The position numbers and the translations under genes are program-made. Under the pieces are notes generated by a model that saw only the letters and a program-made list of their open reading frames with translations, had not been told where the DNA came from and did not search any database. Below, one piece after another: positions 1-64,000 of a stretch of 64,000 bases of DNA; positions within the stretch are counted from its first letter, which is position 1; each line of letters starts with the position of its first letter. The DNA lies in NCBI RefSeq assembly GCF_964204645.1, contig NC_134030.1, positions 1,595,355 through 1,659,354 on the forward strand, in the 5' to 3' direction. The stretch is from Tubulanus polymorphus. Taxonomy: Eukaryota; Animalia; Nemertea.

Positions 1-7
1 AGATCGA

Positions 8-912
8 TTTTAAGGTGATTCAGAAGTTTAAATCTGATGTTTTAATCTCTGGGACTCAGATATTAAATCAATAGATTTTTACTGCTGAATGATCTTCATG
101 TACAGATGAGCTACAATTGTTCCTAGTGTGTTCTGTTAAGACTGATTAAAGGGTGGAAAAACTTGACTCAAATTCAAATTGAGTCGAGTTTTTCCAAGAT
201 AATCTCTGATCAAGATCGGCAGTTACCGGTATAATCCATAATTGTTGAACTTGATTGGTGATTTTCAAGATCTGTTTTAAGGTGATTCACAAGTTTAAAT
301 CTAATGTTTTAATCTCTGGGTTCCAGATATTAAATCAATAGATTTTTACTGCTGAATGACCTTCGTGTTCAGATAAGCTACAATTGTTCCTAGTGTGTTC
401 TGTTAAGAAAGGGTGGAAAAACTTGACCCAAATTCAAATTGAGTCGAGTTTTTCCAAGATAATCTCTGATCAAGATCGGCAGTTATAATCCATAATTGTT
501 GAACTTGATTGGAGATTTTCGAGAACTGTTTTTAAGGTGATTCAGAAGTGTGAATCTGATGTTTTAATCTCTGGGTTTCAGAGATTAAATCAATAGGTTT
601 TAACTTCTGAATCACTTCGGGTTTTGGTAAGTTAAAGTGTTTCCTATTGTAATCTGTTAAACTGATTAAAGGGTGGAAAAACTTGATTCAAATTAATAAT
701 CTGAATCAAGTTTTCCAATGATAATCCGCGATCAAGTTCGGCAGTTATAATTCATAACTGTTGAACTCAATTCACAATTAAATGAACTGTTTTAAGGTGA
801 TTCAGAAGTATAAATCTGATGTTTTAATCTCTGGGTTTCAGAGATTAAATCAATAGGCTTTACTTCTGAATCACTGTTAGGTTTTGATAAGTTGTAAGTT
901 GTTCCTATTGTT
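8..912. repeat. Diverged tandem repeat, ~260 bp unit, ~3.5 copies (may continue left of window)
   Basis: ttttaaggtgattcagaag...tctgatgttttaatctctggg recurs at ~8, 275, 530, 790. Confidence 0.9.
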
Positions 913-2884
913 TAATGAATTGGTAGAAATTCTATTTTTAGGTGACAGGTCAAATAGATTAGAACAGTAATTTATGCAGAGGTTGAATTAATTTAATGTT
1001 TGATATACCAAAGAATGGTTTATTGTGAAGATTTAATTAAAATCTTAAATAAAGAGTTGTTCAATTTCATAAATGTTTTGTTTTCGATGAAGTTTTTTCA
1101 TTTTCTGGATTTGAGGAATTTGACTTTAAACACATCGGTGGATTCAGCACAGTTCTGTGGACACAGTTTTGGGACCGAGACCTGGAGACACAGCTCAAGA
1201 CCCAGTTACAAGTTCAACTGGACTCCATCCCAAAAAACCCTGGGCCCTTCAAACCTTTAAGTAAGATGCTCACTTACAGATTCATAAAATTGACCCTTAT
1301 TATCTTGTCATCTGCAGCACCATCTCAGAGGCTTAAACCAAGAATTTCTTGTAATGTTCAACAAATGTGAATTACATTAAGTAATTTTTGAGATCGACTT
1401 ATTACCACCAGTATTGAGTTTTTTCTAAATCACAGTCTACTTATTTTATATTCATCCACGATTTCATAGCTCTTTAACTATTCAACCCTTTCCCTGATGG
1501 GCCCTGGCCCCAATTGCTGAACCCAGTTCTCCAAGTCTAACTTCTGGGTTTAATGGTTTATCAGAGAATTAATGGATTAATTGGAAATAATCTAACAATC
1601 AATAAAGTTTAAAAATAATTATTTGACATATCGTAATTGATTTTGTTCGCCACAACGCCTTTCTCATCAGGATTATAGCATTTTACTTTCTATGGGTTTT
1701 TAAAGGTAAGTTTTCAAAGGAAAGACAGAATGTCCGAATATACGTCCGGATCCGCCTTTATATGCCTCATTCCGATTCTGCTCATTTGCATATATTTTCA
1801 GCAAGTGGAAATTCCCCGAATTCCAAGATGGCGGCGACCATGATATATTAAATAGCAACTATTTTGGGCCAAATCAACGCTTTCTCAAGCTCAATATGAG
1901 ATTTCCCGAGCGCAAATGTAACTTAAAAAGAAAATAATCCTGTTGGTTAGTTATATTTTTGATAATTAAATTTATTTGCAAAGTTAAAGTGAAGTTCCAA
2001 TGACAGATAGAAACGTTGAAAGACTGGGGTAGATTGAAACATGCCCTAGCCACTGGCCACTATGAACAGTCCTAAACGTTTTGATCCAACTGCACCAGTT
2101 GAGGTTACTAACTGTGTGGCCCTTATTTAACAATAGTGTGTACATATAAACACAAGGGCCCCCAAACTGCAGTTGCTCTGTTGGTTTTAAATCTGTATAT
2201 AGTCATAGTCATTTTTGATCTTATCATCTGTTCTCCACCTTTTTGAGTGTGAGAGTTTTATGAACTGTTGTGAAGATTGAGGAAGTCGATAGAAAGAGAT
2301 GAAAATTGTTTAAGTTGTTATCATGAAAATGACTGAGCTTACTATGTACGGTACATACGACCCAGAGGGACATGGCTTATTATGAGAAACATTGAGGTTT
2401 TCATGAAAGTTCATGAATTTTCCATGAAAGTACAATGTTGGAAAATATATCCCCTATGTCACACTCCCTGATTCTTTTTCATTGCCCTCATTTCTCTGAA
2501 AGGCCCTTCAACTGAATCAGTCTCCAGTCGAAAAGGTTCCTCTTATAAGTTCAATTGTCTATAACTGATGATGTGATGTGAAGAGTCTACAATTGAACAA
2601 ATACCGCATTGAAATCAAATCTTCTCTATTTCAGGCATTACTTCTGGCATAAAACACTATTCAAGCAATGTAGGAGCATTTATAGGCGCAGCAGGAAGGA
2701 GGAGTTCAGGAGCAGCATCATATAGGAGTTGCACAGGAGCAGCATCATAGGAGTAGTGCAGGAGCAGTGAGAGCTTCATAGGAGCAGCAAGACCAGCATC
2801 ATAGATAGGAACAGTAGCTGAAGAAATGAAACAAGATAAGTAGCATTTGAAATATAGAAAATAGAAAAGCTGTAGAATGTTTTC

Positions 2885-3483
2885 TATTGTAAAAATATTT
2901 TCAAATTCAGTCTGATTTGTGCCAGATTGTAACTGTAGAAGTTTCACTCATTGTTTCAGTCTAATAGAGTTATAACTGATGTACATGTAACATTGACTGT
3001 GTAACACTGCAGTCATTTCTTCAATTATTCCTCCTCAGTTGGAAGAATGTTTGTTCTCTCATCTTCATTAGCGATAAGAATCAATCCCATCCATCTACCA
3101 ACAACATCGTCAAATTTCCACTTATCTAATCCTAGAGGGAATGAGTAGTATGAGGTTTGGGTATGGAATTGGGCAGGGTATGGTGTAGTTGACAGTTAGG
3201 GTAGGATAGGGTAATGTGATGAGGTAAGGTCGGTCGGATGATGCAGGGTTATTTGATGTGGTTGGATTGGATGATGAGTTTGATATGGAACTGGTCGAGG
3301 TGGGTGTATGTGGTAGTGTACGGTGTGTATGTTCGGAGGGTGTATGATAACTGATTGAAAGGTTGCTGTTAGAGGTCAGTGCAGTAGTGATGCTGGTATA
3401 GTTTGTGTAAGGTAGGCGTCGGTGTACCGGGTTAAGTATAGGGTAAGGCATGGTCAGAGTAATGTTACCGTAGAGGAAAAGTT
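2885..3483 (+). repeat. Left arm of a ~600 bp diverged inverted repeat
   Basis: Reverse complement aligns colinearly with 5521-6112 (gtttcactcattgtttcagtctaat vs attagactgaaacaatgagtgaaac). Confidence 0.85.
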
Positions 3484-4337
3484 ATGTGGGGAAGGGTGTT
3501 TTTGTTTTCAGCCCACTTGAGACTTAAGTCTCAGCGGGCCGTTGCATTTTCTTTTCATCCGTTGTCCGTTTGTGTATCCGCAGACGGAATACAGTTATTT
3601 TTGGAGGTTTTTAAGTTTTCCAACGCCACTGCACATGTTCTCCAGGGGGTGTTGAGTATAGAATTTTCAGATTGTCAGGAATTTCACCAAGTGTGCATTG
3701 GTGTCCCTGGACTCCCCAATTTTGAAATTACGGTGAATTCTGTAGAATTCTAATGATTGGTTAAATGGGCATCACTCTTTATTGGAATTCTGTGCTTAAA
3801 ATATTGAATACGAAAGTAAGAACAGACGTCGAAGCTGTCACTGTGGACAGTGAATCTATTTCTGATTTGTCTGGATGTGACGGCGCAGGTGGTGGCCATA
3901 ACTTCGAGGTCACCTCTTAATCATTACATGTCCTTAGATGGAAAGGACACAAGGGTAAATGAAAACATTCTTTAGGTTACTGCCAGGTTTTAGGGTATCG
4001 TACCAAGCCTTACCTTCCCGACCTCCTTCCCGCGCTAGCTATTCCAAAATATATCGAGATACATCGAGAACGATGCTATTGAAGATTGAATTCATCGATT
4101 CATTTTGGAATTGAAACTTGTTTCATGGAACAAATGGTGCTGCAAATAAACAATATCATCAAACAATGATTCTGATTGACTATAGTGAACTGCTGCCCTA
4201 CTACTGGCTTTAAAAGCAATTATTGAGATAGATTCCAATCCAGTTCAATTACTATATTTCCCATATAGACACTTACTGCCGGTTGGTACTGGTACATAGC
4301 CAGAAGAGACAGCCATAAGAAAAAGAAAGAATATGAA

Positions 4338-4612
4338 GAACATGAAGAGTGGGGGGTTTAGTCCACTGTCTGCCTAGCGGGTAGGCAGTGGTCTATTCCT
4401 ACCTCGACTCAAAAAAAGAAAAAAGATATGAAGAGTGGGGTCCGAGAGCAATTCGAAGGTTTAGTCCCCTGTCCGCCTAGCGGGTAGGTAGTGGTCTATA
4501 CCTACCTCGACTCAAAAAAAAGGTGAGCTTAAAGCCACCAAGCACAAAAGTGGGGTCCGAAGGGTAGTCCTCTGCTGGCTTAGAGGGCAGGCATTGGTCT
4601 ATTCTTACCTCA
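4338..4612 (+). repeat. Three copies of a ~90-110 bp unit with a small hairpin; first two end in A-tails
   Basis: gtgggg...tagtcc.ctg..gcctagcgggtagg.agtggtctat.cctacctcgactcaaaaaaa repeated. Confidence 0.75.
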
Positions 4613-5520
4613 CGTGCTTAAAAATGTTCACAAAAATGGCTATTAAGAGAGAGAGAGTGAGAGAGAGGAGGTGCTAAGTTTCCTGTACTTGACTGGGTGT
4701 AAAGTGATCAATAATGGAAATCATTTACGGTAAACCTAGAGTTTACTAACAATGTATTTTGGGTTCAGAGTCTATTTCTCAACAGTTTGCTGTTAACAAG
4801 CTGGTAGTAGGGTAAAAACTACCGGTATTCAGAGATTTGTGAATCAGAAGTTTTGCCGTCATTTGCTTCATGAATCATTCACTTGTTAAAATGAATGATG
4901 TGACACACATGTAAAATACTGTTACTGATTTATCATTGTTTTGATGGTGTCTTAATGTTCAATATCTTGCAGGTATCATCTCCTTGCATTTCACATAGAA
5001 TTGAGGAGTAGTTTGAGCGAATGGGAGGCATGGAGAGATTCGGCTCAAGATATCTCACTCATTCGTTTAGGTTTAGTTTGAGATCATCTAATCAGCTTAA
5101 GTGAATACATCCTCGACTACTTCTCAACTAGTAGTTCATCGTAGGTTTTAGACGTCACATCCATAGCTCCTTCCACTACTCGTGAACTTACAATTCATTC
5201 CTATCCCATGATGCTATTTATGATGGAATGTGTTAAAGTAGATGTCTATGTGTTTTCATCTTTTGGTAAATCGTGAAAAATTCTGGCTAATTTGAATCGA
5301 AAGCCATTGATTATTATCTTGCGCGGTAATGATGGAAAAATTCAAAATGCGAATAGCTGTGTGGAATAAGAGAATGTCTTGAAAGGATTTGAGACATTGA
5401 GATGTGTAAAGGGAGACTGATTACACCTGTACTGTCCTAGCCCCTCCCCAGGCAGTCACCACCTCACCCCAACCAATTCTACCAAATCACCCTCACCTCA
5501 ACGACATCAAAATCCCTTTC

Positions 5521-6112
5521 ACTTTTCCTCTACCATTATTTTTACCATGCCAGCTACCTTATCCCTAACCCTGCAAACCACACTCTACTCTACACAAACC
5601 ATACTAACATCACACCTGTACCGTCCTCCAGCACCAACCTTTCTTCATTGTCAGACACCTCTCTAACTATACATCGTACACTACCACATACACCCACCTC
5701 GACCGGTTCTATAACAAGCTGATCATCTAATCCAGCCATATCAAACAACCCTGCATCATCCAACCTGACCTTACCTTACCACAATACCCTATCCTCCCCT
5801 AACATGTCAATCACACCATGCCCTGCCCCATTCCATACCCAAGCGCCATAACACTCATTCCCTCTATGATTGAATAAGATAGAAATGTTACAATGTTGTA
5901 GTTAGACGGATGGGATTGATTTTCTTTGCTAATGAAGATGAGAAAACAAACGTTCTTCTAACTGAGGAGGAATAAGTGAACAAACTACAGCGGTGTTACA
6001 CATTCAATGTTACATGTACATCAGTCACATCTCAATTAGACTGAAACAATGAGTGAAACTTCAACAGTTACAATCTGACACAAATCAGACTGTGTCAGAA
6101 AACATTTTTACA
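5521..6112 (-). repeat. Right arm of the ~600 bp inverted repeat
   Basis: See 2885-3483. Confidence 0.85.
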
Positions 6113-6355
6113 TTAGCTCCACGTGCTGAGTGGATGATAGACATCATGAGACTCATCAAATTTTGAGAAATTAGTTTAATTGAAAAATTAATTTAAGCAA
6201 TGTCTGTTTTTGCATTTCAGAGGTTGATGTTACCTGAACATGCAGTTCTGAGCTGACTCCAGATCAGGTGAGCATGTATGCAGTGAAATTGGATAAAATC
6301 ATGAGATTTTCCAAGAGCTCTTATTAGTGGAATTTTTATCTCTAATAGCCCTTGA

Positions 6356-6860
6356 TCCAAGTGCTGCCCAGTGAGACACTGTCTGGTGAACTCAACATCC
6401 AAGTGCTGCTGAATCTACCCCCAGTGAGACACTGTCTGGTGAACTCAACATCCAAGTGCTGCAGAATCTACCCCCAGTGAGACACTGTCTGGTAAACTCA
6501 ACATCCAAGTGCTGCAGAATCTACCCCCAGTGAGACACTGTCTGGTGAACTCAACATCCAAGTGCTGCAGAATCTACCCCCAGTGAGACACTGTCTGGTG
6601 AACTCAACATCCAAGTGCTACAGAATCTACCCCCAGTGAGACACTGTCTGGTGAACTCAACATCCAAGTGCTACAGAATCTACCCCCAGTGAGACACTGT
6701 CTGGTGAACTCAACATCCAAGTGCTACAGAATCTACCCCCAGTGAGACACTGTCTGGTGAACTCAACATCCAAGTGCTACAGAATCTACCCCCAGTGAGA
6801 CACTGTCTGGTGAACTCAACATCCAAGTGCTGCAGAATCTACCCCCAGTGAGACACTCTC
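6356..6860 (+). repeat. 53-bp minisatellite, ~9.5 copies
   Basis: Unit ccagtgagacactgtctggtgaactcaacatccaagtgctgcagaatctaccc, period 53. Confidence 0.97.
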
Positions 6861-8097
6861 CACACGCTACAGAAGGTGAGTAATGAATAGACAAATTTCT
6901 AATTTGAATTTTTTTTCAGAGGTTTGAATTCTCTTAGAATTTTTAAACCTAAAATTCTAAGATATTCTGTAAAGACAACAATTTGACCAGTTGTCCTTTT
7001 GACTGCATGTTTTGAGGGAATTCCAATTAGCTACATGATTCAATGCGTGGTTGTCAAATGGCTCAATATTTCCAAACCATTTTCTAATTTATAACTGTCA
7101 AAATTCATTTGTTCAATCATGAGGTCTAGAATTGGTTTTCATTGAATACATGAAATCCAGATATTTCATTTGTTGATTTCAAAATTATTTATTTCGCCGA
7201 TTCATTTCTAATCTCACTTTGGCAACTCATTCTGAATCAGCGACGGAAAGTGACAAAATGGTCACATCAAAATACGCTGTGCTCGGTGCCTCGGGATCCG
7301 AACCCAAACCTGACCACACGTATAAATCCAATTGAATCCATTCGGGTTCTTCCTTTTCTTAGTTAAACTCGTTTCTGTGGTTGCGAGACGGCGGGAAGAA
7401 AAATAGTGGTGGCGGTAAGGGTGGTGGTAGCCCTTAAAGTGAATATGCTCGGTGACAGGGATGGCGAAAGGCCACCCGGGGAGGACGATAGCATCAGGGC
7501 ATCGGACGCTCCTTTACTGAACCGCAGACTCTGGGGCCCGAGAGTATCGTGTGTATGATCACTTACTCGATAGGGTAGACATGTGCGTCAAGAGATACGG
7601 GCATTTCTATCCTAGCCTCAGTTGTCTGCGGGGACGCACCTTAAAACAGTTTGAAAAAATCACCTCGAACATGTTTAAGCATAATTCACGGGCGCAAAAA
7701 AAGAATAAACAGAAAGAAAGAAAGAGGTGTCGGTCGTCTTTATAAACCACTAGGGGCGAGTTTAGCTTAGACGAGGAATTTGGCATCTTAGAAATATATT
7801 CGAAATTCCTAGGTTTTAATGGAGAAATCAGCAGGTAAAATATTTGAGTATTTTATGTGATTCAATTCTAAATTGTAACCTCATCGTGCAATGTATTTTA
7901 TTGGAATGAACTTAAACATGCAGGCTGGACTTTCACGTGATGTTTTGAAATATAGATTCAGGAACATTGACAATTCCTGATTTGAAGCACATGTTTTTAC
8001 CACGAGTCAAAGCAGTTAAACTTTACTCTGTCTACTGTATGATTATATTCTAACATGTATATCTTTTCATTATTTTTCTATCATTCACGCTGAGATC

Positions 8098-9316
8098 ATC
8101 TACTCCCAGCGAGACACTGTCTGGTGAACTCAACATCCAAGTGCTGCAGAATCTACCCCCAGTGAGACACTGTCTGGTGAACTCAACATCCAAGTGCTGC
8201 GGAATCTACCCCCAGTGAGACACTGTCTGGTGAACTCAACATCCAAGTGCTACAGAATCTACTCCCAGTGAGACACTGTCTGGTGAACTCAACATCCAAG
8301 TGCTACAGAATCTACTCCCAGTGAGACACTGTCTGGTGAACTCAACATCCAAGTGCTGCAGAATCTACCCCCAGTGAGACACTGTCTGGTGAACTCAACA
8401 TCCAAGTGCTGCGGAATCTACCCCCAGTGAGACACTGTCTGGTGAACTCAACATCCAAGTGCTACAGAATCTACTCCCAGCGAGACACTGTCTGGTGAAC
8501 TCAACATCCAAGTGCTACAGAATCTACTCCCAGTGAGACACTGTCTGGTGAACTCAACATCCAAGTGCTACAGAATCTACCCCCAGTGAGACACTGTCTG
8601 GTGAACTCAACATCCAAGTGCTGCAGAATCTATCCCCAGTGAGACACTGTCTGGTGAACTCAACATCCAAGTGCTACAGAATCTACCTCCAGTGAGACAC
8701 TGTCTGGTGAACTCAACATCCTCCAAGTGCTGCAGAATCTACCCCCAGTGAGACACTGTCTGGTGAACTCAACATCCAAGTGCTGCGGAATCTACCCCCA
8801 GTGAGACACTCTCTGGTGAACTCAACATCCAAGTGCTGCAGAATCTACCTCCAGTGAGACACTGTCTGGTGAACTCAACATCCAAGTGCTGCAGAATCTA
8901 CCTCCAGTTAGACACTGTCTGGTGAACTCAACATCCAAGTGCTACAGAATCTACCTCCAGTGAGACACTGTCTGGTGAACTCAACATCCAAGTGCTGCAG
9001 AATCTACCCCCAGTGAGACACTGTCTGGTGAACTCAACATCCAAGTGCTGCAGAATCTACCCCCAGTGAGACACTGTCTGGTGAACTCAACATCCTCCAA
9101 GTGCTGCAGAATCTACCCCCAGTGAGACACTCTCTGGTGAACTCAACATCCAAGTGCTACAGAATCTACCCCCAGTGAGACACTGTCTGGTGAACTCAAC
9201 ATCCTCCAAGTGCTGCAGAATCTACCCCCAGTGAGACACTCTCTGGTGAACTCAACATCCAAGTGCTACAGAATCTACCTCCAGTGAGACACTGTCAGGT
9301 GAACTCAACATCCAAG
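8098..9316 (+). repeat. Second array of the same 53-bp minisatellite, ~23 copies
   Basis: Same unit, with occasional +3 nt (catcctcc) variants. Confidence 0.97.
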
Positions 9317-11100
9317 GAGATGATCTGTTAATTACACTCATGGTTGTGCTGGCTACTGATATGGGAGGTATGTATCGTATCTGGAGCCAATTTTACTTTG
9401 ATTCCAACAACTAATTTCTTATGATTCTCCATTTCATTTTCCATTAGAAGGAACTGTGTTATTATGATTTGTCTGAGTGTCCGTTAATGTTAGTTGAACT
9501 GTAACTCAGAGAAGTGAACCGTGGATGTGACAACTCCACACAGATGTCATGTATGTATCTGGACAATTTTCATTATCAATGTCTTTCTGTTTTAGTTTTC
9601 CGCAGAAGAATCTGATAAATATAATGTTATGGACTTTGTGTTTTTCTTTTGAGTGTCTATCATCATTAGCTTATTTCATCATTAACAATTTTATTAATTT
9701 TTTCCTTCAGTTTAAAGAATCTGTTTAAGGAGATGATCTGTTAATTACACTCATGGTTGTGCTAGCTACTGATGAGTGGTATGTATCGTATATGGAGCCA
9801 ATTTCTATTTGATTTCAACAACTAATTTCTTATGATTTTATTCAGTTTGTTTTCCTTCAGAAGAAACTTTGTTATTATCAATTGACTGAGCCTCCATCAT
9901 TATTAGTTAAACTGTAACTGAGAGACATGAACCACGAATATCCTAACTCTTTAGTCAATGTGTATGTATCAGGACAACTTTCTGATTATCGATATCTTAC
10001 CGTATGATTTTCCTGCAGAAGAATCTGATGAATATAATGTTATGGACTGAATGTGTTTTTCATTTTAGTGTCCATCATCATTAGTTTAACTATAACTGAA
10101 GAGACCTGAACCAGGGATGTTATAATTCCAATGTTGATATGTATGTATCACGACAAATTTGTTATCAATGATTTTAATTTTTCGAAATCTATGAAATACG
10201 GTAGATGTGTGATTGAATCTATATTGTTCTCATTTCAGAGTCTGCTACATACATGTGATACGTGCACAGAGAGACAAATTCTATTAATTTTAAACACTTA
10301 TCCCTTAGTTATCAATGATTTTCCATATTGTTTTAATCTGTTAGGAGAACTGAACTCTGGTCCTGAACATGTTTCAACTCTTCTATCAATAAGTGGTTTG
10401 TATGGAAACAGAATTTCCTGCAATAGAATCTGATGAATAGATGTCATGATAATATGTTATTCTCATTTCAGTGTCCATCATTATAAGTTGAACTGTACAG
10501 AAACCAATAGCTGAATTGAACTGATCTCCGCAGTCAATGGTTGGAGATGGCTACAGATACGAGTGGTATGTGTGTATGGACACAAATTCATTTTCAACAA
10601 CTGATTTTGTAATTTATATTCTGTAGAGGAATCTTTGAGAGATAGATGTTATAGAATCTGTTATTTTCAGTGTTGATCAATGTTAGTTGAACTGTAATGA
10701 GTAGAACCAGTAGTTACTCCACAGTCAATGGTTTAGTCAGTTACAGACATACATACAAATAGTCAGCAATAATTCCCTCAAGTGCTGTTCTGTTAAGACA
10801 ATTTGTTGTAAGTAAACCCACAATGTACGTGATGTGGTTTGTGTGTATGGAGACAATTTCATTATTTTCATTAATTATTTGTTAGGCAATGACAAATTGT
10901 CCATGGGATGACCGATTACCAGTAGATGACCAGGGAACAGTCTACATGTATGTATCGAGACAATTTTCTGTTGTTTTGAGGAATCTATAAGAGATAAATG
11001 TTATAGAATCTGTTATTCTTATTTCAGTGTCCGTCATCATGAGTTGAAACAAATATCTGATTTGAAGTGAACTCTGCAGTCATTCAACAGTTGAGGAGCC
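9316..11100 (+). repeat. Degenerate ~200 bp repeats with recurring splice-acceptor/donor-like signals
   Basis: tttcag|tgtccatcat...gttgaactgta and gtatgtatc recur; ggagatgatctgttaattacactcatggttgtgct at 9316 and 9730. Confidence 0.7.
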
Positions 11101-12365
11101 CTAACACATATATAAGTTACGTATTAGTGATATTTACCACTGACAGACAATTAAAACAACTTGTATAATAATGATTCACTGTTTGTGAATGAACTTGTGA
11201 ACAGTCGCTACTCCTTAATGCTATCAGTTACAGCCACCTTCTGATAAAATCTCTGTCTAAACCTCTTGCATGATCATCTATATCTCAATTATAATATAAT
11301 AAATACTAATCCTTCATTTTAACTCTCTTCTATTCTAATACATTGTATGAGTCAAAAGATGGTTGTCATTGATAGAATTAGGGACGCTATACAGCTGGCT
11401 AATTGTCATAATCTAAACCCTTTTTGTGTTCACTGCATACTCTGTGACCCTCCACTTCAATGCATTTTAATTGATTCAATTTCACCAACTTTTTATATTT
11501 TTTTTTCATGTCAGCGTCAATCATTTTTACCTGCTGCAGGTGGAAATGAATCCACTGCTTGAGTGGCTATAAAAGTCGTTGGTGAAGACAAGTACACTCA
11601 ATTGGAGACAATAATTTCTTTGAGATCTGACAGTGGTAGGAATTGTAACATTTTAATATATAAGGGGCACATCTAGAAAATTGGAAGACACGTTTTAATT
11701 GATATCTGTTATTTTACGTGTTTCAGCTTCAAAATTATCCGAGTTCTACCAAATGAGATTATTCACCCATGAAGACTCGACTGATTCATACCCACATAAG
11801 GTAGTTGTACTTTCATTTTTATTAAACATTTCAATAATTAAAATTGGCGATATTAAGAAGAAAAAAGAAATTCGTAAAAATTGCATTATTTAAAGTACTT
11901 AAAACCTATTCATAAATAACAATGCGGTACCGCTACATAACAGATGGCACCACTATACGGTCGTTGCTACTACTAGACTGGTTACCTGTATAATAAGTAC
12001 AATACAATGAATTTTATTCGCACGGTGACGTATGTATTGGCATTGAAGCGCTCACTTATAATTCTATTGTTTTGAATGTGGATACTATGTAGACCCAGAA
12101 AACCACGAAGGCTGCATTACGATTGCACCTTACACACAGGGCCACCTTCGGTTATCGGAGTCAGTCGACTTATAATAGTCCCGAGTAACTCATGTCAAAT
12201 GTCGGAACTATATTCCGGAAATAGTTCGAAAATCAAGCGCATTCGGTTATTAGTTCCAACCACTGGTCGACTAGCTACCTATTACCGAATTTGGCCCAGC
12301 CTGTCTAACTCTGGATTCGCAACTGGCAACCGAGTTAAGTGCTTCTCGCTAGCCAGGTTGCCGCT

Positions 12366-12464
12366 AAGCGGCCACCAGTCTATAATATTAACCCAATCAC
12401 ACGTCTGTCACTCGCTGATTCGCTACGCATCTGATTGGCTAGATATATAGACTGGTGGCCGCTT
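12366..12464. mobile_element. ~100 bp palindromic MITE-like element
   Basis: 19-bp perfect IR aagcggccaccagtctata / tatagactggtggccgctt with internal ccaatca / tgattgg. Confidence 0.65.
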
Positions 12465-13057
12465 GACCATTGAGGCAAGCGAGGATGGTTGCGTGACTTA
12501 TCGAAATGTTCGCTTGCCACAGCAGGAATACCGTCCAATGTAATAAGTGTTTATGTATTAATTGTAGGAATGCCTGGTGATGTAGATCAAGTTCACAGAA
12601 ACTGAAAACAGAAAGAAACCTTGCGGAATCTATTGTGTATAAATAAATATATTTATTATCGTGTTGTGTTGTTTATTTTGAGTGCGATCTGTGGTGATTC
12701 AACCACTTGGTCCTCTCAAGTTTTTTTCCCCATCCAAATTTTTGAATCCGTTTGCGCCGTTTTGACTGAAGTGATCTTTAAATTTGTATTAGTTCTAAGA
12801 CTTAGACAGGTCTTAAATTCTTTCAGTTGCGGCCACCTCTCGACAAAAATCTATTGTACTAATCCTTAATAACTTTTAATCACTTCTAATCGCATGCGTC
12901 GTAAGGTGGCTGTCATAGATGGAATTAGAGATATAATCAGTGTCTAAGATGAATACAATTGCGTTTAATTTGAAACTGCTAAACAGTTGCAGTAAGAGTT
13001 AAATAACGATCATCACTGTATCTATGCTTGTGATGCTTGTTCCACTCTCAGTAATTA

Positions 13058-13245
13058 CAGAGCTGCCAACTGTTACTGATTTCCAGTATTAGTTAGTATT
13101 TTATAACGAGAAATACTGATCTGATTTGTGAAGGTCTTGCCGTTGATTACTGATTAATTGAACATTCCTTTCATATTTCAATGAAACCTTACTGAAAAAA
13201 ATTCAATTTGCTACTGATAGGACTTTTCAAAGGTTGGCAGCCCTG
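13058..13245. mobile_element. MITE with 13-bp TIR
   Basis: cagagctgccaac ... gttggcagccctg; flanks taatta / tagtta are a possible TSD. Confidence 0.6.
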
Positions 13246-13331
13246 TAGTTATCTTGGTCTCGCAACTTTACCACCTCAGTACCGGCGACGCATCACTCGT
13301 AATCCTCGCCTTCCATGCCGCGCATTTAGCT

Positions 13332-13427
13332 ATCCTCGCTTGCCGGGGTTTAATTGGTTCTGCCCAATCAAATGCGTTGTTTTTCTACCAATAAGGGGCG
13401 CCAATTTAAACCCCGGCAAGCGAGGAT
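13332..13427. mobile_element. ~96 bp palindromic MITE-like element
   Basis: 22-bp perfect IR atcctcgcttgccggggtttaa / ttaaaccccggcaagcgaggat. Confidence 0.65.
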
Positions 13428-16400
13428 TAATTTGTCAGCGTTGCCACCGTTAGCTCCAGTACTGTGCCATTGTCAGTTAGACTGGGTCTGAAATGGTGGT
13501 GGCAAGCTGCAGGTCTGGACTGCGCGACCAACATTTTCCGTTTCTACATCCGAAATCTACACGTCTTCTTGGCACGTGGTAATAAGAGTGTGGTTGGTTT
13601 TTGTTCGAACGCGCCTCTGGTAGTAGACTGGTTGCCAGTTTACATTAGACTGGTTGCCGGTCTCTTCCTGTAGACCGTTTACCGGTCTCTATCTTTCATT
13701 AGAGACCGGTTGTGCCCATCCTCCATTTTACATTTTCGATGCATGTCAAATAAGGTCAAACATGTAAAGTAGCAAGTTACTTCCTGGTTAAGATGGCGTC
13801 TCTTCGAATCTGCTTGGCTTCGAGCGATATTAAAATTGTCCTTTATAATGGACGGAAAGACATTAATTGCTGTAAGTATCAGATAAATCCGCTGACAATT
13901 TACCTGGTATTCGAAATACGGACTAACAAGGATCGAAATCTAATGCGAGGTGAGCTCTGCCGCGACCGTCACTGAATACAGAACATTCTGAAGGAACAGA
14001 GGACATCCTTCCTATAACTACCGTTCGTGGGATGTATTTAGTGAATTGATGTTTTAATACAGTGTTGTAAAATGACTATATTTAGTTTCTGAATAAAGTT
14101 TACAATTGCTGAACTCCTTAGTGCTTTGTTAGATCAGATATTTGGATCCACCTCAGCCAACTGATTTCCTGATACAGACAGCAAGTTGGGACAGTCAAAT
14201 TAAGAGATTTGGTCAAGACAAGTTACTCAGATCACACTGGAAATTCGCAATATCCTCTCTCCTCATGGACCACACATTGTCAATGTTGACTTTGCTAGAA
14301 ATCGATTATAAAATTCATCACGACCAATTCTTTTTCACTGAATTCAATATTTATTGTTCACTTCTGGTACAAAATCTTGTTCAGCCCCTGACAAGAGAAT
14401 AAACAATGACACTACGTATTTCATGACATAGAACAGTAGTTTTTTTTTCATCGACAAATTGGGACGATCCTGATATCCCTGATTTGAATGATAGTGTCTT
14501 TAGAATCATAAAGACCATGTCTCGACCAGACAGATAATCCAATCACAATTCAAATTGAAGGCTCGCTAGTGCAGTTATTCACAGAATCCAGCTCTTTAAA
14601 CCTCATCAGTTCATCAGAATCGAGGAGTTTCACCGCCTGTTATTTGGAATCTCATTTCATGACAGCTAGTGCTGATTCTTTATTCTCTTTGATTACTGCA
14701 TGATGTTATCATTCTGAAATTAAAATACATATCACACTTATAATTAAACCTGGATTGACTTTACAAATTAATGGTTCAGAATCCATTTTTCAAACTTACC
14801 TTGATGTATTGCAATCTATTCTTTTTATGTTGAGCTAATTTGATACGCATTACTTCAATTTCTTAAAACATCCTACGAGTTGTGACTCACAAAATCATCA
14901 CTAAAACGCCACAATAATCTACAATAAATAATCAATATAGTTTTTGTGAAATAGCACTCATATTCAATGTTCACATTTTTACGAAGTAAGTAAGTAGGTG
15001 AAGTTACCTCGTTGGTGTGATTATTTTCACTGGATCAACTGCTGATGTCCAATGTCGCATAAAGAACAATCAATCAATCGCCTCGAGTGAACAAATAAGT
15101 TGCCTCTGCTGCATGGTTCAGTATGTTAGTAGTGGTAGTAGTATTGTATGTATTGTTACCGATATTTTCGGTACCACACGCTAAACAAGTGCCTGCAGAA
15201 GCGTTACCCGGCAGTTTTAATGAAATTTCGTTCTTCATTGATATAAACAAGAAAATTAATTTTGATAAACTATTTGACGCCTGCGAAAAAATGTAGAATT
15301 TCTAGGATAAGCTAATGTGGATTTGCAAACTTGAAATCGAAGTTTTAAGAAATTTGAGGAATTATAACATTTGGCGATTGGGTAGATGATACTTCGACTG
15401 TAGGTATAGTGGTTTAATTTTTTTATTGAAGATTGTCAATAATTGATAACTTGCGACCGACTTCATTCATTCATATTTGCCTCTAAGCTGGTCTGCAACT
15501 TCATTGCCTCCATGGTTGAAGAAAGAGCTCTTCTGATGTCTGCTTCATCATGACTTCGAGCATATCGTGTGGCTTAGAAGGCTGGCCCGGTCCCCGGGCC
15601 CGGGTTTGGCTGTCACTCGATATACTAAAAATTTAGTCTTGAGTCTGGGTTGAAGTAGACATTGTCATTTAAAATAACTTGTTTATGTTATTCTCTATGA
15701 ATTACTCGTGTGTCTTGTATGTTGTATTTTCTTACTTTAAAATGTGTAACTTTATTGAATTTGGGAATTTAAATCCCGGAATTTCAATGTAATAACGATC
15801 ATAAAGAATTGAATTGAATTGTCACCTAATACACTTGCCATCAGAGCACGCGGAGCCGTATGTAACAGCTAGGCTATTATACATTGCTAATCTCATGAAA
15901 CCTGCATATCTCCCTAATATCGAACATATTTTCTAAAAAATTTGAATATTGAAATTATATGTTTACACATTTGAATATTGACCGCTTGTAGCCGCTGATG
16001 AAATTCACACCGGCCCTACACAGATCGTAGATAGCTTCGTCATTCCACCAACATCCCCATGTCAGGGTCTGACTTTAATATCAGACTTCCGCATCGTGTA
16101 TACATCCGCCATTTACTTATCATTTCTATTTATGCCTGCCGCTTCTGATATAATCATACATCCTTAACTATTACAATACGTCTTCTAATGATATTCAATG
16201 CAATATAACATTCCGACGTTCAAATAGAGGTCATTACATAATCACAGGAAGCCTTTCTACATGTTTGTAAATAATATTTTGCCAAATAGCTTATTTGTGT
16301 ACACATAGACCTGTGACGTTTTGCACATCGATTTACGGCTGTCGTTTGTAAAATGACGCTGAATGGTTAACATTGTTCAGGTTTCATAATAGTAACGTTT

Positions 16401-16974
16401 TATAAGGCGTCAAAATGACTTTAAAGAGGTCCATGCGGGAACGTAAATCGCGACTCTGTGTAGGCGGCCATGTTACATAGTTCACGTGATGAAATACTGA
16501 AATCTGATTGGATCCGTAGATTCCGCGGAAAATGGCGGACGGGCAAAACCTGTCCCATATTGAATGGCACAGGCAACCAGTCTAGTTTTCTAAACGATGT
16601 ATTTATTACTCGCGTACCACAATATTTATTACTCGCGTACCACAGTCGGACAATCGACCTATGTACGATCTCCACCGTCGCGTGCTGCCTTTACATAAAC
16701 AATAAGCGGTAAATCTGTGAACTAATTTCTAACCTCACTTGCCACAGTAAGACACCGATCGGCAGCCGACGAAGTTAATCCCAGTCCAGTGACTAAATCG
16801 CAAATTTAGCACCAGAGGCTGAAAGTTGTTGGGAATGCGTGGCTGTAAATCATAAATAAAATATATATTAAACTAAAAGTATGTGTTTATGTTGATGGTT
16901 GAGTTTTTGTCAAGGTGTGGAATGCGCGTTTGTGCCGATCATACAGCAACTTATGATTGTTTGTACATCAGCCA

Positions 16975-17072
16975 GAACCCAGGTCCACTCATTAGGATCC
17001 AGTTCCACAGATCAGGATCCAGCTCCTAGGATCCAGTTCCACAGATCAGGATCCAGCTCACAGAATCCAGTT
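16975..17072 (+). repeat. Short tandem repeat of aggatccag-based units
   Basis: aggatccagttccacagatc repeated. Confidence 0.75.
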
Positions 17073-18811
17073 GCATATAGTTTGATCCAAGGTTAGACTT
17101 ATAGTAATATGTTCATTTCCACAGTGTTAGTCTTGACTTTAATTTTGAGCATACAAAAACATCTCGATTCAACGGACGGCTAATTACGATTCAAGAGAGG
17201 CTTCTAGGTATAATGTGAACAAATGTTTTAAATGAAGTTAAATGATTTAATGTAGATAGTTTAAAGTCGATGAGCCTCTGATTTTAATCTATACATGTTC
17301 ACGGATTTGTCCCATTATAACCTATTTCTTATAATCACAGGTCAGCGGTCGCCATTGTGTCCGGATTCAGGTTGAATTTTGATCGACTTTTTTCACAATG
17401 GAATCGGTGCGCATTCCTTTACCGGATATCGATCGTATGGTATTGTTATAGATAATCGCTTGGATGGACCGCAACTCTTCCGATCCATTTTACCTGACCA
17501 GCACCTTCCTTTCGACCACTGGACACCAGACAGCGAACACCTCCTGTGAAAATTCTCCCGGAACCCGAACGTGTTTGGTAAGTGTTAACATTTGACATAA
17601 CCATTAGAAATTTATTCGTAAGAAACTTTATGAACTTGTTTCATTTCCGCTTATGTTTTCCGCACCCAGTTGAACAGTTTAAGAATGATTTTGACTCTTT
17701 AAAAGTTAAATTTTTTGACGATGAAATAAATTACTCTTACTAAACAATTCATTTCAAATGTGGCTGACTCTTGACTGGTTAAACTCAATTAGATTGACTT
17801 TAAGCCCGGGTTAATATTGATACTGCTCTATTAAACCAGCCCCTGTTCTCAATTTTTTAAGTTTTATTGCCATTGTCAATGAGGACAACAATTTGTACTT
17901 AACCGTTTTTAGCTTAATGTTCTCACAAACTCGCTAGGCCATGGTGGCAAATTTTAATTTCATTGAAGTTTGTACTGTTTAATACATGTCATCAAAATTT
18001 TAATTTCAAAATCAAAATAATTTGAAGTGTTCAATGTGTTGTCCTCTTTTGTAGGATAGCGAAAACACACTGCTGGAAATAACTGAAGTCTGAACAAATC
18101 GTTGAGAAGCGCAATTCTTTTTGGTGAGTAAGTATATATCGCTTTCTTTCATCATTTTCATTCTTTTACAACTCCCAGTCTTAAATGTATCAATCAGTTT
18201 CCCTCAGGCCAGGTACCCATCTTGGGTGGAGCAGGGAGGTCACCTCCCTGAGTGTCGTGCGGAATTCGAACACGTGAGTTGCTTCCCAGATTCGAACGCG
18301 ACAACCACGGCTCGCCCGCTGTTAAATCTTTCGTAATTTTTTAGGAGTCCTAAAACCGTTTTTAGTTTGAAAAAAATTGTATTCAAAACTTCTGAAAAAA
18401 ACTATTTACTTATTGAGATAATACGCAAATTCATTTCTGAAATCCCTTTTGTCGAACCGGGTGATTTATCTCATCGCTATATCTGCGGCGAAAAAACCGA
18501 TATGCGCGAGCAGTTCTGAACGGCGGGGAATCCCCGTAACGTTCTCCGCAGCAAAGCCACGTGACACGACTAACTTGTACGTGCGTGCTCCGTATTAGTG
18601 AAGACACTGTTACTCACGAGATGCTGGTTCAGAGATCGCCGCCAGTACTCTTAGACTAGTTGAGGTCGCACTCTAGAGCAGCGAGATTTATAAAATAGAT
18701 ACCGCGCTCTTTGAATTGATGTCAGTATTCTTTAGATCTCTCAAACCGGCTGAGTAACTTTTGAATTCTATGTTTTCTCTAGCATTTGCTGGTGAGTCAT
18801 CGATCCACACC

Positions 18812-19143
18812 GGGGACCTCACCTAGGAGCAGCAAGTAGGAGCATCCACTGGGACCACACCTAGGAGCAGCCACTGGGACCACACCTAGGAGCAGCCACA
18901 GGGACCACACCTAGGAGCAGCCACACCTAGGAGCAGCCACAGGGACCACACCTAGGAGCAGCCACAGGGACCACACCTAGGAGCAGCCACTGGGACCACA
19001 CCTAGGAGCATCCACTGGGACCACACCTAGGAGCAGCCACAGGGACCACACCTGGGAGCAGCCACTGGGACCACACCTAGGAGCAGCCACAGGGACCACA
19101 CCTAGGAGCAGCCACAGGGACCACACCTAGGAGCAGCCACAGG
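18812..19143 (+). repeat. 25-bp minisatellite, ~13 copies
   Basis: gggaccacacctaggagcagccac(a/t), period 25. Confidence 0.95.
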
Positions 19144-19976
19144 AGGGACTGACCTGAATTGGGAATCACTGAATGGAAAAGATAAGTAGAGATATATTTA
19201 TTATAAAACTACAATATTTTTGGAGTACAGGTCTTGAGATGTTTTCAAACTTCCCATCATCTCTTCAGGTGTTTCTGTTGTAGTATGTGGTTATTTTTCT
19301 GTTCAGGTGTCGCCCCCATATTTTTCTGATTGCTAGCAAAAAACAGGGTTAAATTGCTGTATCAAGCATATTACGATGTTAGATAAATTTGTTCTTGTTG
19401 TTCAGGCGTTTCTGCAGTTTTTGAATGTTTTAATGTAAAGTCCATCACCGATATACACACCACATTCAGGTATTCTCTATCGTGATAAATTGTGAATCAA
19501 AAACTTACATATTTAGACTTAATTAGAAATTCATTGGTTCAAAAGGTTTTCATTTATAAAAAAATGTTAAAATTGATTGAAAATAATTACATTGTTGTAA
19601 TGGGAGTGATTTTTCGACCCTAATTAACATCGAAAAAGTTAAACAGAAAATTTAGAAAAAAATAATGAAATAAATAATAAAATAGATAAGTAAATCTAGT
19701 CCTGCTTTCACAAAAAAGTTTTGTTCAGACTTTTTGGGAAACTGGATATATATATATAACTTATATTTATTTTAATCATCAGGTATAATATAGCAATTGA
19801 CTTGAAATGAATATCATAGTAGTATTTATAAACATACAAATCTTCATTAACAAACTAGGGCAAAACATCCCAAAAACGTTAGTTAAAGATATATCATAAT
19901 TCATTTACTCATTTCAAAATGAGATTTACCATATTTACATATATCATATCATATATCGTTATCTCAATTTTTATGG

Positions 19977-20525
19977 TTATTCAACTACCTCAATTCTGGG
20001 ATTTATTAAATAGCAACAATTGTGCAAAATCTTAGTATTTTCACTGGTGTCACTTTCTTCTTTTTGCCGCTGCCTTTTATTTAAAGAAAACACGTTGGCC
20101 TTCGTCAATTTGATAATAATAATTGTCTTATTTGGAAAGAAATTCTTGGATTCAGAAAATATAGCACTTGTATCTGAATTCTTGGAAATATTCATTGAAT
20201 CATCAATCGAAGTGACAAAAATTTGACAAAAAATACTTTTAGTGGATAAATGGTGGTTGTAAGCGGGATTGTTAGACGGAGAGGGGAGATAGAGGAACCG
20301 CTCGTCTTTTCTTCTGATGCTGTCCTGTCTTGCATTCTGTGACGCAGATTGTAGTTGGATAAACACAGCTGATATCTCATTATCATCGTAATTGAAATGT
20401 ATGTTGTACCTCTGAATCTGCATTCTTTTTGGCGGCCGAGGTCCACTTGTTCCCTCACTAGAACTGCTGTCCGATCCTTTTCTCTTGCTCGAGGTTTTGG
20501 AATTAATATTAAAAGTTCCATCCAT
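19977..20525 (-). CDS. Possible 182-aa ORF or terminal exon of unknown function at the end of the minus-strand cluster
   Basis: Long for AT-rich non-repeat DNA; basic/Ser-rich KRKGSDSSSSEGTSGPRPPKR; no recognisable domain. Confidence 0.25.
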   Translation of the reverse strand: MDGTFNINSKTSSKRKGSDSSSSEGTSGPRPPKRMQIQRYNIHFNYDDNEISAVFIQLQSASQNARQDSIRRKDERFLYLPSPSNNPAYNHHLSTKSIFCQIFVTSIDDSMNISKNSDTSAIFSESKNFFPNKTIIIIKLTKANVFSLNKRQRQKEESDTSENTKILHNCCYLINPRIEVVE

Positions 20526-21008
20526 CAGCTCTTAGCCGTTGAGAAGTACTGCGTGAAAATGAGCAAAACTAGTAATCATAGCTTGACCTGGTTTCTCAAT
20601 GATGATGTCACTGGGAAAGCCTTTTGGAATAGTTGAAAGGCTTGATGTTAATACTTGATCTGGATGGGTCCGCGCCCCTTCTATAGTGTCAAAAATATAT
20701 AAATTGTGAAATTTTCCAATTTGGATGCTGTTCTTGGAAATGAAAGGATAATTTCACTCTGTTTTTATCATTTGGTTTTAACGGATAATTCTTGCTGGAA
20801 ACTACCGTCTTGTGTCTGAACACTCGATATATCGATTTCACTTGTGTGTGTGTCATTAGCATGTGTTGCTTGAAATGTGACTTTTGCTCAAACTATTGAC
20901 AGCATATTAGTTTGATTCATTATTATCACCAGTAGTCATTGCACGCTTTAATCTAACATTGCTAAGGTAATTTTAGGTAATTGCCCTCCCATTCTATCTG
21001 GTGTGCAG

Positions 21009-21163
21009 CTATCTGATAGGCCGCTGCTGAGGCGTATTAATCCGATTTTGGGGAGGGGCAGCAGCGGGCGACAAAGGTGGTGGTAATATCCTATCGGGAA
21101 CCAAGTTTCTTTTAAATTCCTCCACCAATTCCCTGAACGGACATTCGTCTAAAATGTTGATGA
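21009..21163 (-). pseudogene. Paralogue of exon 8 of the 45259-58426 gene, with a premature stop
   Basis: Acceptor tttattttacag; reads INILDECPFRELVEEFKRNLVPDRILPPPLSPAAAPPQNRINTPQQRPIR*. Confidence 0.75.
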
Positions 21164-21441
21164 CTGTAAAATAAAAATAGGGAGAAATACATTAAACAAC
21201 AAGTCGAATGGTTTTGATGCTACGGTTAAGAATTCTGGTACTCGGCGAGGTTAAACATTCATTTCTTAAACTTTACAATCGATTGTCACATTGATGGCGC
21301 CATCTATCCTTTCTAAAAACAACTATAGGATTTCAATTGCACAATGTTAATACTAGGGAACAACAGTTATTATTAGATTTTGATTATCAGTGACACACGT
21401 CACACTAAATGATATTGTATGAAAATAGTTAAACTACTTAC

Positions 21442-21510
21442 ACTTCGGTAGAAATAAACGTACAAACTCCTCCCGCCGGAACGCACGACGAATTCTAAAA
21501 GCAAGTGTTC
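21442..21510 (-). CDS. Paralogue of exon 7 (TLAFRIRRAFRREEFVRLFLPK)
   Basis: cag acceptor and gtaagt donor; several synonymous differences from 56332-56397; following intron also homologous. Confidence 0.7.
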
Positions 21511-21764
21511 CTGCTTGACAAAACTAGTTTGAATAAGAGCTGTTTGTTTTAATGAGATGAACTGAATCAATAGAATTATGTAACTGAACCTAAGTGTGTC
21601 CAGTTCCCAAATAAGGATTTGTGTTTTTCTAACCCATTTACGTAAGATATCAACAGACAGGGTTCATTCAGAGGTCAATCCTAAATGTCCCTCCCTTGAG
21701 AAGAATGACATTTCAGGTCATCAAAAGATTAAAATTCATTTAAAATCTGAATCTTTGGCTTTTC

Positions 21765-22612
21765 TATAAACAGATTGCAGATTGCATTGGCTTGAAACCT
21801 GCTTTTGGCATCTAGAAAAATAAGTAAAAATCATTTGAAAATACATTTTATAATCGAGTCCGTCAAACAGTTCAATACTTTCTTACACTTATTCTTAACA
21901 AAGTATGAATAAATTAGCATGAAAACAGTACATTTGTAATTGCAGCAGCTTAGCCGCTTGAAGTCGAAGGGTCTGCCCCCCCCCCCCCCGTGTTTTTCTC
22001 TGAGCTTTCGGCATCTAGTAAGATAACTATGATATAATGATATTAATAGAAAAATTTAAAGTAAAAGTATTGAATAAATTGAAGATACATCATATAATCG
22101 AGGCAGTCAAACAGTTCAGTACTTTCTTACAACTATTCTTAATCATGAATAAATTAGCATGGAAACAGTAAATGTGTACTTACAGTAGCATACGGGCTGG
22201 AACTTGAGGGGCCCGCGGCCCAGGTTTTTCTAATTGCTTTAGGCATTGTTGTAATGCATGGTATGAATAATTAGCATGGAAGCAGTACATTTGTAATTGC
22301 AGCAGCTTATGGGCTGGAGGTCGGGCTGGAAGTCGAAGCTTCTGCGCCCCCTGTTTTTCTCTGAGCTTTCGGCATCTAGTAAAATAAGTATGATATAATG
22401 ATATTAATAGAAAAATTTAAAGTAAAAGTATTAAATAAATTGAAGATACATCATATAATCGAGGCAGTCAAACAGTTCAGTACTTTCTTACAACTATTCT
22501 TAAGCATGGTATGAATGAATAAGCATGGAAGCAGTAAATTTGTACTTACATTAGCGTATGGGCTTGACGTACTCGGACCTGCGCCCCGGGTTTTTTTTAT
22601 GGCTTTAGGCAT
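21765..22612 (-). repeat. Five tandem exon-1-like cassettes (MPKA...; intact 63-nt copies at 22184-22246 and 22550-22612)
   Basis: MPKAIRKTWAAGPSSSSPYAT and MPKAIKKTRGAGPSTSSPYAN each followed by gtaagt; shared intron consensus. Confidence 0.8.
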
Positions 22613-22682
22613 TTTATGAAAAACAATTAAAAATATTAAATCATTTGAAAATATATCAGTCAGTCTTATTCTGGTTCAGTGA

Positions 22683-22910
22683 ACTAATTCTTTATATGGT
22701 GCATGTAGGGGTCCAGGAACACCACATCCACTAATTCTCTATATGGTGCATGTAGGGGTCCAGGGACACCACATCCACTAATTCTCTATATGGTGCATGT
22801 AGGGGTCCAGGAACACCACATCCACTAATTCTCTATATGGTGCATGTAGGGGTCCAGGGACACCATATCCACTAATTCTCTATATGGTGCATGTAGGGGT
22901 CCAGGGACAC
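22683..22910 (-). repeat. 47-bp minisatellite, ~5 copies
   Basis: ctaattctctatatggtgcatgtaggggtccagggacaccacatcca. Confidence 0.95.
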
Positions 22911-23198
22911 GTATTGTTAAAAAGAGGCAGTTTAACGTCGTACCACAGGACAAACAGATAAAAATCGCTGATAAAATGTATTGATAAAACGTATTGTTAA
23001 AAAGAGGCAGTTTAACGTCATACCACAGGACAAACAGATAAAAATCGCTGATAAAATGTATTGATAAAACGTATTGTTAAAAAGAGGCAGTTTAACGTCG
23101 TACCACAGGACAAACAGATAAAAAATCACTGATAAAATGTATGGATAAAACGTATTGTTAAAAAGAGGCAGTTTAACGTCGTACCACAGGACAAACAG
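22909..23198. repeat. 80-bp tandem repeat, ~3.6 copies
   Basis: acgtattgttaaaaagaggcagtttaacgtc at 22909, 22989, 23069, 23150. Confidence 0.95.
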
Positions 23199-23398
23199 AG
23201 TGCAATAATCAATGATTTTAATCCAAATAAGATCTTTTTAGTTGTGACTGTTTGAATTGAGAGGCGGCGATCTCGCTAGTGAGCCAAAAGACAGACACTT
23301 GAAATGAAAATAATATAAATAGTCAATTTCATTCGACATTTTTATTATGACGTTCATTAATTAAAAAATTAGCATGAAAGCAAAGAATTTATAATTAC

Positions 23399-23845
23399 AG
23401 GAGCATATGGGCTTGATGTTGAGGGACGCCCTTGTCCGCTGGGTGCCTTTTTCGTGGCTTTTGATATCTAAAAAATTAGTAATAATATTGAATAAATTGA
23501 AAATATATCATATATCGAGCCAGTCAAACAGTTCAGTACTTTCTAACAACTATTCTTAATCATGAATAAATTAGCATGGAAACAGTAAATTTGTACTAAC
23601 AGTAGGATACGGGCTTGATGTTGAGGGCCCGCACCCCACGTTTTTTTCACTGCTTTCGGCATTATCTAGAAAAATAAGTAAAACTATAAAATCATTTGAA
23701 AATACATAATATATCAGATTGTGGTAATCATGGTAATCATGGTATGAATAAATTAGCATGGACGCAGTAAATTTGTTCTAGCATCATTTGTACTGGACGT
23801 GAGGGTGCCCTCGCCCGCTGGGCGTTTTTGCAGCTTTAGGCATAT
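23399..23845 (-). repeat. Three exon-1-like cassettes (69-nt copy 23399-23467; two frameshifted or degenerate)
   Basis: ISKATKKAPSGQGRPSTSSPYAP followed by gtaatt; block duplicated at 25643-26135. Confidence 0.75.
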
Positions 23846-23984
23846 AGAAAAAGTAAAAATATTAAATCATTTGAAAATATATCTAGCCTCTCATACAGTT
23901 AAGTACTTTTAGTTGCCTTATTCTTAAGCATGATATAAATGAATTATGCTGGACGTGAGACAGAAACGGAAAGAAAACAGGCCG

Positions 23985-24265
23985 GCCCAATTCCCGGCCA
24001 CCTTCATACCGAATGTTGAGTCAAAAAGGTGCTTTGGGCTTTAAAGAATTGAAGACACCATTGTAAGCCGAAATAATTGTGGAATTGGACTAAAATTAAA
24101 TCAAAAAATATGTGGTACATGTTATAGTTGATTTTTTTTCAGTGAAGGCATATTAGGCGCACATGAACGACTCATGCGTTCAAGGCATATCCCTTCACTG
24201 AAAGAATATTTTTTAAATCAGTTAACAAATCCGGAATTGTCCCCGAACGAAGCCGCTCCTCCAAT
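23985..24265 (-). pseudogene. Fragment of the exon 9 3' end and 3'UTR
   Basis: Near-identical reverse complement of ~58350-58625. Confidence 0.8.
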
Positions 24266-24415
24266 AGGAATCTCCCAGAGGCAATTTAATTGATGGGCAC
24301 ATTTTCAAAATTTGTTTTGGTTAGCGGGACACAGAGTTATGAAAACTGGTCACAACTTTTAACTACATACAAAAAAATTGAATGCATTGAAATTGTATTT
24401 GGAGACTGAACTTAC

Positions 24416-24453
24416 TTGGTGCTTGAAAGTCGGGAGGCGTCTCCGGAGGGTTG

Positions 24454-24490
<37 letters not shown>

Positions 24491-24537
24491 TGTTGTTGTT
24501 ATTTGACAGATTAGAAACAGGCGTCTCCGGAGGGGTG

Positions 24538-24579
<42 letters not shown>

Positions 24580-24746
24580 TGTTGTTATTTGACAGATTAG
24601 AAACAGGCGTCTCCGGAGGGGTGGGCTGCTGCTGCTGCTGCTGTTGCTGCTGCTGTTGCTGTTGTTGTTATTTGACAGATTAGAAACAGGCGTCTCCGGA
24701 GGAGTGCGCTGCTGCTGCTGCTGCTGCTGTTGTTGTGATTCACCGA
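24416..24746 (-). pseudogene. Exon 6 paralogue with internal tandem expansion and (CAG/CAA)n tracts; frameshifted
   Basis: tttacag acceptor, gtaagt donor; ccggagacgcctgtttctaatctgtcaaataac repeated three times. Confidence 0.75.
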
Positions 24747-24955
24747 CTGTAAATGGAAATAATATAAAAATAAATGCAACAGAAAATGAACACAACAGGC
24801 ACTTATTACACGGTAGTTCAGTAGAATGAAGGGGTCTGGGTAGAAAAACGTGTATTCTAAGATTATCAGTATATATTTCCGTGAGGAATTTCATAAAAAC
24901 CGGCACGTACGAGGGAAGTGAGGCATGTGAGATTGAGGGCGTCACTGATACTTAC

Positions 24956-24994
24956 ATTTAGCAGCGGTGACCTTGCCTGTGAGGCAAACTGACG
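24956..24994 (-). CDS. Exon 5 paralogue (RQFASQARSPLLN)
   Basis: 39 nt, tttctag / gtaagt boundaries, homologous to 49284-49322. Confidence 0.65.
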
Positions 24995-25406
24995 CTAGAA
25001 ATGAAAATAAAAAAATACATTAGTCAAATTCATTAACGTTGCTAAGTTCAAGTTGCTGGTTTTTTAAACAATTTTAATAAGAAAAAAATATTCAGGTATA
25101 GCTAGCACTATATCAGGAACGTAGCTTGAGGCGGTTCGGGGGGTTCGAAAATTCAGTTCCTCGCAAAGAAAAATTAAAAACAGAAATGTTAAACTTACCA
25201 ATATTGAAATTTGTTCATTTAATCAAAACCTTCGTTATATCAATAGAAATCTCCCAGAGGCAATTTAATTGATGGGCACATTTTCAAAATTTGTTTTGGT
25301 TAGCGGCCCCCGACACAGAGTTATGAAAACTGGTCACAACTTTAACCGTTTTAGCTCCATACAAAAAATTGAATGCGTTGAAATTGTATTTGAAGACTGA
25401 ACTTAC

Positions 25407-25521
25407 TTCGCGCTTGGAAGTCGGGAGGCGTCTCTGGCGGAAGAGATGCGCTTCTGCTGCTGCTGTTGTTGTTATCCGAATTCAGAGGTGGCGATCGGCC
25501 TGGCGACCCAAAGTAGAGACG
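25407..25521 (-). CDS. Fused exon 5+6 paralogue (RLYFGSPGRSPPLNSDNNNSSSRSASLPPETPPDFQAR)
   Basis: 115 nt, tttctag / gtaagt, open frame, phase 0 to 1 as in the + gene. Confidence 0.7.
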
Positions 25522-25642
25522 CTAGAAATTAAAAAATAATATAAATATATTAGTCAATTTCATTAAAGTTTAAATTTTCAACATTTTTATTGTAACGTTC
25601 ATTAGTTAATAAATTAGCATGAAGCGATGAATTTGTACTCAC

Positions 25643-26135
25643 AGGTGCATATGGACTTGATGTAGAGGGACCCCCTTGTCCGCTGGGTGCCTTTTTGGTG
25701 GCTTTTGACATCTAAAAACATTAGTTATAATATATAATGATATGAAAATATATCATATATCGAGCCAGTCAAACAGTTCAGTACTTTCTAACAACTATTC
25801 TTAATCATGAATAAATTGAAAATATATCATATATCGAGCCAGTCAAACAGTTCAGTACTTTCTTACAAATATTCTTAATCATGAATAAATTAGCATGGAA
25901 ACAGTAAATTTGTACTAACAGTAGGATACGGGCTTGATGTTGAGGGCCCGCACCCCACGTTTTTTTCACTGCTTTCGGCATTATCTAGAAAAATAAGTAA
26001 AACTATAAAATCATTTGAAAATAAATTATATATCAGATTGTGGTAATCATGGTAATCCTGGTATGAATAAATTAGCATGGACGCAGTAAATTTGTACTAG
26101 CACCATCGTTTGTACTGGACGTGAGGGTGCCCTCG
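25643..26135 (-). repeat. Exon-1-like cassettes (intact 69-nt MSKATKKAPSGQGGPSTSSPYAP at 25643-25711, plus two degenerate copies)
   Basis: ttttag|atg...|gtgagt; duplicate of 23399-23845. Confidence 0.75.
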
Positions 26136-26591
26136 CTCATTGAAATTCCCTTTTGTTTACCATTTACCATGAGGTAACATTTCAGATGGAGCCACTTTGA
26201 CTATAATAAACGGTTGTAGTTCTACTGTTCACTGCTTCAGGTTTTCTATTGCAATATGTCACTATTGAACAAGAAACAAGAAATCAATCGAAGTTTGTCC
26301 GAACTGGTTTTTCAGTTTTTCTCCACTCGTCTATAACGGGCTATCAATCAATATGGTCGAATGTGCAGAATGTTCCAGCTGATAAAAACTGGGTTCCAAA
26401 ATAATCAGCCCTTTGCATGTGATGATGCGAACGATCTGCCTGGGTGCACCCTGGTATAGATTTGACGATGCAGTAATGTATGACGGACATTACCTGTCAG
26501 TAGCAGAAGCAGGGTTTAATATTCTATATATATAAATTTCGGTTTCAAGCTCAAGAATGATGACTTCAAACAGGCGTTTACGATAACTTAC

Positions 26592-26721
26592 ATCTATTCC
26601 GGACATAGAAATATTGAACCGTTGTTGTTGTTGTTGTTGTTGTTGTTCGGTTCTTTTTGCATACGGGCTCGATGTACTTGGACCCGCGCCCTGTGTTTTT
26701 TTTCATTGCTTTAGGCATAAT
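26592..26721 (-). pseudogene. Fused exon 1+2 paralogue with a +1 frameshift in an A-run
   Basis: MPKAMKK/TQGAGPSTSSPYAKRTE-polyQ-RFNISMSGID followed by gtaagt; 130 nt. Confidence 0.7.
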
Positions 26722-26849
26722 CTAGAAAAACGAGTAAAAATATTAAATCGATTTAGGCGTTAATCCTTTTTGTGAAACTGGACCCAGGGGTACAAAATAC
26801 TAAGTATGGGATGAATAAATAAGCATGGAAGCAGTAAATTTGTACTTAC

Positions 26850-26912
26850 TTTATTATACGGGCTCGATGTTGAGGGCCCCGCGCCCCGGGTTTTCTTTGT
26901 GGCTTTTGGCAT
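26850..26912 (-). CDS. Exon 1 paralogue MPKATKKTRGAGPSTSSPYNK
   Basis: ttttctag|ATG, 63 nt, gtaagt; same peptide as 45259-45321 with two synonymous changes. Confidence 0.75.
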
Positions 26913-26979
26913 CTAGAAAAACAAGTAAAAATATTAAATCATTTGAAAATATATCAGTCAGTCTTATTCTGGTTCAGTG

Positions 26980-27265
26980 AACTAATTCTTTATATGGTGC
27001 ATGTAGGGGTCCAGGGACACCACATCCACTAATTCTCTATATGGTGCATGTAGGGGTCCAGGGACACCACATCCACTAATTCTCTATATGGTGCATGTAG
27101 GGGTCCAGGAACACCACATCCACTAATTCTCTATATGGTGCATGTAGGGGTCCAGGGACACCACATCCACTAATTCTCTATATGGTGCATGTAGGGGTCC
27201 AGGGACACCACATCCACTAATTCTCTATATGGTGCATGTAGGGGTCCAGGGACACCACAACCACT
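26980..27265 (-). repeat. 47-bp minisatellite, ~6 copies
   Basis: Same unit as 22683-22910 and inverse of 44707-45190. Confidence 0.95.
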
Positions 27266-27457
27266 TAGTTGTTGGGCCCAGGCGCTTTCACCCTTCTTGC
27301 TGAAAATCAACTGATATCCTGAATTCTGACTAATTACAGATTGAAAACTGTAATTCACAAGTGCATAATCAATGATTTCAATCCAAATAAGATTTTCTTA
27401 GCTACAGTTTAAATCATCTTAGTTTAATGAAATATGAAAACAAATAAAGATTCTTAC

Positions 27458-27687
27458 CTCCGTCAGATCTCCTTCAAACACCCGCCCACGGACTCTTTCT
27501 GACCATCTTTTGGCACCCGGGGGCGGCTGTCTGACAGGCCGCTGCTGAGGCGAATTTATTGGGCGTGGGGGAGGGGCAGCAGCGGGCGACAAAGGATTAA
27601 GCGGTGGTGGTATCCTATCGGGAACCAAGTTTCTTTTAAACTCCCTCACCAAGTCCCCAAATGGGCAGTCGTCTAAAATGTTGATCA
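27458..27687 (-). CDS. Intact exon 8 paralogue, 230 nt
   Basis: Same length and splice sites as 56676-56905; INILDDCPFGDLVREFKRNLVPDRIPPP...RVRGRVFEGDLTE. Confidence 0.75.
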
Positions 27688-28411
27688 CTGTAAAATAAAA
27701 ATAGAGAGAAATACATTAAACAACAAGTCGAATGGTTTTGATGCTACGGCTATGAATATTATTCCAACAGGGGGCGCCTGATGTTACTGAAGTATGATTT
27801 CAATGTAACTTCAGTAATTGAAATTATTTTTATTCAGCAGTTAAATTGTACAATTATTCGTTATCTATGATTTCCTGATGAGATTTACTGTTTGAGCATC
27901 CAGAGATTCCAAACTTTGTCGTTTAACCAATAATTGGTTTAACGATATCACACGGCACCTGCTGAACTCTTTGTTACGTGTATCAGTCTTATATATGTAT
28001 TTATTACTTATATTTGTGTAAGGATTGTGTGACGTGACAGTGAATAATTAGCATAATTAATGCAAACTGGATTTCGTCTACGGACGGATGAAAAGTGAAC
28101 GCAATAACTATAGTCCCAAGTGAGATAAAAAAAATTAATAAGTTTGAACTTGAAATAGATATCGCTGTCGTGCTGGATTGGTGAAAAAACCTGTAAAAAT
28201 AAAATAAAACAAATTATTAGATGGATATTCATGAATGGAAATGACAACTGTAGAGATAGCATCATTGATATATTACTTCTACGATGATGATACTTAATCG
28301 AATTTGAATTTATTCCTAATTAGCGTAATTTATGCAAAACAGCTACTACCCTCTATTTTCAAATTACAAATTGAAATAAGCGTGATTTATTAGAAAAAAG
28401 TTATCACTTAC

Positions 28412-28860
28412 CGGCGTAGTAGGCGGTAAACTGGTGGCAGTGGCGGTAAACCGCTGGACGGCGTTGTCGGCAAAAACTGAAAATACAATCGAAGACAATG
28501 TTAAAATCCTGATCTGATTTGTATAGTGTAAGTGAATGGTTTTGGGGTTCGGACCGTCTGCCCACACGAGAACACCCGACCCTCGCGCTACTGCTGCATT
28601 TGACTGCTCGGTGCGTCTGAGGAGCCTTGATGGACACTTACCGGCGTAGTAGGCGATAAACCGGTGTCGAAACCCCGCTGGGCGGCGTTGTCGGCAAAAA
28701 CTGAAAATACAATCAAAGACAATGTTAAAAACCTGATCTGATTTGTATAGTGTAAGTAAATGGTTTTGGGGTTCGGACCGTCTGCCCACACGAGAACACC
28801 CTACCCTCGCGCTACTGCTGCATTTGACTGCTCGGTGCATCTGAGGAGCCTTGATGGACA
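28412..28860 (-). repeat. Tandem duplication (~225 bp) carrying two exon-3-like cassettes (28412-28476, 28642-28700)
   Basis: attttcag|tttttgccgacaacgcc...ccg|gtaagt; lengths of 65 and 59 nt are not frame-preserving. Confidence 0.75.
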
Positions 28861-29378
28861 GAACACACCATTGATGGAATAATGGTTAATCAGTCTAACC
28901 TCGTTAAAACTCTGTAAATGTGAGTTAAACTCATTGAAATTCCCTTTTGTTTACCATGAGGTAACATTTCAGATGGAGCCACTTTGACTGTAATAAACGG
29001 TTGTAGTTCTACTGTTCACTGCTTCACGTTTTCTATTGCAATATGTCACTATTGAACAAGAAACAAGAAATCAATCGAAGTTTGTCCGAACTGGTTTTTC
29101 AGTTTTTCTCCACTCGTCTATAACGGGCTATCAATCAATATGGTCGAATGTGCAGAATGTTCCAGCTGATAAAAACTGGGTTCCAAAATAATCAGCCCTT
29201 TGCATGTGATGATGCGAACGATCTGCCTGGGTGCACCCTGGTATAGATTTGACGATGCAGTAATGTATGACGGACATTACCTGTCAGTAGCAGAAGCAGG
29301 GTTTAATATTCTATATATATAAATTTCGGTTTCAAGCTCAAGAATGATGACTTCAAACAGGTGTTTACGATAACTTAC

Positions 29379-29507
29379 GTCAATTCCGGACATAGAAATA
29401 TCAAACCGCCGTTGATGTTGCTGTTGTTGTTGTTGTTGTGTTCTATTAGCGTAAGGGCTTGACGTTGAGGGGCCCGCGCCCGGGGTTTTTCTGATAGCTT
29501 TTGGCAT
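29379..29507 (-). CDS. Fused exon 1+2 paralogue, 43 aa
   Basis: MPKAIRKTPGAGPSTSSPYANRTQQQQQQQHQRRFDISMSGID followed by gtaagt, open frame. Confidence 0.7.
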
Positions 29508-29839
29508 AATTCGTAATGTGGATGGGCTTGCGTCCCATGTTTTTTGTTTGCTTTTAGCATACTTGAATGGTTAATGCTTAACATCTCTCCCAGATTGTAT
29601 TGGCTTGAAACCTTCCTTATTGGTATCTAGAAAAATATGTATAACTATTTAATCATTTGAAAATACATTTTATGATTAGTCAGTCATACAGTTCAGTACT
29701 TTCTTACACTTATTCTTAAGCATAGTATGAATAAATTAGCATGAAAAGAGTAAATTTGTAGTTACCAGCATACGGGCTGGGAGTAGAGGGGCCGGCGCCC
29801 CACATTTTTTCATGGCTTTCGGCATTGTTTTCTTTGTTT

Positions 29840-30045
29840 GTGGCAGCAACTATGGGTCGGTCTGTCTTGAGTTTGTTGGTTGTTGCAGCAGCTGGGTCAG
29901 TCTTGAGTTTGTTGGTTGTTGCAGCAGCTGGGTCAGTCTTGAGTTTGTTGGTTGTTTCAGCAGCAGCAGCTATGGGTCAGTCTTGAGTTTGTTGGTTGTT
30001 TCAGCAGCAGCAGCTATGGGTCAGTCTTGAGTTTGTTGGTTGTCT
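29840..30045. repeat. 33-40 bp minisatellite, ~5 copies
   Basis: gggtcagtcttgagtttgttggttgtt..cagcagct. Confidence 0.9.
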
Positions 30046-30505
30046 TGATTTTTTTCTTCAGGAATTCAAGAACAAAGTAGTTGCATGTAGGTAGACACAT
30101 TCATGAATCACTCAGTGTCTTCCTGTCCCACCATAACTTCCTTGATCCTCATTACTCGGATTTATTCTCTGAACCACTTTTCCATGTTTGTTGTGGTTTG
30201 TTTGTTTTGATTTGCTGGTGGTTTAAGCATGCATGTAGAGGGAGCTCTATCAATCCAGGAACAGTCAGCTCACAAGCAGCCCCTGCCCCAAAAGGTTTTG
30301 ACATATTTTCAAAAGCTCTAGTTGTTCTGTAGAACCGAGAGCGGAGCTCTGACTTGTTCCCCTTACTGCTGAGGTCTACTTTCTCTGATTCGCTGATTGG
30401 CTTCTCTTTGGTACATTTTAGATGATCAAAAACTAGAAACTGTCATGCGTTTATTCATTTTGGTATATGTTAAAATTCTTTTACAGTAAAGGCATATTAG
30501 GCACA

Positions 30506-30853
30506 TCAAAACAAACCCGGAATTGTCCCCGAACGAAGTGGCTCCCTCCACTCTCCATCAGTATGCCGGGCCACCACCTCTACCTCTCGGGCCACTCGAT
30601 CCCTCGCCAGCTTTTTAGCGAGTGAACGAGTGACCGCCCGAGATAAGGATGGAGGAGCAGGACCCGCACCTGCCCCAGCCCCATCACCATCCCTCCTCGG
30701 CCTCTTCCTATTAATTCTTACCCCTTCCTCCTGATTGCCTTGATCAGCTGCACCATCCGCAGGGGCAACTCTTGCCTCCCCTCCCTGAGGAGCCACGACG
30801 ACCGCAACTTTTCTTTTCCTTTTAGTTCTTGTTTTTTTTGGCGGTGGTCGTGT
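30506..30853 (-). CDS. Exon 9 paralogue (TRPPPKKTRTKRKRKVAVVVAPQGG...RSGTIPGLF*)
   Basis: ctctttacag acceptor; 348 nt open frame; homologous to 58034-58426. Confidence 0.7.
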   Translation of the reverse strand, partial: TRPPPKKTRTKRKRKVAVVVAPQGGEARVAPADGAADQGNQEEGVRINRKRPRRDGDGAGAGAGPAPPSLSRAVTRSLAKKLARDRVAREVEVVARHTDGEWREPLRSGTIPGLF

Positions 30854-31181
30854 CTGTAAAGAGAAAAAATGAACAATAAGTATTTAGTATAATACACCTA
30901 TGTGCGTATAATACACCTATGTGAGTCCTTCGCTATTAAACACATAGAACTGTGGAACTGGATCCCGAGGCTAATCTAAATGCGCGCAATTGAGTCCAAG
31001 TGCAACTAAAGCACACAACTGCGGATCAGATAAATCATTGGTAGATTCACTTGTAAAATATCTCGCTAAGAACAAACTAAAAACTGTAGAATGTTGTTGA
31101 AACTGTTGTGTGTTATTCATTTGGGTATATGTTATATTTGAATTTTTTTCAGTGAAGGCATATTAGGTGCACATAAACGTC

Positions 31182-31554
31182 TCATGCGTTCAAGGCATAT
31201 CCCTTCACTGAAAGAATATTCTTTAGATCAGTTAACAAATCCGGAATTGGCCCCGAACGAAGTGGCTCCCTCCACTCTCCATCAGTATGCCGGGCCACCA
31301 CCTCTACCTCTCGGGCCACTCGATCACTCGCCAGCTTTTTGACGAGTGACCGCCCGAGATACGGATGGAGGAGCAGGAGGAGCAGGACCCGCACCATCCC
31401 CAGCCCCACCACCATCCCTCCTCGGCCGCTTCCTATTTATCCCCTCCCCTTCCTCCCGATTACCTTCGTCAGCCGCACCATCCGCCGGGACCACTCTTGC
31501 TCCTCCTCCCTGCGGAGCCACGACAACCGCAACTGGTACTTTTCGGTTTCTCAT
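31182..31554 (-). pseudogene. Exon 9 paralogue with a frameshift
   Basis: Homology splits between ORFs 31324-31554 and 31182-31415 at a small deletion near SRAVTR. Confidence 0.75.
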
Positions 31555-32489
31555 GGTTTCCCACCATCTTTCAAAAGAGAACTATCGATATATCATTAGC
31601 TACAAGGAAACTTTTCAGAAACTTTTTCAGGTCATTCTTTCTTGTATTATTAGCATTTGATTCTCTATATATCGTCAGAACATGGACTCAGAGTGTTTCT
31701 TTAATGGTTAAGAATGTCTCTTTAACCAACATCCCCCTAGCCTGCTTCCTACATATCCCTTCCCTTTCCTCCTGATTACCTTTGATCCCCACTGCCTAGC
31801 AGCTAACAGCTGCTGCTATTTTATCTGGTTTACATGTTTTGCAGATAGTGTCTGTTATGCTATAGTTGTTCTTTTAATCGTTTAACTTCTTCATCTGAAA
31901 TTTCATTATTCTAATTTCAGTTTCACGCAGGAAATGGTTCATGAAAATCTGCATTGAGACTGGGACGAAATGTGCATTGAGACGGATGAAATCTGCATGA
32001 ACAGAGATATACTTTAAGATCCCCATTTTATCCATCGGAGTGAATGTACATCCACTACTCACAGGTAGCAAACCTACAAACGCTTAACACTCATCCCTGG
32101 GCCCTGATTCAAAATAAAAAAAAAAAAGATTAAATTAAGAATTAACATTTTTATGAATCAGTGATCAGTTTCATAAAATAATTCCTAAATTAATTTTAGG
32201 GGTTTATTATTTCAGATTGAAATGAATTCTTCATGTTTATGCAATTCTCATTATCTTTCATTGCAGCATTTATATATTCAATTTTAATCATACATGTGAA
32301 ATATATAATGTATTTTCAGGGAAACGTAAACAAGAAAGGAAGGGAAGAAAGAGAAAGGAAGGGAAGAAAGAGAAGGGAAGAAAGAGAAGGGAAGAAAGAG
32401 TTGGATGATTAATGCGCACTTATTCTCCATTCCGAATTCCTGTATTCGACTCTAGGTGATCATCATACGAACGAGATATAGAAAAAAAA

Positions 32490-33525
32490 CATTACTGAAG
32501 TCATCTCTATTTTTTAGTCTCAATTTGTATTTCTAATTCAATTTACTAAGTGTGTAAGTCATCATTTGGATAAGTCGTCACATTACTGAAGTCATCTCTA
32601 TTTTTTAGTCTCAATTTGTATTACTAATTCAATTTACTAAGTGTGTAAGTCATCATTTGGATAAGTCGTCACATTACTGAAGTCATCTCTATTTTTTAGT
32701 CTCAATTTGTATTTCTAATTCAATTTACCAAGTGTAAGTCATAATTTGGATAAGTCGTCGCATTACTGAAGTCATCTCTATTTTTTAGTCTCAATTTGTA
32801 TTTCTAATTCAATTTACTAAGTGTGTAAGTCATCATTTGGATAAGTCGTCACATTACTGAAGTCATCTCTATTTTTTAGTCTCAATTTGTATTTCTAATT
32901 CAATTTACTAAGTGTAAGTCATAATTTGGATAAATCGTCACATTACTGAAGTCATCTCTATTTTTTAGTCTCAATTTGTATTTCTAATTCAATTTACTAA
33001 GGGTGTAAGTCATCATTTGGATAAATCGTCACATTACTGAAGTCATCTCTATTTTTTAGTCTCAATTTGTATTTCTAATTCAATTTACTAAGGGTGTAAG
33101 TCATCATTTGGATAAATCGTCACATTACTGAAGTCATCTCTATTTTTTAGTCTCAATTTGTATTTCTAATTCAATTTACCAAGTGTAAGTCATAATTTGG
33201 ATAAATCGTCACATTACTGAAGTCATCTCTATTTTTTAGTCTCAATTTGTATTTCTAATTCAATTCACTAAGTGTGTAAGTCATCATTTGGATAAGTCGT
33301 CACATTACTGAAGTCATCTCTATTTTTTAGTCTCAATTTGTATTTCTAATTCAATTTACTAAGTGTAAGTCATAATTTGGATAAATCGTCACATTACTGA
33401 AGTCATCTCTATTTTTTAGTCTCAATTAGTATTTCTAATTCAATTCACTAAGTGTGTAAGTCATCATTTGGATAAGTCGTCACATTATTGAAGTCATCTC
33501 TATTTTGAAGTCTCAATTAGTATTC
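32490..33525 (+). repeat. 89/91-bp satellite, ~11.5 copies
   Basis: cattactgaagtcatctctattttttagtctcaatttg...; periods mostly alternate 91 and 89. Confidence 0.97.
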
Positions 33526-36500
33526 AGTTTACTTCAGATAACGTAATTTGGTTTAATCACAAGTCGTCAACATTATAATCAATGTAACTACAGTGACTAC
33601 ATTATTGTCCTTTTATTGAGAAATTTATGTTAATTTTTGATTTCTGGGAAAAATCAAAATTCAAATGTTATCATTTTTTGTATCAAAAATTGTAAAAAAT
33701 TGAATAATTTGTGTGCTATTGAAACATTCAGTTATGGGGAGTTTTAAGCTCAGAAAACTTTGAGCCTGTTTATACAAGTGTTGTAACAAGTGTTGAACAA
33801 TTCAAAGATCATGTTTTTTATACTTTGTCATGTTAGAAAAAATGTTTTCTAGTATATTGATGTTTCTAAAAAAACATATGATTCAACTTTAAAAGGCCAA
33901 CAAGCCTTCTAATAAAACTAGTTTGTCATATATATATATATTACTTGGTCATTGTCAAGTTTTTTAAAAAATATTTTGGTTTTCTCAGCTTTCTCTGGTG
34001 GAAATTTCTTCGTGGAATTCCTCTTCTATACAAGTTCCTCCTCAGACTGTTTTTATGCGAGAGTTTATAACAACCGGATCCTCAGAAAATGGTCGGAGTG
34101 CCAAGTCTTCGATTTAAGATCACCAGTCTTATCTGAGACCATAAGTTCACTAGCAAGTTTCACTAGCGATTCCAACAGCTATAGGATGGAACAGTATTAT
34201 TATATAGGTCACCACTGTGCAATTGAGCCCAGATCATCAGAAAAAGATAAAAGTGAAGATATGTGATGGGATTCATTGAAAATTTTGCATATATAATTAA
34301 TTCATTGAACTACTTAATTTGTATGATTTATTTTTTGGGAATTTTCGAATTTGTCATCAATAACTAGTATATATTTCTTTTCAAGTTGTGAGCGATCTAG
34401 TTCTCTGTCGACCCATTGAAAATGAATCGACTCTGAACTGTAGAACTGGACCCAGGGAGCTGAATCTCGCGTGCCACAGCAAGATACAGAGCTCTTCAAT
34501 GTCTTAACCGTCAGGTGCTGCCCCTAAACAAATCAATTGCGGTAAATCTGTGAACTAACTTATAGCTCGCTTGCCAGAGTAGAATCATAGCGAGCTGTCT
34601 AAAATCTTGAACCGTCTAGTGCTGCCCCTTAATCGATATGTATCGGAAAAGTGAATTTATTACTCGCATGCCACAGTAGTTGAGTAGTTGGAACATCATG
34701 ATAGACTCGTTTTTCTGTGCAGCTATAACGGGAACTATTTCAGATCTGATAATGAATATAAACTCAGTCACAGTTCGATAACAAACGCCGCTGGGTGAAA
34801 TTGATGTAAACAAATAATCGTGTTGAAATTGAATTTAGTTTAAGATATATTTTCGTGGTAGTTTTTATTTTCAAGCTGTTTACGTTCACTTCAAATGATG
34901 AAACGATGAAACCATATTAAATACATCCCTGTTTTAGTGGGGATTTTGAGTTTTGGTCCTTTCCGTATCTTCTAGAAACATCAAGTAGAAAGGCATTAAC
35001 TGAACCCTATGTCTTTAACTTCAGGAGTCTATATGGAGTTTTCGGATGCCTCTTTTCCTCACTTCTTGCATTCGTCACTATTAGAAATCCGGACAAACTG
35101 AATTCAGTTCGACGAGGCCGAAGAACAGAAGACCAAAGAGTGATCTGCACTAGCCGCAGGGTTCGTGTTGGCTTGGATCGGTGGGAGGCAATCAAACCCC
35201 GACACGTGAAGATGTATCCTCAAAAATGGATACCGGAACGCTTCTCTGGTTTACGATGATTAGTCTGCAGGGATAACTCTTTGGCGGGGCGTGATCGCGT
35301 GAATAGCCCAAACTAAACCTTCAGAGTTCACTGTACTACAGCATACAACATCTGATAACTTGCATAATAAAGCGCGGCGTGCATGAAAAGAATTGTATAA
35401 ATGCGGGCAAGATTCCGTGCCCTGGCAATCGAACGCCGGAGTGGAGGTATTCCATACACTGGTAGGTGAGTCGGAGTAGACTGGTTGCTTGTCCCATAGA
35501 GACCGGTAACCAGTCTAGCCACCTCACGATCAGTCTACATTGAAAAACCATTACTGAAATATGGTTGACGGAAATATTCATTTTATATCAGATTCTGAAA
35601 TATTTTCTCGTATTGACTACAAAATTTTTATTATCTTAATAAGATAAATCTGCCAAAGCTCAACAATTTGAATTAGTGAAAACCGATGTGCGAAGTCGTC
35701 AATTCAGAAGCCCGATAGAGCCCGGTAACCAGTCTAACTGTCAATGTTCATTGCGCGGGAATGAACGGGCAACCAGTCTACGATGAAAAATCATTTCTGA
35801 AAAATTATGAACGGAGATATTCATTTTACTTTGAATTTTGAATTATCTTATAAAACTGACAGCCATATTAACCAAAGTATTAATAGTAAATCTGATAAAA
35901 TCTAATACCGGTTTTAGAATAGGTGAAAACTGATTTATGTGAAGCCGTCGGTTCAGAAGACTGATCCGTAGAATCGTTCGCCACTTTCTTCCGGTCCACT
36001 TACTTCCGCGTTTGTGATTTGCATACAAGTAGTTTGAATGTTAAATGTATTAAGCCGCGTGTTGATTGGTTGAGGTCAGTGCGGTTTACTGAACGATGAC
36101 CAGCTGTCAGCTGATCGAATCATTCGTTTCACAGACATTACGACGTAAGTATATTTTACATCTTTGATCAAAAATTGTAGTGTAAAAAAACTCCAAACTA
36201 AGGCCTCTATAAATGATCGATTGACTTTAAATGATTACTTTAGCACAGCTCTTGTAGACAATGATTAGGTGTCATAGTAGTTTAGCTCGAAAGTGCACAT
36301 ATAAGGTTAATTTTCATCCCTTATTTAGAGACCGAGGTATTGAGCGTCCATTTCAGCCCTTAAAACATCATCAACCTACCTCAAACTGACTGTTTTTAAA
36401 TCCAGCAATAGTTAACTATTGACTCATCATGGATTCGATTCAAAAACAATTTTTGATGATCGTAGTGAGTCGAAACGTTTGAATTTTTGAAAAACACGAA

Positions 36501-36767
36501 TGCTAAACCACGGATCCGGACTTCGATTGCGGCCCAATGGCAGAGTTGATTTTCTTATTTGGAATTTGAAGATATAAATCACTGAAATCAATTGGTTTTC
36601 TCAACCAAAATTAAAATTAAGAATGATTTAGGATGGAGATGTTTGATTTTCATTTTGTCTAAAATGCCGACTTAAAAAATTAATTCAATTGAATCAAATT
36701 AATGAATTCATCATTTCACGATATTATAGATAATCAAAATGTGAATATGAAATCACCTTTTCAATCG

Positions 36768-38305
36768 CTGTTTTTGGGTAAGATCGCAGTTTTTAGGTAA
36801 GATCGCAGTTTTTAGGTTAGATCGCTGTTTTGAGGTTAGATCACCGTTTTTGGTTAGATTGCTGTTTTGTGTTAGATCACTTTTTGTGTTAGATCACAGT
36901 TTTTGTGTTAGATCGCTGTTTTTGGGTTAGATCGCTGTTTTGTGTTAGATCGCTGTTTTAGGTTAGATCGCAGTTTTTAGGTTACATTGCAGTATTTTGG
37001 TTAGACCGCAGTTTTTTGTTAGATCGCAGTTTTTAAGTTAGATCGCTGTTTTGGGTTAGATCACAGTTTTTAAGTTAGATCGCTGTTTTGGGTTAGATCA
37101 CAGTTTTTGTGTTAGATCGCTGTTTTAGGTTAGATCGCAGTTTTTAAGGTAGATCGCAGTTTTTGGGTTAGATCGCTGTTTTAGGTTAGATCGCAGTTTT
37201 TAAGTTAGATCGCTGTTTTGGGTTAGATCACAGTTTTTGTGTTAGATCGCTGTTTTAGGTTAGATCGCAGTTTTTAAGTTAGATCGCTGTTTTGGGTTAG
37301 ATCACAGTTTTTGTGTTAGATCGCTGTTTTAGGTTAGATCGCAGTTTTTAAGTTAGATCGCAGTTTTTGTGTTAGATCGCTGTTTTAGGTTAGATCGCTG
37401 TTTTTAAGTTAGATCGCTGTTTTGGGTTAGATCACAGTTTTTGTGTTAGATCGCTGTTTTTAGGTTAGATCGCAGTTTTTGTGTTAGATCACTGGTTTTT
37501 TGTTAGATTGCAGTTTTTAGGTTAGATCGCTGTTTTGTGTTAGATCGCCGTTTTTAGGTTAGATTGCCGTTTTTAGGTTAGATTGCTGTTTTTAGGTTAG
37601 ATCGCTGTTTTGTGTTAGATCGCTGTTTTTAGGTTATATCGCAGTTTTTGTGTTAGATCACTGTTTTTGTGTTAGATCACTGTTTTTGTGTTAGATCACA
37701 GTTTTTGTGTTAGATCCCTGTTTTTAGGTTAGATTGCTGTTTTTAGGTTAGATCGCTGTTTTGTGTTAGATCGCTGTTTTTAGGTTATATCGCAGTTTTT
37801 GTGTTAGATCACTGTTTTTGTGTTAGATCACAGTTTTTGTGTTAGATAGCAGTTTTTAGGTTAGATCGCAGTTTTTGAGTTAAATCGCCTTTTTGGGTTA
37901 GATCGCTGTTTTTAGGTTAGATCACAGTTTTTGTGTTAGATCACAGCTTTTAGGTTAGATAGCAGTTTTTAGGTTAGATTGCTGTTTTTAGGTTATATCG
38001 CAGTTTTTGTGTTAGATCACTGTTTTTGTGTTAGATAGCAGTTTTTAGGTTAGATCGCTGTTTTTGAGTTAAATCGCCTTTTTGGGTTAGATCACAGTTT
38101 TTGTGTTAGATCACAGCTTTTAGGTTAGATGGCTGTTTTTAGGTTAGATCCCTTTTTTCTCTTAGATCGCAGTATTTAGGTTAGATCGCTTTTTTTTGGA
38201 TTAGATCGCTGTTTTTGGGTTAGATCGCAGTTATTGTGTTAGATCGCAGTTTTTTGTTAGATCGCTGTTTTTGGGTTAGACCGCAGTGTTTAGGTTAGAT
38301 TGCAG
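36768..38305 (+). repeat. 21-22 bp satellite, left part
   Basis: gttagatcgc(a/t)gttttt(a/g/t)g, roughly 70 copies. Confidence 0.97.
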
Positions 38306-38445
38306 TATTTCCATCGAGTACTGTACCCTTTCCTATGGTTTTTGCCAATATTTTCTAAATTTGGATTTATCGCCAATGGTTTTTCTATACGACCCGGCCC
38401 TGCGGTATTGCATTTAGCCACCGGCGAAATCCGCCATCTTTTTTC
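38306..38445 (+). repeat. DIRS left ITR
   Basis: ~38324-38445 is the exact reverse complement of 44258-44379. Confidence 0.95.
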
Positions 38446-38648
38446 TTGGCGTTCTCGCAGTAGAACGCGTTGGATTTTTTCGCCGTAAAAATCTGGGAAT
38501 TAGGATATTAGGGAGTTTTCACTCTCGTAACGGTGAGTCCGTTCGGTTTGGGGGTTATCCCTGATTTCTTTTTTTCCGTAAGAATTTTATTTACAAATAT
38601 AATTTGATTGAATTGAATTGAATTGTTTTGATTTGTAACAGGATAATT

Positions 38649-40898
38649 ATGCCACCCCCTCCTAAGGGTCAGCATCGTGGCGGGGAGGGATGCGGGCATT
38701 TGTTTGGCGCCTGGGACAACCACGATTCATGTGCGTCGTGCAGGCGCAAATCCGGTCAAATATGTGCAAGGAGCAATCCTTGCAATATTTGCGTCGTGTG
38801 GTCCGAGGACCTTTGGCTTCGGGCCGATAAGGCTCTTAAACTAAGAGATCGTCGTCGAGTTAGCAGGGATTCGTCGGTTTCGGCCGATGTGCCAACCGAC
38901 GTTTCTAATCCTGTTTCTTATCGTAAAGCGGAGCGGTCGCCGGTCGTTCAGGTACGATCGGCTTCCCAACTCCGTTCACCGGGGAAGAACGCTGGTTCAC
39001 CGGCACCGGTCTCCGGTCATTCACCGGTCTCTGGTCGTTCACCGGTTCGGCCGGTTCGGCCGGTTCAGACTACATGTTCGGAACCGAGCGCGCGCCGCGG
39101 TAGTCGCGAACGGCCCGCACCGGTTCGGTCGGTACCGGTCCGGTCCGGGTCGGGCATCGGTCCGGTTCGGTCCGGTTCGGCCACCGGTCCGGTCCAGACG
39201 TCGTCCGGTACAAAACATCCGGTACGTTCATCGTCTGATTCTGATCGTCGCTCCGGGGATAGAGCTCGCTCTCCCACTAGATTTAGACGCCGGGAGCGTA
39301 ATAAACGAGCAAGATCTCCTTCTCGCAGATCAAGGTTTGATCGCGAGAGGGACTACGATCGTTATTGTCGGAAGTTTCGCCGTCGGTCTTCTCATCGTTC
39401 GTCGACGTCGGTTAGCGATGAAAGCGATTCTTCTAGTAGGTCACGATCCCGTTCGAGGGACCGTCACCGAAGTCGGCATGATCGTCGGGATACTGGAAAA
39501 TACCTGACTCAGAAGGATTTCCATGTATTTGAGGAGAAAATTTTAAACTTGTTATCTTCGTCGCAACAAGTCGCTGCAACTTCTACAACAGGTAAGCCTA
39601 TTCCTGATTGTCCGGTTAGAAGTTCGCCAGCCCACTCAGTTTTTCGGAATTCTGACTCTGAATTCCTGGATGCTGCGGTAGGGTCTGATTTCAATGAGGA
39701 TCCGGTCCCAGAGGCGGCAATTCCTTCTGGGGTCGTTCCTGTCGCAAGCAATTGTGGGTTGCCCCAGACGATGGGGGCTTCCCTGGCTCGCAATGTATCT
39801 CCGTCCCGTTCAGTTTTATCCGAACCAGCGGGGGACATGCCATTTAGAGCGATGATAAGTGAGTTCTTTGTCAAGCACGGGGCAACTCGCGCTAAGCCCA
39901 CAGCAGCTCCTCTGGTCGGTGAGTCAATGGAAGCTTATCGCCCTCCGGACTCCGATCTTAACGTTTTACGGGAATCGTCAGCGGTTTCAAGAGAATGGGC
40001 TCGATTGGATACGCAATTATGGGGTGAATGTCGGCCTGGAACTTTTTCATTTCCCCCTCCAGAACGGGGTATGAAATCTGGGAAATATTTTAGTTCAACC
40101 GATCCACCTATAGGCGCATTTCGCTCGGCGTATTACGCAACTCCAGGTGCTGTGGATCACAGTCATAACTGCCTGGATGCTGATTATACTTTGATCAGCC
40201 CGGATACTGTTACAGCACAGTCGGGTATTCGTTTGCCTAAGTCCGGTTTGGTGGCCATGACGTCAATCCTGGACAATCTTACCAGGGTTGGTTCGTTTCA
40301 AGATATGGCACTTAAGGTGTTGACGGGTGAGCTTCGCGAGACTCACGCCGCCGTTCATGCGGGCTCCGACCCAGAGTCAGTTGCCCTAAAACTGGAGGGA
40401 ATGGACCGGATTATCCAATCTTTGGCTCGGTCTGTTTCGCATGTAATTCCGTTGTCGGTTCGGGGTCAGGCTAATCTGGTGTTAGCCTCCCGTCAGTCAG
40501 TGATGGACTCCAGTGCCAAAACTCGTCTACCGGATATGGTGTCCAATGCTTTGCTGAGAGCCCCATTGGGGACGTCTTCACGTCTCTTCTCCGGTTGGTG
40601 CGCTCCGGTTTCCGCAGAGCTGAGGAAGATTCGGGAGGTTCAGGCCAAGTCCAACCCCCGAACTCCGTGGAAAAAGCGTTCTGGTCCGACGCCGGCGGCG
40701 CAAGGTTCGGCACGGACGCAAACAGGACCATCTCAAACTTCAGCGCTTTCTCAGGCGGCTTCGGATGCCGGTTGGAGAACTAGCGCGCAACTTCAACAAT
40801 CGTGTCAAGCCTCGTCCGGTCGTAACAGTTCCGGTTCGTATCGAGGCAAGGGGAAGGCTCCAAAAAGGGGCTCTTCCTTTCGGAAAAACTCGAAATGA
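38649..40898 (+). CDS. gag: DIRS ORF1 (gag-like), 749 aa from the first ATG
   Basis: N-terminal Cys/His cluster CGH..DNHDSCASC..C....CNIC, RS/SP-rich middle, position typical of DIRS ORF1. Confidence 0.88.
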   Translation: MPPPPKGQHRGGEGCGHLFGAWDNHDSCASCRRKSGQICARSNPCNICVVWSEDLWLRADKALKLRDRRRVSRDSSVSADVPTDVSNPVSYRKAERSPVVQVRSASQLRSPGKNAGSPAPVSGHSPVSGRSPVRPVRPVQTTCSEPSARRGSRERPAPVRSVPVRSGSGIGPVRSGSATGPVQTSSGTKHPVRSSSDSDRRSGDRARSPTRFRRRERNKRARSPSRRSRFDRERDYDRYCRKFRRRSSHRSSTSVSDESDSSSRSRSRSRDRHRSRHDRRDTGKYLTQKDFHVFEEKILNLLSSSQQVAATSTTGKPIPDCPVRSSPAHSVFRNSDSEFLDAAVGSDFNEDPVPEAAIPSGVVPVASNCGLPQTMGASLARNVSPSRSVLSEPAGDMPFRAMISEFFVKHGATRAKPTAAPLVGESMEAYRPPDSDLNVLRESSAVSREWARLDTQLWGECRPGTFSFPPPERGMKSGKYFSSTDPPIGAFRSAYYATPGAVDHSHNCLDADYTLISPDTVTAQSGIRLPKSGLVAMTSILDNLTRVGSFQDMALKVLTGELRETHAAVHAGSDPESVALKLEGMDRIIQSLARSVSHVIPLSVRGQANLVLASRQSVMDSSAKTRLPDMVSNALLRAPLGTSSRLFSGWCAPVSAELRKIREVQAKSNPRTPWKKRSGPTPAAQGSARTQTGPSQTSALSQAASDAGWRTSAQLQQSCQASSGRNSSGSYRGKGKAPKRGSSFRKNSK

Positions 40899-42936
40899 AT
40901 TCTTGGGACCAGTGGGAGGTTGTCTGCAGCAGGCAGCAACCCACTGGTCCGACCTCTTTGGAGACGGTTGGCCCTCCCGGGTCGTCTCTCGGGGCTACCG
41001 TCTCCGTTTCCTAAGGCGACCGCGCCTGATGAGGTCACCTCCCGACATGCGGCCAAAACCAGGTCAGGAGGCCTTAATCTCTCCGGCTCTCAAGGAACTG
41101 GCAGAGAAGGGAGCGATAGAACCAGTTTGCAACGAAACTTCTCCCGGCTGGTTTTCTCGAATATTCATGGTACCAAAGGCCACAGGGGGTCAACGGACAG
41201 TGATAGATCTGTCATCCCTCAATCGGCACCTAGACATTCCAAGGTTCCGGATGACCAAGCCCAAGGACGTGATTCAAGGGCTCCGTCCGGGTCAATGGGC
41301 GGCTTCATTGGACCTGAAAGATGCTTACTTTCAGGTTCCAATTCACCCAAAATCTCGGCGATTTCTCAGGATAAAGTGGAAAGGCCGCCAGTTCCAATTC
41401 AGGTCTCTTCCATTTGGCCTCAGTACGGCCCCGTGGGTTTTCACCAAGTTGGTCAAGTCAGTTCAGAAGGTACTTCAGTCAAGGGGTGTTCGACTGTTCG
41501 TTTACCTCGACGACTGGTTAATAGTCGCGAATTCGGCTCAGGAATGTCGGGAGGCAATGACCTCAGTCTTGGACTTAGTCCATCAGCTAGGGTTCCGCGT
41601 AAACAGGGAAAAATCTCAGTTGACGCCGGCCCAACAGTTCACTTATCTCGGCATGGACTTCGATCTCCGAATCGGCAAAGTCTTTCCGTCTATGGTTCGA
41701 GTGGCCAAACTTCAAGAAGCTGTAGCGGGAGTGTCCACAACCCCGAGAACAGCTCGTTACTGGTCACGGCTTCTAGGCTCCATCAGCTCCATGGGTCTGG
41801 TGGTGCCCTTAGGCCGCCTCAGAAGCAGGCGCTTGCAACAATATTGGAAGGTCTTCTGGTCTCAGTCGAAGGGCAACTGGGAGGCCTTGATTCCCGTACC
41901 TCCAACCGATCTAAGTCCGGATCTTCAGTGGTGGGCGGCCACTACGAATCTTCGGCTCGGGGTGTCACTAGCCCCGTTAGAGGCTCCAGTTCGTGTATTC
42001 ACGGATGCCAGTCACCAAGGTTGGGGGGCACATCTGGAGAACCGAGTCAAAGCCGGGAAATGGTCTCGCTACGAGGCCACCAACCACATAAATTTCCTAG
42101 AAATGCTGGCCGTGTGGAAGGCCCTGAAGTTCTTTCACAGGAGAGTGGAGGGCCACCACGTTTGGTTAGCCACAGACAATTCAACAGTGAGGGCTTACCT
42201 TCAGAACCAAGGGGGCACTCACTCAGAAACCCTCACAGGTCTGTCGGCCAAAATTCTTCTTTGGTGTCAGACAAAGGGCGTGTCCCTGACTGTGGCACAT
42301 TTAGCAGGGAAAAGGAACGTGATGGCCGATGCTCTGTCTCGTCGAGGTCAGGCTATTGCGACAGAATGGGTTCTCCACCAAGAAGTAGCCGATCGGGTTC
42401 GGGGCATTTTTGGCAATCCGCTGCTGGATCTGTTTGCCACCCGGTTCAATCGGAGGTGTCCTCTGTTTGTGTCCCCGTTTCCAGACGCGGAAGCGTGGGG
42501 GGTCGATGCCTTCTCTCTGGACTGGTCGGGGATGCATGCGTATGCGTTCCCGCCCACACCAGTCCTGCCGCGCTTACTGGATCAAATAGAGAGATCAGTC
42601 AATTGCAACATAGTTCTGGTAGCACCATGTTGGCCGGCTCAGAAATGGTTCCTACCACTTCTCAACCTACTGTGCGACAACCCCAGGATTCTTCCGAATT
42701 TCCCATCGCTTCTGTCTCAGGGGATCTTTCGGCATCATCCAAACAGCCAGTGGTTAAATCTGCTCGCCTGGCCATTGTCCAGCGATCCTTGTCAGCTTCA
42801 GGCTTTTCAGAACAGGCTGCCTCCTTTATCGCAGGATCTAAGCGGCCATCAACAAGTACCATTTACGATGCCAAGTGGAGTCATTTTGCGGATTGGTGTG
42901 CTGCAGGGGAAATTGATCCATGCTCACCCTCTGTAG
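40765..42936 (+). CDS. pol: DIRS ORF2: reverse transcriptase, RNase H and C-terminal adenine-methyltransferase-like domain
   Basis: LDLKDAYF, LPFGL, YLDD; FTDAS..GWG, INFLEM, TDN, ADALSR; DLFA...DAF...AYAFPP. Confidence 0.96.
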   Translation: MPVGELARNFNNRVKPRPVVTVPVRIEARGRLQKGALPFGKTRNEFLGPVGGCLQQAATHWSDLFGDGWPSRVVSRGYRLRFLRRPRLMRSPPDMRPKPGQEALISPALKELAEKGAIEPVCNETSPGWFSRIFMVPKATGGQRTVIDLSSLNRHLDIPRFRMTKPKDVIQGLRPGQWAASLDLKDAYFQVPIHPKSRRFLRIKWKGRQFQFRSLPFGLSTAPWVFTKLVKSVQKVLQSRGVRLFVYLDDWLIVANSAQECREAMTSVLDLVHQLGFRVNREKSQLTPAQQFTYLGMDFDLRIGKVFPSMVRVAKLQEAVAGVSTTPRTARYWSRLLGSISSMGLVVPLGRLRSRRLQQYWKVFWSQSKGNWEALIPVPPTDLSPDLQWWAATTNLRLGVSLAPLEAPVRVFTDASHQGWGAHLENRVKAGKWSRYEATNHINFLEMLAVWKALKFFHRRVEGHHVWLATDNSTVRAYLQNQGGTHSETLTGLSAKILLWCQTKGVSLTVAHLAGKRNVMADALSRRGQAIATEWVLHQEVADRVRGIFGNPLLDLFATRFNRRCPLFVSPFPDAEAWGVDAFSLDWSGMHAYAFPPTPVLPRLLDQIERSVNCNIVLVAPCWPAQKWFLPLLNLLCDNPRILPNFPSLLSQGIFRHHPNSQWLNLLAWPLSSDPCQLQAFQNRLPPLSQDLSGHQQVPFTMPSGVILRIGVLQGKLIHAHPL

Positions 42937-43847
42937 CTCAATTGGCAGATTTTTTACTGCACCTATTTGTAGCAAAAGGTTTACAGGTCATAACTATTAA
43001 AGGTTACCGCTCCGCGATTTCTCATACATTGCGTGCTTCTGGATGGCCAAATGTAGCAGGGGATCATCGGATATCCCAGCTGGTTGCTGGGTTTTCTATT
43101 TCCCGGCCTCGGGTAACAAGGACAGTTCCACCATGGGATCTGTCTGTAATTTTGAAGAAGTTAATGGAGGCTCCATTTGAACCTCTTTCGGCAGCGTCTT
43201 TTGCAAATTTGTCAAAAAAGACTGTATTTTTGCTGTTCTTGGCTTGCTCGGCCCGTCGCTCTGAGATTCATGCGCTTTCAGTCCGACCAGGTCACATTGT
43301 CTTTGGGCCAGCGAATGAATTTGTTTCGCTGCGGCCTGCTTTGGAATTTTTGGCAAAGAACCAACGACCAGGCTCGGTTGGGCGTCAATGGCGAATTGAA
43401 GCCCTAAAACATCGAGTGGAACCGGGCATCCCGGACAGGACTTTATGTCCTGTGCGGGCGTTGTGTTTCTATTTAGATCGCTCTGCTTCACGGAGGGGTT
43501 CACGGGAGCGGTTATTTATTCCGCTGCTGGATCACCTAAAGGGTGATATTTCGCGGGACACAGTAGCCCGATGGGTCTCTTCAATGATCAAGGACATTTT
43601 ATTGAAGGAGAATCTTTCCTCGGAGGGAGTCGTTTCTCATCAAGTGAGGTCTATGGCTACTTCCTGCGCAGCCTTTTCGGGTGCTCCGTTGGAGGAAGTC
43701 TGTCGGGCCGCCTTTTGGAATTCACCGTCGACATTCACGTCATTTTATTTACGGGATGTTTCAGGCCAGTTAGGCTCATTAGCTTCACTGGGTCCTGTTG
43801 TCATGGCTCAAGGTGTCCGTTCTTTCCGATCGGACCCTTTAGTGTAG
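40920..43847 (+). CDS. DIRS ORF3: tyrosine recombinase with an N-terminal extension overlapping ORF2 (true start uncertain)
   Basis: ARRSEI (R), LAKNQ (K), CPVRAL, HQVRS (HxxR), AAFW, FTSFY (Y). Confidence 0.93.
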   Translation: MSAAGSNPLVRPLWRRLALPGRLSGLPSPFPKATAPDEVTSRHAAKTRSGGLNLSGSQGTGREGSDRTSLQRNFSRLVFSNIHGTKGHRGSTDSDRSVIPQSAPRHSKVPDDQAQGRDSRAPSGSMGGFIGPERCLLSGSNSPKISAISQDKVERPPVPIQVSSIWPQYGPVGFHQVGQVSSEGTSVKGCSTVRLPRRLVNSREFGSGMSGGNDLSLGLSPSARVPRKQGKISVDAGPTVHLSRHGLRSPNRQSLSVYGSSGQTSRSCSGSVHNPENSSLLVTASRLHQLHGSGGALRPPQKQALATILEGLLVSVEGQLGGLDSRTSNRSKSGSSVVGGHYESSARGVTSPVRGSSSCIHGCQSPRLGGTSGEPSQSREMVSLRGHQPHKFPRNAGRVEGPEVLSQESGGPPRLVSHRQFNSEGLPSEPRGHSLRNPHRSVGQNSSLVSDKGRVPDCGTFSREKERDGRCSVSSRSGYCDRMGSPPRSSRSGSGHFWQSAAGSVCHPVQSEVSSVCVPVSRRGSVGGRCLLSGLVGDACVCVPAHTSPAALTGSNREISQLQHSSGSTMLAGSEMVPTTSQPTVRQPQDSSEFPIASVSGDLSASSKQPVVKSARLAIVQRSLSASGFSEQAASFIAGSKRPSTSTIYDAKWSHFADWCAAGEIDPCSPSVAQLADFLLHLFVAKGLQVITIKGYRSAISHTLRASGWPNVAGDHRISQLVAGFSISRPRVTRTVPPWDLSVILKKLMEAPFEPLSAASFANLSKKTVFLLFLACSARRSEIHALSVRPGHIVFGPANEFVSLRPALEFLAKNQRPGSVGRQWRIEALKHRVEPGIPDRTLCPVRALCFYLDRSASRRGSRERLFIPLLDHLKGDISRDTVARWVSSMIKDILLKENLSSEGVVSHQVRSMATSCAAFSGAPLEEVCRAAFWNSPSTFTSFYLRDVSGQLGSLASLGPVVMAQGVRSFRSDPLV

Positions 43848-44106
43848 AATATTTATGTAGCATTATCAGGATCACAGGGGGTGTATCCTTGTACATAGTT
43901 TGGGCTCATATCTGCAAGTATTAATTTCGCAAAATTCTGGGGGGGGCCCCTGAGCTGGACGGACTCACTGTGGCCAACCGGTCTTCCCTGTGCTACAGTG
44001 CTCCATTCCGTGCTTGGGTAAGTGCTCTCTTTTTCCCTCTTACCTTGCGTTTGAGCGGTGGTTTTTCTATCTACCTTTCCCACCATCCTTGTGCTAGGCT
44101 AGTCTA

Positions 44107-44204
44107 GCAAAAACCATAGGAAAGGGTACAGTACTCGATGGAAATATTACAATTTTTGGAACTAAAATTTGTATTTCCGAGTAGTACTTACCCTTTCCTA
44201 TGGT
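44107..44204 (+). other. DIRS internal complementary region (ICR)
   Basis: First half complements the element 5' end (tatttccatcgagtactg), second half complements the 3' extension (..ttccaaaaattgtaa). Confidence 0.95.
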
Positions 44205-44257
44205 GGGAATCCCGCCCACCTGCCCCGCATAGCTGTTTTTTTTTGGTCTGCTATGAC

Positions 44258-44421
44258 GAAAAAAGATGGCGGATTTCGCCGGTGGCTAAATGCAATACCG
44301 CAGGGCCGGGTCGTATAGAAAAACCATTGGCGATAAATCCAAATTTAGAAAATATTGGCAAAAACCATAGGAAAGGGTAAGTACTACTCGGAAATACAAA
44401 TTTTAGTTCCAAAAATTGTAA
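44258..44421 (-). repeat. DIRS right ITR plus 3' extension
   Basis: Inverse of the left ITR, then ~42 nt matching the ICR. Confidence 0.95.
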
Positions 44422-44655
44422 TTTTTAGGTTAGAACACTGTTTTTCTGTTAGATCGCAGTTTTTTGTTAGATCGCTGTTTTAGGTTGGATCGCTGTTTTA
44501 GGTTAGATCGCAGTTTTTTGTTAGGTCGCTGTTTTTGGGTTAGAAAGCTGTTTTTGTGTTAGATTGGTGTTTTTAGGTTAGATCGCTATTTTTGTGTAAG
44601 ATCGCTGTTTTTGGGTTAGATCGCTGTTTTTGGGTTAGATCACTGTTTTTGTGTT
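44422..44655 (+). repeat. 21-22 bp satellite, right part
   Basis: Resumes in register (tttttaggttag) after the DIRS element. Confidence 0.95.
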
Positions 44656-44706
44656 TTTGTCAATCATCATATCAAGATTTGCAATCCCAGTTGCCTTCAA
44701 GTTTCA

Positions 44707-45190
44707 TATAGAGAATTAGTGGATGTGGTGTCCCTGGACCCCTACATGCACCATATAGAGAATTAGTGGATGTGGTGTCCCTGGACCCCTACATGTACCA
44801 TATAGAGAATTAGTGGATGTGGTGTTCCTGGACCCCTACATGCACCATATAGAGAATTAGTGGATGTGGTGTCCCTGGACCCCTACATGCACCATATAGA
44901 GAATTAGTGGATGTGGTGTCCCTGGACCCCTACATGCACCATATAGAGAATTAGTGGATGTGGTGTCCCTGGACCCCTACATGCACCATATAGAGAATTA
45001 GTGGATGTGGTGTCCCTGGACCCCTACATGCACCATATAGAGAATTAGTGGATGTGGTGTCCCTGGACCCCTACATGCACCATATAGAGAATTAGTGGAT
45101 GTGGTGTCCCTGGACCCCTACATGCACCATATAGAGAATTAGTGGATGTGGTGTCCCTGGACCCCTACATGCACCATATAGAGAATTAGT
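44707..45190 (+). repeat. 47-bp minisatellite, ~10 copies
   Basis: gagaattagtggatgtggtgtccctggacccctacatgcaccatata, period 47. Confidence 0.97.
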
Positions 45191-45258
45191 TCACTGAACC
45201 AGAATAAGACCGACTGATATATTTTCAAATGATTTAATATTTTTACTTGTTTTTCTAG

Positions 45259-48200
45259 ATGCCAAAAGCCACAAAGAAAACCCGGGGCGCGGGGCCCTCA
45301 ACATCTAGCCCCTATAATAAAGTAAGTACAAATTTACTGCTTCCATGCTTATTTATTCATACTTAGTATTTTGTACCCCTGGGTCCAGTTTCACAAAAAG
45401 GATAAACGCCTTAATCGATTTAAGATAAACTGAATTAATGAAGAAATTAAATCGATTTAAGAGTTAAACCTGTTTGTGAAACTAGGCCCTGAATTGCATC
45501 TAGAATGAAAAAAAAGAAAAAAAAATATTGAATATAACGTTGGTGAAATATTTCTGGATCTTTCTGGATTTCTGCTCAATGCATCGTTTAGTAAAATATC
45601 GATATTCTCTAAAAGTAAAGATATAAGAATAAAAATATTGTATTGAATCGTGATTAGTTACTGTATGCGCTGCTAGTTGTTGCCCAACCCATAGCCTCAT
45701 TTCTCTCCATTCTAAATTTGCATTGTTTAACATTGTCTGGTCGCTATGGAAACTATTTATTTAAGTTTCTTTGTTGTATCCATGGCAACAGTAACGTTTA
45801 GGTAGTGGCACCAATTATGGGTCCCAACGTTCCCATGGCGATACATGAGAACATTTATCCTATTTTTGACCTTCATGACGTAAGATGGTAGTGAGTCGAT
45901 GACGTCATTTTCGTCTCACCACTAATGAAAAAAAAAATGAAATGAAAAAAAAGGAAAAAATCGTTAGAATTACGTTTATGAAATTTTTCTGGATCGGCTA
46001 AATGTATTGTTCCATTAAATATCGACATTCTCTAAAATTATAGGCATCAATATCAAAATGATGATACAGCAGACTCCGCTTAACTCTGTTCTATTTGGAC
46101 CATTAATTAACCGAATACCAACTTTTTAAAATTTTAGGATTTTAACTTTAAGGATCAGAAAATGTGTATGCAATTTCAACCGGGTACCGAGTAGGGTGGC
46201 CGAGTCTACTGTAGTCTGCTGCCCCCTCGAATCCATTACCTTATTATCTCTCAATTTGCATTGTTTGACCTCGTCTGGTTGCTATGGAAACTATTTAGTT
46301 ATATCAGGAACGGTTTTTTCGAGGTAACCAGTGGCAACATTTAACAGGCGTGTCCGTCCTAGAGATAAACTGTCTGATTTCACAGCCACATCCGTCCTGG
46401 AGATAAACTGTTAGATAAACTCTGATTTCGCGTCTGTCCTATTTCTTGTCATTGTATGAATATGTTTTCTCTTTTATAGGGTACAGCGCAGCAACAACAA
46501 CAACAACAACAACAACAGCAACAGCAACAACAACAACAAAAATTTAATATTTCTATGTCGGGAATAGACGTAAGTTATCGTAAACGCCTGTTTGAAGTCA
46601 TCATTCTTGAGCTTGAAACCGAAATTTATATTATAGAATATTAAACCCTGCTTCTGCTACTGACAGGTAATGTCCGTCATACATTACTGCATCGTCAAAT
46701 CTATACCAGGGTGCACCCAGGCAGATCGTTCGCATCATCACATGCAAAGGGCTGATTATTTTGGAACCCAGTTTTTATCAGCTGGAACATTCTGCACATT
46801 CGACCATATTGATTGATAGCCCGTTATAGACGAGTGGAGAAAAACTGAAAAACCAGTTCGGAAAAACTTCGATTGATTTCACTCACATTTACAGAAATTT
46901 GGTCCGACCCCAAAACCATTTACTTACACTATACAAATCAGATCAGGTTTTTAACATTGTCCTTGATTGTATTTTCAGTTTTTGCCGACAACGCCACCGA
47001 GTGGTGTACCGCCTTCTACACCGGTAAGTGATAACTATTTTCTAATAAATCACGCTTATTTCAATCTGTAATTTGAAAATAGAGGGTAGTAGCTGTTATG
47101 TATAAATTATGCTAATTAGGAATAAATTCAAATTCGATTAAGTCTCATCATCGTAGAAGTCATATATTAATGATGCTAAAGTTGTCATTTAAATTAAGTG
47201 TTATATTTACTACTTCATTTGCTTCATGACCCAAAAACCTCTACTATATAACTACTGGTTTTGTTCTAATCTTGGAGAATTTGCTGCAAAATTTACTTAT
47301 CATTTGTTAAACAGTTTTTATTGAAAACCTGAATCAGTGATACATGCATTCATGAATATCCATCTAATATTTTGTTTTATTTTATCTTTACAGGATTTAT
47401 CACCGATACAGCACGTGGACGTAAGAGATTAAACATTGATCTTGAATTTTAAGTTCAAACTAATTTATTTTTTATCTCACTCGGGACTATAGTTATTGCG
47501 TTCACTTTGCGTCCAGTTGTCTCGGCTAGTTTTTGATTTATCGTGTTGATAATTGGTTTATATACTCAAACTCAAAATATCGGCGCAATTGGAATTAAGA
47601 TGGCGCACTTGTATGTCCATTTTTTTCCCCGGCAAAATTAGCACTTTAGCAGATTTTAAGGATCAATTCTGTTGTTATATTACATTGAAATCAGAGTTTA
47701 ATATATATCGGTATAGAGCAGATTTTTGCTCTAGTTATAAATAAAGTTATAAATAATCTCATGACATGTTCTGTATATGTGTAGTGAGTTTCAATGTCTT
47801 TGGTTCCTTTTAAACCAGGGGGAGTTAAATTTGAAAATGTCAGATCGTCGAGCATTTCAGACCGCTTCCAAAGTGGGTCCCTGCACCCCTAGTTATACCG
47901 TTAATATTTTAATAATATATTGATATACCATACATTGATATCAGTCTTGTAATTGGATCAACAACCATGAGATCAAAACACAGCAAATATGAACCTGCTG
48001 TGAATCAATAGATTTGTGATAAATGTAATGAAATTGTTATTTTTCATATTGACTTTTTGAGTTAAGGGTCTGTTGTATAAGAGTATTTGGTATCGCGTGT
48101 CAATGTATGATATCAATCTGTATTTCCTCGTTCCAATGTTTAAAAGGTGTTCGTCACCTTATATTAATAAACTACTTTTACCGTTAGATGGCGCCATAAG

Positions 48201-49540
48201 TGTGATATTTGATTTATGGGATACCCGCAAAACCAGCTATTCCACCAGATGGCGCAACGAGTAGTAGGTCGTTCGTTGTCAAAATTAGTTCATTTTCGAT
48301 GAACTTTGAACTGGTTTGAAGAAGAAATACTTTCATTCTTCTACTCTGATATCGATTTAGTTTTCATTAATAATTGATTCATTTAAGAGAACAATTCATT
48401 CAGATTTAATTGAAATGTACAAGAAAATCGAACGCAGACGACCAACTATTTACTAGCGACACCTGGTGGATCCTCGCCTGCCATAAGTGGAATCCTCGAT
48501 TGCCACAGTAAGACTGCGGGTATCCCATTGTTTGGCGTGTGAATTAAAGTAAAGTTAGAAAACGGATGTTTAACTTTGTTGTGAAACGAAAGCGTTTTGG
48601 AGATTTTTAAACCAATCAAATCAATATTTTGATATTACGCTTGAAACCCTTCCCACTCATATTCTACTTACTAAGTATATATTCTTGTTTCCGTGGAAAT
48701 CATGGTGAGTGGCGCCATCTATACAGTGGAGTTAGCTTTATAAATCGAGCATGATTCGACAAGTGGCTCCATCTATTCCCTAATACTGAAGCGAGGTAAC
48801 CAGCAGCGCCCTCATATACAGGAAATGAACGCCTATCAAGTTTAACAATGCACGGTGTATTGACCACAGCGACCGGTGATAATTATATCAATGTTGATTA
48901 GCTATTGCCATAGACAGGTCCGTAGCGTTTGACTGGACCAGAACGGGGCCCCCTAACCAAAACAAATTTTGAAAACGTGCCCAGATAAATTGCCTCTGGG
49001 AGATTGATTTAACGAGGTTTTGATTAAATGAACAAATTTTAATATTTGTAAGTTTAACATTTCTGTTTTTAATTTTTCTTTGCGAGGAACTGAATTTTCG
49101 AACCCCCCCGAACCGCCTCAAGCTACGTTCCTGATATAGTGCTAGCTATACCTGAATACTTTTCTCTTATTGAAATTGTCTAAAAAACCAGCACCTTGAA
49201 CTAATGAACGTCATAATGAAAATGTTTAAAAATTCAACCATTAATGAATTTGACTAATGTATTTTTTTTATTTTCATTTCTAGCATCAGTTTGCCTCAGA
49301 GGCAAGGTCGCCGTCGCTTAATGTAAGTATCAGTGACGCCCTCAATCTCACATGCCTCACTTCCCTCCTAATGTAACCATTTTTATGAAATTCCTCAAGA
49401 AAATATATACTAGTAATCTTAGAATACACGTTTTTGTACCCAGACCCCTTCATTCTACTGAACTACCGTGTAATAAGTGCCTGTTGTGTTTATTTTCTGT
49501 TGCATTGATTTATATATTATTTCTATTTACAGTTGTCAAA

Positions 49541-49571
<31 letters not shown>

Positions 49572-52500
49572 GCACCCCTCCCGCCGGAGACGCCTCCCGA
49601 CTTGCAAGCAAGAAGTAAGTTCAGTCTTCAAATACAATTTCAATGCATTCAATTTTGTGTATGGCATTAAAACGGTTAAAGTTGTGACTAGTTTTCATAA
49701 CTCCGTGACGTCATATTTCCATCGAGTACCGGACCCTTTCCTATGTTTTTTGCCAATTTGGATTGAATGATCGCCAGCGGTTTTTCTATACGACCCGGCT
49801 CTGCTGTATTGCATTTAGCCATCCTTTTTCTTGGCGTTTTTTATAAGAAGGTGTTTGATTTTGTCTCTAAGGGATTTAGGAATTTAAGAGACACTTGTAC
49901 TCTCTATACAGTGAGTTTGTTCTGTTTTTGTTCCCTCGTGAATTTTATTTTTGTTTGGTTTAATTTGATTTATCATAATCAAATCAAATCAGTGCATATT
50001 TCTTGAATTGCGTGTAAGTTATAATGTTATCAAATATCTGTTATATTTAAACCGAATATTTAATTGTTGTATTTTGAATGCGATAATGCCGCTCCCTGCT
50101 AAAGTCCAGCGTCGTCATCGTGAGGGATGCGGTCATCTGTTCGGGCCCTGATTACGTTCTGTGTTCATCCTGTTGGGCTACATCGGGCGTTATATGAGTT
50201 CATCCTTCCTCGACTTGCGGATTGTGGTCGGAAGATCTATGGGTTCGGGCCGATAAGTCCCGGAAACAGAAAGTACAGTTTCTGCCGATGTGCCTATTGA
50301 TGTCTCTATTTCAGAACATCACAGCGGTCGCCGGCTGTACAAGCACGGCCGGCTTCCCAACTCCATTCTCTGAGGAGGATCGCTGGTTCTCTAGTAACGG
50401 TCAGTCACCAGTCAATCAACGGTTCAGCTGGTTCAGTTTCCCAGGTATCGGCGCGCGACAGTCGGGATACCTGCACAGGAACTCAGGTCCGGTCCGGGCT
50501 ACTCCGAGCACCGGTCCGGTCCAGGCATCACCGGATACTGAACATCCTGTCCGGTAGCTTCGAGAACTGGTCCGGTCCAGGCATCACAGGGTACTGAACA
50601 TCTGGTCTAGTCAGCTTCGAGAACCGGTCCAGGCATCACCGGATACTGAACATCTGGTCCGGTCAGCTTCGAGAACTGGTCCGGTCCAGGCATCACCGGG
50701 TAATAAACATCCGGTGCACGGGTACTGAACATCTGGTCCGGGAGCTTCGAGAGTCCGGTCCGGTCCAGGCATCACTGGGTACTGAACATCCAGTCTGGTC
50801 CAGTCCAGGCATCACCGGGTACTGAACATCCAGTCTGGTCCGGTCCAGGCATCACCGGGTACTGAACATCCAGTCCGGTCTGGTCCAGGCATCACCGGAT
50901 ACTGAACATCCGGTCCGGTAGCTTCGACAACTGGTCCGGTCCAGGCATCACCGGGTACTGAAAATCCAGTCCGGTCCGGTCCAGGCATCAGTGGATACTG
51001 AACATCTGGTCCGGTAGCTTCGAGAACTGGTCCGGTCCAGGCATCACTGGGTACTGAACATCCAGTCCGGTCCGGTCCAGGCATCACTGGGTACTGAACA
51101 TCCAGTCTGGTCCGGTCCAGGCATCAGTGGATACTGAACATCCTGTCCGGTCAGCTCCGTGCACCGGTCCGGTCCAGGCATCACTGGGTACTGAACATCC
51201 ACTCTGGTCCGGTCCAGGCATCACCGGGTACTGAACAGGGTTCGTCGCGGTGCTTGAAAAGCTTGAAATGGCTTGAATTTGAAAAATACTACTCAAGCGC
51301 TTGAAAACAGCTTGAAAATAGATCGAAAGCTTGAAATAATTATTTTTGACTTGAAATAAAAAGTTATGGCTTGAAATGCTTGATTATCACAAATTTTCTT
51401 CATCGCGAATTTTTTTCGATGAAATCGCAGACAGAATATGTTCTTGAGTTGTTTGTACGCGTGCGTCATGTTTTAGGCATCAATAAAGAAATTAATTGAA
51501 TTGTATTGAATCGCTATGAGACTCTTGTGGTGAAACTCTACGGTGTCTGGAGACATGAACATACGGGGAAATTTCAGTCATGCATGTTATCGAGCATTGA
51601 TGTAAAATGGCATTGAAATCCCACACCAGGAGTGAGAGCCATGTTGAAGGCACCGCGACCTAGTCAAAGTCATTGAACATTACAAATTTCGTATTAGGCC
51701 ATCCAAAAATCAAGGTCTGTTTGCCGTCATCCGACCGACCCGACTTCAAAGGTACCCAGTGGAAACTTTTTTCTTGGATTCATTGAAATAAATTGTATTT
51801 TTGATACAAATGGCCGACCCACTGCCGATGTATGAGCTATGTATGTTTGAAGTTAAGTGTGCATCATGTGAAAACATGCCTCGACTATTTAGTTGAAGTT
51901 TTCCAGGAAACTGGCAGTGTTCCAATAAGCTGCCATTCATTCTAAAGCTGGTAATGTTATAGCGTGCATATATTCAATCTACTGTTTCATTTTGAACGCA
52001 GATTTCGGATGTTGTTTCCGCTAAAAGTGGTGATGATAAATTTGTTGTTTTTTTGCCCCAAAATTTTGCAAAAAAAAAATGATGCTACCTTCCTACTGAC
52101 TTATCCCAAAAATAGTAGGTGTAACGGCAAAACAGACAATTAATTTGGGATGGCCAAATATCCAAATCTTGATTGATATGAATATTTAAGCTAGGAAATG
52201 CTGAAAATCATTGTGATGAACAGGTTTCATCTCTAACAGAATCGTATCAACTCGGAGGTTCCACTGGAATCAAAATTTTACCTCTTTTTTAACATTTTTA
52301 TACGAACCTGTTCAAAATAGGCAAATTGGCTGCGACTAACGAAAATTGCTTCCAACGTGCCTTAAAAAATAGCTTGAAAATGGTATAAATCTAGCTTGAA
52401 ATGGCTTGAATTTCACCTGAGCTTGAGACAATGAACCCTGCTGAACATCTGGTCCGGTCAGCTTCAAGCACCGGTCCGGTCCAGGCATCACCGGTTACTG

Positions 52501-55500
52501 AACATCCGGTCCGGTCAGCTTCCAGCACCGGTCCAGGCATCACCAGGTACTGAACATCTGGTCTGGTCCGGGCGGCCTGGCATCAATGTTTCGAATTTAA
52601 AACATAGTTATCATGGTTCTAGGTTTGGTAGAGGGCGCTCTTCTACCAGATGCAGGAGCGAGGTCACCTTCACGGAGATCGAGATCGAGGGATTATGATT
52701 GATTCTGTAGGAACCATCATCATTCATCAGTTCAGGTCGAGGGACCGTTTAGGAAGTTCACGTCTTTCACGTCGAGGGACCGTTTAGGAAGTTCACGTCT
52801 TTCACGTCGAGGGACCGTTTAGGAAGTTCACGTCTTTCACGTCGAGGGACCGTTTAGGAAGTTCACGTCTTTCACGTCGAGGGACCGTTTAGGAAGTTCA
52901 CGTCTTTCACGTCGAGGGACCGTTTAGGAAGTTCACATCTTTCACGTCGAGGGACCGTTTAGGAAGTTCACGTCTTTCACGTCGAGGGACCGTTTAGGAA
53001 GTTCACGTCTTTCACGTCGAGGGACCGTTAAGGAAGTCGTCACAATAATCAGGATTTCCGCGATTTCGAAAGTCAGATTTTAAACTTGTTATTGTCATTG
53101 TAAGCTACCGCAGTTACAGGTAAGCCTATTCTTGATTGCCCGAGACAGGCGTGCAGATATTGTTCCCGACTTAAGTTTTTGGTTGATTTTCTTGTGACTT
53201 GTTTGTTTTAGGGGTGAGATGGATGAGCCTTATTGTTTTTTGACATATATAGGTCATCCAAGATGGCCGCCACAGCCATTACAATGTGTAAAATAGCCAT
53301 TTTGAAGCTTGTGACAACTCTACAATCTACAGTTTCAAACCAATTTACCAATTACTTATTCTGTGGTTTCATAATGGTAGGAGAATGAGCCTTATTGTTT
53401 TTGACATATATAGGTCATCCAAGATGGCCGCCACAGCCATTTCAATGTGTGAAATAGCCATTTTGAAGCTTGTTACCGCTCTACGGACTTAAGTTTTAAG
53501 CTTAAGACTTAAGATGGCCACCACAGTTATATCAATGTCTTAAATCTTATCCGATTTGGAGCTTGTTACTGCTCTAAGATGTAGAGGTTTAGAGGTTTAT
53601 AATTTCATTCATACTTGTACTGTGGTTTATTTATGGTGGTCAGAGGATGAGCCCTATTACAATTTGCATTCTCTACTTGACTCACTGGTCAAGGGTTAAT
53701 ATCTAGTTTGATAAATGTGGAGCATGTCGGTGAATCATCCCCCCCCTCCCCCGGACTCTGATCTCAATGTCTGATGTCAATCGTCAGCAGTTTCAATGGA
53801 ATAGGCTCGATTAGGTGTGGAACAAGTGGAATCCTCGATTGCCACAGTCGAACCTAGAGTATTAAGAGCTCAATTAGGTTCTTCTTTGCGTCTCTTCTCC
53901 AGTTGGAGTGCTCCAGTTTCCACCGAATGGAGGAAGATTCGAGATGTGCAGATTCAAGTCCACCATGCGGACTCCGGCTCCGGCTCCGGCAGCTCAAGGT
54001 TCAGCCCGAACTCACGCAATGCCATCTCAAGCATCCGTACTTTCTCAAGCGGCTACTAATGCTGTTTGGAGAACAAGTGCACAGCTCCAACATTCTCGTG
54101 CCCCTTCTGGTCAGAATAATTCTAGTTCATATCGGGGAATGCTCCTAAAAGGAGCTCTTCCTCTCGGAGAAACTCAAAATGAATGCTCGGGGCCAGTGAG
54201 AGGTTGTCTATAACGAGCAGCCACCTACTGATCCGGCGTTCCCGGGTCGTATCACGGCGGCTACTGTCTTCAATTCTGAACACCTCCCGACATGCGCCCG
54301 AAAGCAGGTCACGAGACACTAATCTCGTTAGCTCTCAAAGATCTGGCCAAAAAGAGAGCAATAGAACCAGTACGGGACGAAGCCACATCTGGCTGGTTTT
54401 CATGAATATTTATGCTCCTGAAGACCACAGGGCGTCGATGGACTGTCATTCCTCGAGTGGCACCTGGATATCCCGAGGCTTCCGATGACTAAAACAGGGA
54501 GGTAATTCAAGGTCTCCGTCGAGGTTAATGGGCGGCTTCATTGGACCTGAAAGATGTCAGGTTCCTATTCACCCGAAATCTCATCAATTTCACAGAATGA
54601 AGTGGAAACGCCGCCAGTTCCAGTTCAGGTCTCTTCCAGTCGGCCTCAGTACAGCCCACGCCCTGGGTATTTACCAGCTTGGGTCAAGTCCAGAAGGTAC
54701 ACTACAGTCCAGGGCTGGGTTTCATAGATATGGAAGAAAAATAATTCCAGGGAACATTTTGAAATTTGTCAGTTATAACCATGGTTTCTCATTGTTAGTA
54801 TGGTGGTTGAGGATTTATCCCTTTGGATAACTTTGATACTCAGTCTATGAAACCGGGTCCTGGAGTATTTGTCTGTTGGTTTACCTCGACGACTGGTTAC
54901 TAGTACCAAACTCGACTATAGAATGTCAGGAGGCGGTGACCGCTGTCGACCGCTGTCGTAGACTTAGTTCACCAGTTCCGCGTAAACTAAGTAAAATCTC
55001 ACTTGATGCCGTCCCAACAGTTCACATCTCCGGATCAGCACGGTCTTTCCGTCCATGGCTCGAGTAGCCAAACTTCAAGAAGCGTAGTTACCACAAACGA
55101 GAGGACAGCTAGTTATCGGTGACGCCTGTGGCTAAATGCAATACCGCAGTGCCAGGGGTCGTATCTCTGGCTATCTACACATTCAGAGAATATTAACTAA
55201 AACCATAGGAAAGGGTCAAGCACTACTCCGAAAAAAAACTAATTTTATTTCCAAAAAATTACGATATTATATGGATTGCATGCTGTGTGGAAGAAGTTTT
55301 CAAAATTATTTAGGAGCTTATTATAATTTGAATACATGAATTGAGAGCAATTTGAAATGTGTTGATATCCGAAAGTGTTTCCATTGACTTCACTCATTCA
55401 CCTGATGAAGCTTCTATACATTAGTACCCAAAGCTTGTGTGTCAAATAAACTAGTTACACGTCCTATAAAGTACTACTTGTCTCGTTATATATTCTAAAC

Positions 55501-58426
55501 CCCAGTTAACAATTCCAGTAAGTCAGGTTTAGGGAATAGATATTTAAACCTTCAGATGAAACCGATGTGATACAATTCCAGTAAGTCAGGTTTAGGGAAT
55601 AGATATTTAAACCTTCAGATGATACCGATGTGATACAATTCCAGTAAGTCAGGTTTAGGGAATAGATATTTAAACCTTCAGATGAAACCGATGTCATACA
55701 ATTCCAGTAAGTCAGGTTTAGGGAATAGTTATTTAAACATTCAGATGAAACCGATGTAATACAATTCCAGTAAGTCAGGTTTAGGGAATAGATATTTAAA
55801 CCTTCAGATGATACCGATGTCATACAATTCCAGTAAGTCAGGTTTGATATTTAAACCTTGAGATGATACCGATGAATTTAGCAATTTTGAATGAATTAAA
55901 CCAATATGAGATTTCGATCCTAAGAATATTGGAAGCTTGTGTTTAACGTTACTAAATAGTAATATTATATAAAGCTAGAAGGACACGAGCGTATCCATTT
56001 TTTTGCCCGATCGCGACGATTAAATTCGCTGGTGAATTTATACGCCCGATACGAGTGGGTACCGATCTATTTATAAATCGGCCATCACGGTGATTTCGTC
56101 GCCCGCCGACATTAAACATGTTCGATATTTACGCCGGTGTTCAGGTCACTTGTTAATTCGCTCGTCTTGTCGGCAAGCTTAAAAAGATTTAGAAAAAACT
56201 ACAAATTCTCATTCCTGAATGAACTGGATTCATCTGGGTTCAGTTTCATGAGACTCAGTTCAAACTGCTCTAGAATTTGAGTTTGTAATTAATGTATGTG
56301 ATTATAATGAATTGTATTTTTTGTTTTACAGCTTTGGCATTTCGGTTAAGTCGTGCGTTCCGGCGGGAGGAGTTTGTACGTTTGTTTCTCCCGGAGTGTA
56401 AGTAGTTTAACTATTTTCATACAATATCATTTAGTGTGACGTATGTCACTGATAATCAAAATCTAATAATAACTGTTGATCCGTAGTATTAACATTGTGC
56501 AATTGAAATCCTATAGTTGTTTTTAGAAAGGATAGATGGCGCCATCAATGTGACAATCGATTGTAAAGTTTAAGAAATGAATGTTTAACCTCGCCGAGTA
56601 CCAGAATTCTTAACCGTAGCATCGAAACCATTCGACTTGTTGTTTAATGTATTTCTCTCTATTTTTATTTTACAGTGATGATCATTTTACAAGACTGCCC
56701 GTTTGGGGACTTGGTGGGGGAATTCAAAAGAAACTTGGTTCCCGATAGGATACCACCACCGGTTAATCCTATGTCGCCCGCTGCTGCCCCTCCCCAAAAT
56801 CCGATAAATTCGCCTCAGCAGCGGCCTGTCAGACAGCCGCCCCCGGCCGCCACTCGTTCATCAGACAGAGTCCGGGGACGGCTGTTTGAAGGAGATCTGA
56901 CGGAGGTAAGAATCTTTATTTGTTTTCATATTTTATTCAGGATATCAGTTGAAGTTCAGCAAATAAATTACCAGACCTGTAAACAGAAGAGTAGTCATAA
57001 ATTTCCATTTGCGGGTAAAACCCCATAGTCGAAAACCTTCGGTTATTGATCTATATCTGCTTAAGACCAATGGTTGTACACACGAGTGCGAAAACTTATC
57101 GCTCAAACTTTGATTGTATCCATGGTAACGCGTACAGTATACTATGCGTGACTTACCGTTTCCTATCACTGGAATACAATACTGTTTTAGACCATGAGCG
57201 CCATCTGCGGCGGTCATAACGGACTGAGTGGTGATTGGCTGAAATGCTCGTCTACCGTGGTGACGATTATTCGGTGTTACACGTGCAGCAGACACGTCTC
57301 TGAATATCTAACATTTGATTGTTGTAACTCATCGGGAAAAATATGTTTATGAGTCGATTTTTTGTCGAAATTTTGTTCGGCAGAAAATTGGCTGCGTACG
57401 TCAAGAAGGCGGCTGATATTTGTATCGTGTGACCCCTCGTCCCGGTAATATGCCGACCCACGTACACCTGAGACCAGTTGCAGAGCTTAGAATTAAGACC
57501 GTTTTAAGACCAACTTAGTTCTATAGCCAATCTAATAACTTAAGACCAGTCTTTAGATTTAAGACCACTTTTGGACTTAAGTCTTGACCATGGAATCGGC
57601 CCCAGATGCTTATTCCGCTGTATTGGATGCTGACGTGCTCGTGTCTTCCAGCAATGTTGTTATTCACCAAAAATATCATGTTTTGTTTGAATAACACGAT
57701 TCATCTGAGTCTGGGTTTAACGGATGACACGTTCACACAGAACTACGAAATCAATATCAGAAGTCCTTTTATATTGAAACGGTCCCAGAAGTCCCTGTTA
57801 TAATGGGTACTTTTTCAAAAAAAGTAACGAGAACTCCGATGGCTTTCCGTATCGGTAAAAACTAACTATTTCTATGAGCGTCACTCGTAGATTTACCGAA
57901 ACGCCACCTTGTGACACGATATCCTAACTACGTATAGGTGTTTTATTTGCTGAATCGCTGGTTTCTCATTCTCATTTTTTATACTTGTGTTTAATTTTAT
58001 ACTAAACAAATTTTTCACTTTTTCTTTTTACAGACACGACCACCGCCAAAAAAAACTAGAACAAAAAGGAAAAGAAAAGTTGCGGTCGTCGTGGCTCCGC
58101 AGGGAGGAGGAGCAAGAGTGGTCCCGGCGGATGGTGCGGCTGACGAAGGTAATCGGGAGGAAGGGGAGGGGATAAATAGGAAGCGGCCGAGGAGGGATGG
58201 TGGTGGGGCTGGGGATGGTGCGGGTCCTGCTCCTCCTGCTCCTCCATCCGTATCTCGGGCGGTCACTCGTTCACTCGCCAAAAAGCTGGCGAGTGAACGA
58301 GTGGCCCGAGAGGTAGAGGTGGTGGCCCGACATACGGATGGAATGTGGGAGGAGCGGCTTCGTTCGGGGACAATTCCGGATTTGTTAACTGATTTAAAAA
58401 ATATTCTTTCAGTGAAGGGATATTAG
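45259..58426 (+). CDS. Predicted 9-exon gene, 344-aa disordered and probably nuclear protein of unknown family; exons 45259-45321, 46480-46569, 46979-47023, 47394-47420, 49284-49322, 49533-49614, 56332-56397, 56676-56905, 58034-58426
   Basis: Each exon has a pyrimidine tract + AG; the eight donors read GTAAG; lengths 63, 90, 45, 27, 39, 82, 66, 230, 393 sum to 1035 nt; phases match at every junction with no internal stop. Confidence 0.72.
45379..45491. mobile_element. MITE, possibly PIF/Harbinger-like (CWG-flanked)
   Basis: ctgggtccagtttcacaaa ... tttgtgaaactaggccctg. Confidence 0.6.
46067..46211. mobile_element. Tc1/mariner-pogo-like MITE with TA TSD
   Basis: ta|cagcagactc ... gagtctactg|ta. 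Confidence 0.65.
48241..48470. mobile_element. MITE-like element with ~31-bp imperfect TIRs
   Basis: tccaccagatggcgcaacgagtagtaggtcgt vs inverse of acgaccaactatttactagcgacacctggtgga. Confidence 0.55.
51236..52440. mobile_element. Non-autonomous DNA transposon, 8-bp TIR, 5-bp TSD
   Basis: ctgaa|cagggttc ... gaaccctg|ctgaa; subterminal gcttgaaa motifs at both ends. Confidence 0.85.
51697..52155. mobile_element. Nested MITE with GGCC termini (possibly Zator- or Harbinger-like)
   Basis: ggccatccaaaaatcaaggtctgtttgccgt vs inverse of acggcaaaacagacaattaatttgggatggcc. Confidence 0.7.
52736..53038 (+). repeat. 35-bp minisatellite, ~8.5 copies, gag-derived
   Basis: gtcgagggaccgtttaggaagttcacgtctttcac; compare tcgagggaccg at ~39453. 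Confidence 0.95.
53146..53730. repeat. Inserted interspersed repeat with internal ~180 bp repeats
   Basis: gagcc.ttattgtttttgacatatataggtcatccaagatggccgccacagccatt twice, plus a third partial copy; interrupts gag homology. Confidence 0.65.
54710..54862. mobile_element. MITE inserted in the decayed RT
   Basis: cagggctgggtttcataga ... tctatgaaaccgggtcctg; RT homology resumes on both sides. Confidence 0.65.
55508..55875. repeat. 63-bp minisatellite, ~6 copies
   Basis: caattccagtaagtcaggtttagggaatagatatttaaaccttcagatga.accgatgt.ata. Confidence 0.95.
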
Positions 58427-59039
58427 GTGCCTTGAACGCATGAGTCGTTCATGCGCGCCTAATATGCCTTCACTGAAAAAAAATCAACTATAACATGTAC
58501 CACATATTTTTTGATTTAATTTTAGTCCAATTCCACAATTATTTCGGCTTACAATAGTGTCTTCAATTCTTTAAAGCCCAAAGCACCTTTTTGACTCAAC
58601 ATCCAGTATGAAGGTGGCCGGGAATCGGGCCTGTTTTCTTCCATTTTTGTATCCCGCCCAGCATACTGGTTGTTGACTCGAAAAGGTGCTCGCTCTGGGA
58701 GCTTATCAAAGGCAGGTGATGGGAAAGGTGCCATCACACACTCTCCTTTGATAAGTTTCCTAGAGTGTCACGGGCTTTAACGGGTTGAATTCACTATAAT
58801 ACCAATTTTCCAAAATCAATTTAATTTCTTTCAGGCCATTCTTTTTCCATGTTTTTCTGGTACATGTTATGGTTGATTTCCATTTTCGAAAATCCGGAAT
58901 TGAAGCCGTTCGAAGTCGGGGGGATGGTGGTGGGGTTGGGTTAGTTTAGGGTTCCTCTCTGATTACCTTCTTTAGCTCATCATCCGTGCAGGTGGCGCTT
59001 GCTCTTCTAGCCGGTGTTCCCTGGGGTAAACATTTTAAA

Positions 59040-59415
59040 TTTAAAAAATCAAAAATAAAAAAAAATTATAAAATCTTTAAAAATCTCATCTCATTTCATC
59101 CAATTTATTTATTTGCGGGTGCGATTCCTATCGCACCCATTCATGTCATTCATCCAAAAAAAATAAAAAACTAAAAACGAAAATAAAATATAAAAATTAA
59201 AAAAATCTCATCTCATTTCATCCAATTTATTTATTTGCGGGTGCGATCCCTATCGCACCCATTCATGTCATTCATCAAAAAAAAATTAAAACTAAAAACG
59301 AAAAAAAATATAAAAATTTAAAAAATCTCATCTCATTTCATCCAATTTATTTATTTGCGGGTGCGATTCCTATCGCACCCATTCATGTCATTCATCCAAA
59401 AAAAATTTAAAAACT
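59040..59415. repeat. ~121-bp repeat, three copies, each with a GC-rich hairpin
   Basis: aaaatctcatctcatttcatcc...gggtgcgat-tcct-atcgcaccc. Confidence 0.92.
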
Positions 59416-59664
59416 AGAAATTAAAGTTCTAAGTTTGTTGTTAGATTCTATTGAAAGAACGTTGTAAAGTTCTTAATTTGTCGTAAAAAACGTTAGAAAA
59501 AAAGAACTTCTTAAAGTTCTCAATCTGCCGTAAAATGCAATTGAAAAGATTATAACTCACATGAAAATTAAAAAGATAAAATAATTGATAAATAATCATT
59601 AATAAAAATTGAACTTTGGTCTCGCAATGTTTCCCCGTTATGCATTTTTTACTCGTCGTCAAAC

Positions 59665-60380
59665 ATCGGCAGCTCATCGTCGATACTCGCAGCTCGATAC
59701 ACACCAGCAGCTTGTCGTCGATACACACCAGCAGCTCGATACACACCAGCAGCTTGTCGTCGATACTCACCAGCAGCTCGATTCACACCAGCAGTTCGTC
59801 GTTGATACACACCAGCAGTTCGTCGTCGATACACACCAGCAGTTCGTCATCGATACACACCAGCAGTTCGTCGTCGATACACACCAGCAGCTCGATACAC
59901 ACCAGCAGTTCGTCATCTATACACACCAGCAGTTTGTCGTCGATACACACCAGCAGTTCATCGTCGATACACACCAGCAGTTCATCGTCGATACACACCA
60001 GCAGTTCGTCGTCGATACACACCAGCAGTTCGTCGTCGATACACACCAGCAGTTCGTCGTCGATACACACCAGCAGTTGGATACACACCAGCATCTCGAT
60101 ACTCAGCAGCAGTTTGATACACACCAGCAGCTCGTCGATACACACCAGCAGTTCGTCGTCGATACACACCAGAAGCTCGATACACACCAGCAGCTCGTCG
60201 TCGATACACACCAGCAGCTCGATACTCACAGCTCGATACACACCAGCAGCTCGTCGATACACACCAGCAGCTCGATACTCACCAGCAGCTCGATACACAC
60301 CAGTAGCTCGTCGTCGATACTCACCAGCAGCTCGATACACACCAGCAGCTCGTCGTCGATACACACCAGCAGCTTGATAC
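59665..60380. repeat. 18/21/24-bp minisatellite
   Basis: cgatacacaccagcag(tt/ct)cgtcgt units. Confidence 0.95.
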
Positions 60381-61351
60381 CAAAACAGCTTTTAGCTGGT
60401 GAAAACCTACCCCCCATCGGGGTTAAACATGATCAAGCTATTATTCTAGGAATATAACTGTTGCAAGGGAAGTTAAGATTCATTAACCTAAACTTGATAC
60501 AAAGAGATTATTGCTAATTATGAATTTCAAGGGTTTAAAAACTGATTTAAAAATCTTGAAAGACGCTCGGTCTCACTAGAGATTTTCATCTTAAAGATTT
60601 ATTGTCCTCTTACTATTGTTTAGGTGATCTATAATTTGGTAAATGCTGCTGTTGGAAAGATGCCAGAAGAAAGTTGATTCGTGCACATCTTCACTTCACG
60701 TATTTATTGCACAAGGCGCCGACTTGCACCTGCACTACACCATTCACACTTCACCACTTCTGCATCTTTATCAATTAATTCTGGCATCTATTTGAAAATT
60801 ACTTTAAACATCAGATCTCAAACTGAAACATTGAGGTATTGAATTTCAAACGGAAATATCGAGCTATCGAATCTCGATCTCAAATGTTTACTGGAAGCCA
60901 TATTTGATGTTGTATTATTCATCATAGATTGTTTAGTGTTTTCTGGCATATGCGGGCCATTTAAGATGGTCAGATAAATTCCCCGGTGGAAAATATATCT
61001 CGTGGAAGAGTCATGGAAATGAAAAATATCTTATGTAGATGTGAAGTTAGGAACCTTGCAACAGTTATTCCACCTGAGGATAATTTGATATAAGATGAAT
61101 CAGTTATTGGATCATTTAACTGAAGCCAAATATAGTGAAAAATCTTAGTAAAAATTTGTCTCAAACTACAATTGAAAGGACTTATCACAGTTCTAATTCG
61201 ACTCTAGGTGCGTTCAGAAGAACTTCTTAACAGTGAAAAAACTTGACTAAAAATCAGGAATCGACCCTGTTCATTGATAAGATTTGATCTTTATTTGAAG
61301 ATTAAGAATCAAACTCGCTAATTCACAATTTTTGGTAGTAAATACTGTTGA

Positions 61352-61625
61352 TCCATCATATTCGCAGCCCCCCGTGGGCTTACCAATCCATCATACGTGC
61401 AGCCCCCTTGGGCTTACCAGTCTATCATACTCGCAGCCCCAGTGGGCTTACCAATCCATCATACGTGCAGCCACCTTGCGCTTACCAGTCTATCATACTC
61501 GCGGCCCCAGTGGACTTATCAATCCATCATACGTGCAGCCCCCGTGGGCTTACCAGTCCATCATACTCGCAGCCCCAGTGGGCTTATCAATCCATCATAC
61601 GCGCAGCCCCCTTGGGCTTATCAAT
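61352..61625. repeat. ~38-39 bp minisatellite with alternating variants, ~7 copies
   Basis: tccatcatac(gt/tc)gcagcccc.gtgggcttacca. Confidence 0.9.
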
Positions 61626-62507
61626 GAGAAACATTCAGACATAGTAACCGTTTTACTCGTGCTTTTCAACGACACCGTCTTATCACTCTGTAGAACGGCG
61701 ATCGCAGCGTGAAATTTGTAATCGTATTTCTCCGCTGAATTTGAATATTTGATACGCGACGCGCGTGATTGAAGCTTTGTTTATGTTCGTGCTTGCCGCG
61801 ATGAATTGTCATAAATATATCCTCCGTACAGGAGGACCATGAAAAGGTTTGAAGGGATCCCTAGTTAGCGCTTGTCCAGGTTTGGCTCTGGACCCGCTTG
61901 TTCGACTAGGCATCTTGTTGGAAATTTTGTCGACTGAAACTTCCGTAACTTTCGTTTTAGACCTCGCTGCTCGAAGAGCCGTTGCTGCGTCGGTTACTGT
62001 CATGCTTCGGCACAATTTTGAACGATTGTTGGAAACCGCCTTGTTCTTCTGCTGCAGATGTTGACTGTGTCGTACCCATAGTAAAGTAGCCATCTTAAAT
62101 TCAAATAGTTTCGGACATTTGAGGTCCTCATCAACTCCGAGTCTTCATTCAACTGCAGTTACTGCCATTTGCCAGTGTCTGATGTAGAAGTTCTGACTTG
62201 ACATTTTGATTTTCAGAATTAAAACCTTTTTTCTATTAAAGAAATTAGATATTGGTTAAAAAGAAATTAGATATTGGTTAAAAAACAAGTGAATAATTGT
62301 TTGTAAGAAAAAAGAAAATCATGTTAGAAAAAAATATAGATGTAAAAAAATATAGATGTAAGAAAAAAAAAGTATATTGTAAATCGACGAGACGACAGAA
62401 CCAGCATCAGCAACAACAACATCAGAGGAAGCAGTAACCAGTTATTTATCAGCTCCATAAATTACTGAAACGAAATCCACAACTTGGAAACCAACCACAC
62501 TCAACTC

Positions 62508-64000
62508 TAGAATTGTTCATACAACTGTCAACATGGAGTTCATCTCACAAGCAAATTAGGTAATTATCTTATGAAATTGTATGAATTGCCAATTTAACAT
62601 TTTTGCATTTCAAGTAGGTGTAATTGAATGTTTGTCAACCTTACTCTTATAAAACTGTGTTAACCGTTGAACAGGATTCTAAGACTGTGCAGAAAACCCG
62701 TTATCGCTGCTTTGCAGCTATAATTATCTGATAAATTAGTATGGAATGCCAATTTTACATTTTTGCATTTAAGTTTAAGTGAGTTTAAAATCACGTTTCA
62801 TTTGTTGTTTATTTTGTCTTTTCAGTTTTCAATTTGCCGAGATCAGTCGTCAAAAACTGTTACAACGGAAACTAAGATAACAAAGACTTGATTTGGCAAA
62901 GATTGAAGAAATCCTGCGAAAAGATTATTCATGAATTGTTCATACAACTGTCAACACGGAGTTCATCTCACAAGCAAATTAGGTAATTATCTTATGATTT
63001 TGAAAGAAATGCTAATTTTTACTCGTTAATTTTTTTACAAATAAGTTGACTTTGAAATCTTTATTAATTTCTTGTTTATTTTGTTTTTTCAGTTTTCAAT
63101 TTGCCGAGATCAGTCATCAAAAACTGTTACAACGGAAACTAAGATAACAAAGACTTGATTTGGCAAAGATTGAAGAAATCCTGCGAAAAGCTTATTCAAG
63201 AATTGTTCATACAACTGTCAACATGGAGTTCATCTCACAAGCAAATTAGGTAGTTATCTTATGATTTTGTATGAAATGCTAATTTTTACTCGTTAATTTT
63301 TTACAAATAAGTTGACTTTGAAATCTTTATTAATTTCTTGTTTATTTTGTTTTTTCAGTTTTCAATTTGCCGAGATCAGTCATCAAAAACTGTTACAACG
63401 GAAACTAAGATAACAAAGACTTGATTTTGCAAAGATTGAAGAAATCCTGCGAAAAGCTTATTCATGAACTGTTCATACAACTGTCAACATGGAGTTCATC
63501 TCACAAGCAAATTAGGTAGTTATCTTATGATTTTGTATGAAATGCTAATTTTTACTCGTTAATTTTTTACAAATAAGTTGACTTTGAAATCTTTATTAAT
63601 TTCTTGTTTATTTTGTTTTTTCAGTCTTCAATTTGCCGAGATCAGTCATAAAAAAACTGTTACAACGGAAACTAAGATAACAAAGACTTGATTTGGCAAA
63701 GATTGAAGAAATCCTGCGAAGAGATTATTCAAGAATTGTTCATACAACTGTCAACATGGAGTTCATCTCACAAGCAAATTAGGTAGTTATCTTATGATTT
63801 TGTATGAAATGCTAATTTTACATTTTTGCATTTAAGTTTAAATGAGTTTAAAATCACGTTTCATTTGTTGTTTATTTTGTCTTTCCAGTTTTCAATTTGC
63901 CGAGATCAGTCGTCAGAAAACTGTTACAATGGAAACTAAGATAACAAAGACTTGATTTCGGCAAAGATTGAAGAAATCCTGAGAAGAGATTATTCATGAA
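62508..64000 (+). repeat. ~266-bp tandem repeat shaped as ~157-nt exon plus ~110-nt intron; runs off the window
   Basis: Acceptor-like sites ending 62825, 63092, 63358, 63624, 63888; donor-like caaattag|gta(a/g)tt. Confidence 0.9.

Follow-up and report, generated by a model that had tools for sequence, protein, structure and literature searches.

An orphan gene and its surroundings

The window analysed here comprises 64,000 nucleotides of the Tubulanus polymorphus genome (contig NC_134030.1, called C6 below) and carries on its + strand an intact, nine-exon orphan gene (45259..58426), whose coding exons are each bounded by AG and GT and join into a single open frame of 344 amino acids. These exons are E1 (45259-45321), E2 (46480-46569), E3 (46979-47023), E4 (47394-47420), E5 (49284-49322), E6 (49533-49614), E7 (56332-56397), E8 (56676-56905) and E9 (58034-58426), all on the + strand. 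E1 to E5 are phase-0. Exons no longer than 81 nt account for 23% of the coding sequence and those up to 90 nt for 40%, and intron 6 contains a decayed DIRS-like relic. From a CCAAT-like box, an initiator-like site and a donor at about 36146, we infer a promoter and non-coding first exon at 36040..36146 (+ strand); this putative element occurs once per gene and is 85-89% conserved in older paralogs. Between it and E1 lie a seemingly intact DIRS-type retrotransposon (with gag-like, RT/RNase H and tyrosine recombinase regions; 38310..44420, + strand), inserted in a 19-bp satellite and private to the window's unit, and a 47-bp satellite directly upstream of E1 (44705..45190, + strand).

The predicted protein is of low complexity (rich in P, R, S, A and Q), has basic NLS-like runs and begins with a basic rather than hydrophobic N-terminus. 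No signal peptide was found by a hydropathy proxy, rather than SignalP (maximum hydropathy -0.9 over the N-terminal 40 amino acids), and the protein looks nuclear rather than surface-bound or secreted. Protein-level searches were run exon by exon. Pfam gave no real match to single exons, E8 had one junk match only among 1.84 billion representatives, E9 and the C-terminal part of a C11 paralog had no homolog within the length window of the search, and the ESM Atlas returned no result. A model of the E9 C-terminus was weak (pLDDT 69, pTM 0.39) and had no PDB match; a search for RdRP was blank, as were its controls. We rejected a toxin identity, given a single Cys and no signal peptide, and a viral origin, given eight spliceosomal introns and no viral match. 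The recently amplified, lineage-restricted and satellite-flanked family comprises about 33 intact gene copies, plus about 10 distant ones, and is apparently unannotated in the reference genome; cassette blocks number about 11.

An inverted block of exon cassettes

Head-to-head with this gene stands a 10.5-kb minus-strand block (21005..31549) of about 33 segments homologous to it. Mapping the cassettes by BLAST of each exon and its flanks against the window reproduced the order that an earlier note on this DNA had read along the minus strand from 31549 to 21005, and added two features: a short piece of E1 near 29620-29668, and a sequence repeated three times inside an E6 cassette. Read in that direction, the block begins with two E9 cassettes (30471..31549), one 5'-truncated and frameshifted and the other with an acceptor and an early stop. 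There follows a module of E1, E1+2, E3, E3, E4 and E8 (27458..29825), in which the E1+2 cassette (29379-29507) has precisely lost intron 1 with its frame kept and E8 is intact (27458-27687); it belongs to a 2.7-kb module, present three times over in another unit, and its 2668-bp back-joint is present in reads. The next module (23945..27265) consists of 47-bp satellite, E1, E1+2, E1x3, E5+6, E5, E6 and the end of E9 with 3' flank. Its E1 is nearly identical to that of the gene, its E1+2 has a 1-nt frameshift, its E5+6 cassette (25407-25521) has precisely lost intron 5, and its E6 carries the triple repeat. Beyond it, E1x3 and an E5-like cassette (23256..23883) are old and unchanged between block copies, and the block ends with 80-bp and 47-bp satellites, E1x5, a partial E7 and a truncated E8 (21005..23199). 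Within the block, as at the gene, the 47-bp satellite precedes E1 cassettes.

The earlier note had called this arrangement scrambled and not colinear with the gene. Its listing stands, but the order is far from random: exon numbers ascend and then reset, with 6 descents where 11.4 would be expected (p=2e-4); five of the six go back to E1. As most of the ascending runs start over at exon 1, the block is less scrambled than it appears, and its order identifies it, on homology, as a series of tandem, head-to-tail, internally deleted gene copies. Exons make up 41% of the block against 14% expected; 96% of the coding sequence is represented, and intron sequence little. Among 25 near-complete cassettes, the acceptor AG is retained in 19, the donor GT in 17 and both in 13. 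Only seven of the 25 combine both splice sites with an open, phase-keeping frame. In the window's block no promoter copy can be recognised; one C8 block has such a copy, oriented in the sense direction, and in four other blocks part of the non-coding first exon forms an acceptor- and donor-bounded cassette.

Gene and block recur as one unit

The block's E1 array is found at 95-100% in seven places on C6 and partly in two on C3, and a second block copy (C6:1.035-1.053 Mb) has the same cassette order. Raw reads from another animal cover 30/30 bins of 25560-31555, and block-specific bins in these reads correspond to 6-9 copies per haploid genome. The sequence comparisons show that the block was amplified jointly with the gene as one unit. 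Mis-assembly, a concern raised in the earlier note and a natural one in so repetitive a region, is contradicted by the recurrence of one order in several diverged copies and by the independent animal's coverage, and we give it practically no weight. The same note had missed the block's membership in a many-times amplified unit. Units vary in content: the short ones are down to two cassettes, and several C3 genes lack cassettes altogether. In a 45%-identical subfamily on C9/C11, too, inverted partial copies are found at about 7 kb from the genes.

Two presumed RNA runs yielded no contig. A further run, X5, was rejected as expression evidence, being DNA-like in covering intron 2 and the satellites as deeply as the exons; its E8 piece has gene-type alleles.

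Genes and cassettes exchange short patches

E1 has the most cassette copies of any exon and also varies the most. Across genes and cassettes it has 25 variable sites in 57 bp, with Rm=7 and 73 four-gamete pairs; its diversity is 0.168 among genes, 0.161 among cassettes and 0.170 between them, and 30 of 38 gene alleles are shared with cassettes. By these measures, the E1 copies of genes and cassettes form one mosaic pool with at least seven recombination points in 57 bp. In some cassettes the current gene version has replaced the sequence of whole exons, and a flow from gene to cassette is evident. Cassettes with gene-like flanks differ between block copies (9.4% versus 0.9%, rho=-0.79), and old cassettes are frozen. 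Exchange through short conversion patches is well supported by such patterns, recurrent mutation being a residual alternative. In this respect the earlier suggestion of a cassette reservoir with gene conversion is upheld by the shared pool, the four-gamete pairs and the overwritten exons.

The exchanged differences are mostly silent. Amino-acid variants recur at E1 positions 5, 11 and 15 and in patches of E3, E7 and E8. The E1+2 and E5+6 junctions agree with an older C8 paralog in every codon, and no intact gene with cassette-type E8 or E1+2 sequence, a possible donor, was found.

Silent exon sites diverge more than introns

The earlier note would have been refuted by neutral decay of exons at the rate of their flanking introns, but the exons diverge faster. 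Between cassettes and gene, 186 of 1804 exon positions differ (10.3%) versus 113 of 2783 intron positions (4.1%; p=2e-16), with pS 0.185 and pN 0.075. CpG decay was rejected as the cause of this excess, which persists at non-CpG positions (8.9% versus 3.3%), as was GC content, since a GC-matched neutral relic differs by merely 0.7-1.8%.

Intact genes behave similarly, an exon-limited silent variation that the first reading had also overlooked. Our full-gene comparisons covered seven genes and two block copies. Over E1-E6, four pairs of intact C6 paralogs differ at 15-20% of silent sites versus 0.7-1.1% of intron sites, and a C8 copy at 39% versus 3.3%; one further C6 pair has identical exons. 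In most intact pairs silent sites exceed introns 12- to 25-fold, with the protein conserved (pN/pS about 0.1-0.4 across comparisons, about 0.4 for cassette versus gene). Non-silent divergence (2-7%) is also slightly above that of introns, significantly in 2/6 pairs (p=0.01-0.02), so protein-level selection is possible. Divergence falls stepwise at splice sites, the changes reaching the exon edges and then stopping. Transitions account for 49% of exon and 54% of intron changes, with no editing-like mutation bias. Among C6 genes, E4, E6 and E9 are not hypervariable.

Possible explanations

Together, these comparisons show that the block arose as an inverted duplicate, head-to-head, of an orphan gene with many copies, and collapsed to tandem, internally deleted copies that keep exons and short intron arms. 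Where the arms of a cassette still match those of the gene, short patches of exon sequence are shared, and very probably exchanged, with intact genes. Silent sites usually vary in step with introns; that silent exon letters here vary far more suggests a chase at the level of mRNA sequence, in which selection may act on the letters of the mature mRNA. Genetic-conflict theory naturally predicts silent recoding as an escape from small-RNA silencing, and we tentatively favor such silencing and escape here, as a reading with a substantial chance of being right that falls short of probable. The block would be a germline source of small RNAs (piRNA-cluster-like or double-stranded RNA) aimed at the gene family; genes would escape by silent recoding, partly by borrowing protein-compatible patches from old cassettes; cassettes would be updated from current genes, and concerted evolution would hold introns uniform. 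Such a scheme resembles a selfish gene and its suppressor. For it speak the excess of silent over intron divergence with its step at splice sites, the shared E1 pool, the exon enrichment of the block, the concentration of both cassette copies and variation in E1, and the inverted copies near the C9/C11 genes. Against it speak the negative RNA runs, the block in the window without a promoter copy, E4, E6 and E9, which are not hypervariable, and the non-silent divergence above that of introns; silencing also needs neither kept splice sites nor precise intron losses. In a more elaborate form, which we think possible but rather doubtful, an exon archive with intron homology arms would both guide small-RNA silencing and supply synonymous patches for mRNA recoding; if so, sequence variation would target RNA recognition, not protein.

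The precise, in-frame intron losses of E1+2 and E5+6, with genomic flanks retained, instead invite a model in which spliced RNA from gene or block is copied back into DNA by reverse transcription and replaces exons alone, bringing in old variants already filtered at the protein level, without any need for silencing. Junctions codon-identical to the older C8 paralog, changes that extend to exon edges and no further, the bounded first-exon cassettes of four other blocks and the presence of DIRS-type reverse transcriptase genes all agree with it. However, conversion by cDNA would be expected to make exons uniform and mostly to delete introns, no intact donor gene was found for cassette-type E8 or E1+2, the changes show no editing-like bias and no transcript was seen in the runs examined; we judge RNA templating unlikely. 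Equally unlikely, in our estimate, is diversification from donor cassettes under protein-level selection, as in vls or MHC, whereby old exon alleles are kept for their protein variants while silent sites hitchhike and introns are homogenised. An expressed-type gene head-to-head with silent cassettes (arms conserved, cores about 85-95% identical), the recurrent amino-acid variants and the two pairs with excess non-silent divergence speak for it, but pN is far below pS, gene-to-cassette flow is evident and the protein looks neither surface-bound nor secreted. Moreover, silent sites recombine within 20 bp, so hitchhiking should break.

The earlier note had also offered a decaying duplication hotspot. 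On this view the inverted duplicate has no function, lies in a satellite-rich array near a chromosome end, is reshuffled by unequal exchange and is simply carried along. Mostly broken cassettes, common satellites and local tandem duplications, units with two cassettes or none, and old cassettes frozen between block copies fit this picture, but it predicts introns diverging at least as much as exons and no exon enrichment, the opposite of what we observe. With pN/pS near 0.4 and the inverted arrangement recurring in a distant subfamily, it seems decidedly improbable. The note's other proposal, mosaic proteins made by splicing in the manner of micro-exon genes (MEGs) or Sp185/333, is not supported, given the few splice- and frame-intact cassettes, no signal peptide, no RNA in the runs examined and the mostly silent exchange. 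The reading of the block as a micro-exon gene in its own right, alternatively spliced, could draw on the 13 cassettes with both splice sites, the phase-0 exons E1-E5 and some open cassettes; with 7/25 splice- and frame-intact, truncated terminal cassettes and no promoter copy, RNA or signal peptide, we regard it as very improbable.

To our knowledge, there is no clear animal case of escape from small-RNA silencing through silent recoding, and a literature search for this exact pattern found nothing. The locus makes such escape testable; should RNA-templated exon rewriting be the cause instead, that would be likewise unusual.

Comparison with known systems

Exons more divergent than introns are familiar from MHC class I families, where introns are homogenised, and from snake and cone-snail venom genes, where exon evolution is accelerated. 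In those secreted or surface proteins the excess is in amino-acid changes, whereas in the worm family silent changes dominate.

The worm family is a member of neither the MEGs nor Sp185/333. It shares with schistosome MEGs several short phase-0 exons and lineage specificity (PMC4350168, PMC10526429), but exons of at most 81 nt contribute only 23% of its coding sequence, it has no signal peptide and its variants lie between copies. Like Sp185/333 (SpTransformer), it has tens of clustered genes, nearby repeats, gene conversion and mosaic sequence (PMC5491942, PMC3091723); unlike it, it has nine exons rather than two, no leader, mosaicism between copies with no element mosaic inside one exon, and a separate inverted cassette block.

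The Dox family of Drosophila simulans, with its Nmy/Tmy hairpin suppressors (bioRxiv 10.1101/2021.08.05.454923; PMC10292708), is likewise recently amplified, satellite-flanked and lineage-restricted, with derived inverted copies that could yield silencing RNAs. In the worm, however, the derived copies are linked within each unit and are exon cassettes, not a perfect hairpin, and the protein has no protamine/HMG domain.

In Borrelia vlsE, an intact gene stands head-to-head with silent cassettes, about 90% identical, that form one contiguous array; exchange is segmental, and arrays evolve through duplication and rearrangement (PMC11499132). The worm locus differs in being an animal gene with introns whose cassettes are single exons with intron arms, in having about 33 intact genes in place of a single expression site, in a flow at least partly from gene to cassette rather than unidirectional into the expression site, and in variation that is mostly silent (pN/pS about 0.1-0.4) in a nuclear-looking protein, not a surface antigen. 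Yet here too the cassettes form a contiguous array, head-to-head with an intact gene, and the four-gamete pairs, shared alleles and overwritten cassettes point to the same kind of segmental exchange between the two.

The gene and its family

The plus-strand gene (window 45259-58426) has nine exons, each bounded by AG and GT, whose joined sequence is a single open frame 344 amino acids long. P, R, S, A and Q are abundant in its protein, which has one Cys and basic NLS-like runs and lacks a hydrophobic N-terminus; exon-by-exon queries and searches with Pfam, HMMER, ESM Atlas and a fold search, all of which have blind spots, found no relative of any exon outside the Tubulanus polymorphus assembly (G000; 268 Mb, 77 contigs). 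The window is C6:1595355-1659354 of this assembly, to which a 416-aa protein listed by NCBI under that species matches at 100% along its entire length. Full, stop-free copies of E9 number 34 in the assembly: 18 on contig C6, 10 on C3 and 6 on C8, where one lies inside a block. Upstream, in the gene's orientation, a 111-bp element (window 36040-36150) that we read as a putative promoter and non-coding first exon occurs once before each gene and is 85-89% kept in older paralogs. Around the acceptor next to the start codon (window 45256-45261, and likewise in paralogs), the intron sequence does not vary, unlike the few bases that separate the AG from the start codon: some copies have none there, and the others have one of three triplets.

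A subfamily at 45-51% amino-acid identity, with a similar exon layout, has about ten copies on C9, C11 and C8. Its exons are short and phase-matched (for example, G000:C11:2080501-2085700), its last exon carries an acidic PE-repeat, a C-terminal segment of 55 aa is conserved, and an inverted piece of E8 lies ~7 kb downstream in most copies. Weak E8-like matches (E 0.02-0.07) spaced about 5.6 and 11.3 kb apart at G000:C12:3299246-3340636 could represent another distant tandem family, or else noise from proline-rich sequence.

Organization of the inverted block

BLAST of the exons against the window confirmed the order of minus-strand cassettes (window 21005-31549) that an earlier note had read from the sequence alone. 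The order is not random, as its word 'scrambled' had implied: it has six descents where 11.4 would be expected (p=2e-4), and five of these go back to E1; the block reads as tandem, internally deleted gene copies with local E1 expansion. Exon sequence is present in 30 of the 33 segments homologous to the gene and makes up 41% of the homologous bases, versus 14% in the gene (p<1e-5, although the segments are not independent of one another); the block covers 96% of the coding sequence and lacks the interiors of long introns. In the E1+2 and E5+6 cassettes two exons are fused by precise, in-frame loss of the intron, and the codons at the junctions agree with those of an older C8 paralog. Among 25 near-complete cassettes, 19 keep the AG, 17 the GT and 13 both; seven combine both splice sites with an open, in-phase frame.

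Because no gene of the same array precedes the first block and no block follows the last gene, the repeating unit is a block and a gene head-to-head. The same geometry is found on C8, where a second kind of block (G000:C8:15154001 to about 15172300) faces the gene at C8:15.135-15.150 Mb; this block holds a promoter-like copy, then a 2.69-kb tandem repeat containing E9, E1, an E5 flank and an E9 fragment. The E1 array recurs at 95-100% in seven places on C6 and in part at two on C3, and short 33-kb units retain only inverted E9 and inverted satellite plus E1. Mis-assembly, a concern of the earlier note, was not borne out: a second block (C6:1.035-1.053 Mb) has the same cassette order, with one 2.7-kb module triplicated, and raw reads from another animal cover the block stretch (window 25560-31555), with block-specific bins at 6-9 copies per haploid genome and E8 at ~32. 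The 2668-bp module duplication is seen in those reads too.

Part of the putative non-coding first exon (C6:about 1050970-1051030), preceded by the intron-1 acceptor and followed by a donor, occurs in four blocks and is missing from the window's. Just beyond the window's block lies a minus-strand ORF of 182 aa (window 19977-20760) with no Pfam match, preceded by a short, faintly E1-like stretch; the region around it has 51 differences in 4243 bases between two units. One repeat unit holds at least eight different satellites (19, 24, 35, 47, 53, 63, 91 and 267 bp), several differing in length between units; in the window, satellites occupy 6367-9316, 32489-33524, 36764-38310, 55509-55845, 59694-60372 and 62800-64000. 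An apparently intact DIRS-type retrotransposon (window 38310-44420; three long overlapping ORFs, inverted ends) has inserted into the 19-bp satellite in this unit and no other; every examined unit has a decayed relative in its intron 6.

Exons diverge more than introns

Divergence was counted by uncorrected Nei-Gojobori on pairwise alignments, comparing exons with introns within this gene family; sequence-level tests covered ~290 kb of genome, with seven genes for E1-E6, 20 for E8-E9 and two long blocks. Between cassettes and the gene, exon sites differ by 10.3% and introns by 4.1% (p=2e-16; 8.9% versus 3.3% without CpG), not the equal rate of decay that the earlier note had considered, and pS is 0.185 against a pN of 0.075. 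One E2 cassette has ten differences in 66 exon bases and one in 311 adjoining intron bases. Intact genes behave likewise: over E1-E6, silent divergence is 15-20% versus 0.7-1.1% in introns for four C6 pairs, with exons identical in a fifth; for a C8 copy the two values are 39% and 3.3%. Non-silent sites diverge by 2-7%. Divergence drops at splice sites, and in intron 6 a retrotransposon relic of matched GC content shows just 0.7-1.8% difference. Among C6 genes, E1 (diversity 0.127) and E3 (0.082) show a strong exon excess and E7 and E8 a patchy one, while E4, E6 and E9 show none. A much older C8 paralog is normal, with silent sites about equal to introns, so the exon signal belongs to the homogenised group.

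Exchange between genes and cassettes

In 57 bp of E1, 25 sites vary among sixteen versions, five from genes and 11 from cassettes, and diversity is the same among genes, among cassettes and between the two groups. The pool contains 73 four-gamete pairs and a minimum of seven recombination points, counts that may be inflated if saturated silent sites have mutated repeatedly. For E8 and its flanks in 20 gene copies, both alleles are found in cassettes at nine of 16 polymorphic sites. Two block copies differ by 4.8% in exons versus 1.2% in spacers (p=9e-34), and the change is concentrated in cassettes with gene-matching flanks (9.4% versus 0.9%; rho=-0.79), as homology-dependent conversion predicts. 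The allele now found in some cassettes is that of the current gene. Gene conversion involving cassettes, suggested by the earlier note, holds up on patchwise sharing, four-gamete pairs and current alleles, and flow from cassette to gene is plausible.

Possible explanations

The locus has undergone inverted duplication, collapse to exon-centred cassettes and co-amplification with the gene, and it combines patchwise sharing with genes, exon-limited silent divergence and protein conservation. Selection may act on the letters of the mRNA: small RNAs derived from the block would target a germline gene family, whose members would escape by silent recoding. Such a chase is the simplest account, offered tentatively as somewhat short of probable. 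Two presumed RNA runs yielded no contig at 88% likeness, a cut-off that the gene's E8 and E9 would pass. Transcripts can be missing from contig sets, and the runs may lack gonad or embryo samples. A third run behaves as low-coverage DNA.

Precise in-frame intron loss usually points to recombination with cDNA, and the fused cassettes bring to mind cDNA-templated rewriting of exons, which we nevertheless consider unlikely. Equally doubtful is protein-level diversification from donor cassettes with introns homogenised, a reading to be set beside both the non-silent differences and the larger silent ones. Neutral decay, with many splice sites lost but exons outpacing introns, is improbable; a spliced mosaic gene, with only seven cassettes keeping sites and frame, is very improbable, and mis-assembly scarcely credible given the recurrence and independent reads.

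Comparison with known systems

The gene is a member of neither the schistosome MEG (PMC4350168) nor the Sp185/333 (PMC5491942) family, to which the earlier note had likened it, because exon layout and signal peptide both fail to match. Its population behaviour is similar to that of the Dox family and its hairpin suppressors (bioRxiv 10.1101/2021.08.05.454923), whose defining feature, small RNAs, is putative in the worm. In layout it is like the Borrelia vls locus, where a gene and silent cassettes also lie head-to-head (PMC11499132), but it differs in having no single expression site, one-way flow or antigenic amino-acid variation. The locus is real, structured and unusual, of the gene-plus-silent-cassette type, and its exons carry an excess of silent changes.

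What the first reader, a model, noticed from the sequence alone, without database searches (positions are those of the whole stretch)
45259..58426. Hidden 9-exon micro-exon gene encoding a 344-aa protein of no recognisable family
Seen: nine GT-AG segments join in frame: MPKATKKTRGAGPSTSSPYNK | GTA-Q17-KFNISMSGID | FLPTTPPSGVPPSTP | DLSPIQHVD | HQFASEARSPSLN | LSNN-S9-APLPPETPPDLQAR | TLAFRLSRAFRREEFVRLFLPE | LMIILQDCPFGDLVGEFKRNLVPDRIPPP...RLFEGDLTE | TRPPPKKTRTKRKRK...LKNILSVKGY*. The first five exons are 27-90 nt and all phase 0-0, so each can be skipped without a frameshift. The exon 7 paralogue at 21442-21510 differs at several synonymous codons (ttg/ctt, gca/gct, cgg/aga, ttg/tta, ctc/cta). 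Inference: a real, lineage-specific, mostly disordered protein with one short helical core in exons 7-8.
Basis: partly seen in the sequence, partly recalled or inferred. Interest (0 to 1): 0.85.

Follow-up and report, generated by a model that had tools for sequence, protein, structure and literature searches.

The report
Amplified orphan gene with recycled exons
This looks like a real animal gene for a floppy, probably nuclear protein with no known relatives; it is one of about 30 near-identical copies whose small exons differ far more than their introns, and broken copies next door lack individual introns exactly, which suggests RNA was copied back into the DNA.

Summary
The nine AG/GT exons are there as described and give an open 344-codon frame. 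It is not a lone hidden gene. About 28 full-length copies with 98-100% identical non-coding flanks sit in tandem arrays on C6, C3 and C8, with several older C8 copies and about 10 distant relatives on C8/C9/C11. No homologue turned up outside this genome. Coding status is supported by intact frames in 6 of 6 copies, length changes only in multiples of three, and pN/pS 0.26. No RNA run holds the gene, so expression and exon skipping are untested. Exons 1, 3 and 7 differ at 15-35% of silent sites against 1.2% in flanks. Inverted broken copies carry intron-less junctions: exons 1/2 and 5/6 strongly, 0/1 and 6/7 on 10-11 bases. These support four junctions and point to RNA-templated conversion. 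The scan noted this family and pattern before on other DNA (s1-518588, s1-518631, s1-492727).

The parts
36043..36144 (+). Probable non-coding exon 0 (5' end not mapped; donor GTAAGT at 36145)
   Evidence: Present at 98-100% upstream of 28 young copies; in older C8 copies the match stops at about the donor. Its last 10 nt match 9/10 and 8/10 directly before ATG cassettes 29507 and 22246, which lack an acceptor.
45259..45321 (+). Exon 1: ATG, basic N-terminus; most variable exon
   Evidence: pS 0.35, pN 0.057 among six intact copies; 15 haplotypes
46480..46569 (+). Exon 2, phase 0-0, poly-Q (17-21 Q among copies)
46979..47023 (+). Exon 3, phase 0-0, Pro/Ser/Thr-rich; 45 or 39 nt
   Evidence: pS 0.33, pN 0
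47394..47420 (+). Exon 4, phase 0-0, 27 nt
   Evidence: invariant in six copies
49284..49322 (+). Exon 5, phase 0-0, 39 nt
49533..49614 (+). Exon 6, phase 0-1, poly-S and Pro-rich
56332..56397 (+). Exon 7, phase 1-1, hydrophobic/amphipathic-looking segment
   Evidence: 43% hydrophobic; pS 0.15
56676..56905 (+). Exon 8, phase 1-0; first 45 nt variable, then Pro-rich linker
58034..58426 (+). Exon 9: two basic NLS-like clusters, Gly/Ala/Pro linker, conserved helical last 67 aa, stop
21005..31544 (-). Inverted block of scrambled, mostly broken pieces of the same gene, including 14 exon-1-like cassettes; one of about 9 such blocks
29379..29507 (-). Exon 1 + exon 2 fused without intron 1, preceded by an exon-0-like end, followed by intron 2 (98/99 identical)
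26592..26721 (-). Second exon 1 + exon 2 fusion (frameshifted), followed by intron 2 (99/99 identical)
25407..25521 (-). Exon 5 + exon 6 fused without intron 5, between an exon-5 acceptor and the intron-6 donor
21442..21518 (-).

Best explanation
A real spliced gene of probably ten exons (non-coding exon 0 plus nine coding exons), one member of a lineage-restricted family recently amplified into tandem arrays of 31-45-kb units. SHOWN: exon anatomy, copy number, purifying selection, absence of outside homologues. INFERRED, protein: non-secreted and nuclear (no signal peptide; KKTRTKRKRK and NRKRPRR clusters; eight S/T-P sites), a disordered scaffold carrying two small ordered modules (exon 7/start of exon 8, and the last 67 aa). 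It most likely binds chromatin or a chromatin factor, with dosage raised by amplification; I put about 0.7 on nuclear, 0.4 on chromatin-associated and 0.25 on a germline-conflict role. INFERRED, evolution: unequal exchange and gene conversion keep the units about 99% alike, while short old variant patches are moved into the small exons. At least some of these transfers used spliced RNA as template (localized retroprocessing), which removed single introns exactly in the inverted fragment blocks. The blocks act as a store that exchanges patches with intact copies.
For: Six of six inspected copies keep all AG/GT sites and an open frame, and every length difference is a multiple of three. Overall pN/pS is 0.26; pS is 0.35, 0.33 and 0.15 in exons 1, 3 and 7 against flank divergence 0.012. 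In five older C8 copies, about 45 amino-acid differences fall in the first 63 aa of exon 9 against about 3 in the last 67 (counts derived from rounded identities). Variation starts at the splice site: 16/45 variable sites inside exon 8 against 1/45 in the intron before it; 9/45 against 0/45 at the exon 7 donor. Exon 1 is mosaic: 94 of 210 site pairs fail the four-gamete test, and four codons use all four third bases. Cassette C6:1049916 has exons 1+2 fused, coding parts 83-90% alike to the intact gene, but 546/555 upstream bases identical and 293 bases exact downstream. All 16 contiguous exon 1+2 matches lie in inverted blocks; no intact intron-less parent was found. The 5' part of the 21442-21518 piece matches an older C8 copy starting exactly at the exon 7 boundary. 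Alleles of intact copies occur in the blocks with 13-nt context 41/84 times against 3/162 for control bases; the count includes majority alleles.
Against: No RNA evidence: all holder runs laid are DNA and the one possible RNA run has no exon. No donor gene for the exon 1 variants was found; older C8 copies give no exon 1 hit. Junctions 2/3, 3/4, 4/5, 7/8 and 8/9 have no intron-less counterpart. Junctions 0/1 and 6/7 rest on 10-11 nt matches. pN/pS is about 1 in exons 8 and 9 among young copies, on very few changes. Four-gamete failures can also come from repeated mutation at saturated sites. The direction of exchange is not shown. Structure models are low-confidence (pLDDT 57-62). The function rests on motifs only.
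Confidence: 0.5

Rival explanations
1. Opsin-like case at DNA level only: conversion keeps homogenising introns while selection retains old exon variants; the intron-less pieces are old accidents unrelated to present variation.
For: Same outward pattern as gibbon L/M opsins, where exons diverge more than introns (PMC3213168). Some amino-acid variants exist in exons 1, 7 and 8. An earlier agent favoured this reading (s1-518588).
Against: Most differences are silent (exon 3: pN 0, pS 0.33), so there is little for selection to hold. Haplotypes look mosaic, not like a few old lineages. Frameshifted cassettes show the same pattern. Three or four introns are lost exactly, two of them with flanks 97-100% identical to the intact gene.
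Confidence: 0.27
2. A selfish amplified germline gene and its suppressor: the inverted fragment blocks yield antisense or hairpin small RNAs, and silent recoding of exons helps copies escape them.
For: Amplification, basic nuclear product and neighbouring inverted fragments recall Drosophila Dox and its hairpin suppressors Nmy/Tmy (PMC10292708). Several short units also carry an inverted exon 9 and exon 1 piece about 10 kb downstream of the gene.
Against: No small-RNA or expression data. Exon 9, the longest target and well represented in the blocks, is nearly invariant among intact copies (3/393 sites). The inverted arms are far apart.
Confidence: 0.12
3. A schistosome-MEG-like gene that diversifies its protein by skipping symmetric micro-exons.
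For: Exons 2-5 are phase 0-0 and 27-90 nt; exon 7 is 1-1.
Against: No signal peptide. Micro-exons 2-5 give only 67 of 344 aa. All donors are strong GTAAG sites. The intron-less pieces join neighbouring exons, none skips one among the adjacent pairs tested (skipped junctions were not searched).
Confidence: 0.07
4. A silent array or an assembly artefact.
For: No RNA support; near-identical copies; run X4 has holes over some intact-type introns.
Against: Copies differ in structured ways. pN/pS 0.26. DNA runs X1 and X3 cover all 30 bins; in X1, intact-intron contigs have depth about 680-750 against 140-190 for block-specific joints, roughly the assembled 28:6-7 ratio, though the tool warns depth is not copy number.
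Confidence: 0.04

Closest known systems
Schistosoma mansoni micro-exon genes (MEGs; bioRxiv 10.1101/2023.06.21.545858)
   Same: Lineage-specific orphan family; short exons mostly a multiple of three; long introns; hard for automatic annotation.
   Different: MEGs have 10-20 exons of 6-81 nt (mostly 15) and a signal peptide. Here there are five or six small coding exons plus exons of 230 and 393 nt, no signal peptide, NLS-like clusters, and no shown skipping.
Primate L/M opsin array (PMC3213168)
   Same: Tandem paralogues whose exons differ more than their conversion-homogenised introns.
   Different: Two genes with a known selected difference and no fragment store. Here about 30 copies, mostly silent mosaic patches of tens of bases, and exact single-intron losses.
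Localized retroprocessing (plant mitochondria, PMC4987113)
   Same: Part of a gene replaced by a reverse-transcribed spliced copy, so single introns vanish while neighbours stay.
   Different: Described for organellar genes within one locus. Here it is inferred for a nuclear animal array, with templates 10-25% diverged from the recipient.
Silent-cassette conversion systems: Borrelia vls/vlsE, chicken immunoglobulin pseudo-V genes (own knowledge, not checked here)
   Same: An intact gene with a block of variant partial copies upstream, inverted in vls, and short mosaic tracts.
   Different: Those diversify surface or antibody proteins in a programmed way. Here the product looks nuclear, variation is mainly silent, and nothing shows a programmed or somatic process.
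Drosophila simulans Dox family with hairpin-RNA suppressors Nmy/Tmy (PMC10292708)
   Same: Young amplified genes for basic nuclear proteins with related inverted fragments.
   Different: No protamine or HMG homology, no sex linkage, drive or small RNA shown.
The 42-exon micro-exon family of this genome (scan notes s1-492671, s1-492727)
   Same: About 10 distant copies on C8/C9/C11 share exon 8 (51%) and the end of exon 9 (45%); the count fits the '10-11 copies plus about 40 relatives' in those notes.
   Different: Nine coding exons here against about 42. That these are the same loci is inferred from counts; I could not read them.

Membership tests
Schistosome MEG | Most of the coding sequence in 10-20 very short exons (6-81 nt) | tested here: not met
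   Exons 8 and 9 give 623 of 1035 nt (definition)
Schistosome MEG | Short exons mostly a multiple of three | tested here: met
   Exons 1-5 and 7 are; exon 6 (82 nt) is not
Schistosome MEG | N-terminal signal peptide | tested here: not met
   Exon 1 is 10% hydrophobic, net charge +5; judged from composition, no predictor run
Schistosome MEG | Isoforms by exon skipping | not testable with these tools
   No RNA run holds the gene
Opsin-type intron homogenisation | Silent exon divergence above intron divergence | tested here: met
   pS 0.15-0.35 in exons 1, 3, 7 against 0.012
Opsin-type intron homogenisation | A few stable exon lineages held by selected amino-acid differences | tested here: inconclusive
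   Haplotypes look mosaic and mostly silent, but only 6 of about 28 intact copies were read in full
Localized retroprocessing | Exact loss of single introns with neighbouring introns kept | tested here: met
   Exons 1/2 and 5/6 fused at offset 0 with the next intron kept; 6/7 and 0/1 on short matches
Localized retroprocessing | No intron-less genomic parent that explains the loss | tested here: inconclusive
   None found, but DNA searches score only 40 candidates and older C8 copies were not read
Silent-cassette conversion system (vls-like) | One-way, programmed transfer from cassettes to an expressed locus | not testable with these tools
   Alleles are shared; direction, timing and expression unknown
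Dox/hairpin-RNA conflict system | Small RNAs from the inverted fragments; germline expression; drive | not testable with these tools
   No RNA data
IL-33/LANA-type acidic-patch binder | MXLRSG motif (PMC8750818) | tested here: not met
   Exon 9 has ERLRSG, with the Met five residues before the Leu; only the LRSG core matches
Any catalogued protein family | Significant profile or sequence match | tested here: not met
   Exon by exon. Full-length relatives over about 230 aa were visible only to the exon 8 search

The most novel reading that the evidence does not exclude
An ongoing RNA-templated system in an animal germline: spliced transcripts of diverged family members are reverse-transcribed and written back, exon by exon, into an amplified gene array and its inverted cassette blocks, recoding exons while leaving introns untouched. 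Similar 'old exon, young intron' patterns noted in other families of this genome would then share one lineage-wide mechanism.
Probability: 0.15. Interest if true: 0.85.

Novelty: new variant of a known kind. Interest (0 to 1): 0.48.

Why it matters
An amplified orphan gene for a disordered protein is common and of modest interest. The unusual part is its evolution: silent sites near saturation inside tiny exons, flanks about 99% identical, and neighbouring fragments with single introns removed exactly. cDNA-mediated intron loss is usually inferred from comparisons between species; here possible recipients, intermediates and templates lie in one genome, so the model could be tested directly. 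The intron-less pieces also give junction support for a gene that has no RNA data.

Tried and rejected
1. Pfam on six exons: only a sub-threshold DUF6508 hit. 2. Homologue searches with exon 9, exon 8 and exon 9 residues 64-130: nothing. 3. The one hit among 1.84 billion proteins, P0001 (E 5.8e-4), is a three-fold repeated ORF with no related context; rejected as chance. 4. ESM Atlas: no usable hit. 5. Fold searches not run, since both models are low-confidence. 6. RNA check: X4 held 27% of the words, close to the exonic share, but proved to be DNA. Its holes over intact-type introns were not interpreted, because the tool filters records. 7. The first exon-versus-flank test showed no difference because 150-nt flanks ran into a polymorphic insertion in intron 7; redone with 60-nt flanks. 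8. The loose protein-level junction scan gives many weak chance or repeat hits; only exon 1/2 and 5/6 score strongly. A possible exon 3/4 fusion at 28700 is as well explained by an internal duplication of exon 3; not counted. 9. Phylum markers (cellulose synthase, insect cuticle motif) gave no match and are inconclusive; the name Tubulanus polymorphus comes only from earlier scan notes. 10. The bacterial promoter scan is not relevant to an animal gene. 11.

Full report
Observation. The nine segments are at 45259-45321, 46480-46569, 46979-47023, 47394-47420, 49284-49322, 49533-49614, 56332-56397, 56676-56905 and 58034-58426. Each has a T-rich AG acceptor, each of the first eight ends in GTAAG, and phase arithmetic gives 1035 nt, 344 codons and a stop, with intron phases 0,0,0,0,0,1,1,0. 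Exons 2-5 are 0-0 and exon 7 is 1-1; exon 1 carries the ATG and cannot be skipped harmlessly.

Copy number. The window is C6:1595355-1659354 of a 268-Mb genome. Exon 8 has 79 matches and exon 9 has 113. Thirty-four places hold an intact end of exon 9 at 99-100%, and 28 hold the upstream exon-0 region at 98-100% (18 on C6, 9 on C3, 1 on C8). On C6 the copies lie 31-35 kb apart where the unit is short, within 1.8 Mb of one end of a 23-Mb contig. Older copies lie on C8 at 15.0-16.3 Mb, and about ten distant ones on C8, C9 and C11 match exon 8 at 51% and the end of exon 9 at 45%. Earlier notes name the animal as the ribbon worm Tubulanus polymorphus and describe a 42-exon family of 10-11 copies with about 40 relatives. 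The counts fit, but I tested neither claim.

Is it coding? I read five further copies in full (C6 1.06-1.21 Mb). All keep every splice site and an open frame, with totals of 1026-1044 nt and every length change a multiple of three. Mean pairwise pN/pS is 0.26. In the older C8 copies, about 45 amino-acid differences fall in the first 63 residues of exon 9 and about 3 in the last 67 (derived from rounded identities). That segment is also the one shared with the distant subfamily and the one predicted as four helices, at low confidence. All 28 cassettes with three non-acceptor bases before the ATG have A at -3, as expected for a start codon. RNA support is absent: no holder run is on record as RNA, X1, X3 and X4 cover introns and show no splice joints among the rows listed, and X5 has no exon.

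A tenth exon. Exon 1 has an acceptor right before its ATG. A donor at 36145 ends a stretch found upstream of all 28 young copies; in older C8 copies the similarity stops at about that donor. Two exon-1 cassettes without an acceptor are preceded by 9/10 and 8/10 matches to its last ten bases. I read it as a non-coding exon 0; its start is unmapped.

Homologues and protein anatomy. Pfam, the 5.8-billion and 1.84-billion protein collections and the ESM Atlas gave nothing credible; length limits mean only the exon 8 search could see full-length relatives. The protein is rich in Pro, Arg, Ser, Ala, Gln and Gly, has no signal peptide, eight S/T-P sites within exons and two basic clusters in exon 9. 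An LRSG near the end resembles, but does not meet, the MXLRSG nucleosome-binding motif of IL-33. A nuclear location is a fair inference; chromatin binding is a guess.

The unusual part: old exons, young flanks. Among six intact copies, 60-nt flanks differ by 1.2%, but silent sites differ by 35% in exon 1, 33% in exon 3 and 15% in exon 7. The change begins at the splice site: 16 of the first 45 bases of exon 8 vary against 1 of 45 in the intron before, and 9 against 0 at the exon 7 donor. Fifteen exon-1 haplotypes use all four third bases at four codons, and 94 of 210 informative site pairs fail the four-gamete test, which points to fine-scale mosaicism, although saturation can mimic it.

The inverted block. 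Upstream and on the other strand (21005-31544) lies a scrambled set of gene pieces with 14 exon-1-like cassettes; about nine such blocks exist. Aligning exon ends separately shows junctions with no intron: exon 1/2 in at least three variants, exon 5/6 at 25480, exon 6/7 at 21508 and exon 0/1. The clearest case, C6:1049916, has 546/555 identical bases upstream, 293 exact bases downstream, a coding part only 83-90% alike, and the 1158-nt intron 1 missing exactly. All 16 contiguous exon 1+2 matches in the genome lie in such blocks. These pieces give support, independent of my splice-site reading, for four of nine junctions, two strongly and two on 10-11 bases. Junctions 2/3, 3/4, 4/5, 7/8 and 8/9 rest on splice signals and frame only.

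Mechanism. Best reading (0.5): arrays are homogenised by ordinary exchange, and short old patches enter the exons by conversion, at least partly from reverse-transcribed spliced RNA, as in localized retroprocessing (PMC4987113). The main gap is that no donor gene for the exon-1 variants was found. Main rival (0.27): DNA-level intron homogenisation with selection on exons, as in gibbon opsins (PMC3213168); it explains the contrast but not well the mainly silent mosaics or the exact intron losses. Lesser rivals: a Dox/hairpin-RNA-like conflict (0.12; PMC10292708), MEG-like skipping (0.07) and a silent or mis-assembled array (0.04).

Verdict. What this follow-up adds is the probable exon 0, the conserved C-terminal module, and measured intron-less junctions with young flanks. 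Novelty: new variant of a known kind. Interest 0.48; 0.85 if an ongoing RNA-templated system is shown (probability about 0.15).

Noticed in passing
window 38299-44397 (+): DIRS1-like retrotransposon inside a 19-bp satellite, within the probable intron 0: inverted terminal repeats, an internal complementary region near 44107-44204, and three open ORFs (756, 723, 975 aa) with RT/RNase H and an HxxR...W...Y recombinase-like end. Looks intact.
   Followed up: partly
window 49710-55257 (+): Decayed relative of the same element in intron 6 (71% over 941 nt), with 40-57-bp and 35-bp tandem repeats and a further insert at about 51237-52440. Intron 6 is also long (7-9 kb) in five other copies.
   Followed up: partly
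intron 7, window 56398-56675: Intron 7 is dimorphic among copies: 278 nt here, about 1.75 kb in four of five copies read.
   Followed up: no
window 24435-24729 (-): Exon 6-like piece amplified as 3.5 tandem units of 83-86 nt inside the inverted block.
   Followed up: no
window 44705-45190, 26981-27265, 22683-22910: A 47-bp minisatellite sits just upstream of exon 1 in the gene and of two exon-1 cassettes in the block.
   Followed up: no
window 32489-33524 (+): 91-bp satellite whose units each carry a T-rich AG and a GTAAGT 34-36 nt later, mimicking a run of micro-exons.
   Followed up: no
run X4 on window 45195-50000: X4 shows mostly block-type variants and zero depth in 6 of 30 bins of intact-type intron, while X1 and X3 cover all bins. 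May be the tool's filter or a real copy difference between samples.
   Followed up: no
G000:C8:15155183-15172302 and 15074390-15076167: Local tandem repeats of partial exon 9 (about 2.7-kb unit) and of partial exon 8 among the older C8 copies.
   Followed up: no
window 48254-48575 and 45385-45489: Very high depth in DNA runs and palindromic structure: small high-copy repeats (MITE-like) in introns 4 and 1.
   Followed up: no
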